Assembly (NCBI RefSeq): GCF_003334305.1 | Contig: NZ_QOWS01000011.1 | From: Escherichia coli | GTDB lineage: Bacteria > Pseudomonadota > Gammaproteobacteria > Enterobacterales > Enterobacteriaceae | Length of the DNA: 64,000 bases | Direction: 5' to 3' (one strand) | Shown: piece by piece, positions 1 through 64,000 of the stretch | Layout of the letters: each line of letters begins with the position of its first letter | Position numbering within the stretch: position 1 is the stretch's first letter | Program-made: the position numbers and the translations under genes | The notes under the pieces: generated by a model | The model's input: the letters and a program-made list of their open reading frames with translations, nothing else | Told to the model about the DNA's origin: nothing | Database searches by the model: none

Positions 1-19
1 TGACGGCGCTGTGTCTGGC

Positions 20-77
<58 letters not shown>

Positions 78-153
78 TCAATCTGCATTCTCACCGAACT
101 TACTCGAACGCCCACGTCTGGAAAGCCATCTACAAAAACTCCTGACCGATGCC

Positions 154-582
154 GTGAAAATGCGTGGGCTGATTGCGCCCGCCAGCAAAGAAACCCGTAT
201 TCCAAAATCGATATATGAAGGTATCCAGACCATTAACCGCAATCTGGTTTGTATGCTGGAGTTGCAAATCAATGCGTACTGGGCCACGCGCCCCAGCCAT
301 TTCGTGTTATTGAACGCGCAAAAACTTCGTGATACCCAGCACATGATGCAGCAAATACTGCTGAGCCTTGTTCATGCGCTGTACGAAGGTAATCCGCAGC
401 CGGTTTTTGCCAATACGGAAAAATTGAACGATGCTGTGGAAGAGCTGCGTCAGTTGCTCAATAACCACCATGACCTGAAGGTTGTGGAAACACCAATCTA
501 TGGTTATGTGTGGCTGAACATGGAAACGGCACATCAGCTTGAGTTGCTATCGAATCTGATTTGCCGGGCCTTGCGCAAATAA
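154..582 (+). CDS. hypothetical protein; by position probably the 3' part of a yeeA-like inner-membrane protein gene
   Basis: ORF track 142 aa (GTG at 154, ATG at 160); lies directly upstream of yeeX in the same orientation, as yeeA does in E. coli K-12; in-frame TGA at 1-3 so any upstream continuation needs a frame change; no motif recognised. Confidence 0.4.
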   Translation: MKMRGLIAPASKETRIPKSIYEGIQTINRNLVCMLELQINAYWATRPSHFVLLNAQKLRDTQHMMQQILLSLVHALYEGNPQPVFANTEKLNDAVEELRQLLNNHHDLKVVETPIYGYVWLNMETAHQLELLSNLICRALRK

Positions 583-753
583 TTCCTGAACTTCAGAATC
601 ATCTTGCTGCTGCTTCGATTCAGCAAGGATAAAGGGTATGATAGTGAAAAGGGATAAAAGCATTGTCATCTGCGGCAGCTATGAGTAATGTTGGCCCTAA
701 CGAATAGCGGTTGCTTAAACGAATCCGACTCTCACATTATCAGGGGTATAAAA

Positions 754-1083
754 ATGGAAACTACCAAGCCTTCATTCCAGGACGTACTGGAATTTGTTCG
801 TCTGTTCCGTCGTAAGAACAAACTGCAACGTGAAATTCAGGACGTTGAGAAAAAGATCCGTGACAACCAGAAGCGCGTCCTGCTGCTGGACAACCTGAGC
901 GATTACATCAAGCCGGGGATGAGCGTTGAAGCAATCCAGGGCATCATCGCCAGCATGAAAGGTGACTATGAAGATCGCGTTGACGATTACATTATCAAAA
1001 ATGCCGAGCTCTCCAAAGAACGCCGTGATATCTCCAAAAAGCTGAAAGCTATGGGCGAAATGAAAAACGGCGAAGCGAAGTAA
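754..1083 (+). CDS. yeeX: DUF496-family protein YeeX
   Basis: Internal ATG at 754 gives 109 aa starting [30 protein letters not shown], matching recalled E. coli YeeX length and sequence. Confidence 0.8.
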
Positions 1084-1097
1084 TTCCTGTTTTATTC

Positions 1098-1124
1098 AAT
1101 GAGGGTTGCCCGGCAACCCTCATT
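1098..1124. terminator. bidirectional hairpin between convergent yeeX and pduV
   Basis: Perfect inverted repeat aatgagggttgcc / ggcaaccctcatt located between the two convergent stop codons. Confidence 0.55.
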
Positions 1125-1183
1125 GCTCATTGATTCTTTTCTGTGTATCAAAGTCATCATTCCCATCTGATAACCTATCGAAA

Positions 1184-1627
1184 TTAGCGACAGACATCTT
1201 CTGTATGCAGCAAGGCAAAAAGTTCTGTAACTCCATTGTTATTAACCGCACTGGTTACTAACACGTTGTGCGCTCCGGCTTCCCGTAACCAACATTTCAC
1301 CAAAGATATTTGTTCCATGCTGGCTAAATCTGCTTTGGTTACTACTCCAATGACCGGGCGATTCATTGACGAGGTAAAGCCTGGCGAAAAAGGTGACCAC
1401 GGTGCGTCCGCATTAAGCACCAGCGCGATAATGTCTGCTTCGCAGGCGCTGACCAACAATGCACTGTAGAGGCTTCGGTTTTCCAGGTATTCGCCTGGTG
1501 TATCAATGGTGGTCGGGGACCAGACGATTGCTTGCGTTTTCTGATAATGAATATTTTCGCCGCGCAGACATTGCGTGAGTGACGTTTTTCCGCACTGGCT
1601 GGGGCCGATGAGCATCATACGTTGCAT
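1184..1627 (-). CDS. pduV: PduV, EutP/PduV-family GTPase of the propanediol microcompartment
   Basis: 147 aa; P-loop GPSQCGKTS; last gene of the pdu block, same order as Salmonella pdu operon. Confidence 0.85.
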
Positions 1628-1631
1628 AACG

Positions 1632-1982
1632 TCAGGTCCGCGTAATGGGGCAGGCGGTAAAGCGCATCATTTCACCCAGCGTACGGGTAACCTGGCTAAG
1701 TGCATATTCAATCGCAGAAACATCACCAGTCAGCACTACGGCACCGGTAAAACGATCAAGAAAACCGATCTCTACAGCGCCTGATTTTGTGGCGATATCG
1801 CATGCGATGATAGATGCTTCGCTGGGGGTAATCGTCAGAATGCCAATAGCGGAAATGGTGTCTGGTAAACCCAATTTCTTAAACAGATCCTTCCCTGGAT
1901 TGGCAATGACATGTGCCAGCGTGACCTGCTTACCAGGGACATATTCCTGAATCATCCGTTCAGTTGTGTGCTGAGTTGTCAT
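1632..1982 (-). CDS. pduU: PduU, microcompartment shell protein
   Basis: 116 aa from ATG at 1982 (TAATG overlap with pduT stop); starts [24 protein letters not shown], close to recalled Salmonella PduU. Confidence 0.8.
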
Positions 1983-2536
1983 TATCCCTCCACCATCTGA
2001 CGCCACATGGCTTCATGTGGACGGGCAATCACCGACCGATAGACCAACAAACCTTTTTCCCCCGCACGCTCGCTGGCGACAGAGACCGCGTTATTAACAT
2101 CTGAAATATCGCCAGCAACCACCATGTAGCATTTACCGCCAATGCCAAAAGCCATATGTACGCGAACGAGAATGACATTCGCAGCTTTGACAGCACAATC
2201 GGCAGCGTCAATGCAGGCGGCGACACTCCAGGTTTCGACTACGCCGACAGCCCGGTGCTGCTCAACATGGTTAAGTCCGCTGATTGCAGTAAGGAGGCTG
2301 GGATGAATATTCGGCAGGACAAGACTGTCGACCAGCATTTCACCAGCAAGGGACGCTCCGCTGTTGATGGCCTGTTGCACCGCGCCCACATCGCCACCGA
2401 GCATCAGCAGAAATTTTCCGGGGCATAGCGTTTTGCTGACCAGTAACTCAACGTTGGCGCTTTTCAGCATGGCGTCGCCGGTTTCCATCCCTTTCGCGAT
2501 ACTGCTAAGTTCTAAAATACCTACCGCTTTCGACAT
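1982..2536 (-). CDS. pduT: PduT, microcompartment shell protein with tandem BMC domains
   Basis: 184 aa, two BMC-domain repeats ([10 protein letters not shown]... and [11 protein letters not shown]...); position between pduS and pduU. Confidence 0.85.
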
Positions 2537-2538
2537 GG

Positions 2539-3882
2539 TTAACCTCTCACAAGCGTAATCGCGTTTTCTGTCACATCGCTGACCATGCCATCAATACTGG
2601 CATGAATGGGGGCACCTAATGTGCCGTGTGGAATTTGACCTACACATTGCCCATGAACGACGCGATCGCCTTTTTGTACACACGCAATTGCGCTGGCACC
2701 GATGTGCTGGCGTAACAATAACGTCACTTTTTCGGGCTGAGGCACCTGTTCAGACAATGGCGCATCCTGATACCACGGGGTTAAGCCAAGTCTGGTTACC
2801 AGCCGTTTTACGGGAATCAGTCGATAATTTGCCATGGGATCTGCAGGATTTAAGGCACCTTCGTAGCGGAGATTTTGTGCGCGTAATTCCTGCTTAAGCA
2901 GGCGGTTTATGCGCATTGGTGAAATTCCTACCGGACAGGCGACACTGGCGCAGACGTTGCACTCTGAACAGGTGAGCGCTGTCAGTAACAGTTGCGGCGT
3001 GGCGAGCTGTTGGTAGTTAACCGCACGTACTAATAAATGGGGTGCCAGTTCGTGACCGATTAAATGACGTGGGCAGAGATCGGTACACAAGCGGCATTGC
3101 TCACAAACAGTTTTCGCGACGGCAAGTACGCTGCGGTCATTCTGCAATCGACGTTGGATCAGTGAATGAGAGTTGGGTAAAACCAGCAAGCCGCCAGTGG
3201 TTTTGCTGACTGGTGTGTCGAGCGATGTGATCAAACTTCCCATCATCGGCCCGCCATTGATAAAACCAGGAGCATCCACTGTTGCGCCGCCCGCCAGCGC
3301 CAGGACTTCACGTAAAGACATGCCGATGGGGACGGTTACCGTTATTGGTTTCGCCACTGCACCATTAACGGTGAGTGTGCGGCGCGTCACTGGATACTGT
3401 TGCTCGACGGCTCTGGTAATATTAAGTACGGTTTGAACATTATTGACCACCACACCGACGCTAACGGGTAATGCAGCGGGTGGAACGCGGCGACCAGTTG
3501 CCATCCAGATGGTCAGCACTTCGTCTCCTGCCGGGTAAACATCGGGCAAAATATGCAGGCGGATATCCGGTGGTAACAGTGGTGTGAGTGCGTTTATTGC
3601 CCGTTGATATTTCTCTTTCAGCGCGATGATTCCGCTGCTGGCCCCGGTGGCTTTCATCGCATAGTGAACACCGCGAAGCAGGCGGCTGGCTTGCTGCGCC
3701 ATTAACTGTTGATCCACTTTCAACATGGGTTCGCATTCCGCCGCATTCACCAGGAAAGTGTCAACACGCGCTTGTAGCTTAATATGGGTTGGAAAACCTG
3801 CGCCGCCAGCACCCACGACACCTGCTGCTTGTACTCGCTCGCGGATGGTCTGGTCGTCGCAGGAGGTTAACTTGACGTTCAT
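2539..3882 (-). CDS. pduS: PduS, cobalamin reductase (flavo-iron-sulfur protein)
   Basis: 447 aa; Gly-rich nucleotide-binding loop [15 protein letters not shown]; two Cys clusters [12 protein letters not shown] and [13 protein letters not shown] typical of 4Fe-4S ferredoxin motifs. Confidence 0.85.
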
Positions 3883-4991
3883 AACAACTCCTCGAGCAGT
3901 TCTGCAATTGCGGAGGCATCAGCCGCACGCGGGTTGGTACGCAACGTTGCATCCGCCAGTGCCGCCTGAACCATATCTGGTATGCGTATTGACCATTCTG
4001 CTTTTTTTTCTTTCAGCGCATTAGCAAAAGTCGGCAGCGTACAGGTTGTTTTAAGCTGCTCAATATGTTGAATAAGTGCATTCAGGCTGGCGGTGTCATT
4101 GGCGTTGTCCGGGCATAAATGGCACGTTTTCGCCAGCCGGGCATAGCGTTTGGCTGTGCGCGGATCGCCAGCATTAAAGCGGATAACTGCCGTGAGCAGG
4201 AGCGCATTCGCCAGTCCATGCTGCAGATGAAACTGTCCGCCGAGTTGATGAGCAATTGCATGGTTTAAACCGAGTCCGGCCTGGCTAAAGGCCATTCCTG
4301 CAAGCGTCGATGCATTATGCATTTTGCCACGGGTGGCAAGACAATCGCCTTTTTTCACTGCAGTGGGCAGGTATTGAAAAACAATTTGCACGGCTTTTTC
4401 GACCAGTGCATCCGTGAAGTCGCTGGCGCGAGGAGAAACATAAGCTTCAAGCGCATGGGTTAAAACATCCATCCCGGTATTGGCCGTTATCGCCGGTGGC
4501 ACGCTGACGATCAGAGATGGATCAAGGATCGCGATATCCGGATAAAGTGCATTATCGAAAAGGGGATATTTAATCCCTTTCTCAGGATCGCTGATGACAC
4601 AAGCACTGGTCACTTCGGAACCGGTACCGCTGGTGGTAGGAATGGCTACGCAGGTTTCAATTTCAATGCCACACTGGCGACCGAACCAGACAATCGCTTT
4701 TGCGGCGTCCAGGGCAGAACCGCCGCCAAAACCGATAACCACATCCGGGCGTAAAGTCTGCATTTGCGCAATGCCTTTCACCACGGTCTGGATAGTTGGG
4801 TCGGGCGTTATTTCGCTAAAAATACTAAGACGATTACTGTCGGGCAGCGCCTGATGCAACGTGTTAATGAGTGGTGAGCGTGCCAGAAAGACGTCGCAAA
4901 TAATCCAGATGTGTTTATGAGAGAAACGGCTAATTACCTTGAGACTTCCCGGTCCGCTGTATAAACGCGTCTGCAGTGAAAAAGTATTCAT
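3879..4991 (-). CDS. pduQ: PduQ, iron-dependent 1-propanol dehydrogenase
   Basis: 370 aa; Fe-ADH motif GFGGGSALDAAKA; operon position. Confidence 0.85.
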   Translation of the reverse strand: MNTFSLQTRLYSGPGSLKVISRFSHKHIWIICDVFLARSPLINTLHQALPDSNRLSIFSEITPDPTIQTVVKGIAQMQTLRPDVVIGFGGGSALDAAKAIVWFGRQCGIEIETCVAIPTTSGTGSEVTSACVISDPEKGIKYPLFDNALYPDIAILDPSLIVSVPPAITANTGMDVLTHALEAYVSPRASDFTDALVEKAVQIVFQYLPTAVKKGDCLATRGKMHNASTLAGMAFSQAGLGLNHAIAHQLGGQFHLQHGLANALLLTAVIRFNAGDPRTAKRYARLAKTCHLCPDNANDTASLNALIQHIEQLKTTCTLPTFANALKEKKAEWSIRIPDMVQAALADATLRTNPRAADASAIAELLEELL

Positions 4992-5001
4992 TTCCGTTTC
5001 T

Positions 5002-6387
5002 CTAGCGAATTGAAAAGCCGCTGGTTAACACGCAGCGTCGTGAGCGGGCAAAAGTCCGTGCTGACGTTGTCCCTTCTCCGGTCGGTGTTGCAATGGTAAA
5101 GGTCGTAAAGCCTTCGCCGCCGACGCCAATACCCGCCCAGGAGGGGCCGTTTTTGACAAAGATTGAGGTTTGCATAACGCGTGCGGCAAGGTTGAGCCGT
5201 GAGACGTTCTGCGAGTGCATAATTGCCGTGTGGTGCAAGCCGTCTTCCACTTTCAGTGCCAGGGTGAGAGCGCTATCAAAATCGTTGACCTTCACAATGG
5301 GCAGCATTGGCATCAGTTGTTCACAAGTAACCCAACTATCATTGGCGTCGACAACAGCAATCAGTAGGCGCGGCGCTTTTGCGGGCAAAGGGAGGCCTGC
5401 CGCTTCCAGCAAGGCTGATGGGCTTTTCCCAACCAGTTTTTTGTTGGCGCTACCGTCTGGCAGGCAAATTGCACGCAATTTCTCAGTTTGCTCATAGTTA
5501 AGAAGAAGTGCGCCAAAACTTTGCATCTGCTGAATTAAATAATCTGCCACTGATGCCACGACAATCAGGCTTTTTTCAGCAATACACGGCAGGTTGTAAT
5601 CAAATGAAGCGCCGTTGATGATGTCCTCGGCGGCTTTCACAATATCCGCCGTTTCATCGACGATGCACGGAGGGTTACCCGCTCCGGCACCAATCACTTT
5701 CTTGCCACTTTTCATTCCCATGGCGACGATCCCCGGACCGCCGGTAATCGCCAGAACGCTGATTTTAGGGTGCGCCATCATCTGTTCGGTGGCAGCAAAG
5801 GTCGGTTCAGATACGGTAACGATCAGGTTATGAATGCCACTACAGCGAAACGCGATGTCTTCGATTGTGGTAATCAGTTTTAACGAAACGTTTTTGGCAC
5901 CCGGGTGTGGACTGAAGTAGACGCTATTACCTGCTGCCAGCATGCTGATGCTGTTGTTAATGATGGTTTCCGTGGGGTTGGTGCTTGGCGTGACCGAGCC
6001 AATCACCCCAAACGGAGAGTACTCAAACAAAACCATGCCACCATCACCGGTTAGTGCTGTGGTGGTTAAATCTTCAATTCCTGGCGTGTTATCAAGTGCC
6101 GCTTTGTTTTTTAGGTACTTATCTTCTTTATTTCCCATCCCCGTTTCTTTGGCGCTTTCTTCTGCCAGTTCGGTAAGGCGGGGCATTAATTCTTCGCGAA
6201 TGGCGCTGATAATGGCGCTACGGGTTTTAAGCGGACACTGTTGAAAGCGTAAAAAGGCCTGGTGTGCTGCGCAGACCGCTTCATCAACAGTCTGGAAAAT
6301 AGCGTTTCTTTGCGTTCGTGGTGTAGCGGGGACAAGTTGCTCGCGCAGAATATTGCGGATCAGTGTTTCTAATTCAGAGTTATTCAT
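5002..6387 (-). CDS. pduP: PduP, CoA-acylating propionaldehyde dehydrogenase
   Basis: 461 aa; starts MNNSELETLIRNIL, close to recalled Salmonella PduP; aldehyde-dehydrogenase fold motifs (GAGNPPCIVDETAD). Confidence 0.85.
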   Translation of the reverse strand: MNNSELETLIRNILREQLVPATPRTQRNAIFQTVDEAVCAAHQAFLRFQQCPLKTRSAIISAIREELMPRLTELAEESAKETGMGNKEDKYLKNKAALDNTPGIEDLTTTALTGDGGMVLFEYSPFGVIGSVTPSTNPTETIINNSISMLAAGNSVYFSPHPGAKNVSLKLITTIEDIAFRCSGIHNLIVTVSEPTFAATEQMMAHPKISVLAITGGPGIVAMGMKSGKKVIGAGAGNPPCIVDETADIVKAAEDIINGASFDYNLPCIAEKSLIVVASVADYLIQQMQSFGALLLNYEQTEKLRAICLPDGSANKKLVGKSPSALLEAAGLPLPAKAPRLLIAVVDANDSWVTCEQLMPMLPIVKVNDFDSALTLALKVEDGLHHTAIMHSQNVSRLNLAARVMQTSIFVKNGPSWAGIGVGGEGFTTFTIATPTGEGTTSARTFARSRRCVLTSGFSIR

Positions 6388-7391
6388 TGGTTTACTCCCA
6401 CGTTAATTGCCGCCATTGCGCTTTGAGCAATATCCATGTCTTGTTCAACGCTACCGCCGCTGATGCCAAGCCCGCCAAGCAATTTTCCGTCACGCCAGAG
6501 GGGGAAGCCGCCACCAAAAGTGACGACTTTGCCTTGCATATGGCTTTCGAGCCCGTAAAGCGGCGCGCCGGGTTGCACGGTATCAGCAAGTTTGTGGGTT
6601 GCCGTTTTCATCGCCACGGCGGTCCAGGCTTTTTTCGGTGCCAGTTCACTGCTGACCAACAGGGCATCAGGCATCCGCCAGGTAACACTTTCTGTTCCGT
6701 TGGCATCAACAATGCTGATGACAACGGGAATATGCAGTTCATCCGCGCGCATTGCCGCACTACGAATGAGCTGGTGAAGATCCTGAAAAGTGAGCGGCAT
6801 TGTGCGTTCCTTCAATGCTGGTATGTGGTTGGCTTCGTGATAACGTTTTGTGATTTCCTGAATCATCAGGTTTTGATGAGCAACGTTGTCTTCCACGCGG
6901 GCGAGGGCATACAGACAATCGGAAAGTCGGTTGATATAGTGCAGCAAAACATTCCGGACGGTGGTTTCCGTTGTCAGTTCAACCAGACGTCTTTCAGCCC
7001 GTCGAGCCACTGTGCGGGCGAAATGCATGCGGCTCGCGGCTTCACATCGACCAGGCAGAATGAAGCTGTGAACTGGGGGGACGGCGTTCATTGCGCTATC
7101 GATCGCGTTTTCCAGCGCAGCAATTTCTTCCGTACCGATGTAACGCTGTTGCGCTGACGGCTGTTCACTTTCACTGGCGAGTTCGGCGCTAAACCAAAAT
7201 ATCTGTTGTTGAATGGCTTCCAGTAAGATGCGATGGCTTTCGATGGCGGTGGCGCAATAACACAGACTGAGTGTCGCGTTCAGTTCATCCAGCGTGCCAT
7301 AGGTTTCGACACGTAGATGAGTTTTGCTGACGCGCTGTCCGGTAAATAAAGACGTACTTCCTGAATCACCTGTTCGGGTATAAATTGCCAT
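6384..7391 (-). CDS. pduO: PduO, ATP:cob(I)alamin adenosyltransferase
   Basis: 335 aa; N-terminal PduO-type motif IYTRTGDSGSTSLF; overlaps pduP start by 4 nt. Confidence 0.85.
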   Translation of the reverse strand: MAIYTRTGDSGSTSLFTGQRVSKTHLRVETYGTLDELNATLSLCYCATAIESHRILLEAIQQQIFWFSAELASESEQPSAQQRYIGTEEIAALENAIDSAMNAVPPVHSFILPGRCEAASRMHFARTVARRAERRLVELTTETTVRNVLLHYINRLSDCLYALARVEDNVAHQNLMIQEITKRYHEANHIPALKERTMPLTFQDLHQLIRSAAMRADELHIPVVISIVDANGTESVTWRMPDALLVSSELAPKKAWTAVAMKTATHKLADTVQPGAPLYGLESHMQGKVVTFGGGFPLWRDGKLLGGLGISGGSVEQDMDIAQSAMAAINVGVNQ

Positions 7392-7402
7392 CTTTTAGCT
7401 CC

Positions 7403-7678
7403 TTAGCGCGAAAGCGTATCGACAATGCCGACCACTGCCAGGTCGATGGCCTCGTTAGGGCCTGAAAACACATGTCTGGCGCTGGAACCACTGCTGAGGA
7501 GTACCAACTCACCAACGCCTGCGCCGACTGAATCAACGGCAACTTCGTCGCCGGTTAATGGCGTGAGAGGCAGTTCGCCGTCAGCACTGATCCGGCGAAC
7601 CAGCAGCAGTTTTTTCCCGATCAGAGAAGGTGATTTTTGCGTGGATACTACCGCGCCAGTGACTCGAGCCAGATGCAT
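7403..7678 (-). CDS. pduN: PduN, microcompartment vertex (EutN/CcmL-family) protein
   Basis: 91 aa; [15 protein letters not shown]... typical EutN/CcmL pentamer sequence. Confidence 0.85.
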
Positions 7679-7681
7679 AAG

Positions 7682-8173
7682 TTACTCCTGCCTGATTAAC
7701 TGAATATTTCGGGTAATTGCCGCTTCACGAGCCAGTGCGGTCACACAACATTTCCGCTGTAAAACCAGTATTCCCGAGCTTAACTGTGCGATATCGGCAT
7801 AACTTAAAAGTCGATCACGATGAAGGTAGATCGGTTGCCCTTGTTCGTCGCACCAGCTTAGCGGTAGACGGGCGAGAGTCTTCAATTCAATGGCGTTCAG
7901 GAAATGACGCTGCAACGACAATTGAATGTGCAATCCCCAGGCTAACGCTTCGTGTATCTGAATCGCTGCTCGATCTGACGTTTCGTTCTCCGCAAGTTGT
8001 CGCAGCAGCGGCAGATCGACATATCGGATTTGTAATGACGCATACTGATGAACGCTCTCTTGAACGCTGGCGTCTCGCAGTTGAAAAACAGTCAGCACGA
8101 GTGTTTTTCCCGCACGTTGTTTAAGGCGAAAAACCACTTCGTCAACAATACGTTGCATCAGCATGTTATTCAT
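7682..8173 (-). CDS. pduM: PduM, microcompartment structural protein
   Basis: 163 aa, operon position between pduL and pduN; no catalytic motif. Confidence 0.75.
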   Translation of the reverse strand: MNNMLMQRIVDEVVFRLKQRAGKTLVLTVFQLRDASVQESVHQYASLQIRYVDLPLLRQLAENETSDRAAIQIHEALAWGLHIQLSLQRHFLNAIELKTLARLPLSWCDEQGQPIYLHRDRLLSYADIAQLSSGILVLQRKCCVTALAREAAITRNIQLIRQE

Positions 8174-8802
8174 GGCACTGACACCAGTGTGGCAAAAACG
8201 TCAGGGCTATCAGCGCCTGCGGCGTTGGCCTCATCGGTATCAATATGCATTTCAAGACGCATATCCGGAGAGACGCGAACAGCGACGTTTTCGAATATCA
8301 GTCGTCGCTCATCACCTTCAATGGCAACCGCCACTTTATCGCCATGCGTAACGCCATAAATCAGGGCATCCAGCGGAGACATATGAATATGCCGTTGCGC
8401 GACAATAACGCCAGATGTGATCTCCAGTTCCGCAAATGGGCTTATCAAACGAATCCCCGGAGTGCCGCTGAGATCGCCTGACATGCGTAGCGGGGCGGTG
8501 ATCCCTAACGTTCTGGCGTCCGTCCGGGAAATTTCCACCTGACTTGCATTGCGTAGCGGCCCCAACAAGCGAACGTTGTGCAATTTGCCTTTTGGTCCCT
8601 CCAGCGTAACAACCTGTTCCGCAGCGTATTGGCCAGGTTGCATTAACGGCTTTTTCTCGCTAATCGGTTGTTCAGGAAAAAGACGCAAATAATCCGCTGT
8701 TGAAAGATGTATATGGCGACTGGAAACGCCCAGTGGGATAGGGCGCTCGCGCATCTCATCCAGAATCTGGTTCACTGTTTCCTGCAAGGTTTGTTTATCC
8801 AC
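8170..8802 (-). CDS. pduL: PduL, phosphate propanoyltransferase
   Basis: 210 aa; starts MDKQTLQETVNQILDEM; size and position match PduL. Confidence 0.85.
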   Translation of the reverse strand: MDKQTLQETVNQILDEMRERPIPLGVSSRHIHLSTADYLRLFPEQPISEKKPLMQPGQYAAEQVVTLEGPKGKLHNVRLLGPLRNASQVEISRTDARTLGITAPLRMSGDLSGTPGIRLISPFAELEITSGVIVAQRHIHMSPLDALIYGVTHGDKVAVAIEGDERRLIFENVAVRVSPDMRLEMHIDTDEANAAGADSPDVFATLVSVP

Positions 8803-8804
8803 TG

Positions 8805-9227
8805 CTACTCCCCTCGCTTATTGGCGTACAGGCAAAGTGAGCGGGGCTCACCTTTTTGCCGCTGACATGCCGGGTCAAGACACAAATTACAACTGATAAT
8901 CTCTGAGGTGACGGTTGTTGCTGGTGTTTTGCTTGTTTCAACCGTCACGGTCAATGCTTCAGTTGTGTGGGGCAGAATGCCGTCTCCCGGGCGGGCAATC
9001 ACTTTGTGTGCGACAAGGCCATTTCGCTGTCCGGCGAAACTGGCTCCCGTCGCGATCGCCGCATTAACCGAGGCGACGTCACCGGTGATTTTGATGAGCG
9101 TCCAGCCTGAGCCATTGGTCTTCTCAAGGCCAACCAGCGTGATGGACGCGGCTTTTGCCATAGCGTCTGCGCAACTGATGGCGAGAGCCAGACCACTGAC
9201 TTCAAGTAATCCCAGTGATTGCTTCAC
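8805..9227 (-). CDS. pduK: PduK, microcompartment shell protein with C-terminal Cys-rich extension
   Basis: 140 aa; N-terminal BMC domain (LGLLEVSGLALAISCADAMAKAA), C-terminal tail with CNLCLDPACQ...C. Confidence 0.8.
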   Translation of the reverse strand: MKQSLGLLEVSGLALAISCADAMAKAASITLVGLEKTNGSGWTLIKITGDVASVNAAIATGASFAGQRNGLVAHKVIARPGDGILPHTTEALTVTVETSKTPATTVTSEIISCNLCLDPACQRQKGEPRSLCLYANKRGE

Positions 9228-9250
9228 GCTGTGCTCCTTAGTAAATGGGG

Positions 9251-9526
9251 TTATGCCGATTTAGGTAAAATAGCCTCAACATCACTGTGTGGGCGCGGGA
9301 TGACATGGCAGGATTTCACTTCGCCAACGGCGCTTGCGGCGGCGCTTCCTGCGTCAACGGCGGCTTTTACTGCGCCAACATCGCCACGGACCATCACTGT
9401 AATCAGACCCGAACCAATCTTTTCATAGCCAACCAGTTGCACGTTGGCGGATTTAACCATGGCATCTGCAGCTTCAATTGCGCCAACTAACCCTTTTGTT
9501 TCAACCAGTCCTAGTGCGTTGTTCAT
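9251..9526 (-). CDS. pduJ: PduJ, major microcompartment shell protein
   Basis: 91 aa; canonical BMC domain [26 protein letters not shown]. Confidence 0.9.
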
Positions 9527-9545
9527 ACAGCGTTTCTCCTGTGGA

Positions 9546-9896
9546 TTATGAGTGGCATTCCCTGAAGGGAATGCCTTTTACCAGGCGGGCAGCGTTATTG
9601 CCGATGCTGCGCCGGGTATGGTTATCTTGTTGATACATCAGCGTAAACAGTGGCGCTGATGCCGGTAAGTTTTTGTAATGCACAATCAGCTTTTCCCGGT
9701 CGCAGGCTATGCCAACCAACAGGGGGGACTGACGAGCAGCCTGCCAGGCGCTATCGATGACTTCACCTGACGGGATATGTTGAATGCGAAAGGGGATGCC
9801 TTCCTCTTCAATGCCAAGAAGCACCTCATTCCATGTACTGATACAGTCACCTATTTCCGTAACGACAATAGCGGGCGTATGTTCTTTACTTTCCAT
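9546..9896 (-). CDS. pduH: PduH, diol dehydratase reactivase small subunit
   Basis: 116 aa; position after pduG with overlapping start/stop. Confidence 0.8.
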
Positions 9897-11718
9897 GAGC
9901 CAACTCCCTGTGCCAGGAAATCAGTAGCCCGGTAGCTACCGCATTGCGCGGGCCTTCACTACCACGGATATTCCCCCGTCCGGCGACCAATCGATAATGC
10001 GCCAATGCATCGGTGACTAACTGCGGGACTTCGAAATCCAGGGAAGAACCGCCCACCAGAACGACGAACGGAATATCGCGAATATTTCCGCCTGGACTTA
10101 CCTGACGTAGCGCGCGCAGGGCATTGGTTACGAAGACGCGCTCTTTCGCACTGCGGCGAACAGCACGTACTTTTTCCTGTGTTAAATCGCCGGGAATAGG
10201 CACCAGTTCGTCAGGTTTCACCACACAAACGCGGGCAAATACATGAGGGGACAGCGGAGTAGGGAAGAACTGAACGCTTCCGTCTTCATGGCGTAAATGG
10301 AACAGGCTTTCTACTTTTGCCAACGGGTATTTTTTGATTTCTTCTGCCAGATAACGATCATTTAAGCCCAGCTCACGAGCGATAATCATCGTTACCATGT
10401 CGCCCGCTCCCGCAAGGTGAGTGGCAACGATTTCCCCACTCTGATTGATGATGGAGGCATCGGTAGAGCCTGCACCTAAGTCCAGAATTGCCAGTGGACG
10501 TGTGGTTCCAGGGGTAGTCAAGGCCCCCTGAATGGCGGCTTCTGCTTCTGCGCCTCCGACCTGAACATCAACATGCAGTTTTTGCTTAATTTCACTGGCG
10601 ATCATCGCCATTTGCAGACGGTCGGATTTCACCATAGAGGCAATACCCACAGCCTGTTCCAGTGAAAATTCACCTGCCAGACCACCGGTTACGCTGACGG
10701 GGACAGAGGTATCTATCGCCAGCAAATCCTGAATAAAAATTTCGTTGCTGGGTTTGTTGGTCAGTTCCGCCATGGTCTGGCGAACATGTTCCAGCATTCC
10801 GCCGATGTTGGTGCCTGGTTCTCCCGTCACGTTTTCCAGTTTTGGGCACTCACCGACCGCTTTCATAATGGCATCGGCACCAGCAGCTACATCAACGCGC
10901 GTTGTGCGCCCGGCAGAAAGCAGTTCGATATTTCCGGCGGGTATCGAACGGGCTTTAACGTCGCCAGAGGGCGTTTTCACTACCACTGCTGAACGGTTGC
11001 CGATTAGCGCCCGCGCGACAGGAACAATATTTTTAGTCTCTTCAGCATTGAGGGCGAATACGGTGGCAATCCCATACGGGTTAGACAGGGTTTCGATAAC
11101 TTTCCCGGGAACGGCAACTTCAATTGCTGCCAGCATGCCGAGCGGAATACGATCGATGTAGAGGACTTCATCCACAATAGGTAAAGGAATTTCCAGGCGG
11201 TTATTGACCAGTACGCCATCGTCGCGTTGCAGAATAACGCCAGTCAGCTGATATCCGGCGCGTACGGAGGCGTTTATCATCGTCGCGATATCGGCAAAAT
11301 CAAATGCCGATGACACCACCAGGATGTAAGGTGTGTCCGCCGGGCGTGTTAATAACTCTTGCGGAGTGATGGTGAGCCCTACGCCCAGCCCCACTCCGCC
11401 CGGAGTTTTCGGGTTGTGACCGATCATGGTTGATTCGGTGATGATAGTTTCAGTGATGGTTTCCATCGCCACATCACCAATGACCGGAGTTGCTTCGTTG
11501 ATACGAATAAGCGAAATATCGCTAACATTGATGCCGACTTTTTTCGTTGCCTGTGCGAGCGCCTCCTGAATACCATGGACGTTACGCAACGTACCTTTAA
11601 TTCCGGTGGTTTCCGCCAGGGCGCTACTCACGAACGACAACTCTCCAGTTGCACTGAGCGTTGCCAGCGCAACCTCTGTTGATGAGTTGCCGATATCAAT
11701 GCCTGCTATATATCGCAT
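9886..11718 (-). CDS. pduG: PduG, diol dehydratase reactivase large subunit
   Basis: 610 aa; starts MRYIAGIDIGNSSTEVALA (actin/HSP70-like ATPase fold); size matches PduG. Confidence 0.9.
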   Translation of the reverse strand: MRYIAGIDIGNSSTEVALATLSATGELSFVSSALAETTGIKGTLRNVHGIQEALAQATKKVGINVSDISLIRINEATPVIGDVAMETITETIITESTMIGHNPKTPGGVGLGVGLTITPQELLTRPADTPYILVVSSAFDFADIATMINASVRAGYQLTGVILQRDDGVLVNNRLEIPLPIVDEVLYIDRIPLGMLAAIEVAVPGKVIETLSNPYGIATVFALNAEETKNIVPVARALIGNRSAVVVKTPSGDVKARSIPAGNIELLSAGRTTRVDVAAGADAIMKAVGECPKLENVTGEPGTNIGGMLEHVRQTMAELTNKPSNEIFIQDLLAIDTSVPVSVTGGLAGEFSLEQAVGIASMVKSDRLQMAMIASEIKQKLHVDVQVGGAEAEAAIQGALTTPGTTRPLAILDLGAGSTDASIINQSGEIVATHLAGAGDMVTMIIARELGLNDRYLAEEIKKYPLAKVESLFHLRHEDGSVQFFPTPLSPHVFARVCVVKPDELVPIPGDLTQEKVRAVRRSAKERVFVTNALRALRQVSPGGNIRDIPFVVLVGGSSLDFEVPQLVTDALAHYRLVAGRGNIRGSEGPRNAVATGLLISWHRELAHGK

Positions 11719-11727
11719 AGTTCGTCC

Positions 11728-12246
11728 TTAATCGTCGCCTTTCAGTTTTTTGCGCTCGACATAAAGTTCCGCAGCTTCACGGACAAATGCAGCACAAATT
11801 TTGGCCTGATAACGCTGTTCAAGATCGTCAGCAATGGCAATAAGTTCTTGCTTAGTTGAACGATAAGGGCGTAACGCATTGTAGATTTCGAGGATGCGAT
11901 CATCTGGTACTGAGGTAAGCTCAGCGGCGCGTTCAAAATTCATCGCCAGACGATCGCGACCAGCATCTCTGGCAATCGCAGCCTGAATACGCAATGTTTC
12001 AGGGGTAATGCGCATATCCAGGGCGGTGACGTTATCGCTTAGCACATTTTCCAGAGTGAAATCGTCGAGCGTTTTATTGGTCGCTGTTTTAACCCATTCC
12101 GGATGTTTATTTGCCAGCGGGTAATCCGTCACTTTGGCGCTCAGTATTGATGCGTTGGGGACCGCAGAAACAGGAGCTGCATCCTGTAAACTGTTCATGC
12201 GGTTCAACACGTCCCTGACCATCGACTCAATTGCATCGGTATTCAT
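11728..12246 (-). CDS. pduE: PduE, B12-dependent diol dehydratase small subunit
   Basis: 172 aa; position after pduD. Confidence 0.85.
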   Translation of the reverse strand: MNTDAIESMVRDVLNRMNSLQDAAPVSAVPNASILSAKVTDYPLANKHPEWVKTATNKTLDDFTLENVLSDNVTALDMRITPETLRIQAAIARDAGRDRLAMNFERAAELTSVPDDRILEIYNALRPYRSTKQELIAIADDLEQRYQAKICAAFVREAAELYVERKKLKGDD

Positions 12247-12260
12247 GAAGGTTTCCTTTG

Positions 12261-12929
12261 TTAAAACGTCACGCGCAGTTCTTGCGGTTTTTTGCCAGTG
12301 ACCACGTACTTCGTCTCTTTAATATGCAAAATGGCAGATTTGGCCTGGTATTTCGGCCGCGCCATTTGATCGTTGAGGGTCGGCACCGGTTGTGGAGACT
12401 CGCGCTTCGCATAACGCGCGGCGTTTTTGCCAATCTGACGATAAGTATCCAGCGTCAACAAAGGCGCTTGTGGGAAAAGTTCCAGGTTAGACAAGGGAGG
12501 AAGTCCCTGCTGGTGGATAACCGTTGTGCCTTTCGACTGAATACCGATAGCAATACCTGAACCACTAAGACGATCGCCTTCGACTGCTACGAATGCGACA
12601 TCGGACGATTTAAAGCAGCGAATCACACGGGCTTTAATGCCTTCTTCTTCGATACCGGCAATCACTTCGCGCAAGATGTTTTTATGCGGAATACCGATGA
12701 TATTGACGGTTTGCGCCAGGCCGAACGCCGGGCCTACAGCAATAATGACTTCATCTTGCTGAGTGCCTTGTTGGGCTTCGCCAATTTCGGTCAGAAAATT
12801 TCCGGTATCTGGCGCGGAAGAGACAGTTGCAGAGACAGGTGCGCGAAATGAAACGGACTTGTCGCTGGGTTGCATTTCTGCCAGCACGTCTTCGATAATC
12901 TGACGCAGTAATTTTTCGTTAATTTCCAT
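12261..12929 (-). CDS. pduD: PduD, B12-dependent diol dehydratase medium subunit
   Basis: 222 aa; starts [19 protein letters not shown]. Confidence 0.85.
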
Positions 12930-12938
12930 TTCTCACCC

Positions 12939-14603
12939 TTAGTCAATTTCGTTGGGATCAAGTGCACCGGGAATATTTTTGATCTCTTCCCAGCGTTCCC
13001 CTTGCAGGCGGTAACCTGTAGCCGGTCCGGCGTAATCATTGACGTCATTGACCGCAGAGAGCACTTGTCCGTCATCGACGATGATGGCTGAGGTATGGAG
13101 ATAATCGCCGGTCAGTTTTGCTTTTTGCATGTTGAGCATGTCCTGGGCGACATCGGTAAAACCGCCTTGCGCCAGGGCTTTCACCACTTCCAGGCTGTTC
13201 CGGTTTTTATTGATAATCTCCTGGGCGAACTTGATGTCTTCCACAATATTGCGCTCAGGCATATCTTTTGAACCGTGGGCATAGGTTGCCGCTTCGACTT
13301 CTTCATCGGTAATAGGCGGTAGTCCCATACCGGCAAAGACAGCCTGTAAAGCGCGAGCGGCTTTATTGCGGATAGCGATAACATCTTCTTCGCGTACTGG
13401 TCGCAGCCCACCATCAACCTTCAGGTCACGCTGAATGACGTTGTAATCATCGAAGTCTTCAGCATCTTCGTTTGAACCAGCAAACATGTTGTCGTAGTTC
13501 GGCACAGCGGAAAAACCGGAAGAGATAAAGTCGGTGCCTGGCAGAAATTGCATCAGGAAACGTGCGGTACGGCGCATATCCGAGTGGGTAAAGGTCTGGT
13601 CATTACTGGAGGCGCATTCCAGATCCAGCGATGAGCAAATTAAGTTTTCCGCTAATACTGCGCGGATGCCTGATGGCACAGCTGATGGAACACCGATGCA
13701 GCTTACCGAACCATTCTGCAGACCCTGAACGCCTGCGGCTTTGGTGATGTAAATGCAACGAGCCTCGAGGTAAAGCATTGATTTGCCTTCCGCGTAACCC
13801 ATCTGTACTTCAGAGCCGGAGCCGGAAGTAAAGCGCATTTTTAAGCCACGAGAAGCATAGGATGACGCGAGAAACCCTTTTGACCACGGGGTATCATCAC
13901 CATCGGTGAAAACAGGTTCTGTACCATAGACAGAAATTGTTTCGGCGTAACAGGTGTGGCCTAACATACCGAGTTTCAGTTCGGTGGCTTCTTCCAGTGA
14001 ACACTGGGTCAAGACGCCCGGACGTCCCACCTGTGAGCCGACCAGCAGGGCGATGGCGTTGAACGGTGCATAGCGAGCAACGGCAACGGTGGTTTCCTGT
14101 TCATCAAACCCGCGCCATGCGCCTTCAGCTGCGTCGGCGGCAATTTGTACTGGGTTATCTTTGACGTTGGTGACATGAGCCTGTTGTGATGGTGTTCGAC
14201 GGGCGCGCATTTTCTGCATCGCCATCATCATCTCTACCACGTTCATCTGCGAAACCACTTCGACGATTTTTGCAGGCGTCATTGCTGTGGTAAGGGGAAC
14301 GATATCGCTACGTTTGACATTTGGATCGCACAACATATTGGCAAGTTTTACCGAATCCATCGCGATGACTTCTTCGGCGCGCGCGAGATTGATGCCGTAG
14401 CGGGCGATAAAGTGGTCGATCAGGTCAAACTGGCTGGCGGGTTTTCCATCCAGTTCGGTAACGACGCCGTTAACAATTTTGATTGACGGTTTAGGATCGT
14501 TCGGGCTTTCCATCGCAATAAAGCCTTCTTCAATCCACTCTTTAACGAAACCGTCCTGGTTGACCGGGCGTTTTGCCAGTGCTTCAAATCTTTTCGATCT
14601 CAT
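12939..14603 (-). CDS. pduC: PduC, B12-dependent diol dehydratase large subunit
   Basis: 554 aa; starts MRSKRFEALAKRPVNQDGFVKEWIEEGFIAMESPNDPKPSIKIVNG, near-identical to recalled Salmonella PduC. Confidence 0.95.
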   Translation of the reverse strand: MRSKRFEALAKRPVNQDGFVKEWIEEGFIAMESPNDPKPSIKIVNGVVTELDGKPASQFDLIDHFIARYGINLARAEEVIAMDSVKLANMLCDPNVKRSDIVPLTTAMTPAKIVEVVSQMNVVEMMMAMQKMRARRTPSQQAHVTNVKDNPVQIAADAAEGAWRGFDEQETTVAVARYAPFNAIALLVGSQVGRPGVLTQCSLEEATELKLGMLGHTCYAETISVYGTEPVFTDGDDTPWSKGFLASSYASRGLKMRFTSGSGSEVQMGYAEGKSMLYLEARCIYITKAAGVQGLQNGSVSCIGVPSAVPSGIRAVLAENLICSSLDLECASSNDQTFTHSDMRRTARFLMQFLPGTDFISSGFSAVPNYDNMFAGSNEDAEDFDDYNVIQRDLKVDGGLRPVREEDVIAIRNKAARALQAVFAGMGLPPITDEEVEAATYAHGSKDMPERNIVEDIKFAQEIINKNRNSLEVVKALAQGGFTDVAQDMLNMQKAKLTGDYLHTSAIIVDDGQVLSAVNDVNDYAGPATGYRLQGERWEEIKNIPGALDPNEID

Positions 14604-14621
14604 AAATCTGCCTCAGAGAAT

Positions 14622-15434
14622 TCAGATGTAGGAAGGGCGATCGTTTTTCGGTGTATCGCCGAGAGTCGAAAGCACGGTTTTACCGATTTCGCGTGCGGAG
14701 ATGACCGCCTGGCGGACTGCGCCGGAGTCACCCGAGATAATCAGAATGACTTCATTGCTGTAGCTGGTGCCTTGAGCGGGGGAGCTGTATGCCACAACAT
14801 CCACATTGGCGGACTTCAGCGCGGTGTCGGCCATCAGAACACCCACAGCGGCTGGAGCGCCGACAATAACGCCGCAAGCCCGTCCCAATGGTGCACCAAA
14901 CGCTTTTTCCAGTGCATAGCTGGCGCGGGCGGTATATTGCAGCTCAAGATGTCCGGCTTCGTTGGCATAGACATCGCCAAAGGTCCGATCGAGTTCTTTC
15001 AGGGCGACTTCAATACCGCGTTTCACGTCAGAAACATCGTTGCCACCTAAGAGGATCAATGAGCCATGTCCGGCACCGCCTTTAGTATCCCGAGGAAGTT
15101 CAATGCTAATAACTTCAGTGTTGGTGGCTTTTACCGCTTCATCAGCGGCCATAATGTGTGGCCCTGCGCCAATACGCGCACCCAGAATGCCAATGGAACG
15201 ATAGCGTTTTTCAAGTTTCATCGCGTCCAACAGGGCGCTATCAACGTTCGCAATGACCAGACCTACAGTGTCGCCAATAGCGGTGCCAACAAATTCCGTT
15301 AACGTGCAGCTTTTTTCTGCCATAGCCGTCTCTCGTGTTTGATGAGTGGTTTCCGGGAGAACCTCATGCTCTGGCGTCGCTACGCGAGCGATGACCTGCG
15401 CCATGATCTGTTCGACCAGTTCATTGCTGCTCAT
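14622..15434 (-). CDS. pduB: PduB, microcompartment shell protein (tandem permuted BMC domains); internal start for PduB' at 15323
   Basis: 270 aa; in-frame Met at codon 38 ([13 protein letters not shown]) corresponds to the PduB' start described in Salmonella. Confidence 0.9.
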
Positions 15435-15715
15435 GGGTTAATTCCCTTTGGTAAGATTTTTTCGACATCGGTATGTGGGCGGGGAATAACGTGTACGGCT
15501 TTTACTTCACCGACGTTACGCGCAGCTGCGGCACCTGCGTCTGTTGCCGCTTTTACCGCCCCGACATCACCACGAACGATGACGGTCACCAGCCCGGAAC
15601 CTATTTTTTCGTAGCCGACCAGCAAAACATTTGCCGACTTCACCATGGCGTCTGCGGCCTCTATGGCGGCAGTTAAGCCTTTGGTTTCTACCATTCCTAA
15701 CGCTTCTTGTTGCAT
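15431..15715 (-). CDS. pduA: PduA, microcompartment shell protein
   Basis: 94 aa; [30 protein letters not shown], canonical BMC domain; first gene of operon. Confidence 0.95.
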
Positions 15716-16226
15716 AAAGACCTCGCCTGGATTTTTTTGACGATATGACTATAAAAAAAAGCGAGGAAAAAGAATGGCTGACTTAATCGGCTAATGAGAA
15801 AAATTAATAGAGAACAAATATTATAAAATTGCTTTTATGAACTATATGTTGTTAATTTATTAGTTGTTTTGTGGATATTTCAATGTGAATTAATTGCGTT
15901 GGCTAGTGAGTTTAATCGCGAGTAATATTTCGTTGAGTTTAGTTCGAGGAAGGAACTGTGATATTTGTTTCAATTTTATTATATCATGATGGCAATTTTT
16001 TATTGTGAAAGTTTGACAGTAATTATTACTTTCAACACTGATTAACGCTGTGTTGCATGATTCGGCAATGACAATAATTTGTTATGTTAGCACGATTTTT
16101 ACACGAGTCTGTCATGCATGTTGGCAATATTTTCTGCAGAGCAATTTTTTATAGTTGCGCTCGGTATACACAACAATCAGCGCATAGTTGGCTGATAAAG
16201 AAAAACTCCGTAAAGAAGGTGTCACT
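15716..16226. promoter_or_regulatory. divergent pduA / pduF control region (expected PocR-dependent promoters)
   Basis: ~510 bp AT-rich non-coding spacer between divergently transcribed pduA and pduF; individual promoter elements not resolved by eye. Confidence 0.5.
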
Positions 16227-17036
16227 ATGAATGATTCACTCAAGGCGCAATGCGTTGCCGAGTTTTTAGGCACCGGACTGTTCCTCTTTTTTGGCATCGG
16301 TTGTTTGTGCGCCCTGAAACTTGCCGGGGCAAGTCTGGGACTGTGGGAAATTTGTATCATTTGGGGGTTAGGGATTTCGCTTGCTGTTTACCTTACGGCA
16401 GGTATTTCCGGCGCTCATCTCAACCCGGCTGTTACCATTGCTCTGTGGCTGTTTGCCTCTTTCCCAGCCCGTAAAGTGCTGCCATTTTGTGTGGCGCAAT
16501 TAGCGGGTGCCTTTGGTGGTGCGGTTCTGGCATATTCTCTATACAGCAGTTTGTTTACCGATTTTGAATCTGCTCACAATATGGTGCGTGGTAGTGCAGA
16601 AAGTTTACAACTCGTCAGTATCTTCAGTACTTATCCGGCAGCGGCGATTAATGTATGGCAAGCTGCGTTGGTCGAAGTGGTCATAACGTCCATGTTAATG
16701 GGGTTGATTATGGCGTTGACCGATGACGGTAATGGCGTACCCAAAGGACCGCTTGCACCTTTACTTATTGGTATTCTGGTTGCTGTTATTGGTGCTTCTA
16801 CCGGACCATTAACCGGTTTTGCCATGAATCCAGCGCGTGATTTTGGACCTAAGATTTTCACCTGGCTTGCGGGGTGGGGAGAAATTGCGATGACTGGTGG
16901 ACGCAATATTCCTTATTTCATTGTACCCATTATTGCACCGATCATTGGGGCATGTGTTGGTGCGGCGATTTATCGCTATCTCATTGCAAAGAATTTACCT
17001 GTCAATAGTGTTACACCTAAAGGAATTAGCGAATAA
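16227..17036 (+). CDS. pduF: PduF, propanediol diffusion facilitator (MIP/aquaglyceroporin family)
   Basis: ATG at 16227 with GAAGGTG upstream gives 269 aa starting MNDSLKAQC; NPA motifs (HLNPAVT, MNPARD). Confidence 0.9.
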   Translation: MNDSLKAQCVAEFLGTGLFLFFGIGCLCALKLAGASLGLWEICIIWGLGISLAVYLTAGISGAHLNPAVTIALWLFASFPARKVLPFCVAQLAGAFGGAVLAYSLYSSLFTDFESAHNMVRGSAESLQLVSIFSTYPAAAINVWQAALVEVVITSMLMGLIMALTDDGNGVPKGPLAPLLIGILVAVIGASTGPLTGFAMNPARDFGPKIFTWLAGWGEIAMTGGRNIPYFIVPIIAPIIGACVGAAIYRYLIAKNLPVNSVTPKGISE

Positions 17037-17238
17037 CGAAATACTCTGGCAGTTATAAACATTTATTTTTTTACTGTTTGTGATCTGCTTTCCGAACTTA
17101 TTAAAAAGTCTCCCGCTTCACGGAGGCTTTTGTTATTGTCCTTTGTGCTTCTCGTCAGTAAATCATCAGGGATGATGTGAAGATTAAATGTAAAACAATT
17201 GTTTTGCTATAACAATAAATTAACTGGGAGGTTTTATC

Positions 17239-18153
17239 ATGATTTCTGCGGCGACACTTAATTCAGAACTCATTAATAAAATCGCGCAGGATTTTGCGCA
17301 GGCGACCAGCCTTGCGGTTGTCGTGGTCAATATTCACGGCGATGAAATTTCCGAGCTGTTTAACTTCACTCCATTTTGTCAGATGATGCGGCAACACCCT
17401 CAGCTAAGCACTCGATGTCGCATGAGCGATCGTTGTGGGGGCCTGGAAGCCTCTAAATCCGATCAGCCTTGTATTTATCGCTGTCATGCCGGATTAACCG
17501 ATTTCTCTATTCCACTGGTAATCGCCGGACATTTAGTCGGTTTTGTATTGTGCGGGCAAGTTCGTCTGCGTAATGATGATGTCGATTTGGTCGATATTCT
17601 GAATGTCGATGATTGCTGGCAGGCAGATCCCGAATTACTTAATGAATTCCGCAAAGTTCCTGAGATGGATTACTCAAGAGTTATGGCCTCTGCTGATTTG
17701 TTGAAGTTGATTGTGGAAAATTGCCTCAAAAAACAACTCAATTTTGTGGTTATTAAAGAGAACAAATCTCGGTCAGATTCGGTGCGCCAGACTCGTGCGC
17801 CTAATCCCCACGACAATAAAATGAAAAAAGCTTTACGCTATATTGATGCGCATTTATCAGACGATTTGCGTCTGGAAGATGTCGCCTCGCACGTTTATCT
17901 AAGTCCTTATTATTTCAGTAAGTTATTCAAGAAATACCATGGAATCGGTTTTAATGCGTGGGTAAACCAACAACGGATGGCCAGCGCTCGTGAGTTACTG
18001 TGCCATAGTGACTGGAGCATCGCCAGCATTGCGCGTAATTTAGGTTTTTCGCAAACCAGTTATTTTTGCAAAGTTTTCCGTCAGACTTATCAGGTTACGC
18101 CGCAGGTGTATCGACAGCAAGTGAGTGAAAATGCGGCGATGGAAACGGTATAG
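17239..18153 (+). CDS. pocR: PocR, AraC-family activator of pdu/cob genes
   Basis: 304 aa; MISAATLNSELINKIAQDFAQA..., C-terminal AraC-type HTH; close to recalled Salmonella PocR. Confidence 0.9.
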   Translation: MISAATLNSELINKIAQDFAQATSLAVVVVNIHGDEISELFNFTPFCQMMRQHPQLSTRCRMSDRCGGLEASKSDQPCIYRCHAGLTDFSIPLVIAGHLVGFVLCGQVRLRNDDVDLVDILNVDDCWQADPELLNEFRKVPEMDYSRVMASADLLKLIVENCLKKQLNFVVIKENKSRSDSVRQTRAPNPHDNKMKKALRYIDAHLSDDLRLEDVASHVYLSPYYFSKLFKKYHGIGFNAWVNQQRMASARELLCHSDWSIASIARNLGFSQTSYFCKVFRQTYQVTPQVYRQQVSENAAMETV

Positions 18154-18269
18154 AATAAATGCTAAAAAAAGGGAAGGTTTAAATAAACGCTGGAATGAAT
18201 AATTAACGTTATTTACGTGTTATGGGAAAAGTGAAATCAGCTCATAACATACGCTGACAGGTGTGGCAC

Positions 18270-18470
18270 ATTTGTGCCTGGGAAGAGGGTGAAAATCCCT
18301 CGCAGCCCCCGCTGCTGTAATGCTGACAAACCCGAAAATGCCACTGATCGCGAGATTGGGAAGGTCGGGTGAGGATGACGCTAAGCCAGAAGACCAGTCT
18401 GTCAGTCAATACCAACAACTTCGGTGGGAAGTGGGTTGCCCGGAAGCGTCCGGTAGAGTACTGGCGCGTC
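18270..18470 (+). ncRNA. cobalamin (AdoCbl) riboswitch-like leader, cob-operon type
   Basis: Conserved riboswitch core GGAAGAGGGTGAAAATCCCTCGCAGCCCCCGCTGCTGTAA at 18281-18320, GCCACTG at 18340-18346, B12-box-like AGCCAGAAGACCAG at 18383-18396; boundaries approximate. Confidence 0.6.
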
Positions 18471-18565
18471 TTTATACCCCTACCACCCTGAAAGGATCAG
18501 GGTATGGCGGCATCATTTAGTTCTTTCATCGCAGTGCCGACAGGCACCAGGGCTGCATTCAAGGT

Positions 18566-19072
18566 GTGGCAATATTGTTTCATGGCTTATCAACCAGACC
18601 GCCATTACAGGAAATTAAGTGGAGGGCGAGAGGCATGAAAACGATAAAACCCGAATCGATAGCTCTTTTTTGCCTCTTATCTGGAGATGTGGATCTGGCG
18701 AAACATCTGGCTGAAATATTGCCAATAACCTGTTTTGTTGGTGAGGACTGGCAGCAAGATTTCCAGCCTCTTGATGGTGGGCCTGTGCAATCGTTATCAG
18801 ATGCGTATAGCGATTATTCAGTGCTGCTATTGATAGCAGCTGAAAGCGAGATATCCGTACCAGAATGGCTCGCTCATTCTGAGGGAACGACGGTAATTTT
18901 GATTGCAGAACACAATGCCCGTTTGCTGACTGGTCCGGCTGGTGGGGCTGTAGCATTAATCCATTATCTGAATGAAATCTGTCATTCCAGAGAAACCGCT
19001 GTCAATGACGCATTTTGTCAGACGTTAACACGAGGAAGTCTGGCTATTCCACATAGCCATCTTCTTTCGTAA
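18566..19072 (+). CDS. hypothetical protein (168 aa), unassigned ORF at the position occupied by cbi genes in Salmonella
   Basis: ORF track only; no motif recognised; sits between riboswitch-like leader and cobU. Confidence 0.3.
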   Translation: MAILFHGLSTRPPLQEIKWRARGMKTIKPESIALFCLLSGDVDLAKHLAEILPITCFVGEDWQQDFQPLDGGPVQSLSDAYSDYSVLLLIAAESEISVPEWLAHSEGTTVILIAEHNARLLTGPAGGAVALIHYLNEICHSRETAVNDAFCQTLTRGSLAIPHSHLLS

Positions 19073-19205
19073 TGGATTGAGAATGCTGGATTTTTAATTA
19101 TATTACGCGCAGTATTAATCGCGTAAATGTTTTGCGGTCAGCAACGGTGGGGGATCCATTGTTCTGTTCAATGAATACCATCATACAATTGAATCAGGAG
19201 TCGGT

Positions 19206-19751
19206 ATGATGATTTTGGTGACGGGGGGCGCACGGAGCGGGAAGAGTCGCCATGCAGAGGCGCTTATTGGGGACTCTTCACAGGTTCTGTATATCGCCAC
19301 CTCACAAATCCTTGATGATGAGATGGCTGCACGGATAGAACATCATCGGCAAGGCCGCCCGGCGCACTGGCGCACGGTGGAGCGTTGGCAACATCTTGAT
19401 GAATTAATTCATGCAGACATTAACCCGCATGAGGCTGTATTGCTGGAATGCGTTACCACCATGGTGACTAATCTGTTGTTTGATTATGGCGGCGATAAAG
19501 ACCCTGATGAATGGGATTATCAGGCGATGGAACAGGCGATTAATGCTGAGATTCAGTCGTTGATTGCTGCCTGCCAACGTTGTCCCGCAAAGGTTGTATT
19601 AGTGACTAACGAAGTGGGAATGGGGATTGTGCCGGAGAGTCGTCTGGCACGACATTTTCGTGATATTGCCGGGCGGGTAAATCAGCAGCTGGCCGCTGCG
19701 GCAAATGAAGTATGGTTGGTGGTTTCGGGTATTGGAGTAAAAATCAAATGA
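19206..19751 (+). CDS. cobU: CobU, adenosylcobinamide kinase / adenosylcobinamide-phosphate guanylyltransferase
   Basis: 181 aa; P-loop [16 protein letters not shown] 8 nt upstream. Confidence 0.9.
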
Positions 19752-20491
19752 GTAAATTATTTTGGGCGATGCTCTCTTTTATTACGCGTCTGCCTGTACC
19801 GCGTCGCTGGTCCCAGGGACTGGATTTCGAGCATTATTCTCGCGGTATTATTACTTTTCCTTTAATTGGATTATTGCTTGGCGCGATTAGCGGGCTGGTC
19901 TTCATGGTGCTGCAGGCATGGTGTGGCGTACCACTGGCGGCACTGTTTAGCGTACTTGTGCTGGCGCTGATGACCGGGGGATTCCACCTGGACGGCCTCG
20001 CCGATACCTGTGATGGCGTATTTTCTGCACGTAGCCGCGATCGCATGTTGGAAATCATGCGTGATAGCCGTTTAGGCACCCACGGCGGTCTGGCATTGAT
20101 TTTTGTTGTACTGGCAAAGATTCTGGTATTAAGCGAGTTGGCTCTGCGTGGCGAACCGATCCTTGCATCGCTGGCGGCAGCATGTGCGGTCAGCCGCGGG
20201 ACTGCCGCATTATTGATGTATCGTCATCGTTATGCCCGGGAAGAAGGACTTGGCAATGTGTTCATTGGCAAAATTGATGGGCGACAAACCTGCGTCACAC
20301 TCGGCTTAGCCGCTATTTTTGCTGCCGTATTATTGCCGGGTATGCATGGTGTGGCTGCTATGGTGGTGACGATGGTGGCGATTTTCATCCTCGGTCAGCT
20401 TCTCAAACGTACGCTGGGCGGGCAAACCGGCGATACGCTGGGAGCTGCTATAGAGCTTGGTGAACTGGTCTTCCTGCTGGCACTGCTATAA
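19748..20491 (+). CDS. cobS: CobS, adenosylcobinamide-GDP ribazoletransferase (cobalamin synthase)
   Basis: 247 aa from ATG 19748 overlapping cobU stop (ATGA); polytopic membrane protein. Confidence 0.9.
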
Positions 20492-20502
20492 AGAGACGTG
20501 AC

Positions 20503-21582
20503 ATGCAAACACTTGCCGATTTACTGAATACGATCCCTGCTATCGATCCTGCCGCTATGTCGCGTGCACAACGGCATATTGACGGGTTACTCAAACCTGT
20601 TGGTAGCCTGGGAAGGCTGGAGGCGCTTGCCATACAACTGGCAGGAATGCCGGGGTTGAATGGCGTTCCGCATGTGGGCAAAAAAGCGGTACTGGTTATG
20701 TGTGCCGATCACGGCGTCTGGGAGGAAGGGGTCGCTATTTCCCCAAAAGAAGTGACAGCCATTCAGGCTGAAAATATGACCCGCGGAACAACCGGCGTGT
20801 GTGTGCTGGCAGCACAAGCGGGCGCTAACGTCTACGTAATTGATGTTGGTATTGATACTGCTGAGCCTATCCCCGGGCTTATCAACATGCGTGTTGCTCG
20901 AGGTAGTGGCAATATTGCTTCAGCTCCGGCAATGAGTCGCCATCAGGCAGAAAAGTTGCTTTTGGACGTCATATGTTATACGCGGGAGCTGGCAAAAAAC
21001 GGTGTTACGCTGTTTGGTGTAGGTGAACTGGGGATGGCAAACACGACACCGGCAGCGGCAATAGTCAGCACAATCACTGGCCGGGCTCCTGAAGAAGTGG
21101 TTGGGATTGGCGCAAACCTGCCGACAGATAAACTGGCTAATAAAATTGATGTTGTGCGCCGGGCGATTACGTTGAATCAACCAAATCCGCAGGATGGCGT
21201 TGATGTCCTGGCAAAAGTGGGTGGATTTGATTTGGTCGGAATGGCTGGCGTGATGTTAGGCGCTGCTTCCTGCGGTTTACCCGTGTTGCTGGATGGATTT
21301 CTTTCTTATGCTGCCGCGCTCGCAGCCTGCCAGATGTCTCCTGCAATCAAACCGTATCTCATTCCTTCTCACCTGTCGGCAGAAAAAGGGGCGCGTATTG
21401 CGCTGTCGCATTTGGGGCTGGAGCCTTATCTCAATATGGAGATGCGTTTAGGTGAGGGGAGTGGCGCAGCTCTGGCGATGCCCATCATCGAAGCTGCCTG
21501 TGCGATATATAACAACATGGGCGAACTTGCTGCCAGTAATATTGTTCTACCGGGGAATACGACTTCTGATTTGAACAGTTAA
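20503..21582 (+). CDS. cobT: CobT, nicotinate-nucleotide--dimethylbenzimidazole phosphoribosyltransferase
   Basis: 359 aa; [32 protein letters not shown]; size and sequence match CobT. Confidence 0.9.
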
Positions 21583-21643
21583 AAACGAAAAGTCTGATAA
21601 AAGCTATACTTAACGGATAGCTTTCGCGACTTAGGAAAGGGAC

Positions 21644-22579
21644 ATGATGCGTCGTGTAAATATTTTTTGCTCATTTGCTCTACTTTTTGCCAGCCATACT
21701 AGCCTGGCGGTAACTTATCCATTACCTCCAGAGGGTAGCCGTTTAGTGGGGCAGTCGTTTACTGTAACTGTTCCTGATCACAATACCCAGCCGCTGGAGA
21801 CTTTTGCCGCACAATACGGGCAAGGGTTAAGTAACATGCTGGAAGCGAACCCGGGCGCTGATGTTTTTTTGCCGAAGTCTGGCTCGCAACTCACCATTCC
21901 GCAGCAACTGATTTTGCCCGCCACTGTTCGTAAAGGGATTGTGGTTAACGTCGCTGAGATGCGTCTTTATTACTACCCACCAGACAGTAATACTGTGGAA
22001 GTCTTTCCTATTGGTATCGGCCAGGCTGGGCGAGAAACCCCGCGTAACTGGGTGACTACCGTTGAACGTAAACAAGAAGCTCCAACCTGGACGCCAACGC
22101 CGAACACTCGGCGCGAATATGCGAAACGAGGGGAGAGTTTGCCCGCATTTGTTCCTGCGGGCCCCGATAATCCCATGGGGCTGTACGCGATTTATATTGG
22201 CAGGTTGTATGCCATCCATGGTACCAATGCCAATTTTGGTATTGGGCTCCGGGTAAGTCAGGGCTGTATTCGTCTGCGCAATGACGATATCAAATATCTG
22301 TTTGATAATGTTCCTGTTGGGACGCGTGTGCAAATTATCGACCAGCCAGTAAAATACACCACTGAACCAGATGGCTCGAACTGGCTGGAAGTTCATGAGC
22401 CGTTGTCGCGCAATCGTGCAGAATATGAGTCTGACCGAAAAGTGCCATTGCCGGTAACCCCATCTTTGCGGGCGTTTATCAGCGGGCAAGAAGTTGATGT
22501 AAATCGCGCAAATGCTGCGTTGCAACGTCGATCGGGAATGCCTGTGCAAATTAGTTCTGGTTCAAGACAGATGTTTTAA
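21644..22579 (+). CDS. ldtA: L,D-transpeptidase LdtA (ErfK)
   Basis: 311 aa; signal peptide then YkuD-type catalytic region with HGT...SQGCIRL; matches recalled E. coli ErfK. Confidence 0.85.
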
Positions 22580-22600
22580 GAGCGTTGGTAATTAGAAAGC

Positions 22601-22629
22601 AAAAAGCCTGCTAGAAAGCAGGCTTTTTT
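22601..22629. terminator. hairpin terminator after ldtA, next to asnV
   Basis: aaaaagcctgc tagaa agcaggctttttt: GC stem flanked by A-run and T-run. Confidence 0.6.
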
Positions 22630-22634
22630 GAATT

Positions 22635-22710
22635 TGGCTCCTCTGACTGGACTCGAACCAGTGACATACGGATTAACAGTCCGCCGTTCTACCGACTGAA
22701 CTACAGAGGA
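22635..22710 (-). tRNA. asnV: tRNA-Asn (GUU)
   Basis: 76-nt reverse complement of TCCTCTGTAGTTCAGTCGGTAGAACGGCGGACTGTTAATCCGTATGTCACTGGTTCGAGTCCAGTCAGAGGAGCCA; anticodon loop CTGTTAA. Confidence 0.95.
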
Positions 22711-22965
22711 ATCGTGTGAACGGGGCGCATATTAATGGCAGTGCATGGTGATGTCAAAGGGTGAAATGCATTTTTTTGTTTGTTTGCTGTCAATTTCAAC
22801 AAAGTGGTGAGCTTTCAATCTTATTGGGTAATGAATCATCGTGGTGCATACCCTCCTTTTATAGGGCAGGGGAACGCGACAGCTGATTAAAGGAGCAAAT
22901 GACGAATCTATCATAATCTCTTATTTGACAGTTGGTTAGCTTGTACATCAACGCCAAAATAAAAC

Positions 22966-22981
22966 TGGCAAGCATCTTGCA
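22966..22981 (+). promoter_or_regulatory. sigma-54 (-24/-12) promoter upstream of nac
   Basis: TGGCAAGCATCTTGCA matches TGGCAC-N5-TTGCA spacing exactly, 56 bp upstream of the nac ATG. Confidence 0.65.
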
Positions 22982-23036
22982 GTCTGGTTGTAAGTAATGG
23001 CGGCACTTGGGCCGATTCTTAAAAACCGGAGGCAAC

Positions 23037-23954
23037 ATGAACTTCAGACGCCTGAAATACTTCGTAAAAATTGTAGATATTGGTAGCCTGACCCAGGCTG
23101 CTGAAGTATTGCATATTGCACAACCAGCGCTCAGCCAGCAGGTTGCCACACTGGAAGGTGAGTTAAATCAACAACTTTTGATTCGCACAAAACGGGGCGT
23201 TACGCCAACAGACGCCGGAAAAATTCTCTATACCCATGCGCGGGCCATTTTACGTCAGTGTGAGCAGGCCCAACTGGCGGTGCATAACGTTGGTCAGGCA
23301 TTATCGGGGCAAGTCTCGATTGGCTTTGCGCCAGGAACCGCTGCGTCATCCATCACCATGCCCTTATTACAGGCGGTTCGCGCTGAATTCCCGGAGATCG
23401 TTATCTATCTTCATGAAAATAGCGGTGCAGTGCTTAACGAAAAACTGATAAATCACCAACTCGATATGGCGGTGATTTATGAGCATTCCCCTGTGGCTGG
23501 GGTATCCAGTCAGGCTTTGCTGAAAGAAGATCTTTTCCTGGTAGGAACTCAAGATTGTCCGGGGCAAAGCGTTGATGTGAATGCTATTGCGCAAATGAAC
23601 CTCTTTCTCCCCAGTGATTACAGTGCTATTAGACTTCGTGTTGATGAGGCTTTTTCCCTACGGCGACTCACGGCAAAAGTTATTGGTGAAATTGAGTCTA
23701 TTGCCACGCTAACCGCAGCGATTGCCAGCGGCATGGGCGTTGCAGTATTACCCGAATCGGCCGCGCGTTCGTTATGTGGCGCAGTAAATGGGTGGATGTC
23801 ACGCATTACCACTCCTTCCATGAGTCTCTCTTTGTCATTAAATTTACCCGCCAGAGCGAACTTATCGCCACAGGCACAGGCAGTGAAAGAGTTGTTAATG
23901 TCAGTGATTAGTTCTCCAGTGATGGAAAAAAGGCAGTGGCAATTGGTGAGCTAA
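23037..23954 (+). CDS. nac: Nac, nitrogen assimilation control LysR-family regulator
   Basis: 305 aa from ATG 23037; MNFRRLKYFVKIVDIGSLTQAAEVLHIAQPALSQQV matches recalled Nac N-terminus. Confidence 0.9.
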   Translation: MNFRRLKYFVKIVDIGSLTQAAEVLHIAQPALSQQVATLEGELNQQLLIRTKRGVTPTDAGKILYTHARAILRQCEQAQLAVHNVGQALSGQVSIGFAPGTAASSITMPLLQAVRAEFPEIVIYLHENSGAVLNEKLINHQLDMAVIYEHSPVAGVSSQALLKEDLFLVGTQDCPGQSVDVNAIAQMNLFLPSDYSAIRLRVDEAFSLRRLTAKVIGEIESIATLTAAIASGMGVAVLPESAARSLCGAVNGWMSRITTPSMSLSLSLNLPARANLSPQAQAVKELLMSVISSPVMEKRQWQLVS

Positions 23955-24055
23955 GTGTTATATCGGAATGGAATAAGATGCGGGTTTTTATTATTTGTTA
24001 TGCCGGGCATTAGACTTTAACAATAACGGGAAATCTGAACTGCCCGGAGTTTACC

Positions 24056-25006
24056 GTGAATTTCCAACAACTAAAGATAATCCGCGAGGCTGCACGTCAG
24101 GATTACAACCTGACAGAGGTTGCGAATATGCTTTTTACCTCACAGTCAGGCGTCAGCCGTCATATTCGGGAACTGGAGGATGAACTTGGCATCGAAATAT
24201 TTGTTCGACGAGGTAAGCGACTGCTGGGCATGACTGAACCGGGCAAAGCATTACTGGTCATTGCAGAACGTATTCTGAATGAAGCCAGTAATGTTCGTCG
24301 GCTTGCAGACCTGTTTACCAACGATACGTCTGGCGTTCTCACTATTGCAACGACGCATACTCAGGCACGTTATAGCTTGCCAGAGGTCATTAAAGCTTTT
24401 CGCGAACTTTTCCCGGAGGTTCGGCTCGAGCTAATCCAGGGGACGCCACAGGAAATTGCGACGTTGTTGCAAAATGGCGAAGCTGATATTGGTATCGCCA
24501 GCGAGCGTTTGAGTAATGACCCGCAGCTCGTCGCCTTCCCGTGGTTTCGTTGGCACCATAGTTTGCTTGTTCCACTCGATCATCCCTTAACGCAAATTAC
24601 ACCATTGACGCTGGAATCAATAGCGAAGTGGCCGTTAATCACTTACCGACGGGGGATTACGGGGCGCTCACGTATTGATGACGCATTTGCCCGCAAAGGT
24701 TTGCTGGCAGATATTGTATTAAGTGCGCAGGATTCTGATGTCATTAAAACCTATGTTGCTCTTGGGCTTGGGATCGGATTAGTTGCCGAACAATCCAGCG
24801 GCGAACAAGAGGAAGAGAATTTAATCCGTCTGGATACGCGGCATCTTTTCGATGCTAATACTGTCTGGTTGGGACTGAAGCGAGGACAACTTCAGCGTAA
24901 CTATGTCTGGCGCTTTCTGGAACTTTGTAATGCAGGACTGTCAGTTGAGGATATCAAGCGGCAGGTGATGGAAAACAGTGAAGAGGAAATTGATTATCAG
25001 ATATAG
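24056..25006 (+). CDS. cbl: Cbl, LysR-family regulator of sulfonate-sulfur utilisation
   Basis: 316 aa; MNFQQLKIIREAARQDYNLTEVANMLFTSQSGVSRHI; CysB-like. Confidence 0.85.
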   Translation: MNFQQLKIIREAARQDYNLTEVANMLFTSQSGVSRHIRELEDELGIEIFVRRGKRLLGMTEPGKALLVIAERILNEASNVRRLADLFTNDTSGVLTIATTHTQARYSLPEVIKAFRELFPEVRLELIQGTPQEIATLLQNGEADIGIASERLSNDPQLVAFPWFRWHHSLLVPLDHPLTQITPLTLESIAKWPLITYRRGITGRSRIDDAFARKGLLADIVLSAQDSDVIKTYVALGLGIGLVAEQSSGEQEEENLIRLDTRHLFDANTVWLGLKRGQLQRNYVWRFLELCNAGLSVEDIKRQVMENSEEEIDYQI

Positions 25007-25008
25007 CA

Positions 25009-25035
25009 AAAAGCCCGCTATAAAAGCGGGCTTTT
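25009..25035. terminator. hairpin terminator after cbl
   Basis: aaaagcccgc tataa aagcgggctttt immediately after cbl stop. Confidence 0.6.
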
Positions 25036-25043
25036 CAGAAATT

Positions 25044-25119
25044 TGGCTCCTCTGACTGGACTCGAACCAGTGACATACGGATTAACAGTCCGCCGTTCTA
25101 CCGACTGAACTACAGAGGA
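25044..25119 (-). tRNA. asnU: tRNA-Asn (GUU)
   Basis: Sequence identical to the tRNA at 22635-22710. Confidence 0.95.
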
Positions 25120-25279
25120 ATCGCTGTTGAGGCACATCTTAACGGCGAAAAATCTTTTGTCAAACCCGATTTTTAAATTCCCCAACTGTTTGCCGTTTCT
25201 ATCAACAGTTTGTTGCATTTGCAGACAATTTGTTGGCGAAAATCTTTGCAGCTTTGCTGATTCTCCCTCATTATTTGAA

Positions 25280-26767
25280 ATGTGGTTTCACTTTCTGCAA
25301 TTAAGGTCGGCTTTGAATATCTCCTCTGCTTTACGCCAGGTTGTTCACGGCACTCGCTGGCACGCTAAACGCAAGAGCTACAAAGTGTTGTTCTGGCGCG
25401 AGATAACCCCGCTTGCTGTTCCTATCTTCATGGAGAATGCCTGTGTCCTGTTGATGGGTGTCCTGAGCACTTTTCTGGTCAGCTGGCTGGGAAAAGATGC
25501 GATGGCCGGCGTGGGATTGGCGGACAGCTTCAATATGGTCATTATGGCTTTTTTTGCTGCTATCGATCTTGGTACTACTGTCGTTGTGGCATTTAGTCTC
25601 GGTAAGCGGGATCGACGACGAGCGAGGGTGGCGACGCGGCAGTCATTGGTGATCATGACGTTGTTTGCCGTACTGTTGGCAACGCTTATTCATCATTTTG
25701 GCGAACAAATTATTGATTTCGTCGCGGGTGATGCCACGACAGAAGTTAAAGCACTGGCGTTGACTTATCTGGAGCTGACGGCACTCAGTTATCCAGCAGC
25801 TGCCATCACTTTGATTGGTAGCGGGGCACTTCGTGGTGCAGGGAATACGAAAATACCGCTACTGATTAACGGTAGCCTGAATATTCTTAATATTATTATT
25901 AGCGGCATATTGATTTACGGCCTTTTCTCCTGGCCGGGACTGGGATTTGTCGGGGCTGGGTTGGGTTTAACCATTTCTCGTTATATTGGCGCAGTTGCAA
26001 TTTTGTGGGTGCTGGCGATTGGTTTTAATCCTGCGCTAAGGATTTCGTTAAAGAGCTATTTTAAACCGCTGAATTTTAGCATTATCTGGGAAGTCATGGG
26101 GATTGGTATTCCAGCGAGTGTCGAATCAGTGTTATTTACCAGTGGTCGGTTATTAACCCAAATGTTCGTTGCCGGGATGGGGACCAGTGTTATTGCCGGA
26201 AATTTTATCGCGTTTTCAATTGCGGCTCTTATCAACTTACCCGGAAGTGCGCTCGGCTCTGCTTCTACGATCATTACAGGCCGAAGGTTGGGGGTAGGGC
26301 AGATAGCGCAAGCAGAGATTCAGTTGCGGCATGTGTTCTGGCTTTCCACTCTTGGATTAACGGCCATCGCCTGGCTAACGGCTCCCTTTGCCGGGGTTAT
26401 GGCATCGTTTTACACCCAGGATCCACAGGTTAAACATGTCGTTGTGATTCTGATTTGGCTAAATGCTTTATTTATGCCTATTTGGTCCGCCTCATGGGTG
26501 CTACCCGCTGGATTTAAAGGTGCTCGCGATGCCCGTTACGCCATGTGGGTTTCTATGTTGAGCATGTGGGGTTGCCGGGTTGTCGTCGGTTATGTGCTGG
26601 GCATCATGCTTGGCTGGGGTGTGGTTGGTGTCTGGATGGGAATGTTTGCCGACTGGGCTGTGCGGGCCGTGCTGTTTTACTGGCGAATGGTTACTGGACG
26701 TTGGCTGTGGAAATACCCTCGATCCGAACCGCAAAAGTGTGAAAAAAAGCCAGCTGTGTCGGAATAA
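25280..26767 (+). CDS. yeeO: YeeO, MATE-family efflux transporter
   Basis: 495 aa from ATG 25280 (ORF track extends upstream to 25127); 12-TM hydrophobic profile; position between two tRNA-Asn genes as in K-12; start choice uncertain. Confidence 0.75.
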   Translation: MWFHFLQLRSALNISSALRQVVHGTRWHAKRKSYKVLFWREITPLAVPIFMENACVLLMGVLSTFLVSWLGKDAMAGVGLADSFNMVIMAFFAAIDLGTTVVVAFSLGKRDRRRARVATRQSLVIMTLFAVLLATLIHHFGEQIIDFVAGDATTEVKALALTYLELTALSYPAAAITLIGSGALRGAGNTKIPLLINGSLNILNIIISGILIYGLFSWPGLGFVGAGLGLTISRYIGAVAILWVLAIGFNPALRISLKSYFKPLNFSIIWEVMGIGIPASVESVLFTSGRLLTQMFVAGMGTSVIAGNFIAFSIAALINLPGSALGSASTIITGRRLGVGQIAQAEIQLRHVFWLSTLGLTAIAWLTAPFAGVMASFYTQDPQVKHVVVILIWLNALFMPIWSASWVLPAGFKGARDARYAMWVSMLSMWGCRVVVGYVLGIMLGWGVVGVWMGMFADWAVRAVLFYWRMVTGRWLWKYPRSEPQKCEKKPAVSE

Positions 26768-26867
26768 ACGACAAAATGCAGATTATTTCAGCAAACGATT
26801 TCAAATTTAAAAAACAGGCTTTGACATTATGGGTGGGCATCGCTAATATTCGTCTCGTTCTCACGAT

Positions 26868-26943
26868 TCCTCTGTAGTTCAGTCGGTAGAACGGCGGACT
26901 GTTAATCCGTATGTCACTGGTTCGAGTCCAGTCAGAGGAGCCA
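26868..26943 (+). tRNA. asnW: tRNA-Asn (GUU)
   Basis: TCCTCTGTAGTTCAGTCGGTAGAACGGCGGACTGTTAATCCGTATGTCACTGGTTCGAGTCCAGTCAGAGGAGCCA, identical to the other two copies. Confidence 0.95.
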
Positions 26944-27354
26944 AATTTTAGTTTTGAGATATCTCTATGAGTCTCAAAACAGTTAAAAAATAAAAATTAT
27001 TTTTACCCGGTTACCTTGTAAAAAAGTGACCGGGTTTTTTGATTTCTGTGTTTCGTGCGCTTAATCGAGTCTCACGCTTCAGTGAGCAAGTTGCCCCCAA
27101 CAGACATCACGATTCGCAAGGTCAAAAACTCTGTTCCATGAAGTACCGTACAAAGATAAAGAGAAAAATGCCTTATGCGGGATGTCGCTATCGCGTCTTT
27201 ATCGGGAAACTATGCGTTATTGCCACTTTGCCTTCTGTAATCAGAAAAAGAAGAACTGGAATTTTAATAAATATTATTTCTCTGGGAACGGGGATTTTTT
27301 ATAATCAATATGACGAGTTGAACATTATATTTTTTATAAGGGTTATATGAGATT

Positions 27355-27385
27355 AAAGAAATCTGCCGTAAAGACAGATTTCTTT
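27355..27385 (-). terminator. hairpin downstream of yeeN
   Basis: Inverted repeat aaagaaatctg ccgtaaag acagatttcttt; no strong U-run. Confidence 0.4.
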
Positions 27386-27394
27386 AAAAGATAA

Positions 27395-28111
27395 TTAGAG
27401 ATTTGCGACGTTATGATAAACTTTTTGTACATCGTCGTCATCTTCAAGGGCATCAACAAGCCCTTCAAAGATTTCTAAATCTTCTGGGGAAAGCTCAACT
27501 TCAGATTGAGCAATCATTTCTAATTCTGTTGTTGAGAACTCAGTGATTCCAGCTGCTTTTAGAGCCGCGATTCCTTTATGAAGGTCAGTAGGTTCAGTAT
27601 AAATAACAATGTTACCTTCTTCTTCAGTCACATCACGAACATCAACTTCAGCTTCAAGTAAAATTTCAAAAATATGGTCAGGGTCTGTCCCTTTAAATAC
27701 AATCACACCCGTATTGTCAAACATATAGCTGACAGAACCTGCCGCTCCGATATTGCCGCCTTTTTTATTGAAAATTGTGCGAACGTTAGCAATCGTACGG
27801 TTAACATTTGAAGTCAATGTCTCGGCGATAATCATTGAGCCATTAGGACCAAAGCCTTCATAACGTCCCTGCACGAACGTTTCATCTCCGCCGCCTTTGG
27901 CTTTATCAATTGCTTTATCAATAACGTGCTTTGGAACTTGTGCCTGCTTTGCACGTTCAATAACGAATTTTAAAGATGTGTTTAATTCTGGATCAGGTTC
28001 ACCTTGTTTGGCAGCAGCATAGATTTCTACACCGAATTTTGCATAAATTTTAGACGTTGCACCGTCTTTAGCCGTTTTTTTAGCAACAATATTGGCCCAT
28101 TTACGTCCCAC
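27395..28111 (-). CDS. yeeN: YeeN, YebC/PmpR-family probable transcriptional regulator
   Basis: 238 aa; [31 protein letters not shown] typical of the YebC family. Confidence 0.85.
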
Positions 28112-28453
28112 TGGAATGATCTCCTCGAAAATTTATTTACATTACAGGTAAATCGTTAACATGTGTTAATTCGGCATATTATATCATAACAGGAAAAATC
28201 TCGTCTATTAGAAATAAAAATATTCTAAAGCCATAATCTTATATTTTGTTTTATAAATACTAATGTTGTTGGCGGGATTTTTTATAATTATGTTTTTAAA
28301 GCATACTTGCTTTTAATATGCGGAAATCATTAAGACGATAATGAAACTCGCATTTGCCCAAGGAAGCAAACAGCCCGCGTTTATTGCAGGCTATTTGCCA
28401 GATGTCTTACTTAATCCTTCACATCTATTTCTGATAAGAAGGTTCAGAACTTA

Positions 28454-29908
28454 TTATCGGAACGGCGGCTCATTAAAGGTTCGTAATTTACGTGAATGCA
28501 GTCGGTCGCCTTCTGCGCGCAGCAAATCGATCGCCCGAATGCCAATTTGTAGGTGTTCGGAAATAGCGCCTTCATAAAAACGGTTAGCCTGACCGGGAAG
28601 TTTAATCTCGCCATGCAACGGTTTATCTGAAACACACAGTAGTGTCCCGTATGGCACGCGGAAACGATATCCTTGCGCGGCAATGGTTGCACTTTCCATA
28701 TCAATTGCTACGGCCCGGCTTAAGTTAAAACGAAGTGCAGAAGCTGAGTAACGTAATTCCCAGTTCCTGTCATCTGTGGTTACCACAGTACCAGTACGTA
28801 GCCGCTGTTTGACTTCCTCACCGGGCCTGCCACTCACCAGCTTGGTGGCGTCATAAAGCGCACGTTGCACTTCAGCAATGCTCGGAATAGGAATATCGGG
28901 CGGCAGAACCGCATCAAGAACGTGGTCATCGCGTAAATAAGCGTGTGCAAGTACATAATCGCCAATGGCCTGACTTTCACGTAATCCGCCACAGTGACCA
29001 ATCATCAACCAGACATCCGGGCGTAGCACTGCCAGATGATCGCAGATGGTTTTAGCATTTGACGGTCCCACGCCAATATTCACCAGAGTAATACCCTGAC
29101 CATCGGCGGTAATTAAATGCCATGCTGGCATCTGATGTTTTTTCCATGCAAGGTCGGAAATGGCTTCTTCTGGCGCTTCGGTTTCGGCGGTGATCCAGTT
29201 CCCGCCAGCACAAGAAAGGGCAATGTAGGGACTATCAGGATCGAGGATCTGGCTGCATCCCCAACGAACGAATTCATCCACATAACGTGTGTAGTTGGTA
29301 AACAAGACGAACGGTTGAAAATGTTCTACTGGCGTACCGGTATAATGGCGCAACCGTGCGAGGGAAAAATCAACCCGGCGAGCATCAAAATGCGATAACG
29401 GGGAGAATTCCGTTGGATGATAAATGCCGTCTGCAGTTTCATCGCCGATTTGCGCCAGTTCTGTTGTCGGGAAGTAGCGAGTTAAACCAGCGCTCATTGA
29501 GCGATCAAGTGTCAATTCAGAGCCATCAATGACATAAGGATAAGGGATTTCATGCTGCGAGGGTTGCACAGAGATATGCGCACCATAATCCTGATACAGC
29601 AACGTAAGTTGTTCATTGAGATACGAACGAAAGAGAGTAGGGCGAGTAATCGTGGTGGTGTAGCTGCCTGCGTGAGTAAAACGACCAAATGCGCGCGTTT
29701 TGGGGGGATTAGTTGTGCTACCGTCCCAGGTTACGGTCAGTGATGGATAGACAAAAAGACCTTGTTTGCGGGCGTTTTCATCAGGTAATTCGCCACTTGT
29801 AATATATTTGCCAATGGCGTTGCGTAAAGCAACTACAGATTGCTCATACAGCGCGTCGAGTTTATCCAGTGCCTGAGCTGGGGTCAGACCGGAGCCCTTA
29901 TTATTCAT
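28454..29908 (-). CDS. amn: AMP nucleosidase
   Basis: 484 aa from ATG 29908 (MNNKGSGLTPAQALDKLDALYEQ); ORF track shows a 21-codon upstream extension. Confidence 0.9.
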   Translation of the reverse strand: MNNKGSGLTPAQALDKLDALYEQSVVALRNAIGKYITSGELPDENARKQGLFVYPSLTVTWDGSTTNPPKTRAFGRFTHAGSYTTTITRPTLFRSYLNEQLTLLYQDYGAHISVQPSQHEIPYPYVIDGSELTLDRSMSAGLTRYFPTTELAQIGDETADGIYHPTEFSPLSHFDARRVDFSLARLRHYTGTPVEHFQPFVLFTNYTRYVDEFVRWGCSQILDPDSPYIALSCAGGNWITAETEAPEEAISDLAWKKHQMPAWHLITADGQGITLVNIGVGPSNAKTICDHLAVLRPDVWLMIGHCGGLRESQAIGDYVLAHAYLRDDHVLDAVLPPDIPIPSIAEVQRALYDATKLVSGRPGEEVKQRLRTGTVVTTDDRNWELRYSASALRFNLSRAVAIDMESATIAAQGYRFRVPYGTLLCVSDKPLHGEIKLPGQANRFYEGAISEHLQIGIRAIDLLRAEGDRLHSRKLRTFNEPPFR

Positions 29909-29980
29909 GTGTGTCTCCTGTTCCATACAATTACCGCACATCCGATAGTATGTCACAGGAATGTGAAACAAAAGTATAAG

Positions 29981-30002
29981 GCGAAGATCGGATGATCTTC
30001 GC
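29981..30002 (-). terminator. hairpin downstream of shiA
   Basis: gcgaagatc ggat gatcttcgc just 3' of the shiA stop. Confidence 0.45.
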
Positions 30003-30009
30003 TAGGCTA

Positions 30010-31326
30010 TCACGAGCGTTGATTGTCTTTCATCAATAAAGCGGTCATTGCAGAAATCAGGCATCCAGCCAGCAAATAAATGGCGACGCTATGCCAGTTC
30101 CCGGCAAAGTAAGTGATGAGTGCAGCGGCAATAAAAGGTGTAAATCCACCGCCAACCACACTGGCAACCTGATAACCGACTCCAGCACCACTGTAGCGAT
30201 AACTGGCACCAAACATTTCGGTAAACATCGGTTGTTGCACACACACCACCATGTCATGCGCAATGTTTGCCAGCATTATGGAGAAGAAAACTATCCAGAA
30301 AATAGATTGTGCTTCAAGCGCCATAAAGAAAGGAAATGCGCTCAACGTTCCGATCAACGCGCCTGTGATATAAACCCTGCGCCGACCAAAACGATCGGCA
30401 AGCCAGGCAAAACAGGGAATTGTCAGGCAGCTTAATCCACCTACCAGCAAACCAATATTAAGGAAAAGTTCGCGCGGTAACCCCATATTCTGGGTTGAAT
30501 AATTAAGTGCAAAGGCAGTAACAATGTACATCGTCAGCAACTCGCACAGTCGTAGTGCAATAATCTTCAGGAAAGCACCGGGATGTCGTAACAGAGCTTC
30601 GATAACCGGGATGCGTTTTTTCGCGGCCGCTTGATTATGTTGCTGTTGTTCAAATTCCGCGGACTCCTCCATGCCATTGCGCACCCACAATGCTCCCAGT
30701 ACCAGTACGATGCTAAACAGGAAAGGAATGCGCCAGCCCCAGCTTAAAAACTGTTCGTCAGTCGTCATCATACTGATCAATGAAACCAGTCCGGTTGAAA
30801 GCAGTAAACCTACTCCGTAGCCAACTTGTACACCGCTACTGTAAAAGGCTTTTTTATTTTTCGGCGCACTTTCAACGGAAAGCAACGCTGCGCCTCCCCA
30901 TTCGCCGCCGACGGCAAATCCCTGAATGGCACGCAGTGTCACCAGCAAAATAGGTGCCCACCACCCAATGGTCGAGAATGAAGGAAGAATACCAATCAAG
31001 GCTGTCGCGATGCCCATCATCCAGACGGTCAGCATTAACATGCGCTTACGTCCCAGCCGGTCACCAAAGTGACCGAAAATGACACCGCCGAGCGGTCGGA
31101 AAAGGAAGCCGACACCAAAGGTGGCAAATGCGGCGAGCGTTCCCATCGCCGGGCTTACCTGCGGGAAAAACTCGCGATTAAACACCAGTGCGGCGGTAAT
31201 GCCATAGAGTAAAAAATCATACCAGTCGACGACGGCACCAGCGAAACTGCCTAACGCAGCTCGTCGGGCGCGACTTAACGAAAGCGTCCCTTCATCGGGA
31301 CGAGTGGAGATGAGCGTGGAGTCCAT
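30010..31326 (-). CDS. shiA: ShiA, shikimate:H+ symporter (MFS)
   Basis: 438 aa; MFS sugar-transporter signature GHFGDRLGRKRMLMLTVWMMG; position next to amn as in K-12. Confidence 0.85.
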   Translation of the reverse strand: MDSTLISTRPDEGTLSLSRARRAALGSFAGAVVDWYDFLLYGITAALVFNREFFPQVSPAMGTLAAFATFGVGFLFRPLGGVIFGHFGDRLGRKRMLMLTVWMMGIATALIGILPSFSTIGWWAPILLVTLRAIQGFAVGGEWGGAALLSVESAPKNKKAFYSSGVQVGYGVGLLLSTGLVSLISMMTTDEQFLSWGWRIPFLFSIVLVLGALWVRNGMEESAEFEQQQHNQAAAKKRIPVIEALLRHPGAFLKIIALRLCELLTMYIVTAFALNYSTQNMGLPRELFLNIGLLVGGLSCLTIPCFAWLADRFGRRRVYITGALIGTLSAFPFFMALEAQSIFWIVFFSIMLANIAHDMVVCVQQPMFTEMFGASYRYSGAGVGYQVASVVGGGFTPFIAAALITYFAGNWHSVAIYLLAGCLISAMTALLMKDNQRS

Positions 31327-31640
31327 AATGATCCTGTTTGTACTGTCTTTTTATAATTAGTATGGAAAAGGTAACTCACATTGCCGTCGATCTATAAACG
31401 AACCTTATGAGACTACCTCGACAGAGCGAATCTGCAAATGATTTTATGGCTGATTAACGGCAACATGAAAAATTCGATGGAAGATGAAAGCGCAGGAGTT
31501 GCTGGTGTTGTTTAAGGATTAAGCAGAGGGCCCACAGGTTCGAGATATGAAACATAAAAGTCCGCATATGCACAAAATTGCACCCTGATGATTCTGATAG
31601 ACTGCATTGCATTATAACCAGTAGGGAGGCGAGGTTAGTT

Positions 31641-41945: not shown

Positions 41946-44900
41946 AACGTGTTCTCCGGTTGCGTTGAGGTTGCGCAAAGCCAGCGCGTAATGTGTTGCG
42001 CACAAGCCTGAACGTGGGGGGCTTCCATCATGATTTGCCAGTGGCTGGCTTCAATCACAGCGTCGTCGGCGTTGTTTATCCAGCCCTGCCACTCGGTTTC
42101 TGCTGGCGTCCAGCGCGCGGGTCTCCCGGCGGCATACACCATGAGACAGGGGACCGGAACGCTTTCGCCCGGCGTATGCTCAGTCAGTAAACGCAGCAGA
42201 TGCGCGATGTTGTCGAGCCACGTTTCTGCCGCTTGCAGCGTCAGGTTTTGCGACACCATACCGACCGTTTTAGCGAGGCTGATAAAGTCGGCAAGCTGGC
42301 TGTCGGGCGTCTGCTGGTCGAAATGTTCGGGCAGTGCCAGAGGCGTTTGTCCTTCGGCTAACAGGCGCAGCAGGGCCGCCCGGTTTTCGCAACAGAAATC
42401 CTGTCGGCACACGGGATCGATTAACACCATCCGAACCTGCTTGCCTTTGGCGTACAGGCGCTGTGCGGCGCCCGCCGCAAGAAACGCGCCATACGACCAA
42501 CCCGCCAGCACATAAGGGCCGTGAGGCTGCTGACGACGGATGCACCCGACATACTCATCGATCATCTGGTCGAGCGTGGCAAAGCGCTGCGGCGATTTTG
42601 CTTGCAGGCCGAAAACGCGCCTGTTCAACGCGTTAGCGAGCGGCAGCCAGGCGCTGATATCGCCGTCTGAAGCGTGGAAGACAAACAGGGTTTCCTCACC
42701 GTCGCCCTGGCAAAGGGGTATCGGGTTGTCCTCTCCTGACGTAGCCGCCTGTAGATGGGCGCAGAAGTCGCTCAGCGTCGAATGGTTGAACAGATCCTGA
42801 AGGTTAGCCCTGGCAATCCCTCTCCGGTTTAGCTGCGCGACCATCCTTGTCGCCATCAGGCTGTCGCCGCCCAGTTCGAAAAAGTCGTGATGCCTTGCCA
42901 CGGGGCGAGACAGCAGCGATTGCCAGAGTTCAGCCACCTGTTTTTCCAGCGCCGAATTCCCCCCGGCAACTGGCGTGGGTTTGGCTGGCTCAGTCGGCGC
43001 ATCAGACGGGGCATGGAGCGGCGTAAATAACGCTTCTCTTTGCCGGATCTGTAAAATGGGCAGACCGGTGCCAAAGCGCTGCTGTAAATAGCGGCTCACG
43101 GCTTTTTTATCCGGGCGATTTACGCCAGGCGAACGCGCTACCAGCAGATGCTGGCGCAGCGGCGACGATTCCTGCGCGGGCCACGCCAGCTCGTTTGCAA
43201 ACCCGGCCTGAACGAGAACCTCCTGCCATGCGGAGCGGGTGAGCATCGGTTTCTCATCCCGGCGGCGGAAATCGCGGTATCCGCTTAATCCCTCAATAAA
43301 GCCCACGCTCGCCAGCTGGAATACGCTGTTTCGCTCCGTCGCTTCAACGATCAGCAAACGTCCGCCGGCTTTCAGCAACAGTTTTAATCTGCGCAACGTC
43401 TGGACGACATGGCTGGCGTCGTGGAGCACATTGACGGCAACGATCAGGTCGTAACCCGCCTCCGGGTGGGCGGTGAAATCCAGCGGCTGGTTGATGTCGA
43501 ACAAGGCATAAGACACCTGCGATTCATCATGGAAACGGGCTCTGGCGTCATTGAGGAACTGCGCGGAGACGTCCGTGAAGTGGTACGACTGCCGCGTGTT
43601 CCGCGTGGCCTTCAGCACCGGCGCGGTAGTGGCTGCGGTTCCGGCGCCAACCTCCAGAATCCGTTCTGCGCTGCACAAGGCGGCAATCTGCGCGGTATAG
43701 CGATTCAGACAGGCGCTGGCGGGGTTGTCGCGATACAGCGCGTCGGTAACGCGATGCTGCTCGTTGAACAGCAATTCCAGCGGAGAACACTGCCCGGAGA
43801 AGAGGGCGTCGTGCCGGGCGATGCAGGTTTCCAGATACTGCGCCAGCGCCTGGCTCCATTGGCTTTGCGGGCACGCTTCCTGAGGCTCAGGAATCTCGCT
43901 GAGCGGAATGCGGCAGCGCCAGCTTTCACCTTCGCGGATTAACCACTCTCTTTCCGTCAGACACTGTAGCCACTGGCGCAGCAGACGCTGGTGAGACGCT
44001 TGCGCGGACAGCGCCTGTACTACTGCGCTAAAGCGATGGGCGATCTCCGGCGTGGTAAACAGGCCGTGACGATTTAGCGTAGCCGCGATCCCCTGTAGCG
44101 CACGCGCCTCCAGCCAGCGCCAGGTCGCCTCCAGCTCATCAAGCTGCGCCTGCTCAGGCAACGGCAGCGCCAGTTGGGTAAGTTCGTGCTCATCAGGCAT
44201 CGCCGCTGATGGCGACGGATCGTCGGCCATCACGATATCCAGCGTCAACGCGCCCTGTTCGGTTATTTCCGCTCTGGCCTGCCGGATGCCGGGGTATTCG
44301 AGCGTCGCCTGCTCAATATCCCGCAGGTCGTAGTCCGCCTGCGCGTTCAGCGGCCAGCGTCGGCGGGGAATGTGCCCGGCGATGCCGCTGGCGAGAGTCT
44401 TCAGGCTTTCAGGGGCGGCGATGACGGCTTGCAGGATGGCGCAATAGTCATTAAACATCGCCTCGGCAGCGCCGGGTTCCAGCACGTTGTCCATGCAGTA
44501 CCAGCTAAACATCAACTCGCCGTCGCTCTCCATGACCTGATGATCCAGCCAGACCTGCGGCGTTTGCGTGAATACATAGCAGGGTTCGCCGAACAGATGG
44601 CTCATCGCCTGATCGATAGTCATGCCTTCCAGCGTCATCCCCAGCATACTGGTAAACACTACCGGCATCAGCGGTTGACGTTGTGATCCGCGCAGGCGGC
44701 CCAGCTCACGGATCACCTCAACACCGTTCATTTCACTGTGCGCCATGTTTTGCCAGAGGCGCTGTTGGGTCTGTTGCATCTGCTCTTGCAACGTCACCGG
44801 CGCTGAGAAGTTAAAATCAACCAGCGTGACGGAGGTAAAATCACCAATCAACTGGTTGATTTGCGGATGGATCGGCTGGCGATTGAAGAACGTCAGGTTC

Positions 44901-47900
44901 AGCGTAAATGTTGTGGTACGGCTCCAGCGCTCAAGGGTGGCGGCAAACAGCGTGAGCAGCGCGGCAGACGGTGTGACGCCTTGCTGCTGCCAGCGCTGTT
45001 TCACGGCCTGCCATTCTGTCTTGCCGATCGTCGATTTGAAGGTGGTGAAGTGTGGCGTTTCCGGGGGCGTCTCAACCACCGGCAGCTCTGGCGCTAAGGG
45101 CAGTTGCGGCAGTTTTTCCTGCCAGTAATCCCAGGCATCGTGCCATGCCGATGTCTGTCGGCGCGCCTGTTCAGCCATCACATAATCACGGAAGGTAATA
45201 GCGAGCGGCGCCAGCGTTTCACCGCGCCAGACCTGCGCCAGGTCGTCCATCATGACTTTAAAACTCTGCACATCAAACTGCAAAAGGTCGAGGTTCATAT
45301 GCAGACGGTAATGGCAATCGTCGATTTCGCTGACCACCAGCTCAAAAAGAGGCCACTGGTCGGCAGGCAAAACGCGATAGCTCAGTTCATGCCGCCGTTT
45401 TTCCAGCGCGATGCGCTGTTCTTCCGGGGAAAGCGCGCGCAGATCGTCACGCGGGATGTGATACTCCGGCGTTGTCGCCAGGATTCGCTGCTGCCCGTCG
45501 GCATCAACCACCATACGCAACATATCGTGGCGTGCGATGAGCTGGTTCCATGCTTTCTCCAGTATGGCGAGATCGAACTCATCGTGGCGTTTATCCCACT
45601 CAAACAGGACGTGACAGGCGACGCCGCCATAGCCAATGAGGTGGGTTCGCCCCAGCCAGTAGGCGTGCTGAATGGGCGTCAAAGGGAAGGGCGCATAACG
45701 CTCGTCGGCGTCGTGCCGCAACACTTCCGGCTGCGAAGCGGCAGGCGTCGCCTCTGGCTTAGAACAGATAAGCTGCGTGAGTCCATGAGGAGACAGATCC
45801 TGCCACGCCCGTTCCGCATTGATGCGTACGCCCAGGTAGTGCTGAATATCGCTACTGAGTTCAAGGAAGAGCAGCGAGTCCATGCCGAGTTGCAACAGAT
45901 CCTGGTTTGGATGCAGTGACGCCGGATCGCTCAGCCTTAGCTGAACCGCAATCCGCTTTTTCAGCCATGCCATCACCGCTGTTTCATCGCTCAGGCTGCC
46001 GTTAAAGGCGTTGTCATCAGCAGGAGGAATGACCGGCGTTGCGGCTTTTTCTGTGGCGCTGATGTTAAACAGAGCCTGTTGTAACGGGGGCATTTTGTCG
46101 GTAAAAACGCGCATCGCCAGTCGCCACGGGGCGCCGCGCATCACCGCCTGTTCCAGGTGCCAGCAGCCTTCGGCATCGCTTAACGCGCCCATACCTCGGC
46201 TGGCGAGCGTCGCCAGCATTTCCGGCGTGGCCGCCCGACCGCTTTCTCCCCATGCGCCCCAGGCGACAGAGAGCGTTTTCGGCGCATCAAGGGTGGAAAA
46301 CTGCTGGGCCAGCCCGTCCAGGTAGCCGCAGGCCAGCGCATGGGCGCTCTGACCCGGCGCGCCGAGGGTGGCGGCAGCGGAAGAGTAGAGAATAAGATAG
46401 CGTCCGTCGTGGTTGCGCAGGGTTTGCAACAGCTGGCTTGCCGCCTGCGCTTTTACCGCGAAAACGGCAGCCAGCTGGTGGTCATCAAGCTCCTGCAAGG
46501 GCGCGTCAGCCAATACGCCAGCGGCATGAATCGCTCCGGCAATGCCGCCGTTGGCCGCCAGATCGTCAAGAACCGTGGCCAGTTGCCCGGCATCGCCCAC
46601 ATCACAACGGCAGACGCGCGTCTGCCCGCCCTCCACGTCGCGTAGCCATGACTCATCCACGCGCGGCGCCAGCAGGGCGATGCGTCGCGCCCCTTTTTCT
46701 CTGAGCCAGTTCACGGCAAGGCGGCCTAATCCGCCAAACGCTCCGGTCACCAGATGCCAGCGGCTATCGCCGGTAAACACGTTTGCCGGTAATTCAGCGG
46801 CGCATCCCGTATTGGGCGACAGTGAAGGAAGCCAAAGGGTGTCACCCCGTGCGGCGAGCCAGCGCTGTGATAGTGAGACTGCACTCAACCCTTGATGCAG
46901 CGTTTCCCACGGGGTGTTTTCGGCGAGATCGATGGCGGCAAGCAACCGTTCCGGCTGTTCGTTGGCCGCGACGCGAAGCAAGGCCCATAGCGCGTGATGG
47001 GATGCAGAGAGTGCTTCATTTTCCTCGACTCGCCACGCGCGGCGAGTAACCACAATCAATCCGGCTGCGCTGGCGGTGAGCGCTGCTATCACTTTCTCCG
47101 CTAAGGCCAGCGTATCCTCGCTCTCCTCAACAATCATCAGTCGTGAAGAGGCGTGCGGATCGTGAATGATGCCGTATTGCGCCAGCTCGTCGCTGCGCGC
47201 AAGCGTACCGGCGCTGAAGCTAAAGGTAAGCGGATGGTCAATGCTGGCGACGTTGAGGGGCGTCCAGCGCCATTGATAATGCGTTTGCGGCGCAGGAAGA
47301 GGCGCGGCGGGCGATAGCGGCAGCCACTCGCCAGCAGGATGACGGGCTTCAACGCGCATCTGACCGCGGGAAAAGGCTTCGTTTTGCCAGCTTAAGCGAA
47401 CCTTCCCTAGCCACTCCGGGGCGGCGACGGGGGGCGGTTCCACAGGCAGAGCGTCGCCATGACGCTGTGAAAGCAGACGCCAGGCCTCCTGCCAACGGGC
47501 GTTAAACCGTTCGGGCTGACCTGCGCAATCAGACCAGTCGGCGAGATAATCACCGTTATCCGTCAGCGCCTGCCCCAACACGGGTTCTGATGGCGCGGTG
47601 AATGTTACGGCGCTAACCGCCTGACCGGGCAGCGTGGCGAGAATGATATGTTCGCTCATCCCGGCGGTCGGGCTGCCATCCTGCGGTAGCCACGCCACTT
47701 TGCTGAATCCGGCGTGGCGGCACTGTTGTTGCCACTGAGCGGTGGTGAGGAATAACTCACCTTCGCGGGCGTCGAGATCCTGTAGCGGAAGAACCAGCGG
47801 GCCGAAAACGAAGTCAAACAGACGCATTGGCTGGGTGATTTCGCGCATCAGCAGGCGCCCGCCCGGCTTGAGCAGGGGGCGCAGATTATCGAGCGTGCGG

Positions 47901-50900
47901 CCAATATGGCGGGTGGCGTGAATCACGTTCGCTGCCACGATAAGATCGTAAGACTGTGCCTGGAAACCCTGAGACTGCGCCTCTTTTTCGAGATCCAGCT
48001 CGCTATACTTCACAAAATCATAGTCGGCGAATTTCTGCTGGGCGCGACGGGTGAACAGCGCCGAGATATCGGTGAAATGGTACTCCAGTGCCGGAACGCC
48101 GTTGAGTTCCGGCAGCAGCCACGCGGTGGTGCCGCCGGTTCCGCCGCCAACTTCAAGAATACGCAACGGCTGGCGGGGCTGACGCGTCTGGACAATGCCG
48201 CGTAATACCCCGGCGGCGATTTGGTTGAAATAGCGGCCAAAGCTGAATTCCTGATACAGCACTTCCACGCCGTCGGAGGCGCTTTGCGGGAAGATAATCG
48301 CCACCGGTTCTTCCGCGCCGCTCATCATTTCATATAACCGATCGCCGGCACGGGCGATGGTGTCGGGAATAGCCTGAAAACCTTCACAATAACCGGCAAG
48401 TTCCGTCAGCAGTGATTCCCGCTGTTGATGTTCAATGGGGCGGGCGCGGACGTATCGCCCGTCGGTGCAGCGGTAATCGCCGTCGACCACGCAGTTATTC
48501 AGCAGGCGCTGGAGTAGCTGCTGGTAGCGGGGCAGCAGACGTCCACGGCGCATGATGGTCATGGCGTCCACGCCGTTCTCAATGGCATCGCCGGTACAGC
48601 GTTGTACCAGTTGATCGACGTAGATGGCGTGCAGTCGCGTGGCGCACTGTTTAAGCGCTTCCAGGCGAGGGAGATCGAGCGCTGTCGCGGCGCGACTCGC
48701 CACCTCCAGCCCGGCAGACAGCGCTGCGTCGGCAGGCTCGCAGGCCGGGGAGACGCGCTCTTTCCAGTAACGTTCAGTATCAAACGGATAACATGGCGCA
48801 GCGATACGTTGTCCATCGCCCGCCAGCAGGTCGGCCCACGGTAGGGCGACGCCGGCAGCGTAAAGCTGGAGCAGGGCCTGATTGAGGACATCGCTCGCCT
48901 CTTTGTTACGCCGGGCGCTGGCTATCCAGTATGCGTTATCGCGGTATTCGCGCTGCCCGCAAGCAACCAACTGGGCATCGGGCCCCATCTCCAGAAAAAC
49001 GCGGGCGCCGAGCTGATGCGCCACCTGAATACTCTGGATAAAACGCACCGGCTGGCGCATGTGTCGGCGCCAGTAATCCGCCTGGTTGAGCGTTGACTCA
49101 TCAATGACGTCGGCGGTGAGCGTGGAAATAATCGGTATTTGCCCCGGCTCCGCGTGCAGTCCCGCGCAGGCGTCCTGGAACCGATCGAGTATCGGCTCCA
49201 GTAAAGCGGAGTGCGCCGCACCGGTTACGCTCAGGCGACGATAGTTAATGTCATGCTGCGAGAGCGTGGCGCAAAATACCGCGAGACGGGCTTCCGGCCC
49301 GGAAAATACCGTATGTTGCGTACCGTTGTTGGCGGCGAGATCCAGCTCAAACTGGCGAGCCAGCGGCATCAGCGTGTCTTCGTCTGCAAATACCGCCACC
49401 ATCGCGCCGCTTGCGCACTGCTGCATTAGCGCGCCGCGCCGACAAACCAGTGGCATGACCTGTTCAATCGTATAGTGTCCGCAGACAACGGCAGCGGCAA
49501 ATTCACCGACGGAATGCCCAATGGCGAAGTCTGGCTTCAGTCCTTCAGCACGCCAGTGCGCCGCCATCGCGATTTCAAACGCGACAATCGCCGGCTGCGC
49601 CCAGGCCATATTGTCCAGCTGCGCCGAATCGGGGTTAAACATCGCTTCGCGCAGTGACGGCGTGAGCATTTCGCTACAGGCGGAAAAACAGCGATCCAGC
49701 GTGTCGGCAAACGCCGTTGAGTGCTGGTACATCGTTTGGCCCATAGTGCGCCAGTGCGAGCCCTGGCCGGTAAACAGCCACACCTGCTTGCCGCTGGCGC
49801 CGTGGCCGCTGTATACCTGCGCCCCCGATTTCTCACTAGCCCAGGTGCTGAGCGCGTCGGCGGTTTCACGGTTTAATGGCACCGCCAGGCGGAAAGGAAG
49901 ATCGAGACGGCGCGCGTGCAGGGCCGTGAAGGCCAGATCGCTGGCATCCGCATTCTTCCTCAGCGCCCCGGCATAATCCGTCGCCAGCCGCCGCAACGCG
50001 CTGTCGCTGGCGGCGCTGAGCAGCAGCGCAGTACTTTTTCTGCCGCCATCCGTATTGGGGAGGCGCGCGTTGAGCGCATCGGGCAGCGAGGCGACGATCA
50101 TATGGCAGTTGGTGCCGCCAATACCAAAGGAGGATACGCCCGCATAGCGCATTTCATCCTGCCACGCTTGCGCCGACACTGGTACGGTAAAGGGGCTCTC
50201 CTCAAGCTTCAGCGCCGGGTTGGGGGTGTGGAAATTCAATAAGGGTGGAATTTGTCCGCGACTGACGGCCAGAACGGTTTTCAGCAGTCCGGCAATGCCT
50301 GCCGCGGTATCCAGATGCCCCATATTGCTTTTCACGGAACCGAGCGCACAGCGCCTGTCCTGCGGGCGCGGCGCATAGACGTTGCGTAACGCTTCTATTT
50401 CAATCGCATCGCCCAGCGGTGTGCCGGTGCCGTGGGTTTCAATGTAACCTACCTGCCTGTCGTCGATGGCCGCCAGCATTAACGCCTCTTCGATGACCGC
50501 CTGCTGCCCGGCGACGGAAGGGGCGGTATAGCCGACCTTTCTGTTGCCGTCGTTATTGACCGCGCTGGAGAGGATCACCGAGATAATCGGATCGCCTGAC
50601 AGTAGCGCGTCTTTCAGGCGACGCAGAACCACGCAGCCGAGACCATTACCGGCCCAGGTGCCCTCAGCCGAGGCGTCAAAAGGACGACAGTGGCCATCGG
50701 GAGAGAAAATCATTCCGGGCTGGTAGCGATAGCCCGCCTGCTGGGGGAAAGAGAGCGCCACGCCGCCGGCCACCGCCATATCGGATTCGCCTGCGCGCAG
50801 GCTTTCACAGGCCAGATGCACGGCAACCAGCGAGCTGGAGCAGGCGGTCTGTACCGATAACGCCGGGCCGTGCAGGTTGAGTTTGTACGCGGCGCGGGTG

Positions 50901-51433
50901 GCAATATAGTCTTTATCATTGCCCATCAGAGATTGCAGACCTTTTACCTGCGCGACTTCTGTCACGTTCAATGCTTCGCGACCGGGGTAGGTACTCATCC
51001 GGGAAGAGGCGAAAACGCCGGTCTTATGGGGGACGGCGCCGGGGGCATAACCGGCATGTTCCAGCGCATGCCAGACCGCCTGCAAAAACAGGCGCTGCTG
51101 CGGGTCCATCGACTCCGCTTCCTGTCGCGAATAGCCAAACAGGGTGGCGTCGAAGCAGTCGGCGTTGTCTAACACCGTACCGATATTGACATAATGAGGA
51201 TCGTCAATGATGGCGGCATCCAGACCGACGGCCAGAAGCTCTTCGCGCGTAAAGCGTCGGCTGCATTCACGACCTTCCAGCAGATTTTGCCAGAACGTTT
51301 CGCCATCCGGCGATTCAGGAAAATGGCAGGCGTAGCCGATAACCGCGACAGGTTCGCAGTCCGGGTAGTGTTGAGCGATCGATGCATCAATGGAATCTGC
51401 TGTCGGCGCAGAAGAGAAGCGCAAGTTATCCAT
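41942..51433 (-). CDS. irp1: Irp1 / HMWP1, yersiniabactin PKS-NRPS
   Basis: 3163 aa; motifs seen: KS TACSSSL, AT GHSVGE, methyltransferase LEVGGGTG, KR GAFGGLG, carrier GMDSL and FFELGGDSL, thioesterase GWSYG. Confidence 0.95.
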   Translation of the reverse strand: MDNLRFSSAPTADSIDASIAQHYPDCEPVAVIGYACHFPESPDGETFWQNLLEGRECSRRFTREELLAVGLDAAIIDDPHYVNIGTVLDNADCFDATLFGYSRQEAESMDPQQRLFLQAVWHALEHAGYAPGAVPHKTGVFASSRMSTYPGREALNVTEVAQVKGLQSLMGNDKDYIATRAAYKLNLHGPALSVQTACSSSLVAVHLACESLRAGESDMAVAGGVALSFPQQAGYRYQPGMIFSPDGHCRPFDASAEGTWAGNGLGCVVLRRLKDALLSGDPIISVILSSAVNNDGNRKVGYTAPSVAGQQAVIEEALMLAAIDDRQVGYIETHGTGTPLGDAIEIEALRNVYAPRPQDRRCALGSVKSNMGHLDTAAGIAGLLKTVLAVSRGQIPPLLNFHTPNPALKLEESPFTVPVSAQAWQDEMRYAGVSSFGIGGTNCHMIVASLPDALNARLPNTDGGRKSTALLLSAASDSALRRLATDYAGALRKNADASDLAFTALHARRLDLPFRLAVPLNRETADALSTWASEKSGAQVYSGHGASGKQVWLFTGQGSHWRTMGQTMYQHSTAFADTLDRCFSACSEMLTPSLREAMFNPDSAQLDNMAWAQPAIVAFEIAMAAHWRAEGLKPDFAIGHSVGEFAAAVVCGHYTIEQVMPLVCRRGALMQQCASGAMVAVFADEDTLMPLARQFELDLAANNGTQHTVFSGPEARLAVFCATLSQHDINYRRLSVTGAAHSALLEPILDRFQDACAGLHAEPGQIPIISTLTADVIDESTLNQADYWRRHMRQPVRFIQSIQVAHQLGARVFLEMGPDAQLVACGQREYRDNAYWIASARRNKEASDVLNQALLQLYAAGVALPWADLLAGDGQRIAAPCYPFDTERYWKERVSPACEPADAALSAGLEVASRAATALDLPRLEALKQCATRLHAIYVDQLVQRCTGDAIENGVDAMTIMRRGRLLPRYQQLLQRLLNNCVVDGDYRCTDGRYVRARPIEHQQRESLLTELAGYCEGFQAIPDTIARAGDRLYEMMSGAEEPVAIIFPQSASDGVEVLYQEFSFGRYFNQIAAGVLRGIVQTRQPRQPLRILEVGGGTGGTTAWLLPELNGVPALEYHFTDISALFTRRAQQKFADYDFVKYSELDLEKEAQSQGFQAQSYDLIVAANVIHATRHIGRTLDNLRPLLKPGGRLLMREITQPMRLFDFVFGPLVLPLQDLDAREGELFLTTAQWQQQCRHAGFSKVAWLPQDGSPTAGMSEHIILATLPGQAVSAVTFTAPSEPVLGQALTDNGDYLADWSDCAGQPERFNARWQEAWRLLSQRHGDALPVEPPPVAAPEWLGKVRLSWQNEAFSRGQMRVEARHPAGEWLPLSPAAPLPAPQTHYQWRWTPLNVASIDHPLTFSFSAGTLARSDELAQYGIIHDPHASSRLMIVEESEDTLALAEKVIAALTASAAGLIVVTRRAWRVEENEALSASHHALWALLRVAANEQPERLLAAIDLAENTPWETLHQGLSAVSLSQRWLAARGDTLWLPSLSPNTGCAAELPANVFTGDSRWHLVTGAFGGLGRLAVNWLREKGARRIALLAPRVDESWLRDVEGGQTRVCRCDVGDAGQLATVLDDLAANGGIAGAIHAAGVLADAPLQELDDHQLAAVFAVKAQAASQLLQTLRNHDGRYLILYSSAAATLGAPGQSAHALACGYLDGLAQQFSTLDAPKTLSVAWGAWGESGRAATPEMLATLASRGMGALSDAEGCWHLEQAVMRGAPWRLAMRVFTDKMPPLQQALFNISATEKAATPVIPPADDNAFNGSLSDETAVMAWLKKRIAVQLRLSDPASLHPNQDLLQLGMDSLLFLELSSDIQHYLGVRINAERAWQDLSPHGLTQLICSKPEATPAASQPEVLRHDADERYAPFPLTPIQHAYWLGRTHLIGYGGVACHVLFEWDKRHDEFDLAILEKAWNQLIARHDMLRMVVDADGQQRILATTPEYHIPRDDLRALSPEEQRIALEKRRHELSYRVLPADQWPLFELVVSEIDDCHYRLHMNLDLLQFDVQSFKVMMDDLAQVWRGETLAPLAITFRDYVMAEQARRQTSAWHDAWDYWQEKLPQLPLAPELPVVETPPETPHFTTFKSTIGKTEWQAVKQRWQQQGVTPSAALLTLFAATLERWSRTTTFTLNLTFFNRQPIHPQINQLIGDFTSVTLVDFNFSAPVTLQEQMQQTQQRLWQNMAHSEMNGVEVIRELGRLRGSQRQPLMPVVFTSMLGMTLEGMTIDQAMSHLFGEPCYVFTQTPQVWLDHQVMESDGELMFSWYCMDNVLEPGAAEAMFNDYCAILQAVIAAPESLKTLASGIAGHIPRRRWPLNAQADYDLRDIEQATLEYPGIRQARAEITEQGALTLDIVMADDPSPSAAMPDEHELTQLALPLPEQAQLDELEATWRWLEARALQGIAATLNRHGLFTTPEIAHRFSAVVQALSAQASHQRLLRQWLQCLTEREWLIREGESWRCRIPLSEIPEPQEACPQSQWSQALAQYLETCIARHDALFSGQCSPLELLFNEQHRVTDALYRDNPASACLNRYTAQIAALCSAERILEVGAGTAATTAPVLKATRNTRQSYHFTDVSAQFLNDARARFHDESQVSYALFDINQPLDFTAHPEAGYDLIVAVNVLHDASHVVQTLRRLKLLLKAGGRLLIVEATERNSVFQLASVGFIEGLSGYRDFRRRDEKPMLTRSAWQEVLVQAGFANELAWPAQESSPLRQHLLVARSPGVNRPDKKAVSRYLQQRFGTGLPILQIRQREALFTPLHAPSDAPTEPAKPTPVAGGNSALEKQVAELWQSLLSRPVARHHDFFELGGDSLMATRMVAQLNRRGIARANLQDLFNHSTLSDFCAHLQAATSGEDNPIPLCQGDGEETLFVFHASDGDISAWLPLANALNRRVFGLQAKSPQRFATLDQMIDEYVGCIRRQQPHGPYVLAGWSYGAFLAAGAAQRLYAKGKQVRMVLIDPVCRQDFCCENRAALLRLLAEGQTPLALPEHFDQQTPDSQLADFISLAKTVGMVSQNLTLQAAETWLDNIAHLLRLLTEHTPGESVPVPCLMVYAAGRPARWTPAETEWQGWINNADDAVIEASHWQIMMEAPHVQACAQHITRWLCATSTQPENTL

Positions 51434-51520
51434 AATCGGTCCCGTTTCCTAAGATTCACAAAGTCAATGGAACGCCATGCGTTCGCGATGGCGTTCCGGG
51501 GAAAATCAGTTTGCTTCGCG

Positions 51521-54500
51521 CTATATCCGCCGCTGACGACGGCGAACAGGGCGAGGTCGTTTTGTTTTCTCCACCGTGGCGACGCCGGCCAGATAATCGG
51601 CCAGGGCAGCAGGAGAAGGGTGGGTGAAGAGGTCAAGCAACGTCAGGGTGGAAAATTCGTGACGTTGTAACAAAACGTGCAGTTGCACCAGATTCAGCGA
51701 CGTTGCGCCCGCCTCAAAGAAGTTTTCTGCGGGCGTGACAGACTCGCCAACCACCTCGCGGAAGGCGTCGCAAATCAGGCTGACGGTGCTCTCGTCCGCC
51801 GCAATGTGTGGCTGAGAGTGCTCAGGGCATACGCGCGGTGAGCGCTCTGCGCATTGCCCTGCGTGTTTAACGGGAGGCACCAGCGCGGCGAGCGGCAGTT
51901 GCCAGCCGCTTTCATCCTCGGCCATTCGGTTTAGCAATGCGCAATACTGTTCAAACTGGCGCTCCACCTGCCCGGCAGGAAACAGCGCGGCGACAAAATC
52001 CCAGTTAAAGCGCAGTTCGCCTTCGGATTCATAAATCTGGTGATCGAGCCAGACCTGCGGCGTCTGGGAGATGCCCCAGACCGGTTTGAGCAGATTACGC
52101 CGGGCGAGGAAGTTATCCTGCTCAAAGCCCAGTGCGCTGGTAAAGACGACGGGCATCGGAACGGCAGGCACGTTTTGCCGTTGCGCCAGTTGACGCATCA
52201 CGCGGATGGCTGACACATCGCGGTGGTTGAGGTTCTGGCTCAGCCGCTGCTGTAGTGACTGCGCGCTGTGCAGCCAGCTTTCGCCGGGATGCCAGCTCAG
52301 CAGCATCAGCGAGGTGAAATCGCCCAGAATCTGGTTGATTTGCGGGTGCAGCGGTCGCCTGTCGAAAAGCGTAAGGTTAAGCGTGAACTCAGGCTGTGCA
52401 CTCCATGCAGAGAGAACCGTTGACCACACCGACAACAGTACGGCCGACGGGGTGAGATGGGCGTCAGCCGCCCGTTTTTTCAGCCGATGCCAGCGCGTGC
52501 TGTCCAGTGCGCCGTTCAGGCGGGCGAAGCGCGGTGTTTCAACCTCCTGAGGCAAGCAGCGCAGCGGCAACGCAGGCGCCGGAGGAATATCATCAAGCTG
52601 CGCCTGCCACCATGCCAGAGAATCTGGATTGGGCGACTGTAGCGAGGGTTGTTGCAGATAATCCCTGAAGGTGACGGGCAGCGGCGGAAGCAGCTGTTGC
52701 GGGTAGCGGTAGCCGTGCTCCAGCTCCGCCAGCAGGATCTGCATGCTCAGACCGTCAAGCAACAGGTTATCCAGACACAGCCACAGGCGGGCAGGCATCC
52801 CGTCCACGTATCCGACCTGGAGATCGAATACCGGCCACACTTCGGGGTTGAGTACCTGATGCGCCAGTTTTTCGCGCACCCGCAACGCCTCTTCAGGCGT
52901 ATGGAGGGTGTGTGCGGGTATCACCCAAGGGGGCGTCTGTTCGAGCACCTGTTGCTGTCCATCACGCACGATGGCGCGCAGCATATCGTGGCGGGCGATT
53001 AATCGGTTCCAGACCGTCTCCAGCCGGGTGAGGTCCAGATCGGCAATTTCAAATTCAACAAAGAAATGTGAGCCGACGCCGCCCAGGGCAAAGCCCGGCT
53101 GACGCCCCACCAGGTAAGCCTGCTGCACGTCGGTAAGCGCAAAGGGCTGGTAGCGATCTTCAGGGGAGTGGACGAATGGTTGTTCGACCGGGACGTCGGT
53201 TTTCCGCAGCGTGGCGGCAAAATCCGCCAGCCGGGGATGATTAAACAGGTCGCTTAATTGCGCTTCATAACCTGCCTGATGAAGTTGCCCGGTCAGACGG
53301 GTCGCCAGCAGGCTATCGCCGCCTTGCTGGAAGAAGTCGGTTTCTCTGGTGACATTGCCAGTTGATAAGAGTTGCTGCCAGAGGGCGGCAACCTGTTTTT
53401 CAATGTCGCCCTGGGGTAAATCCGCTTCGGCCGGGTTTTCCGCTTCAGGGGTATGACGACGCTTCAGCGCCTGGTAGTCAATTTTCCCGTTAGCCGTCAG
53501 CGGTAAGGCGTCGAGGAATACGATCCGTTGCGGCACCATCCACCCCGGCAGACGCCCGGCGAGGGCGGCCTGAAGTTGACGGGGATCGCGGCGCACCTGC
53601 CTGTCAGGACATTGTACGAGGAAGCGTTGTAACCCCGCGACCTCATCGCCATGCTGACAGTTGAAGCCGGCCGCGCTAAATAATGCCGCCCAGTCGGCGC
53701 TGTTATGCAGCAAGGCCTCCGGCTGCCCATTGGTTAACAGGAGCGTGCTGAGTAGGGCGGACGGCGTTAACTGGCGAAACTCCATCACGTAGAGCAGCGC
53801 GCCGGGAACGGCAAGCTGTTGTAATGTCGCAAGGAGCCCGGGATCTTCCGGCAGCAGACGATGCAGGGCGTTATTAAGCCAGATAATGTCCGCCGAGTGA
53901 GCGTGCGTCGCCAGCGTGTCTGCATTCCAGAGGGACAGACGGGCGCCAGGCCAGGGGGCGAGCCTCTGCCGGGCGCTCAGCAGCATCTCCTGGCTCTGCT
54001 CAAGCCCGACATACTCAATCTGTCCGGCGTTGAGCTGTGCTAACAGCGATTCTGCGGCGCGGCCAGTGCGGGTTCCCACCTCAAGCAGGCGTACCGGGCG
54101 CTGTAAGCGCTGTGCAAGCTGTTGGCAAATTGTCGCCAGTTCCTGAATATACGGGGCGCTGGCCGGATGGTTAAAGGCCAGGCTTTCCGGCGACCACTGC
54201 GCGTCGTTCAGTAACGACAGTTCGTTACGGGCACCGCGAAGAATTTGCGATAACGTTAAATCATGTCCGCTGAAGTGCGGGTGCTCATCCTCGCGTTCTT
54301 CACCAGCGCAGACCTGATAACCTTCAGCAGCGGGCTTCAGTCGCCGTTGTGTCACCAGAAATGCTAACCAGCGTTCCACCACGGCCTGCCAGCGCGGCTG
54401 GATAGCGAGTGAGTTCATCAGGGGGAGAGGATCGGCGCCAGCGGTGTGACCCGGCTTCAGTTTTAGCAGGCGATGCTGAAGGAAATCGGCTACCTGTTCT

Positions 54501-57500
54501 GCGGAGATCTCTGGCGAGATGGCGCAACAGGGCAACGTTCCCGCAAGCGTGTGCCACGCCTGCGGCAGTGCCGGGTTCCGATGATCGGTAACGCAAAAAG
54601 CCTCGCCCTGAGGAACAACGTATGCCGCCAGCGTTTTTTCTTTTTCGCCGATCGCCAGAACGGTTGCTTGTTTCACCCCCGCCAGCTGGCTGAGCGCGCT
54701 TTCGATTTCGCCCAGCTCGATGCGATATCCTCCGACTTTGACCTGCTTGTCGCGACGACCGAGGAACTCGATTGTGCCATCTGGCCAGTAGCAGCCGAGA
54801 TCGCCGGTGCGATACCAGCGCTCGTCCGGGAGCGTCAAAAATTGCTGCTCGCTACGCAGGGGATCGTTGAAATAGCCTTCCGCGACCCCAATGCCGCCAA
54901 TCCATAATTCACCCGGCACCCAGTCAGGGCAGTCCCGGCCCTGTTCATCCACCACCCGGTAGCGTTGGTTGGTTAGCGGAAAACCGTAAGGGATGGAGCG
55001 CCAGTGGGCGGGGACGTCGTGAATTTCGCAGGCGTTAGACCAGATAGACGCCTCGGTGGCGCCGCCCATCGCGATAAATTGTCCTTGTGGCCGGAAGGCC
55101 CGATAACGGGCGGGGAGGTCAAGCCCGATCCAGTCGCCGGAAAGCATCACTGCGCGCAGGTTTTCCGGCGTGGCGTCGGCGAAACCTTCACACCAGGTCA
55201 GCAGCATATCGAACAGCGCCGGGACGCTGTTCCAGAGCGTGACCTGATGGCGCTGGATCAGCTCACACCATGCGTGAGGATCGCGCCGTTGATTTTCCAT
55301 CACCATCACCAGCGCGCCGCCCGCGCGCAGTACGCCAAAAATGTCGTAAACCGATAAATCAAAATGTAGGGCGGAGAGGGCCAGCACCCTGTCATGCGGG
55401 CCAACCTGATAGCGGGTATTGATATCGCAACAGGTGTTAAGCGCTCCCCGGTGAGAAATGACTACCCCTTTCGGCGTACCGGTAGAGCCGGAGGTGTAGA
55501 TAATGTAGGCCGGTTGCGTGGGGGCGCGTACTACCGGGTTGGCGATCGGCTCCGCCTCAATGGCCTGCTGCCAGGCAAGGACGGGAATATCGTCTGACCC
55601 GGCGCTGGCGTCGTGCTGACAAATGAGCACCAGCCGGACGCTGGCGTCAGCGTAGATTTTCTCGCGCCGTGCGGCAGGCTGATCCAGCGAAACCGGAACG
55701 TAAACCGCCCCGGCCAGCAGGACGGCCAGAACCGCAACAAGTTGTCCTGCGCCTTTCGACATCGTGATAGCCACATTATCGCCGGGCTGAACCCCGCACT
55801 CGATTAACCTGCCCGCGCAACGGCGGGCATAGTCTGTCAGCTCATGATAATTCCACTGATAACGCATGTCCGTTACCGCCAGCGCCTGCGGCTGTTGCAG
55901 AGCGATACGGAAAATGCCTTCATGCAGCAAGCCTTCGGGAATGGGGGCGCCGGTGGCGTTGACCCGTTCGCGTATCGCGCGCTGGCTGGCGGGCATCATA
56001 TCTGCGAACGGCTTTTGCCAGGCGCTTTCGTCATCGCAGAGTTGGTTAATCAACTGGCAGTAGGCGTCGAACAATGTTTCGACTAACGCCGGAGGGAACA
56101 GCGCGTCGTTGCTGTCCCATTGTAGCCAGACCTCGCCGTGATGCTCGAACGCCAGATGATCTATCCAGACCTGCGGCGTTTGCGAGATGCCCCATTCCGG
56201 CTCGCCCAACGGCGATTCTGCGCGGCTGCTGTAGAGGGAACGCCCCAGATTGCTGGTAAATACCACCGGGGCGCCGTGGGGGTAGCGCTGCTGGCGTTTG
56301 AGTTCACGGAGTAATTCGACGCCGGACCAGTGGCGATGCTCCCAGTCCTCCGTAAACGTGAGCTGGTTTTTACGCGCCAGGTTGCTGACGGTATCGCCAT
56401 CGCAGGCGGTATCCAGCAGAAGAATATTGGTGAAGTCGGCAAGCATCGCGCCAACCGCCGGGTGCAGCGGCTGGCGGTCGAATAAGGTGATGTTAAGCAG
56501 CAGACGCGTCAGGCCGCCCCAGCGAGCCAGCACGGCAGAAAAACAGGTCGCCAGTGCCATTGTCGGCGTCACGCCATACTCGCCGGCCCGGTTGCTAAAG
56601 GCGTGCCAGCGTGTTGCCGGGACAATCATGCGGCGTCGGGTATTACGGACTTCACGTAGCGTGGCGGGTTCGCAGGCCAGCGGCAAGACGGGCGCGGGGG
56701 GAAGCGTCGATGCTTTCGCCAGCCAGTAAGCGCGCGCGTCGTCTCTCAGTGGTTGATTGATCTTCTGCTGGTGCAGCAAATACGAGCGGAAATCATAGCG
56801 GGTGTCGATAGCCGGCAGCGATTCTCCGGCCAGCAGGGCGTTAAGCTCATCGAAGAAAAGCGTAAAGCTGGAGGCATCCATAATCAGCAGGTCAATATTG
56901 ACATGGAGGCGGTGGCGATTGTCCGGCAAGAGCGTCAGCTGAAAATCAAACGTTTCGCCGATTTCCACGCGTAAAAGACGGTGGCTCAGGCGCTGGCGCA
57001 GTGCGTCCAGATAGGCCTGGCGGCTTTCAGCGTCGTTATGGCGTAAATCATGAACGGTGACGCCGTTCCAGTAAGGTTGCGGTAGCCAGACCTGCTGCCC
57101 GTCGGGGCGAAAGGCGATATGCAGCATTGGGTGGCGTTGCAGCAAGGTCGTGATGGCCTGCTCCAGCTGCGACGCCGTCAGACAATGGCCTTCAAACTCC
57201 TGATACAGGTGGCAACCCACGCCGCCAAGCGTCTGCCCCGGCATGCGGCCCGTCAGGTAGGCGTGCTGTACTGGCGTCAATGGGAAGGGCGTACTTTCGG
57301 TCATGTTCGGCCAGGATGATTCGTCGGGCGGCGTTTCTTCTTCCGCGTTCTCCGGCGACCGGCTGAGCATTAACTGGTTCCATGCCGCCAGCGTGGGGGC
57401 GGCATACAGCTCGCGAAGGGTAAGGCGGTAGCCATTTTTACGAAACCAGTGTAACCATCTCATCAATCTTATGGAATCCAGGCCGGCCTGGATCAGGTTG

Positions 57501-57628
57501 CTCTCTTCATGTAACTGCTGCGGCGTTAAATTCAGTTCCTGTATGAGCCGCTCGCGTAATTGTTGGTAATCAGCCGCGTGGCGGTTGTCCGGTACCAGCG
57601 AATCCTGAGATGGTGCGCCAGAAATCAT
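51521..57628 (-). CDS. irp2: Irp2 / HMWP2, yersiniabactin NRPS
   Basis: 2035 aa from ATG 57628 ([24 protein letters not shown]); adenylation core [12 protein letters not shown], cyclisation-domain [11 protein letters not shown], carrier motif FFQQGGDSL. Confidence 0.95.
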
Positions 57629-57667
57629 TCTTCCTCCTGATGGCACGTCTTACCGAAAAGCATTACT

Positions 57668-57739
57668 AATATGAGAATAATAATTATTAACAATTGAATG
57701 CTACCCGAAACGGGTTTATTTATGCCCGTTTCGGGTTGG
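57668..57739 (-). promoter_or_regulatory. irp2 promoter region: Fur-box-like site and YbtA-box palindrome
   Basis: aatatgagaataataattattaacaattg (57668-57696) and ctacccgaaacgggtttatttatgcccgtttcgggt (57701-57738), the same palindrome as at fyuA. Confidence 0.6.
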
Positions 57740-57755
57740 TAACAGGCGGAAAGAA

Positions 57756-57786
57756 CAGAGGCCCGGATGAGGTATCCGGGCCTCTG
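57756..57786 (-). terminator. hairpin terminator after ybtA
   Basis: cagaggcccggat gaggt atccgggcctctg, 33 bp 3' of the ybtA stop. Confidence 0.6.
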
Positions 57787-57818
57787 TCAGGGAGGAGTTT
57801 AGGGGGGCGCGACCCCGG

Positions 57819-58778
57819 TTACATCCCGCGTTTAAAGGTCGAAGGAGTTACGCCAAACTGTTTCTGGAAGGCGGCAGAGAAATGGCTGGCGTTGGCATAG
57901 CCCAGATCGGCCGCCACCGTCATGACGGAGGTATTGCCGTTGGCCAGGCGTCTTCTGGCTTCCTGCATTCGTTCAGCCTGAAACAGGCCATAGACGCTGT
58001 TGTTGAACAGAACGCGGAAGCCTCGCTTAATTTTGAGAACGCTCAGACCGGACTCTCTGGCCAGCTCCGCGACGCCCGGCGCTTGCGTCAGATCAGCCAG
58101 CAGCAGATCCTTCGCCCGCAGCAGTTTCTGGCGTTCCATCGGGTTGAAGTGGCAGGAGAGGCAACTGGCGTCTTCGCGATGTTCATCCAGCACCAGGCTG
58201 AGCATGACCAGACTTTGCCCCTGCAACCATAGCGTCGACGGCTTTTGTTCATGACTGAAGCCGCCGTGCATGCGCATCAGCGCGTGACGCAAGGCCTGAG
58301 CCGTTAAGTGGGTTTCAGCATTACAACGCTGCTGCTGGCAACAGCAGTGGGAGTCGATCTTATTCTTAATGACCGCGCTAATATCCGGCACCCACAGCGC
58401 GAGGGTTTCAGGGCTGAAGGAGAGGGTAATGCTCTCGAATCGGCCACAATAGGAGGCGCTGCCGCGACAGTCTGGCGTATGGGTAATGTAATGGCGATTG
58501 CGCGCAAGCTCCCAGTCGGTGTGGCGCCGGAGTCCCTGAATCGCAAAGCGCGATGTGCCTTCCAGGATGCACGAGAAGTTAATCCTGCCCAGATCGTCGT
58601 GTAGCTGCAACGTCTCTGGCCGCGCAAAATGGCCCCTCCAGAGCAAAATATCCATACCTTCCTGCAACGAACAGCGCAGCAGTTCACACTGAGCAGGAAT
58701 ATTGCCATCGTTTGCAGGTTTCCCGACCACCAACTGGTGAATAGAGATTTCAGATTGCGTTTGCGGTGACTCCGTCAT
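57819..58778 (-). CDS. ybtA: YbtA, AraC-family activator of the yersiniabactin regulon
   Basis: 319 aa; C-terminal AraC HTH (...GYANASHFSAAFQKQFGVTPSTFKRG). Confidence 0.9.
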   Translation of the reverse strand: MTESPQTQSEISIHQLVVGKPANDGNIPAQCELLRCSLQEGMDILLWRGHFARPETLQLHDDLGRINFSCILEGTSRFAIQGLRRHTDWELARNRHYITHTPDCRGSASYCGRFESITLSFSPETLALWVPDISAVIKNKIDSHCCCQQQRCNAETHLTAQALRHALMRMHGGFSHEQKPSTLWLQGQSLVMLSLVLDEHREDASCLSCHFNPMERQKLLRAKDLLLADLTQAPGVAELARESGLSVLKIKRGFRVLFNNSVYGLFQAERMQEARRRLANGNTSVMTVAADLGYANASHFSAAFQKQFGVTPSTFKRGM

Positions 58779-58848
58779 GACCTGGTTATCTCCCTGTGGC
58801 TTAGACCAATGCGGGTATAAATAGAACCGAATGGGGTAGATGAGTTAT

Positions 58849-58875
58849 TGATAATGGTTATTATTCACATTAATT
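58849..58875. promoter_or_regulatory. Fur-box-like site in divergent ybtA / ybtP intergenic region
   Basis: ttgataatggttattattcacattaat resembles the GATAATGATAATCATTATC Fur consensus. Confidence 0.5.
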
Positions 58876-58944
58876 CTCAGAACGCCACCCTGAATTGTCG
58901 TTTTTGGCGTCCGTAAAAATTCATCAGGAAATTCAGTTACTCCC

Positions 58945-60747
58945 ATGTCATCTCAATCATCCAATACTGAATCGCTGTCCCGATTTCCTCTCTGGCAGGT
59001 GATTACACCGGTTCGCAGGAAGGTTATTTTAGCTATGGCGCTGGCGGGGCTGGCGGCATTAACCAGCCTGGGGGCGCTCCTTTTTCTGGCGTGGAGCCTG
59101 CGTGACATTCGCGCGACGCCTGACGCTATTCCGGCCTGGCCGCTGGGCGGCGTGATCGGCTGCGTGGTCTTAACTTTTGTTCTGCGCTTACAGGCGTTCA
59201 ACACCTCTCATTACGCGGCTTTTCATCTGGAGAACATTCTGCGCAGCAGGTTAGCCCGTAAAGCATTGCAGCTTCCGCCTGGCGTGTTACAGCAAATGGG
59301 CAGCGGGTCAGTGGCGAAAGTGATGCTGGATGACGTGAAGTCGTTACATATTTTTGTGGCCGACAGCACGCCGCTCTATGCCCGCGCGATCATCATGCCG
59401 CTGGCGACAATCGTTATCTTGTTCTGGCTGGACTGGCGGCTGGCAATCGCGACGCTGGGGGTACTGGCGTTTGGATCGGTTGTTCTCGTGCTCGCCCGCC
59501 AGCGTTCGGAAAATATGGCTCAGCGTTATCATAAGGCGCGCGAGCAGGTTAGCGCGGCGGTTATTGAGTTCGTGCAGGCCATGCCCGTGGTGAGAACGTT
59601 TGATAGCGGCAGCACCAGTTTTTTGCGCTATCAACGCGCCCTTGAAGAGTGGGTCGATGTGCTCAAAACCTGGTATCGCAAAGCCGGTTTTTCAGCGCGT
59701 TTTTCCTTCTCGATTCTGAATCCTCTCCCGACCCTGTTTGTCCTGATCTGGTCGGGATACGGCCTGTTGCACTATGGCAGTTTCGATTTTATCGCGTGGG
59801 TGGCCGTTTTACTGCTGGGCAGCGGAATGGCCGAAGCCGTAATGCCAATGATGATGCTCAATAACCTGGTCGCGCAAACGCGTTTAAGCATTCAGCGTAT
59901 TTATCAGGTTCTCGCGATGCCGGAGTTATCGCTGCCGCAGTCTGACCAGCAGCCGCAAGAGGCGAGCATTACCTTTGAGCAGGTGAGCTTTCATTATCCG
60001 CAAGCGCGTACTGGCGCCGCGTTGCAGGAGGTGAGCTTTCATGTGCCTGCCGGGCAAATTGTGGCGCTGGTCGGGCCAAGCGGCGCCGGAAAAAGCACCG
60101 TGGCGCGCTTGCTGCTGCGTTACGCCGACCCGGACAAAGGCCATATCCGTATTGGCGGCGTGGATCTGCGTGATATGCAGACGGACACCCTGATGAAGCA
60201 ACTCTCGTTTGTGTTTCAGGACAACTTCCTTTTTGCCGACACGATAGCCAATAACATTCGTCTGGGCGCGCCGGATACGCCGCTGGAGGCGGTTATAGCG
60301 GCGGCCAGAGTGGCGCAGGCCCATGATTTTATTAGCGCTCTGCCAGAAGGTTACAACACTCGAGTCGGGGAACGTGGGGTATTTCTCTCCGGCGGCCAGC
60401 GGCAGCGCATTACTATCGCCCGGGCGCTTTTGCAGGATCGCCCCATCCTGGTGCTCGATGAGGCGACGGCGTTTGCTGACCCGGAAAACGAAGCGGCGCT
60501 TATCAAGGCGCTCGCGGCGGCCATGCGTGGCCGGACGGTCATCATGGTCGCGCATCGTCTCTCAATGGTGACTCAGGCCGATGTGATATTGCTGTTTTCC
60601 GACGGACAACTCAGGGAAATGGGGAACCATACGCAACTGTTGGCGCAGGGCGGCCTGTATCAACGGCTCTGGCAACACTATCAGCAGGCGCAGCATTGGG
60701 TGCCGGGTGGAACACAGGAAGAGGTGGTGGAAAATGAAAGACAATAA
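58945..60747 (+). CDS. ybtP: YbtP, ABC transporter (fused permease/ATPase) for ferric yersiniabactin
   Basis: 600 aa; Walker A GPSGAGKST, ABC signature LSGGQRQR. Confidence 0.9.
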   Translation: MSSQSSNTESLSRFPLWQVITPVRRKVILAMALAGLAALTSLGALLFLAWSLRDIRATPDAIPAWPLGGVIGCVVLTFVLRLQAFNTSHYAAFHLENILRSRLARKALQLPPGVLQQMGSGSVAKVMLDDVKSLHIFVADSTPLYARAIIMPLATIVILFWLDWRLAIATLGVLAFGSVVLVLARQRSENMAQRYHKAREQVSAAVIEFVQAMPVVRTFDSGSTSFLRYQRALEEWVDVLKTWYRKAGFSARFSFSILNPLPTLFVLIWSGYGLLHYGSFDFIAWVAVLLLGSGMAEAVMPMMMLNNLVAQTRLSIQRIYQVLAMPELSLPQSDQQPQEASITFEQVSFHYPQARTGAALQEVSFHVPAGQIVALVGPSGAGKSTVARLLLRYADPDKGHIRIGGVDLRDMQTDTLMKQLSFVFQDNFLFADTIANNIRLGAPDTPLEAVIAAARVAQAHDFISALPEGYNTRVGERGVFLSGGQRQRITIARALLQDRPILVLDEATAFADPENEAALIKALAAAMRGRTVIMVAHRLSMVTQADVILLFSDGQLREMGNHTQLLAQGGLYQRLWQHYQQAQHWVPGGTQEEVVENERQ

Positions 60748-62536
60748 TCCTGCGGATAACCTGGCCTGGCGCGTCATCTGGCGCCAGCTTATCTCCAGCG
60801 TTGGCAGTCAGGCCAGGATGCTGCGACGCAGTATGCTGGCGCTGTTGCTGGCGGCATTCATGCAGGGGATCGCCTTTGCCTGTCTTTATCCGATCATTGA
60901 TGCGCTGTTACGGGGAGACGCGCCGCAACTTCTTAACTGGGCTATGGCCTTCAGCGTCGCCGCAATTGTGACGCTGGTGCTACGCTGGTATGGCCTGGGC
61001 TTTGAATACCGTGGTCATCTGGCGCAGGCTACCCATGAGTTGCGCCTGCGACTTGGCGAGCAGTTACGCCGCGTGCCGCTGGAGAAGCTCCAGCGCGGCA
61101 GGGCGGGTGAAATGAACGCCTTGCTGCTGGGCAGCGTGGATGAAAACCTCAATTATGTTATTGCGATAGCCAATATTTTGCTGCTCACCATTGTCACGCC
61201 GCTGACGGCGTCGCTGGCGACATTGTGGATAGACTGGCGGCTGGGGCTGGTGATGTTGCTGATCTTCCCTCTGCTGGTGCCGTTTTATTACTGGCGCCGC
61301 CCGGCGATGCGGCGACAAATGCAGACGCTGGGGGAAGCGCACCAGCGTCTGAGCGGCGATATCGTTGAATTTGCTCAGGGGATGATGGTATTGCGCACCT
61401 GCGGCAGCGATGCCGATAAAAGCCGGGCGCTGCTGGCGCATTTCAATGCGCTGGAAAACTTACAGACCCGCACTCACCGTCAGGGCGCTGGCGCAACGAT
61501 GCTGATCGCCAGCGTCGTGGAGTTGGGCCTACAGGTGGTGGTGTTATCCGGGATCGTCTGGGTAGTGACGGGCACTCTGAACCTCGCCTTTTTGATTGCC
61601 GCCGTCGCGATGATTATGCGCTTCGCAGAACCGATGGCGATGTTTATCAGCTACACCTCGGTTGTGGAACTGATCGCCAGCGCCCTGCAACGGATTGAGC
61701 AGTTTATGGCGATAGCACCGCTTCCCGTCGCAGAGCAAAGCGAGATGCCGGAACGTTACGATATCCGCTTTGACAACGTCAGCTATCGCTACGAAGAAGG
61801 TGACGGCCACGCGCTTAATCATGTTTCTTTGACGTTCCCGGCAGCCAGTATGAGCGCGCTGGTGGGTGCCTCCGGCGCAGGCAAAACTACGGTCACCAAA
61901 CTGTTAATGCGCTATGCCGATCCGCAGCAAGGGCAGATTTCTATTGGCGGCGTCGATATTCGCCGCCTGACGCCGGAACAGCTCAATAGCCTGATTTCTG
62001 TTGTTTTCCAGGATGTCTGGCTGTTTGATGACACGCTGCTGGCGAATATCCGTATCGCGCGCCCACAGGCGACGCGGCAGGAGGTAGAAGAGGCCGCCCG
62101 CGCGGCGCAGTGCCTTGAGTTTATTTCCCGTCTTCCGCAAGGCTGGCTGACGCCAATGGGAGAGATGGGCGGCCAGCTATCGGGCGGCGAGCGCCAGCGG
62201 ATTTCCATTGCCAGAGCGTTATTGAAAAACGCGCCGGTCGTCATTCTCGATGAACCGACTGCCGCGCTGGATATTGAAAGCGAGCTGGCGGTGCAAAAAG
62301 CGATCGATAACCTGGTTCACAACCGGACGGTGATTATCATCGCTCACCGTTTATCCACCATCGCCGGGGCCGGAAACATTCTGGTGATGGAAGAGGGACA
62401 GGTGGTTGAGCAGGGTACTCATGCGCAATTGCTCTCACATCATGGACGTTATCAGGCGCTGTGGCAGGCGCAAATGGCCGCGCGCGTGTGGCGCGACGAC
62501 GGGGGTTCCGCGTCTGGAGAGTGGGTGCATGAGTGA
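60734..62536 (+). CDS. ybtQ: YbtQ, ABC transporter (fused permease/ATPase)
   Basis: 600 aa from ATG 60734 (MKDNNPADNLAWR), overlapping ybtP by 14 nt; Walker A GASGAGKTT, signature LSGGERQR. Confidence 0.9.
   Translation: MKDNNPADNLAWRVIWRQLISSVGSQARMLRRSMLALLLAAFMQGIAFACLYPIIDALLRGDAPQLLNWAMAFSVAAIVTLVLRWYGLGFEYRGHLAQATHELRLRLGEQLRRVPLEKLQRGRAGEMNALLLGSVDENLNYVIAIANILLLTIVTPLTASLATLWIDWRLGLVMLLIFPLLVPFYYWRRPAMRRQMQTLGEAHQRLSGDIVEFAQGMMVLRTCGSDADKSRALLAHFNALENLQTRTHRQGAGATMLIASVVELGLQVVVLSGIVWVVTGTLNLAFLIAAVAMIMRFAEPMAMFISYTSVVELIASALQRIEQFMAIAPLPVAEQSEMPERYDIRFDNVSYRYEEGDGHALNHVSLTFPAASMSALVGASGAGKTTVTKLLMRYADPQQGQISIGGVDIRRLTPEQLNSLISVVFQDVWLFDDTLLANIRIARPQATRQEVEEAARAAQCLEFISRLPQGWLTPMGEMGGQLSGGERQRISIARALLKNAPVVILDEPTAALDIESELAVQKAIDNLVHNRTVIIIAHRLSTIAGAGNILVMEEGQVVEQGTHAQLLSHHGRYQALWQAQMAARVWRDDGGSASGEWVHE

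Positions 62537-64000: not shown

What the first reader, a model, noticed from the sequence alone, without database searches (positions are those of the whole stretch)
22966..22981. Exact-spacing sigma-54 promoter upstream of nac
TGGCAAGCATCTTGCA has the GG and GC elements at consensus spacing, consistent with the known RpoN/NtrC dependence of nac.
Basis: partly seen in the sequence, partly recalled or inferred. Interest (0 to 1): 0.25.

Follow-up and report, generated by a model that had tools for sequence, protein, structure and literature searches.

The report
Known sigma-54 promoter of E. coli nac

Summary
The 16-mer TGGCAAGCATCTTGCA is exactly at window 22966-22981 (+), 56 nt upstream of the ATG (23037) of a gene that is unambiguously nac. 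The window is E. coli chromosome (cobT-ldtA-tRNA-Asn-nac-cbl). GG and GC are separated by the canonical 10 nt. On its own the motif is not statistically remarkable, but its context settles the matter. The same 17-mer is the published sigma-54 ChIP-seq site for nac in K-12, flagged as experimentally confirmed in EcoCyc. NtrC ChIP-seq and RpoN/NtrC genomic SELEX both give peaks in this spacer. In 80 orthologous nac loci from about 20 enterobacterial genera, TGGCA and TTGCA are invariant at a fixed position while the spacer and flanks drift. An NtrC palindrome (22832-22848) is centred at about -152 from the inferred start (22992), with a second NtrC-like half-palindrome 20 bp downstream. Both are conserved across genera. 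A conserved Nac-consensus-like site (22910-22924, centre -75) lies between enhancer and promoter, matching the autorepression architecture described for Klebsiella. Verdict: observation confirmed, interpretation supported, already known, low interest.

The parts
22966..22981 (+). Sigma-54 (RpoN) -24/-12 promoter element TGGCAAGCATCTTGCA of nac (GG 22967-68 = -25/-24; GC 22979-80 = -13/-12)
   Evidence: Sequence. Identical to the published sigma-54 ChIP-seq motif for nac. TGGCA and TTGCA invariant in 81/81 orthologous loci with a variable spacer. Identical in K-12.
22992..22992 (+). Inferred transcription start (A), 45 nt upstream of the nac ATG
   Evidence: Inferred from the -24/-12 geometry. 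It equals the 'Distance 45' given for nac in Table 1 of PMC4591121. Not mapped here.
22832..22848 (.). Main NtrC (NRI) enhancer site TGAATCATCGTGGTGCA, centre about -152
   Evidence: The only <=2-mismatch match to TGCACC-N5-GGTGCA in 64 kb. An NtrC-like palindrome is found in 81/81 orthologous loci, centred at -150..-153 in 72, -140/-141 in 2 and -130/-131 in 7. K-12 has C at 22836, one mismatch fewer.
22852..22868 (.). Second, degenerate NtrC-like site (CCTCCTTTTATAGGGCA; other genera ATACCCCTTATGGGGCA), centre about -132; candidate low-affinity NtrC site
   Evidence: Conserved block in alignment A1. Found 19-20 bp downstream of the main site in 72/81 loci. Assignment to NtrC is an inference from half-site similarity and rigid coupling to the main site.
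22910..22924 (.). Nac-consensus-like site ATCATAATCTCTTAT (ATA-N9-TAT type), centre -75, between enhancer and promoter; candidate negative-autoregulation site
   Evidence: Conserved block in A1. AT.-N9-TAT at -74..-76 in 59/81 loci. Invariant among 4 divergent E. coli alleles. The Nac ChIP-exo motif is ATAagnaaaanttAT (PMC9853098). Nac bound between activator sites and the core promoter is reported for the K. aerogenes nac promoter (PMC4740811 citing Feng et al. 1995).
23028..23032 (+). Shine-Dalgarno GGAGG of nac
   Evidence: Sequence. The GG(A/G)GGCAA block is conserved in A1 and A3.
23037..23954 (+). nac coding sequence (305 aa LysR-type regulator)
   Evidence: ORF. NCBIfam NF008410 NAC equivalog, 600 bits. 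RefSeq annotation.

Best explanation
Window 22966-22981 is the -24/-12 recognition element of the sigma-54-dependent promoter of the E. coli nac gene. RNA polymerase carrying sigma-54 binds it as a closed complex. GG at -25/-24 and GC at -13/-12 lie on one face of the helix, and the start is inferred at about 22992. Under nitrogen limitation, phosphorylated NtrC oligomerises on the upstream enhancer: a main palindrome at 22832-22848 (centre about -152) plus an adjacent weaker site at 22852-22868 (centre about -132). It contacts the polymerase by DNA looping and uses ATP hydrolysis to open the promoter. Nac protein then probably binds the ATA-N9-TAT-like site at 22910-22924 (centre -75), between enhancer and promoter, and damps its own synthesis. 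What is inferred: the exact start site, the NtrC assignment of the second site, and Nac autorepression in E. coli (by analogy with Klebsiella and from site conservation).
For: Motif and coordinates. Gene identity and synteny (ldtA, tRNA-Asn, nac, cbl). The identical 17-mer is the sigma-54 ChIP-seq motif for nac, FAT 24, EcoCyc 'C', and the promoter is described as previously characterised and used as a positive control: (PMC4591121). NtrC ChIP-seq peak at nac-cbl, 59.6-fold: (PMC4066584). gSELEX peaks for RpoN holoenzyme (52%), NtrC (50%) and both together (86%) in the nac/asnV spacer: (PMC8743547). Phylogenetic footprint: TGGCA and TTGCA invariant in 81/81 loci (80 distinct upstream sequences, about 20 genera), 46-59 nt from the ATG, while spacer positions and flanks vary. 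NtrC palindrome in 81/81 loci at -150..-153, or displaced by about 11 or 21-22 bp (one or two helical turns). Second site rigidly 19-20 bp from the first. Nac-like site at -74..-76 in 59/81. No sigma-70-like promoter on the + strand of 22500-23100. All blocks are invariant among four E. coli alleles whose spacer is only about 89% identical.
Against: The 16-mer alone is not statistically distinguishable from chance in 64 kb. No transcription start was mapped here, and the primary papers (Muse & Bender 1998; Feng et al. 1995; Atkinson et al. 2002) are not in the held library, so details of footprinting and primer extension rest on secondary citations and general knowledge. The window's allele has an extra mismatch in the left half of the main NtrC site compared with K-12. 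The second NtrC-like site is degenerate in Escherichia.
Confidence: 0.97

Rival explanations
1. [quoted passage not shown]
For: Consensus matches with <=1 mismatch occur at about the chance rate in this window: 6 observed against 3.8 expected.
Against: The core is invariant in 81/81 orthologous loci at a fixed distance from the ATG while neighbouring bases drift. Published sigma-54 ChIP-seq occupancy falls on exactly this motif. No sigma-70-type promoter was detected on the + strand upstream of nac. The NtrC enhancer co-occurs at the expected distance.
Confidence: 0.01
2. The element acts as a small hairpin or palindrome: GCAAGATGCTTGC followed by a T-rich run on the minus strand, flagged as terminator-like. 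It would serve as a minus-strand terminator or a binding site for a dimeric regulator, not as a sigma-54 promoter.
For: The terminator scan flags 22980-22968 (-): 5-bp stem, 3-nt loop, tail CAGTTTTATT.
Against: The stem follows simply from TGGCAAG/CTTGCA being partly self-complementary. In Enterobacter, Lelliottia and Huaxiibacter the element is TGGCATTCATATTGCA, which keeps the sigma-54 blocks but leaves only 3 pairable bases, so sequence is conserved and structure is not. The only gene oriented towards it on the minus strand side is nac itself, which is on the + strand, so there is nothing to terminate.
Confidence: 0.01
3. A genuine sigma-54 binding site that is non-productive (a poised or roadblock site), like many of the intragenic sigma-54 sites reported in E. 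coli.
For: Sigma-54 holoenzyme binds many sites without transcribing (PMC4591121).
Against: The site is intergenic, oriented towards nac, and sits 45 nt from the ATG with an NtrC enhancer upstream. nac RNA rises under nitrogen limitation and is used as the positive control for sigma-54/NtrC activation. NtrC is reported to strongly activate nac.
Confidence: 0.01

Closest known systems
E. coli K-12 nac promoter (nacp; Muse & Bender 1998; EcoCyc-confirmed sigma-54 promoter; site OS19 in Bonocora et al. 2015)
   Same: The 17-mer CTGGCAAGCATCTTGCA is identical, with the same distance to the nac ATG and the same neighbours (asnV, cbl). The 335-bp intergenic alignment differs at only 3 positions.
   Different: The window's allele has T instead of C at 22836 (left half of the main NtrC site, one more mismatch to consensus), G instead of A at 22953, and G instead of A at 22982, immediately 3' of TTGCA. 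No functional consequence was tested.
Klebsiella aerogenes/pneumoniae nac promoter (Feng, Goss, Bender & Ninfa 1995: sigma-54 promoter, NtrC enhancer with one strong and one weak site, Nac site between them)
   Same: The K. pneumoniae ATCC 13883 locus (L080) has TGGCAAGCAAATTGCA 72 nt from the ATG, an NtrC palindrome centred at -152, the adjacent ACCCCTAATGGGGCA block, and ATCACTATCCCTTAT at the same relative position as in E. coli. The architecture of a repressor bound between activator and core promoter is cited in PMC4740811.
   Different: The spacer bases of the -24/-12 element differ (GCAAA versus GCATC). The E. coli second site is more degenerate. The strong-plus-weak description of the Klebsiella enhancer is from my own knowledge of the 1995 papers, which I could not read here.
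glnAp2 and glnK promoters of E. coli (the other classic NtrC/sigma-54 promoters)
   Same: The same mechanism class: a GG-N10-GC element, NtrC palindromes more than 100 bp upstream, and activation by looping. glnK is listed in the same ChIP-seq table.
   Different: The nac enhancer lies further upstream (about -152/-132) and its sites are weaker matches to consensus. nac also carries an autoregulatory Nac site in the loop. The literature places nac and glnK among promoters needing higher NtrC levels than glnAp2 (PMC3870243).

Membership tests
Sigma-54 (RpoN) -24/-12 promoters | GG and GC dinucleotides separated by exactly 10 nt within a TGGCAC-N5-TTGCW-like element | tested here: met
   TGGCAAGCATCTTGCA, 1 mismatch at the non-critical 6th base.
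Sigma-54 (RpoN) -24/-12 promoters | Intergenic location, oriented towards a gene and at a short distance from it | tested here: met
   56 nt from the motif's 3' end to the nac ATG on the same strand. The distance is 46-59 nt in 81 orthologous loci.
Sigma-54 (RpoN) -24/-12 promoters | Selective conservation of the -24 and -12 blocks among orthologous promoters | tested here: met
   TGGCA and TTGCA are invariant in 81/81 loci, while positions 5, 6, 7 and 10 of the element and both flanks vary.
Sigma-54 (RpoN) -24/-12 promoters | Upstream binding sites for a bacterial enhancer-binding protein | tested here: met
   NtrC-consensus palindrome at 22832-22848, the only <=2-mismatch hit in 64 kb, conserved in 81/81 loci.
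Sigma-54 (RpoN) -24/-12 promoters | Occupancy by sigma-54 holoenzyme in vivo or in vitro | not testable with these tools
   From the literature, for the identical K-12 sequence: ChIP-seq FAT 24 (PMC4591121) and a gSELEX RpoN peak (PMC8743547).
Sigma-54 (RpoN) -24/-12 promoters | rpoN- and activator-dependent transcription starting about 12 nt downstream of the GC | not testable with these tools
   Secondary literature only: EcoCyc 'confirmed' status and reference to Muse & Bender 1998, and NtrC activation of nac. The primary paper is not held.
NtrC (NRI) enhancer sites | 17-bp palindrome TGCACC-N5-GGTGCA, usually in pairs on the same helical face | tested here: met
   The main site has 2 mismatches (1 in K-12). 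A second half-palindrome lies 20 bp downstream, and the spacing is fixed at 19-20 bp in 72/81 loci. NtrC binding to the second site is inferred.
Nac operator (ATA-N9-TAT) | 15-bp ATA-N9-TAT-type site | tested here: inconclusive
   ATC-N9-TAT at 22910-22924, conserved at -74..-76 in 59/81 loci. It has one departure from the strict consensus. An exact ATA-N9-TAT at 22848-22862 is not conserved outside Escherichia. Binding was not tested.

The most novel reading that the evidence does not exclude
The promoter itself is known. The most novel reading left open is that the nac control region carries undescribed fine-tuning features visible only in the comparative data. First, there is a short 5'-UTR stem-loop (window 23001-23004 / 23011-23014) with compensatory changes across genera, which might affect nac mRNA stability or translation. 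Second, helical-phase-preserving deletions of about 11 and 21-22 bp in Pseudocitrobacter and Kluyvera bring the NtrC enhancer closer and, in Kluyvera, remove the Nac autoregulation site. Third, an allele-specific weakening of the main NtrC site in this strain (T at 22836) could shift the nitrogen-starvation threshold for nac induction.
Probability: 0.15. Interest if true: 0.2.

Novelty: already known. Interest (0 to 1): 0.04.

Why it matters
It matters only as a sanity check. The first-stage reader correctly recognised a textbook regulatory element from raw sequence, and the comparative analysis here gives a clean example of how a statistically unremarkable 16-mer becomes unambiguous through context, enhancer co-occurrence and phylogenetic footprinting. 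Nac is the adaptor that extends the NtrC/sigma-54 nitrogen-starvation response to sigma-70 promoters, so the promoter is biologically important, but nothing here changes current understanding.

Tried and rejected
(1) I tried to read the primary papers: Muse & Bender 1998 (PMC107004), Bender 2010 (PMC2944532), Feng et al. 1995 (PMC177361) and Atkinson et al. 2002 (PMC135341). None is held, so the experimental start site and footprints could not be quoted directly.

(2) An exact ATA-N9-TAT at 22848-22862 was considered as the Nac site. I rejected it in favour of 22910-22924 because it overlaps the NtrC sites and is not conserved outside Escherichia. Genome-wide, this pattern occurs at the chance rate (7 against 7.7 expected).

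(3) The far-upstream conserved palindrome TTGCTGTCAATTTCAACAA (22784-22802) was considered as a third nac enhancer element. I rejected this because the other two tRNA-Asn genes in the window share the same upstream layout (TGTTGA...CAGCAAAC, then TTTGACA -35 and TAATAT -10), so it belongs to the divergent asnV promoter.

(4) IHF site between enhancer and promoter: there is no match to WATCAA-N4-TTR with <=1 mismatch between 22499 and 23166.

(5) Rfam scan of 22400-23200: only the tRNA reaches threshold.

(6) Leader RNA structure: RNAalifold predicts nothing, and the window's leader folds no better than shuffles (z = -0.06). A hand-specified 5-bp stem shows some covariation, but the stem was derived from these same sequences, so it is only a lead.

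(7) The minus-strand terminator-like hairpin within the motif was rejected because it is not conserved as a structure.

Full report
**Observation.** The sequence TGGCAAGCATCTTGCA is present exactly at window 22966-22981 on the + strand. GG (22967-68) and GC (22979-80) are separated by 10 nt, the canonical sigma-54 geometry. The element differs from TGGCAC-N5-TTGCW only at its sixth base. As a bare pattern it is not rare. With <=1 mismatch there are 6 matches in the 64-kb window against 3.8 expected, and with <=2 mismatches 53 against 46. The stricter core TGGCA-N6-TTGCA occurs twice against 0.42 expected. The statistical case therefore has to come from context.

**Context.** The window is E. 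coli chromosome. A 1381-nt query covering the region matches 5415 of 5426 complete E. coli genomes, at up to 99.9% identity, and lies over 'nac' and 'tRNA-Asn'. Gene order is cobS-cobT-ldtA, tRNA-Asn (minus strand, 22635-22710), nac, cbl, tRNA-Asn, yeeO. The ORF starting at ATG 23037 (CDS 23037-23954) scores 600 bits against the NCBIfam NAC equivalog, cutoff 309. The motif's 3' end is 56 nt upstream of that ATG on the same strand. A simple sigma-70 scan finds no +-strand promoter upstream of nac. It finds only the minus-strand tRNA-Asn promoter (TTGACA-17-TAATAT, 22757-22729).

**Published evidence for this exact sequence.**
- Bonocora et al. 2015 (PMC4591121) list sigma-54 ChIP-seq site OS19 with motif CTGGCAAGCATCTTGCA, minus strand in K-12, gene nac (b1988), FAT 24, distance 45, PSSM 11.67, EcoCyc status 'C'. 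[quoted passage not shown]
- The K-12 intergenic region differs from the window at only three positions, none inside the 16-mer.
- The 'distance 45' corresponds to window 22992. That is the start I infer independently by placing GG at -25/-24 and GC at -13/-12.
- Brown et al. 2014 (PMC4066584) report an NtrC ChIP-seq peak at nac-cbl with 59.6-fold enrichment.
- Shimada et al. 2021 (PMC8743547) report genomic-SELEX peaks in the nac/asnV spacer for RpoN holoenzyme (52%), NtrC (50%) and both together (86%).
- Park et al. 2023 (PMC9853098) and others describe nac as strongly NtrC-activated.

**Phylogenetic footprint.** A scan of one genome per species returned 80 nac loci from about 20 enterobacterial genera, 79-99% identical at the protein level. 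Every one of them, and the window, has TGGCA-N6-TTGCA 62-75 nt upstream of the ATG. Over these 81 sequences (80 distinct upstream regions), TGGCA, TTGCA and two A's at -3/-4 of the element are invariant. Positions 5, 6, 7 and 10 of the element and both flanks vary freely, giving 15 different 16-mers. Four divergent E. coli alleles show the same pattern in a spacer that is only about 89% identical overall. This is the signature of selection on the sigma-54 contacts. It also disposes of the alternative that the element acts as a hairpin. The terminator-like stem flagged on the minus strand is lost in the Enterobacter/Lelliottia form TGGCATTCATATTGCA.

- The only match with <=2 mismatches to the NtrC consensus TGCACC-N5-GGTGCA in the whole window is TGAATCATCGTGGTGCA at 22832-22848, centred at -152 from the inferred start. 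K-12 has C at 22836, one mismatch fewer.
- An NtrC-like palindrome is present in all 81 loci. It is centred at -150 to -153 in 72 of them, at -140/-141 in the two Pseudocitrobacter loci, and at -130/-131 in seven Kluyvera-type loci. The shifts are about one or two helical turns.
- Immediately downstream there is a second conserved block. Most genera have ATACCCCTTATGGGGCA and the window has CCTCCTTTTATAGGGCA (22852-22868). It sits 19-20 bp from the first site in 72 of 81 loci.
- I interpret this second block as the weak second NtrC site. That fits my recollection that the Klebsiella nac enhancer has one strong and one weak site, but I could not read that paper here.
- No IHF-consensus site lies in the loop.

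**Autoregulatory site.** Between enhancer and promoter, alignment A1 shows a conserved AT(C/T)-N9-TAT block: window ATCATAATCTCTTAT, 22910-22924, centre -75. It is found at -74 to -76 in 59 of 81 loci and resembles the Nac ChIP-exo motif ATAagnaaaanttAT. Brunwasser-Meirom et al. 2016 (PMC4740811) cite Feng et al. [quoted passage not shown] Nac autorepression in E. coli at this site is therefore a well-supported inference, not something tested here.

**Mechanism.** Sigma-54 holoenzyme sits on 22966-22981 as a closed complex. NtrC-P assembled on 22832-22868 loops over about 150 bp and drives open-complex formation. Transcription starts near 22992, leaving a leader of about 45 nt with a GGAGG Shine-Dalgarno sequence at 23028-23032. 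Nac feeds back through 22910-22924.

**Things that belong elsewhere or led nowhere.** The far-upstream conserved palindrome (22784-22802) shares its layout with the upstream regions of the two other tRNA-Asn genes in the window. It therefore belongs to the divergent asnV promoter. Rfam finds only the tRNA. RNAalifold finds no leader structure. A hand-drawn 5-bp stem shows modest covariation and is reported only as a lead.

**Verdict.** The element is the known, experimentally confirmed sigma-54/NtrC-dependent nac promoter of E. coli. Novelty: already known. Interest: very low.

Noticed in passing
window 22729-22802 (minus strand): This is the divergent tRNA-Asn (asnV) promoter: -35 TTGACA at 22757-22752, -10 TAATAT at 22734-22729, an A/T-rich tract, and a conserved upstream palindrome TTGCTGTCAATTTCAACAA (22784-22802). 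The palindrome is centred about 71 nt upstream of the likely tRNA start. It is conserved across about 20 genera and partly shared (TGTTGA...CAGCAAAC) with the other two tRNA-Asn promoters in the window. Its position and sequence suggest a FIS/UP-type upstream activating region. It lies only about 30 bp from the nac NtrC enhancer.
   Followed up: partly
window 23001-23004 / 23011-23014 (nac 5' UTR): There is a short inverted repeat in the nac leader (CGGC...GCCG; GCCAG...CTGGC in most genera). A hand-specified 5-bp stem is paired in 73% of cells against 26-43% for slid controls, with double changes at all 5 pairs (4 of 500 shuffles reach the covariation score). However, RNAalifold predicts nothing, and the window's leader folds no better than shuffled sequence.
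   Followed up: partly
L040, L048-L050, L059, L061, L065 (Kluyvera-type loci) and L054, L057 (Pseudocitrobacter), about 60-100 nt upstream of the sigma-54 element: Deletions of about 21-22 bp (Kluyvera) and about 11 bp (Pseudocitrobacter) move the NtrC enhancer from -152 to -130 or -141, preserving the helical phase. In Kluyvera the deletion removes the TAT half of the Nac-like site, which suggests loss of Nac autorepression there. The C. freundii-group loci also lack the AT.-N9-TAT match.
   Followed up: partly
window 22836, 22953, 22982: These are the three differences from K-12 MG1655 in the nac-asnV spacer. T for C at 22836 adds a mismatch to the left half of the main NtrC site. G for A at 22982 is the base immediately 3' of TTGCA, which is A in 76 of 81 orthologous loci. 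The promoter region as a whole is unusually polymorphic within E. coli (90-100% identity across 5416 genomes).
   Followed up: partly
window 5458-5473 (+): This is the only other exact match to the invariant core: TGGCAGGCAAATTGCA. It lies antisense inside a 461-aa CoA-acylating aldehyde dehydrogenase gene (5005-6387, minus strand; NCBIfam PRK15398, 718 bits; PduP/EutE-like). That gene suggests this strain carries a pdu-type operon next to the cob genes, which K-12 lacks as far as I know. The match is probably chance, or one of the many intragenic sigma-54 sites. Not examined further.
   Followed up: no
window 22635-22710, 25044-25119, 26868-26943: Three tRNA-Asn(GUU) genes lie within 4.3 kb and bracket nac-cbl and yeeO. 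In the closest RefSeq genome, yeeO is annotated as a pseudogene with an internal stop.
   Followed up: no
loci L003-L082: No Salmonella locus was among the best 80 of the 431 nac relatives recovered from the species-representative genome collection. This fits the statement in PMC1865078 that no Nac had been found in S. typhimurium.
   Followed up: no

What the first reader, a model, noticed from the sequence alone, without database searches (positions are those of the whole stretch)
57700..57739. Second copy of the YbtA-box palindrome in the irp2 promoter
ctacccgaaacgggtttatttatgcccgtttcgggt is near-identical to the fyuA copy, again next to an AT-rich Fur-like site (57668-57696) and just downstream of the ybtA terminator. 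The ybtA-ybtP spacer shows only a weaker related segment.
Basis: partly seen in the sequence, partly recalled or inferred. Interest (0 to 1): 0.35.

Follow-up and report, generated by a model that had tools for sequence, protein, structure and literature searches.

The report
Known YbtA activator site, irp2 promoter
The palindrome is real, but it is the already described pair of YbtA activator sites, next to a Fur repressor site, that puts the yersiniabactin synthetase operon irp2 under iron and siderophore control, so it is ordinary.

Summary
The quoted 36-mer lies at 57701-57736. It holds a perfect 12+12 bp inverted repeat (57703-14 / 57725-36) and is 32/36 identical to the copy upstream of fyuA (38418-38453).

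It sits in the 190-bp ybtA-irp2 spacer of a Yersinia high-pathogenicity island carried on an E. coli chromosome. The order on the minus strand is: ybtA terminator-like hairpin, box, Fur box (57673-57691, joint best Fur match in the window), irp2 ATG (57628).

This is the published "repeated sequences" (RS) YbtA binding site of the irp2 promoter. The same Fur box has been gel-shifted by Fur.

Two refinements:
- **Direct repeat, not palindrome.** In 22 promoters next to YbtA homologues, the conserved unit is a 16-bp repeat (consensus AAACCGATTCGGGTAG) present twice in the same orientation, 21 bp apart. A TATNAT hexamer follows 23-28 nt on. The long palindrome is peculiar to the irp2 and fyuA copies.
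- **The ybtP copy is not weaker.** A matrix built only from non-island relatives scores irp2 44.8, ybtP 43.9 and fyuA 41.4 bits. The next unrelated hit scores 5.6.

Verdict: already known, low interest.

The parts
57722..57737 (-). RS1, promoter-distal YbtA half-site: AACCCGAAACGGGCAT
   Evidence: Half-site matrix built from non-island relatives scores it 14.7 bits. It is part of the 37-bp bipartite hit of 44.8 bits. Invariant in the five sampled E. coli, K. pneumoniae, Salmonella and K. oxytoca sequences.
57701..57716 (-). RS2, promoter-proximal YbtA half-site: AACCCGTTTCGGGTAG. Its GGTAGC end occupies the place of a -35 hexamer.
   Evidence: Joint top half-site score in the whole window, 20.8 bits, tied with the identical fyuA RS2. 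Identical 16-mer upstream of fyuA. Invariant in E. coli, Klebsiella and Salmonella, and differing at one position (GGGTGG for GGGTAG) in Serratia symbiotica. The -35 overlap is inferred from 17-bp spacing to TATTAT.
57703..57736 (.).
   Evidence: As single-stranded RNA it folds at -22.1 kcal/mol, z -5.9. Across the family the mean arm complementarity is only 7.3/12.
57673..57691 (.). Fur box (minus strand GTTAATAATTATTATTCTC)
   Evidence: 15/19 to GATAATGATAATCATTATC, the joint best match in the window. Identical to the irp2 site whose promoter fragment was shifted by purified Fur (PMC11225919, section 3.5, read).
57677..57682 (-). -10-like hexamer TATTAT inside the Fur box (inferred)
   Evidence: A TATNAT-type hexamer starts 23-28 nt after the first G of the RS2 GGG in 21 of 22 family promoters, and at exactly 26 nt in 14 of them. 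No sigma-70 consensus promoter was called by the scan, as expected for an activator-dependent promoter. The transcription start site is not determined here.
57755..57787 (-). Terminator-like hairpin after ybtA (14-bp perfect stem, 5-nt loop, then TTCTTTCC)
   Evidence: -29.3 kcal/mol, z -6.7. The core of the stem is kept in K. oxytoca. It was not called by the terminator scan because of its weak T-tract.
57819..58778 (-). ybtA, the AraC-type regulator that reads the box
   Evidence: ORF, translation, 99% identical to 'yersiniabactin transcriptional regulator YbtA', RefSeq annotation.
51521..57628 (-). irp2 (HMWP2), the first gene of the regulated operon. The true ATG is at 57628, with AGGAGG at 57633-57638.
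   Evidence: The RefSeq irp2 length of 6108 nt matches 51521-57628. The sequence is shown. The longest ORF begins at a GTG at 57646.
38418..38454 (-). Sister copy: RS1+RS2 upstream of fyuA
   Evidence: 41.4 bits. Conserved in K. oxytoca, K. michiganensis, K. indica and R. ornithinolytica.
58803..58839 (+). Sister copy: RS1+RS2 upstream of ybtP, with a Fur box at 58850-58868
   Evidence: 43.9 bits. Fur match 15/19. No hairpin potential.

Best explanation
The element is the YbtA operator of the irp2 promoter in the yersiniabactin (ybt) locus. It consists of two 16-bp sites, RS1 (57737-57722) and RS2 (57716-57701), read on the minus strand. They lie in the same orientation, 21 bp (two helical turns) apart. 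Each is probably contacted by one subunit of the AraC-type regulator YbtA loaded with metal-yersiniabactin.

RS2 abuts or overlaps the position of a missing -35 hexamer, so bound YbtA recruits RNA polymerase to a promoter that lacks a usable -35. This is the class-II arrangement, like AraC at I1-I2. Immediately downstream, a Fur box (57673-57691) covers the -10-like TATTAT, so iron-loaded Fur blocks the promoter when iron is plentiful.

The net logic is that the irp2-irp1-ybtUTE operon is transcribed only when iron is low and the siderophore is present.

What is shown here: the sequence, its position, its conservation, and its match to a motif derived from independent relatives. What comes from the literature: YbtA binding and activation, and Fur binding. 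What is inferred: the exact -35/-10 assignment, one subunit per repeat, and the direct-repeat reading.
For: - **Context.** The ybtA and irp2 annotation sits on identical E. coli DNA.
- **Three copies.** Similar copies lie upstream of irp2, fyuA and ybtP, each followed by a Fur-like site.
- **Independent motif.** A matrix built from 17 sites beside YbtA homologues of at most 57% identity (Pluralibacter, Xenorhabdus, Pectobacterium, Erwinia, Burkholderia, Xanthomonas, Agarivorans, Ralstonia) picks out exactly those three places in 64 kb. Scores are 44.8, 43.9 and 41.4 bits, and the next unrelated hit is 5.6. It prefers the promoter-sense orientation, 44.8 against 20.6 bits.
- **Constant geometry.** The family shows 21-bp spacing and a TATNAT hexamer 23-28 nt after RS2.
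- **Conservation against diverged flanks.** In K. oxytoca (87% identity overall) the box and Fur box differ at 1 of 37 and 0 of 19 positions, while the flanks diverge. In K. indica, similarity to the fyuA upstream region begins at the box. The five sampled E. coli, Klebsiella and Salmonella sequences vary only outside RS1 and RS2.
- **Literature.** RS elements are YbtA binding sites in the irp2, fyuA and ybtA/irp6 promoters (PMC5634559; PMC8725597). A ybtA deletion lowers irp2, fyuA and ybtP about twofold, a fur deletion raises them 100- to 1000-fold, and Fur shifts the irp2 promoter carrying the identical box (PMC11225919).
Against:
- The mBio 2022 authors still call these sites 'putative' or 'predicted' in E. 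coli.
- The direct-versus-inverted question is not settled by arm identity alone: mean 7.5/12 direct against 7.3/12 inverted. This is because each half-site is itself a small dyad, CCG-N3-CGG. The direct reading rests on the asymmetric flanks (5' A/G, 3' TAG in both repeats) and on the orientation preference of the matrix.
- No transcription start site is known for irp2 in this analysis, so the -10/-35 assignment is inferred.
- The third repeat (RS3) reported for the ybtA/ybtP spacer was not recovered by the half-site matrix.
Confidence: 0.93

Rival explanations
1. The palindrome acts as a nucleic-acid hairpin. It would be a second, back-up intrinsic terminator or insulator for ybtA read-through transcripts, or a terminator for antisense transcripts on the plus strand, rather than (or in addition to) a protein-binding site.
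For: The irp2 and fyuA copies fold strongly as RNA (-22.1 and -20.2 kcal/mol, z -5.9 and -5.3). The terminator scan flagged the RS2 mini-hairpin ACCCGAAACGGGT followed by TTATTTATGC on the plus strand. The box lies directly after the ybtA terminator-like hairpin, whose T-tract is weak.
Against: The equally high-scoring ybtP copy has no hairpin potential (z -0.6). Across 22 family sites, arm complementarity averages 7.3/12. The fyuA copy keeps a mismatch in the stem (ACAGG) in four of five species, with no compensating change. Conservation is of sequence, including the unpaired spacer ATAAATA and the 3' TAG, not of pairing. On the minus strand no T-run follows the hairpin. No gene on the plus strand reads into it.
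Confidence: 0.04
2. It is a dispersed repetitive extragenic palindrome or a remnant of a mobile element, with no specific regulatory role.
For: It is a repeated palindromic sequence in intergenic DNA of a mobile genomic island.
Against: It occurs only at the three ybt promoters in 64 kb. A pattern scan of one genome for each of 100,044 species found it only at ybt promoters of Klebsiella and Raoultella, plus six unrelated hairpins. It keeps a fixed distance to the Fur box and -10 hexamer, and co-occurs with YbtA homologues across beta- and gamma-proteobacteria.
Confidence: 0.01
3. The site is bound as a true inverted repeat by a symmetric YbtA dimer, as the first reader's 'palindrome with half-sites' implies, not as tandem direct repeats.
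For: The dyad is perfect at 12/12 in irp2 and 11/12 in fyuA and Serratia. The literature proposes a homodimeric complex (PMC5634559) and speaks of 'pseudopalindromes' (PMC8725597).
Against: Family position counts for RS1 and RS2 agree in the same orientation, including the asymmetric positions: position 1 is A/G and never C, and positions 14-16 are TAG in both. The matrix scores the promoter-sense orientation 22-24 bits higher. The Ralstonia, Burkholderia, Xanthomonas and ybtP sites are clearly direct, for example CCGATGCGGG / CCGATCCGGG. AraC-family dimers commonly use direct repeats 21 bp apart (established knowledge, not tested here).
Confidence: 0.15

Closest known systems
[quoted passage not shown] 1996, PMID 8930916; Anisimov et al. 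2005, PMID 15861813 and 16019159)
   Same: Same locus, same genes, and the same position between ybtA and irp2 next to a Fur box. The region is present in 2266 of 5426 complete E. coli genomes. This is the element itself.
   Different: Nothing substantive differs. Within 57665-57745 this window carries a minority allele at two positions outside the repeats (57697 and 57668). It also differs from the comparison sequences in the terminator loop (57770).
AraC I1-I2 half-sites at the araBAD promoter (established knowledge, not tested here)
   Same: Two same-orientation sites for an AraC-family regulator, 21 bp apart. The promoter-proximal one overlaps the -35 region of a promoter with a poor -35. 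Activation depends on a ligand.
   Different: The half-site sequence is different, and here each half-site has its own internal dyad. The partner repressor is Fur rather than CRP and looping.
PchR-box of Pseudomonas aeruginosa pyochelin promoters (Michel et al. 2005, PMID 16194235; reference seen, content recalled, not tested)
   Same: An operator of a siderophore-sensing AraC-type regulator homologous to YbtA. It lies in promoters of biosynthesis and receptor genes that also carry Fur boxes.
   Different: No PchR-box sequence was compared here, so similarity at the DNA level is untested.
Fur box (19-bp GATAATGATAATCATTATC)
   Same: The adjacent 57673-57691 matches at 15/19 and is identical to a sequence in a Fur-shifted irp2 promoter fragment.
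   Different: It is the neighbour of the finding, not the finding itself.

Membership tests
YbtA binding site (RS1/RS2) of a ybt promoter | Lies upstream of a YbtA-regulated operon (irp2, fyuA or ybtP/ybtA) in a ybt locus that encodes YbtA | tested here: met
   It lies between ybtA (57819-58778) and irp2 (ATG 57628). The RefSeq names sit on identical DNA.
YbtA binding site (RS1/RS2) of a ybt promoter | Sequence shared with the sites of the other ybt promoters | tested here: met
   32/36 identical to the fyuA copy. All three promoters align over the box. They give the three top bipartite matrix hits in the window.
YbtA binding site (RS1/RS2) of a ybt promoter | Two repeats at fixed spacing, immediately upstream of a Fur box and -10 region | tested here: met
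   21-bp spacing. TATTAT starts 25 nt after the first G of the RS2 GGG. The Fur box matches at 15/19.
YbtA binding site (RS1/RS2) of a ybt promoter | Conserved where flanking non-coding DNA diverges, and co-occurring with YbtA homologues | tested here: met
   K. oxytoca, S. symbiotica, Klebsiella and Salmonella plasmids. 22 promoters beside homologues of 41-79% identity.
YbtA binding site (RS1/RS2) of a ybt promoter | Physical binding by YbtA, and loss of activation when the repeats are mutated | not testable with these tools
   Reported by Fetherston 1996 and Anisimov 2005 as cited in PMC5634559, PMC8725597 and PMC11225919. The primary papers are not held.
Fur box (neighbouring element) | Match to the 19-bp 9-1-9 consensus, overlapping core promoter elements | tested here: met
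   57673-57691 matches at 15/19, the joint best in 64 kb. It is identical to the sequence in the EMSA-positive irp2 fragment.
Rho-independent terminator (rival reading of the palindrome) | G+C-rich hairpin followed by a T-run on the transcribed strand, downstream of a gene | tested here: not met
   On the minus strand (the ybtA sense) no T-run follows. The only call is a 5-bp mini-stem on the plus strand with no upstream gene. The hairpin is not conserved in the ybtP copy or across the family.
Known RNA family (Rfam) | Score at or above a family's gathering threshold | tested here: not met
   The best hit is Thr_leader at 27.8 bits against a threshold of 55, a chance match to two hairpins.

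The most novel reading that the evidence does not exclude
The bipartite, same-orientation 37-bp box (2 x AAACCGATTCGGGTAG, 21 bp apart, fixed distance to a Fur-covered -10) is a general operator of YbtA-like regulators. It appears in thiazoline-siderophore clusters across gamma- and beta-proteobacteria: Serratia, Pluralibacter, Xenorhabdus, Pectobacterium, Erwinia, Agarivorans, Xanthomonas, Burkholderia and Ralstonia.

On this reading, the perfect long palindrome in the irp2 and fyuA copies (A3 against T3 cores) is a selected extra. It might define a distinct affinity class for the biosynthesis and receptor promoters, or form a hairpin that insulates irp2 from ybtA read-through.
Probability: 0.1. 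Interest if true: 0.3.

Novelty: already known. Interest (0 to 1): 0.1.

Why it matters
Yersiniabactin is a major virulence and fitness factor of Yersinia, uropathogenic E. coli, Klebsiella and emerging Salmonella plasmids. This operator, together with the Fur box, is the switch that couples synthetase expression to iron limitation and to the siderophore itself. The switch has been described since 1996-2005, so locating it again adds nothing new.

The modest added value is a motif derived from independent relatives. It finds all three island operators with no false positives in 64 kb. It also shows the conserved architecture to be a tandem repeat, which could help annotate YbtA-type regulons in other bacteria.

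Tried and rejected
- **Intrinsic terminator or RNA hairpin.** Rejected. There is no T-run on the ybtA strand, and the hairpin is absent from the ybtP copy and from most family members.
- **Known RNA family.** Only sub-threshold chance hits.
- **Dispersed repeat or mobile-element remnant.** Rejected by the window scans and by a collection-wide pattern scan. That scan found the palindrome only at ybt promoters, plus six unrelated hairpins in a cyanobacterium, an actinomycete, two clostridia, an acidobacterium and Methylorubrum.
- **Sigma-70 consensus promoter scan.** It found nothing in 57560-57860. This is uninformative for an activator-dependent promoter.
- **Recovering RS3 in the ybtA-ybtP spacer with the half-site matrix.** Not recovered. 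A weak reverse-orientation candidate around 58877-58892 (TTCAGGGTGGCG) was seen by eye only.
- **Reading the primary papers and the 2011 review.** Not held. Searches for a YbtA footprint or a YbtA/micacocidin link found nothing usable.
- **Yersinia sequences.** None were compared directly. The genome-collection pattern scan returned no Yersinia hit, for reasons I did not establish.

Full report
**What is in the sequence**

It contains a perfect inverted repeat: arms ACCCGAAACGGG at 57703-57714 and CCCGTTTCGGGT at 57725-57736, with 10 nt between them. The repeat finder also reads the same bases as a direct repeat, CCCGnnnCGGGTT, at 21-bp spacing.

A sister copy lies at 38418-38453 and is 32/36 identical. 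The exact 12-mer occurs nowhere else in the 64-kb window. Perfect 12-bp inverted repeats with short loops are rare by chance: a mean of 0.095 per dinucleotide shuffle, against six loci observed. At least two of those six are hairpins just after a stop codon (36273-36307 after fyuA, 57755-57787 after ybtA).

**Context**

All genes named in this paragraph are on the minus strand.
- The window from 18901 to 64000 is collinear, at 99.4% identity, with an E. coli chromosome.
- There the genes are annotated fyuA (window 36312-38333), ybtE, ybtT, ybtU, irp1, irp2 (51521-57628) and ybtA (57819-58778).
- They are followed by the divergent ybtP, ybtQ, ybtX and ybtS.
- This is the Yersinia high-pathogenicity island. 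The 501 bp around the finding are present in 2266 of 5426 complete E. coli genomes, and on Klebsiella and Salmonella plasmids.

Read on the minus strand, the 190-bp ybtA-irp2 spacer has these parts in order:
- the ybtA stop codon (57819);
- a strong hairpin at 57755-57787 (-29.3 kcal/mol, z -6.7), followed by TTCTTTCC;
- the box;
- an AT-rich stretch containing GTTAATAATTATTATTCTC (57673-57691);
- AGGAGG (57633-57638);
- the irp2 ATG at 57628.

The AT-rich 19-mer matches the Fur consensus at 15/19. That is the joint best match in the whole window, tied with the site in the ybtA-ybtP spacer.

**What the literature says**

[quoted passage not shown] They also state that YbtA, an AraC-type regulator thought to act as a dimer with yersiniabactin, activates irp2, fyuA and irp6. 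They credit Fetherston et al. 1996 and two Anisimov et al. 2005 papers (PMC5634559; PMC8725597; PMC11225919).

In Salmonella Infantis pESI:
- A ybtA deletion lowered irp2, fyuA and ybtP about twofold.
- A fur deletion raised them 100- to 1000-fold.
- Purified Fur shifted the irp2 promoter. Its predicted Fur site, GTTAATAATTATTATTCTC, lies 44 bp upstream of the start codon and is identical in sequence and position to the one here.

I could not read the primary footprinting papers. The statement that YbtA physically binds these repeats therefore rests on citations.

**Conservation within the island**

Five sampled sequences were aligned: three from E. coli, one K. pneumoniae plasmid and one Salmonella plasmid.
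- Their differences in the spacer fall outside RS1 and RS2: one between RS2 and the Fur box, two or three just downstream of the Fur box, one in the terminator loop, and three upstream of the hairpin, near the end of ybtA.
- In K. oxytoca, whose island is only 87% identical here, the 37-bp box differs at one spacer position and the Fur box at none, while the DNA upstream diverges.
- Serratia symbiotica (YbtA 79% identical) keeps the box with three changes.
- For the fyuA copy, four Klebsiella and Raoultella species keep the box.
- In K. indica the upstream neighbourhood is different, and similarity begins at the box.

**Conservation beyond the island**

I took YbtA homologues of 41-79% identity and fetched their loci. 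In Pluralibacter, Xenorhabdus, Pectobacterium, Erwinia, Burkholderia, Xanthomonas, Agarivorans and Ralstonia, a common design recurs. It is found in the intergenic regions in front of the NRPS, TonB-dependent receptor, ABC-exporter or MFS genes.

The design is two 16-bp repeats with consensus AAACCGATTCGGGTAG, 21 bp start to start. A TATNAT-type hexamer inside a Fur-like box follows, 23-28 nt after the first G of the GGG of the proximal repeat. This holds in 21 of 22 promoters, and the distance is exactly 26 nt in 14 of them.

I built a 37-bp matrix from the 17 non-island sites only and scanned both strands of the window. It gave three outstanding hits:
- irp2: 57701-57737, minus strand, 44.8 bits
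- ybtP: 58803-58839, plus strand, 43.9 bits
- fyuA: 38418-38454, minus strand, 41.4 bits

The best unrelated position scored 5.6 bits.

**Palindrome or tandem repeat?**

The long dyad is real in irp2 (12/12) and nearly so in fyuA (11/12), but it is not the conserved property.
- The ybtP copy scores as well on the family matrix yet has no hairpin potential (-8.7 kcal/mol, z -0.6, against z -5.9 and -5.3 for irp2 and fyuA).
- Across 22 sites the arms are complementary at only 7.3 of 12 positions on average.

Arm identity alone cannot separate the two readings (direct 7.5/12), because every half-site contains its own small dyad, CCG-N3-CGG. The asymmetric positions decide in favour of direct repeats:
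- Both repeats begin with A/G and never C.
- Both are followed by TAG (RS1: T 12, A 15, G 13 of 22; RS2: T 20, A 17, G 22 of 22).
- The matrix prefers the promoter-sense orientation by 19-24 bits.

The irp2 palindrome arises because RS1 has an AAA core and RS2 a TTT core.

Two same-orientation sites 21 bp apart, with the proximal one abutting a poor -35 (GGTAGC), is the classic AraC I1-I2 arrangement. That parallel is established knowledge, and the analogy here is inferred.

**Mechanism**

Under low iron, Fur leaves the box that covers the -10. YbtA, loaded with metal-yersiniabactin, occupies RS1 and RS2 and recruits RNA polymerase through the site overlapping -35. The irp2-irp1-ybtUTE operon is then transcribed.

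- Shown here: sequence, position, conservation and motif membership.
- From the literature: YbtA-dependent activation, Fur repression and Fur binding.
- Inferred: the -10/-35 assignment, a predicted start near 57670, and one subunit per repeat.

**Rivals**

- A terminator or RNA-hairpin role is unlikely. No T-run follows on the ybtA strand, pairing is not conserved, and no compensatory change is seen.
- No Rfam family reaches its threshold.
- A dispersed-repeat origin is excluded by the window scans. A pattern scan of one genome per species also found the palindrome only at ybt promoters, plus six unrelated hairpins.

**Verdict**

Two corrections apply: the conserved unit is a tandem repeat rather than a palindrome, and the ybtP copy is not weaker. 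The element is already known, and interest is low.

Noticed in passing
window 58803-58839 (+), with Fur box 58850-58868: The ybtA-ybtP spacer copy looks weak next to the irp2 copy. It nevertheless scores 43.9 bits on a motif built from non-island relatives, almost equal to irp2, and is closer to the family consensus (CCAATGCGGGTA / CCGAATGGGGTAG).
   Followed up: yes
window 57697, 57668 and 57770: The window is identical over 57665-57745 to only 79 of 2266 island-carrying E. coli genomes; most differ at two positions. In one sampled genome of that majority class the two positions are 57697 (plus-strand A, against G) and 57668 (A, against C), both outside RS1 and RS2. All six comparison sequences also differ from the window in the terminator loop (57770, A against G). 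Position 57668 lies near the predicted transcription start and changes CATATGAG to CATATTAG.
   Followed up: partly
loci L012-L020 (Ralstonia, Serratia, Pluralibacter, Xenorhabdus, Pectobacterium, Erwinia, Burkholderia, Xanthomonas, Agarivorans): The same design (two 16-bp repeats 21 bp apart, then a Fur box) sits in front of NRPS, receptor, ABC and MFS genes beside YbtA homologues across gamma- and beta-proteobacteria. I found no open paper describing this family-wide box.
   Followed up: partly
L017 3961-4066 (Erwinia, upstream of an MFS gene): A good repeat pair (CCCCGATCCGGGTAG / GAACGTCTGCGGGTAG) with no recognisable Fur box or TATNAT hexamer behind it. This was the only one of 22 promoters lacking them.
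   Followed up: no
L015 (Xenorhabdus bovienii contig): A YbtA homologue (56% identity) has repeat pairs plus Fur-like boxes on both sides but no siderophore genes within 3 kb. Its neighbours are cobalamin-type genes, small ORFs and a SymE-like toxin. It may be a remnant of a lost cluster.
   Followed up: no
window 58877-58892: The literature reports a third YbtA repeat (RS3) in the ybtA/ybtP spacer. My half-site matrix did not recover one. By eye, TTCAGGGTGGCG in the ybtA-sense orientation is a weak candidate.
   Followed up: partly
window 58945 versus 59035: The longest ybtP ORF starts at ATG 58945 (600 aa), but RefSeq annotates a start 90 nt downstream (1713 nt). The Serratia and Pluralibacter orthologues are called at 567-568 aa, which fits the shorter form.
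   Followed up: no
window 36273-36307; also 1097-1125, 22601-22628, 27353-27387: Other perfect inverted repeats of 12 bp or more. The one at 36273-36307 lies just past the fyuA stop (36312) and looks like its terminator. The others were not examined.
   Followed up: no
window 22635-22710, 25044-25119, 26868-26943: Three tRNA-Asn (GTT) genes lie 9-14 kb beyond fyuA, among yeeO, cbl and nac. Between them and fyuA are an inverse-autotransporter fragment and a frameshifted Ig-like-domain pseudogene in the matching E. coli record. Island borders were not analysed.
   Followed up: no
window 57657-57790 (+): A sub-threshold Rfam match to the threonine operon leader (27.8 bits against a gathering score of 55, E 0.012). 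It spans the box and the ybtA hairpin, and I judged it a chance match to two adjacent hairpins.
   Followed up: yes

Follow-up and report, generated by a model that had tools for sequence, protein, structure and literature searches.

Overlapping gene junctions and translation starts along ybtP-ybtQ-ybtX in the Yersinia high-pathogenicity island of Escherichia coli

In the yersiniabactin locus of Escherichia coli, ybtQ and ybtX appear to begin inside the gene that precedes each of them, which raises the question of where translation of the two genes starts and whether it depends on ribosomes arriving from upstream. The locus was analysed in a 64,000-nucleotide stretch of E. coli DNA (the window), which carries the Yersinia high-pathogenicity island, and the ybt stretches compared are 100% identical to those of sequenced strains. 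The gene content is that expected for the island, with ybtA divergent from ybtP-ybtQ-ybtX-ybtS and with irp2-irp1-ybtUTE and fyuA alongside. Three co-directional genes are central to the question:

58945 to 60747, plus strand: ybtP coding sequence in its 600-aa form, an ABC half-transporter (ORF list; identity to PDB 6p6i_A).
60734 to 62536, plus strand: ybtQ coding sequence, 600 aa, the ABC half-transporter partner of YbtP (PGAP; PDB 6p6i_B; MALDI intact mass).
62529 to 63809, plus strand: ybtX coding sequence, 426 aa, an MFS transporter (PGAP; homologue lengths; orthologue starts; extent of the TIGR02718 match).

This is the ybtPQXS operon known from the high-pathogenicity island of Y. pestis, Y. 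enterocolitica, E. coli, Klebsiella and Salmonella pESI, with no substantive difference. The literature describes four operons, one of which is ybtPQXS as a single transcription unit (PMC8805033; PMC11225919). E. coli FDAARGOS_497 shares the gene order (ybtA, then ybtP-ybtQ-ybtX-ybtS), the annotated ybtQ and ybtX starts and 100% DNA identity with the window over 5.2 kb. Of 5426 complete E. coli genomes, 2268 carry the same operon, and those whose records were inspected annotate ybtQ and ybtX at identical starts. No promoter-like sites were found on the plus strand inside the operon, the count of terminator-like sites within it was not above expectation, and an Rfam scan run over 57600-64000 with a permissive threshold yielded a single match, to isrG, whose 15 bits (gathering score 100) are at chance level. 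The three genes would thus be read from one mRNA regulated by iron and YbtA. In PDB 6p6i, chains A and B are identical to the 600-aa products of ybtP and ybtQ, respectively. The two proteins share 35% identity and pair to form the yersiniabactin ABC importer, a heterodimer that has been described (PMC7002159).

Both junctions can be read directly from the DNA, together with the Shine-Dalgarno (SD) sequences that precede the two start codons:

60734 to 60747, plus strand: ybtP/ybtQ overlap running from ATG to TAA, 14 nt, ATGAAAGACAATAA (sequence; PGAP annotation).
60721 to 60726, plus strand: Shine-Dalgarno GAGGTG of ybtQ, 7 nt before the ATG, within codons of the YbtP C-terminal tail (EEVV).
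62529 to 62536, plus strand: ybtQ/ybtX overlap, 8 nt, ATGAGTGA (sequence; PGAP annotation).
62516 to 62519, plus strand: Shine-Dalgarno GGAG of ybtX, 9 nt before the ATG, within codons of the YbtQ C-terminal tail.

The initial annotation had placed the ybtQ ATG 14 nt inside ybtP and the ybtX ATG 8 nt inside ybtQ, and both placements are exact to the base: the in-frame ybtQ ATG (60734-60736) precedes the ybtP stop TAA (60745-60747), the ybtX ATG (62529-62531) precedes the ybtQ stop TGA (62534-62536), and RefSeq/PGAP uses the same two starts in an identical E. coli genome. Each junction joins two genuine genes, so that the overlaps are no chance pattern of the usual kind. Both overlaps are shared, at 14 and 8 nt, with K. 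oxytoca and with a Salmonella plasmid locus. The ybtQ SD has an anti-SD duplex energy of -12.6 kcal/mol, where fewer than 6% of operon positions reach -10, and SD-like purine runs lie at the matching place in all orthologous P/Q junctions; the ybtX SD reaches -10.3 kcal/mol and its K. oxytoca counterpart reads GAGGAG. A five-codon mini-ORF (62536-62553) also starts at this second junction, within a TGATG motif that includes the ybtQ stop.

The frames of ybtQ and ybtX are, however, open upstream of the annotated ATGs, and translation from upstream codons would give considerably longer overlaps:

60707 to 60709, plus strand: GTG in frame with ybtQ, where the ORF track begins this gene (609 aa), rejected (not conserved; substitution pattern of the extension; TGA allele).
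62406 to 62528, plus strand: 41-codon upstream extension of ybtX, from TTG 62406 (467 aa) and also containing ATG 62421 (462 aa), rejected (substitutions; absent from orthologues).

Such long forms exist in a few legacy GenBank records (ABE07651.1, 609 aa; ABE07650.1, 467 aa; ABJ01357.1, 462 aa) and TTG 62406 is preceded by an SD-like sequence of -10.7 kcal/mol, but the long forms are found on 8-23 contigs and the short forms on at least 1000. For ybtQ, residues 1-600 of PDB 6p6i_B correspond to residues 10-609 of the long ORF, and the MALDI intact mass published for untagged YbtQ co-purified with tagged YbtP, obtained by over-expression in BL21 from a construct whose retention of the native ybtP-ybtQ junction is not explicitly stated, is 66,394.9 Da (PMC7002159). 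A 600-aa YbtQ has a calculated mass of 66,393.4 Da and a 609-aa YbtQ one of 67,732 Da; the published value therefore fits the 600-aa form and lies 1.3 kDa below the longer one, which argues against a start at GTG 60707. This mass is the sole protein-level datum found in the literature on the ybt genes, where no specific ribosome profiling, start-site mapping or translational coupling data were found.

Comparative evidence points in the same direction. K. oxytoca has GGA at the position of GTG 60707, so that the codon is not conserved, and the ybtQ extension differs from its K. oxytoca counterpart by 3 synonymous and 20 non-synonymous changes. A single nucleotide polymorphism (G60727A) turns TGG into TGA between GTG 60707 and ATG 60734, and the exact 81-nt allele with this stop occurs in 603 of the 2268 island-positive E. 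coli genomes, while the G allele over the 81-nt junction, which the window carries, occurs in 1643. Where the frame of an orthologue closes 3-6 codons before the ybtQ start, the protein begins at the aligned methionine. A start of ybtQ at ATG 60734, with the predicted N-terminus MKDNNPADNLAWR, is thus strongly supported by comparative starts, substitutions, a natural stop allele and the published intact mass, as is the earlier view that the longer ybtQ ORF is an upstream in-frame artefact; for this gene the upstream-start reading is already largely refuted.

For ybtX, most full-length homologues have about 400-440 aa, and at six loci with stop codons 0-12 codons upstream the orthologues begin at the position aligned with the ybtX ATG. 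The open frame upstream of that ATG (62388-62528, which includes the extension) shows 1 synonymous and 20 non-synonymous changes against K. oxytoca when read in the ybtX frame, versus 11 and 10 in the ybtQ frame; the extensions of both genes evolve almost purely non-synonymously, and the 41-codon extension of ybtX has no counterpart in orthologues. NCBIfam holds no dedicated HMM for YbtP, YbtQ or YbtX, so family models bear on the starts only through how far the alignments to the MsbA and RhtX/FptX profiles extend. These begin, as do the orthologues, at the short positions, and the match to TIGR02718 (RhtX/FptX siderophore MFS transporters) begins at residue 17 of the 426-aa YbtX. The alignment covers nearly the whole profile (positions 1-387 of 390; 125.4 bits, E 2.6e-36), and YbtX homologues, like the RhtX/FptX family, lie in AraC-regulated loci adjoining TonB-dependent receptors. 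However, the family's curated cut-off is 356.15 bits, which this score misses by a wide margin, and by that model YbtX is a relative and not a member. The predicted start of ybtX at ATG 62529, giving an N-terminus MSDVQSNVK from which, as in the other Met-Ser protein of the three, the initiator methionine may be removed, is well supported by comparative starts, substitutions and the extent of the family profile, and so is the earlier description of the longer ybtX ORF as an in-frame artefact. Taken over both genes, upstream true starts are very improbable.

The opposite displacement, in which ybtX would start past the ybtQ stop and the Q/X overlap would disappear, has in its favour in-frame GTG and TTG codons soon after that stop. 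The energies of the SD sequences before them are weak (-5.9 kcal/mol for GTG 62550, -3.7 for TTG 62565), K. oxytoca and Salmonella keep both ATG 62529 and the MSDV N-terminus, and in S. symbiotica, where the frame closes directly before the start, the protein opens with a similar MSEAH. We consider this displacement less likely still, to the point of being negligible. The overlaps between ybtP, ybtQ and ybtX are real and the annotated starts of ybtQ and ybtX are right. The annotation of ybtP is a different matter: RefSeq/PGAP uses a shorter, 570-aa form from ATG 59035, and codons 1-30 of the 600-aa form (predicted N-terminus MSSQSSNTESLSR) show 10 synonymous and 1 non-synonymous changes against K. 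oxytoca. The RefSeq model probably omits 30 real N-terminal codons.

Overlaps are not confined to the plus strand of the island:

41942 to 51433, minus strand: irp1.
40845 to 41945, minus strand: ybtU.
40045 to 40848, minus strand: ybtT.
41942 to 41945, minus strand: irp1/ybtU overlap ATGA, 4 nt (sequence).
40845 to 40848, minus strand: ybtU/ybtT overlap GTGA, 4 nt, preceded by AAGGAGG (sequence).

The additional overlaps reported at ybtU/irp1 and ybtT/ybtU are accordingly present, at 4 nt each, and ybtT is separated from ybtE by a gap of 3 nt.

What these junctions do to translation is the second part of the question, and a comparison with known termination-reinitiation pairs (Huber et al. 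2019, PMC6728339; Huber et al. 2023, PMC10666635; review PMC12548453) suggests translational coupling. Like those pairs, the ybt genes are co-directional on one mRNA, their start codons lie within a few bases of the upstream stop with the SD inside the upstream gene, and ybtP/ybtQ encodes a heteromeric complex, a class enriched for such pairs. Among co-directional E. coli pairs a spacing of -8 nt is the third most enriched after -4 and -1 (PMC12548453, PMC10666635), so the Q/X junction has one of the three enriched motifs, while longer overlaps such as -14 are rarer and share the reading phase of -8 (PMC12548453, PMC10666635). A range of -8 to +10 nt predicts termination-reinitiation (Huber et al. 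2023, PMC10666635) and includes ybtQ/ybtX (-8), irp1/ybtU (-4), ybtU/ybtT (-4) and ybtT/ybtE (+3). The P/Q overlap differs in that -14 lies just outside this predictive range; moreover, both ybt junctions are in the phase in which -8 is the shortest possible overlap.

Under the proposed mechanism, each downstream start would use its own SD, written into a poorly conserved, Glu/Gly-rich tail of the upstream protein. A ribosome ending ybtP or ybtQ would terminate a few bases beyond the next AUG, and the ribosome or its 30S subunit could be recaptured by the adjacent SD and re-initiate, beside some fresh initiation. YbtQ output would thereby be tied to YbtP output, which would suit an obligate 1:1 heterodimer, and some ribosomes would be passed on to ybtX.

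The same features can also be read as the signature of two genes translated essentially independently, with de novo initiation at strong SD sequences and with overlaps that are neutral products of genome compaction and of stop-codon drift in unconstrained tails. Both ybtQ and ybtX have a strong SD, and de novo initiation could be sufficient at -12.6 and -10.3 kcal/mol. Stretches of 61 nt and 120 nt folded around both junctions had energies like those of shuffles (z +0.8 to -1.4), a result that favours neither reading, and the predicted structure exceeded shuffled controls in stability at neither junction (z -0.7 to -1.4). In the predicted fold the ybtQ SD and AUG lie unpaired in an open loop, which gives no sign of a masked ribosome-binding site needing an upstream ribosome and, with the strong SD sequences, makes independent initiation possible. 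The C-terminal tails of the upstream proteins are poorly conserved against K. oxytoca (10 synonymous to 13 non-synonymous and 11 to 10 changes), and overlap length and phase vary by lineage (-14/-8, -4/-4 or -4/+2 at the two junctions), which requires indels in these tails.

However, the ybtP/ybtQ-type pair overlaps in six of six loci examined over three bacterial orders, though the tail sequences are free to vary. The P/Q spacing is -14 in E. coli, K. oxytoca and the Salmonella plasmid and -4 in Enterobacter sp., a metagenome bin, Comamonas and Acinetobacter; relatives with about 56-58% YbtX identity have the -4 phase at P/Q. The diverged orthologues were reached via YbtX homologues, and a search of a plasmid collection for diverged copies gave only copies of at least 96% identity plus unrelated ABC genes. 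In addition, overlapping or closely spaced E. coli pairs are 4.5-fold enriched for heteromeric complexes, and reporter work found native overlapping E. coli pairs to be tightly coupled (PMC10666635). With these observations against it, independent translation with neutral overlaps is possible but rather unlikely. The Q/X junction is more variable (-8, -4 or +2) and ybtX adjoins other genes in other taxa, so that coupling of ybtX to ybtQ specifically is not a conserved requirement.

The explanation that we favour, and regard as likely, is a ybtPQXS operon in which the observed ybtQ and ybtX starts lie inside the preceding genes and in which, as we infer, ribosomes ending one gene would supply the next. 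The coupling suggested in the initial annotation for ybtP-ybtQ-ybtX is a reasonable inference that fits the P/Q overlap in every locus examined. A further proposal is that the -14/-8 spacings of the island lineage, which use the less common phase and not -4, form together with the mini-ORF a built-in attenuator, where inefficient backward re-initiation would set a ratio of YbtP at or above YbtQ and YbtQ above YbtX. We regard this as improbable, although, if true, the overlap lengths would have been tuned to set expression and would not be accidental.

In operons encoding complex subunits short overlaps are commonplace, and those of ybtP-ybtQ-ybtX are ordinary operon architecture, already annotated and no discovery: the RefSeq E. 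coli records that were inspected place the starts at the same ATGs, and the 600-aa YbtQ is the form used in the YbtPQ structures (PDB 6p6i and related). For cloning ybtQ or ybtX, ATG 60734 and ATG 62529 should be used, and constructs meant to keep the native ribosome-binding site should retain the last ~20 nt of the upstream gene. A ybtP model that is too short would, in turn, affect constructs, mass calculations and allele typing.

The region is the Yersinia high-pathogenicity island, whose operon and annotation are already known, and the overlap of neighbouring genes is itself a textbook phenomenon. Positions 58700-63900 match the E. coli FDAARGOS_497 chromosome at 100% identity; there RefSeq gives the order ybtA (minus strand), ybtP, ybtQ, ybtX and ybtS (plus strand), with an integrase and tRNA-Asn next. 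Of 5426 complete E. coli genomes, 2268 have this stretch. On the minus strand, 34000-52000 contains fyuA, ybtE, ybtT, ybtU and irp1 as well as the end of irp2; a gene for an inverse autotransporter and a frameshifted pseudogene with Ig-like domains adjoin fyuA at ~34000-35700. The region matches no Rfam family. The island typically integrates at tRNA-Asn genes, three of which lie upstream of it:

22635-22710, minus strand, tRNA-Asn (GTT)
25044-25119, minus strand, tRNA-Asn (GTT)
26868-26943, plus strand, tRNA-Asn (GTT)

Read directly from the sequence, ybtQ starts inside ybtP (ATG 60734 against TAA 60745-60747, 14 nt in common) and ybtX starts inside ybtQ (ATG 62529 against TGA 62534-62536, 8 nt in common, ATGAGTGA), while on the minus strand irp1/ybtU overlap by ATGA and ybtU/ybtT by GTGA, and ybtT and ybtE are separated by 3 nt. 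The factual statements of the initial annotation were thus all correct, and its interval, 60734-62536, is exactly the ybtQ coding sequence. Apart from the slightly long 14-nt overlap, the junctions are ordinary. A mechanical ORF list instead begins the ybtQ frame at GTG 60707 (609 aa) and the ybtX frame at TTG 62406 (467 aa), longer versions that had been suspected of being artefacts.

For ybtQ this suspicion is borne out by four independent, concordant lines of evidence (orthologues, substitution pattern, a natural allele and protein mass), which place the real start at ATG 60734. Orthologues were reached through YbtX homologues and fetched with their flanks; in four of them (Enterobacter sp. 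BIGb0383, a metagenome bin, Comamonas composti and an Acinetobacter contig) the ybtQ frame has a stop 3-6 codons upstream, and the first Met aligns to the E. coli Met at 60734. When the open stretch before 60734 is translated in the ybtQ frame and compared with the island of K. oxytoca (85-87% DNA identity), 3 codon changes are synonymous and 20 are non-synonymous, and K. oxytoca has GGA in place of GTG 60707. A second common junction allele, G60727A, turns TGG into TGA in the extension frame three codons upstream of the ATG, so that strains carrying it are unable to make the 609-aa protein; the exact allele (81-nt probe) occurs in 603 of the 2268 island-positive complete genomes. Finally, YbtPQ was purified by Wang et al. 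with a His tag only on YbtP, and the MALDI mass of YbtQ, 66,394.9 Da, was obtained from over-expression in BL21 in a paper that makes no explicit statement of the native junction in the construct (PMC7002159). The calculated masses are 66,393.4 Da for 600 aa and 67,732 Da for 609 aa, and the calculation is consistent because YbtP, assuming a Gly-Ser remnant, gives the same 1.4-Da offset.

The 609-aa form appears in a legacy GenBank record, ABE07651.1 (UTI89), and was rejected; the mass in the same strain later fitted the 600-aa form. By exact-sequence look-up, 609-aa YbtQ is filed in a 90%-identity cluster of YbtP members, YbtP and YbtQ being 35% identical. This placement probably reflects a quirk of the clustering or the tool, brought about by the junction sequence that the two share, or else a problem of labelling.

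For ybtX, the comparative evidence is clear for ATG 62529 and indicates that the longer version is likewise an artefact. Full-length YbtX homologues are mostly ~400-440 aa long, and the RhtX/FptX profile match begins at residue 17 of the 426-aa protein. The ybtX-type frame is closed 0-12 codons upstream in six loci (Serratia symbiotica, Brenneria, a Logan contig, Comamonas, Paracidovorax and Acinetobacter), and in each the gene begins no more than a few residues from the position that aligns with ATG 62529, the S. symbiotica N-terminus being MSEAH against MSDVQ. Across 62388-62528, comparison with K. oxytoca gives 1 synonymous and 20 non-synonymous changes in the ybtX frame, and in the ybtQ frame 11 synonymous changes, with third positions accounting for 15 of 26 differences. 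ATG 62421 is conserved because it overlaps the ybtQ residues Thr-His-Ala (ACT CAT GCG). Since TTG 62406 also has a Shine-Dalgarno (SD)-like sequence (-10.7 kcal/mol), sequence signals alone are insufficient to choose the ybtX start. Long YbtX forms were found only in early GenBank records, ABE07650.1 (467 aa, UTI89) and ABJ01357.1 (462 aa, APEC O1), and were rejected; long YbtQ/YbtX forms occur on 8-23 contigs and short forms on at least 1000. Three database proteins reach well upstream of the YbtX start, namely P0021 (718 aa; ABC_tran and MFS matches), P0007 (564 aa; MFS only) and P0052 (485 aa; ABC_tran). P0021 and P0052 presumably represent ybtQ-ybtX fusions spanning the 8-nt overlap, produced by a frameshift or a mis-call.

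Two annotations exist for the ybtP start: ATG 59035 (570 aa) in RefSeq/PGAP, and ATG 58945 (600 aa) in PDB 6p6i_A, in the AMRFinder reference and in many database records. Compared with K. oxytoca, codons 1-30 of 600-aa ybtP have 10 synonymous changes and 1 non-synonymous one, and 9 of the 13 differences fall on third positions; no third-position or synonymous bias is seen in the 51 nt preceding 58945. Orthologues share homology over this N-terminal segment (LWQVTGPVRLQI against LWQVITPVRRKVI), and both the MsbA profile and the YbtQ paralogue align upstream of YbtP Met31. Together, the substitution pattern and these orthologue, profile and paralogue alignments favour 600-aa YbtP, and the 570-aa RefSeq model is probably 30 codons short. 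It was presumably chosen because both ATGs are without a well-placed SD.

The ybtQ and ybtX starts are each preceded by a strong SD site, in an operon where <6% of positions reach -10 kcal/mol:

60721-60726, ybtQ SD GAGGTG, 7 nt upstream of the ATG, -12.6 kcal/mol against the 16S 3' end
62516-62519, ybtX SD GGAG, 9 nt upstream of the ATG, -10.3 kcal/mol

Both sites lie within the last 5-10 codons of the preceding gene (YbtP tail …EEVVENERQ, YbtQ tail …SGEWVHE), so that the tail codons of the upstream gene also serve as a ribosome-binding site for the gene that follows. These tails run beyond the paralogue-alignable region and vary freely among species. In K. oxytoca the tails are different, the SDs are kept or better (GAGGAGG; GAGGAG), and the ATG and stop positions are unchanged. 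G60727A, immediately 3' of the GAGGTG core, also replaces Val by Met in the tail of YbtP.

Spacing at the ybtP-ybtQ (P/Q) and ybtQ-ybtX (Q/X) junctions and their counterparts, in nt (negative, overlap; positive, gap)
E. coli, K. oxytoca, Salmonella plasmid: P/Q -14; Q/X -8
Enterobacter sp. BIGb0383: P/Q -4; Q/X -4
Metagenome bin (L007): P/Q -4; Q/X +2
Comamonas: P/Q -4; receptor/X -11
Acinetobacter: P/Q -4; X without upstream operon neighbour, its stop overlapping the following P gene (X/P -7)
Hyphomicrobium: P/Q not seen; ABC/MFS -4
Ottowia: P/Q not seen; receptor/MFS -11, twice

Wherever both ABC half-transporter genes are seen (six loci), they overlap, and the neighbour and spacing of ybtX vary among loci. 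The -14 and -8 spacings belong to the phase whose shortest possible overlap is -8, whereas the -4 spacing seen in more distant relatives belongs to the other one; frame-changing indels in the tails thus separate the lineages. The 11-nt overlap of a TonB-dependent receptor gene with a following YbtX-family MFS gene, as called in Comamonas composti (L009, 5001-5011), recurs at the same length in Ottowia testudinis (L017, 6001-6011 and 10347-10357). Serratia symbiotica AP019531.1 (L004, 2849-6254) has an intact ybtX homologue (75% identity) and an AraC gene reduced to a 49-aa fragment, with no ybtP or ybtQ called in the 2 kb upstream of the homologue, which looks like decay of a symbiont's island that has spared the MFS gene.

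A five-codon mini-ORF (62536-62553, ATG TTC AGT CGA ATG TGA, MFSRM) starts in a TGATG motif with a one-base overlap with the ybtQ stop. A spacing of -1 is the classic one for re-initiation. The motif is conserved in K. oxytoca and the Salmonella plasmid and absent from the more distant Enterobacter and metagenome loci. Terminating ribosomes could be drawn to the mini-ORF in competition with the ybtX ATG, or the mini-ORF could result by chance from the Ser-Asp-Val codons.

The genes ybtP-ybtQ-ybtX-ybtS are reported as a single transcription unit under Fur and YbtA control (PMC8805033, PMC11225919), and our sequence scan found no plus-strand promoter-like site and no terminator-like excess in the operon interior. 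In published reporter experiments with native gene pairs of E. coli, genes that overlap or are separated by very short gaps were strongly coupled by termination-reinitiation, and genes for heteromeric complexes were 4.5-fold enriched among pairs spaced -8 to +10 nt (PMC10666635); -8 is the third most enriched spacing in E. coli (PMC12548453), and YbtPQ is an obligate heterodimer (PMC7002159). The P/Q spacing of -14, however, falls outside the range tested in the reporter study (PMC10666635). Alternatively, each gene may be initiated independently: both SD sequences are strong enough, the local RNA fold is predicted to be no more stable than shuffled sequence, and the ybtQ start is unpaired in the predicted structure. 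On balance, the translational coupling suggested by the initial annotation is fairly likely for ybtP-ybtQ and somewhat less so for ybtQ-ybtX. With such coupling, ribosomes terminating on ybtP or ybtQ would be recaptured at the adjacent SD and AUG, and this recapture would coordinate synthesis of the partner proteins.
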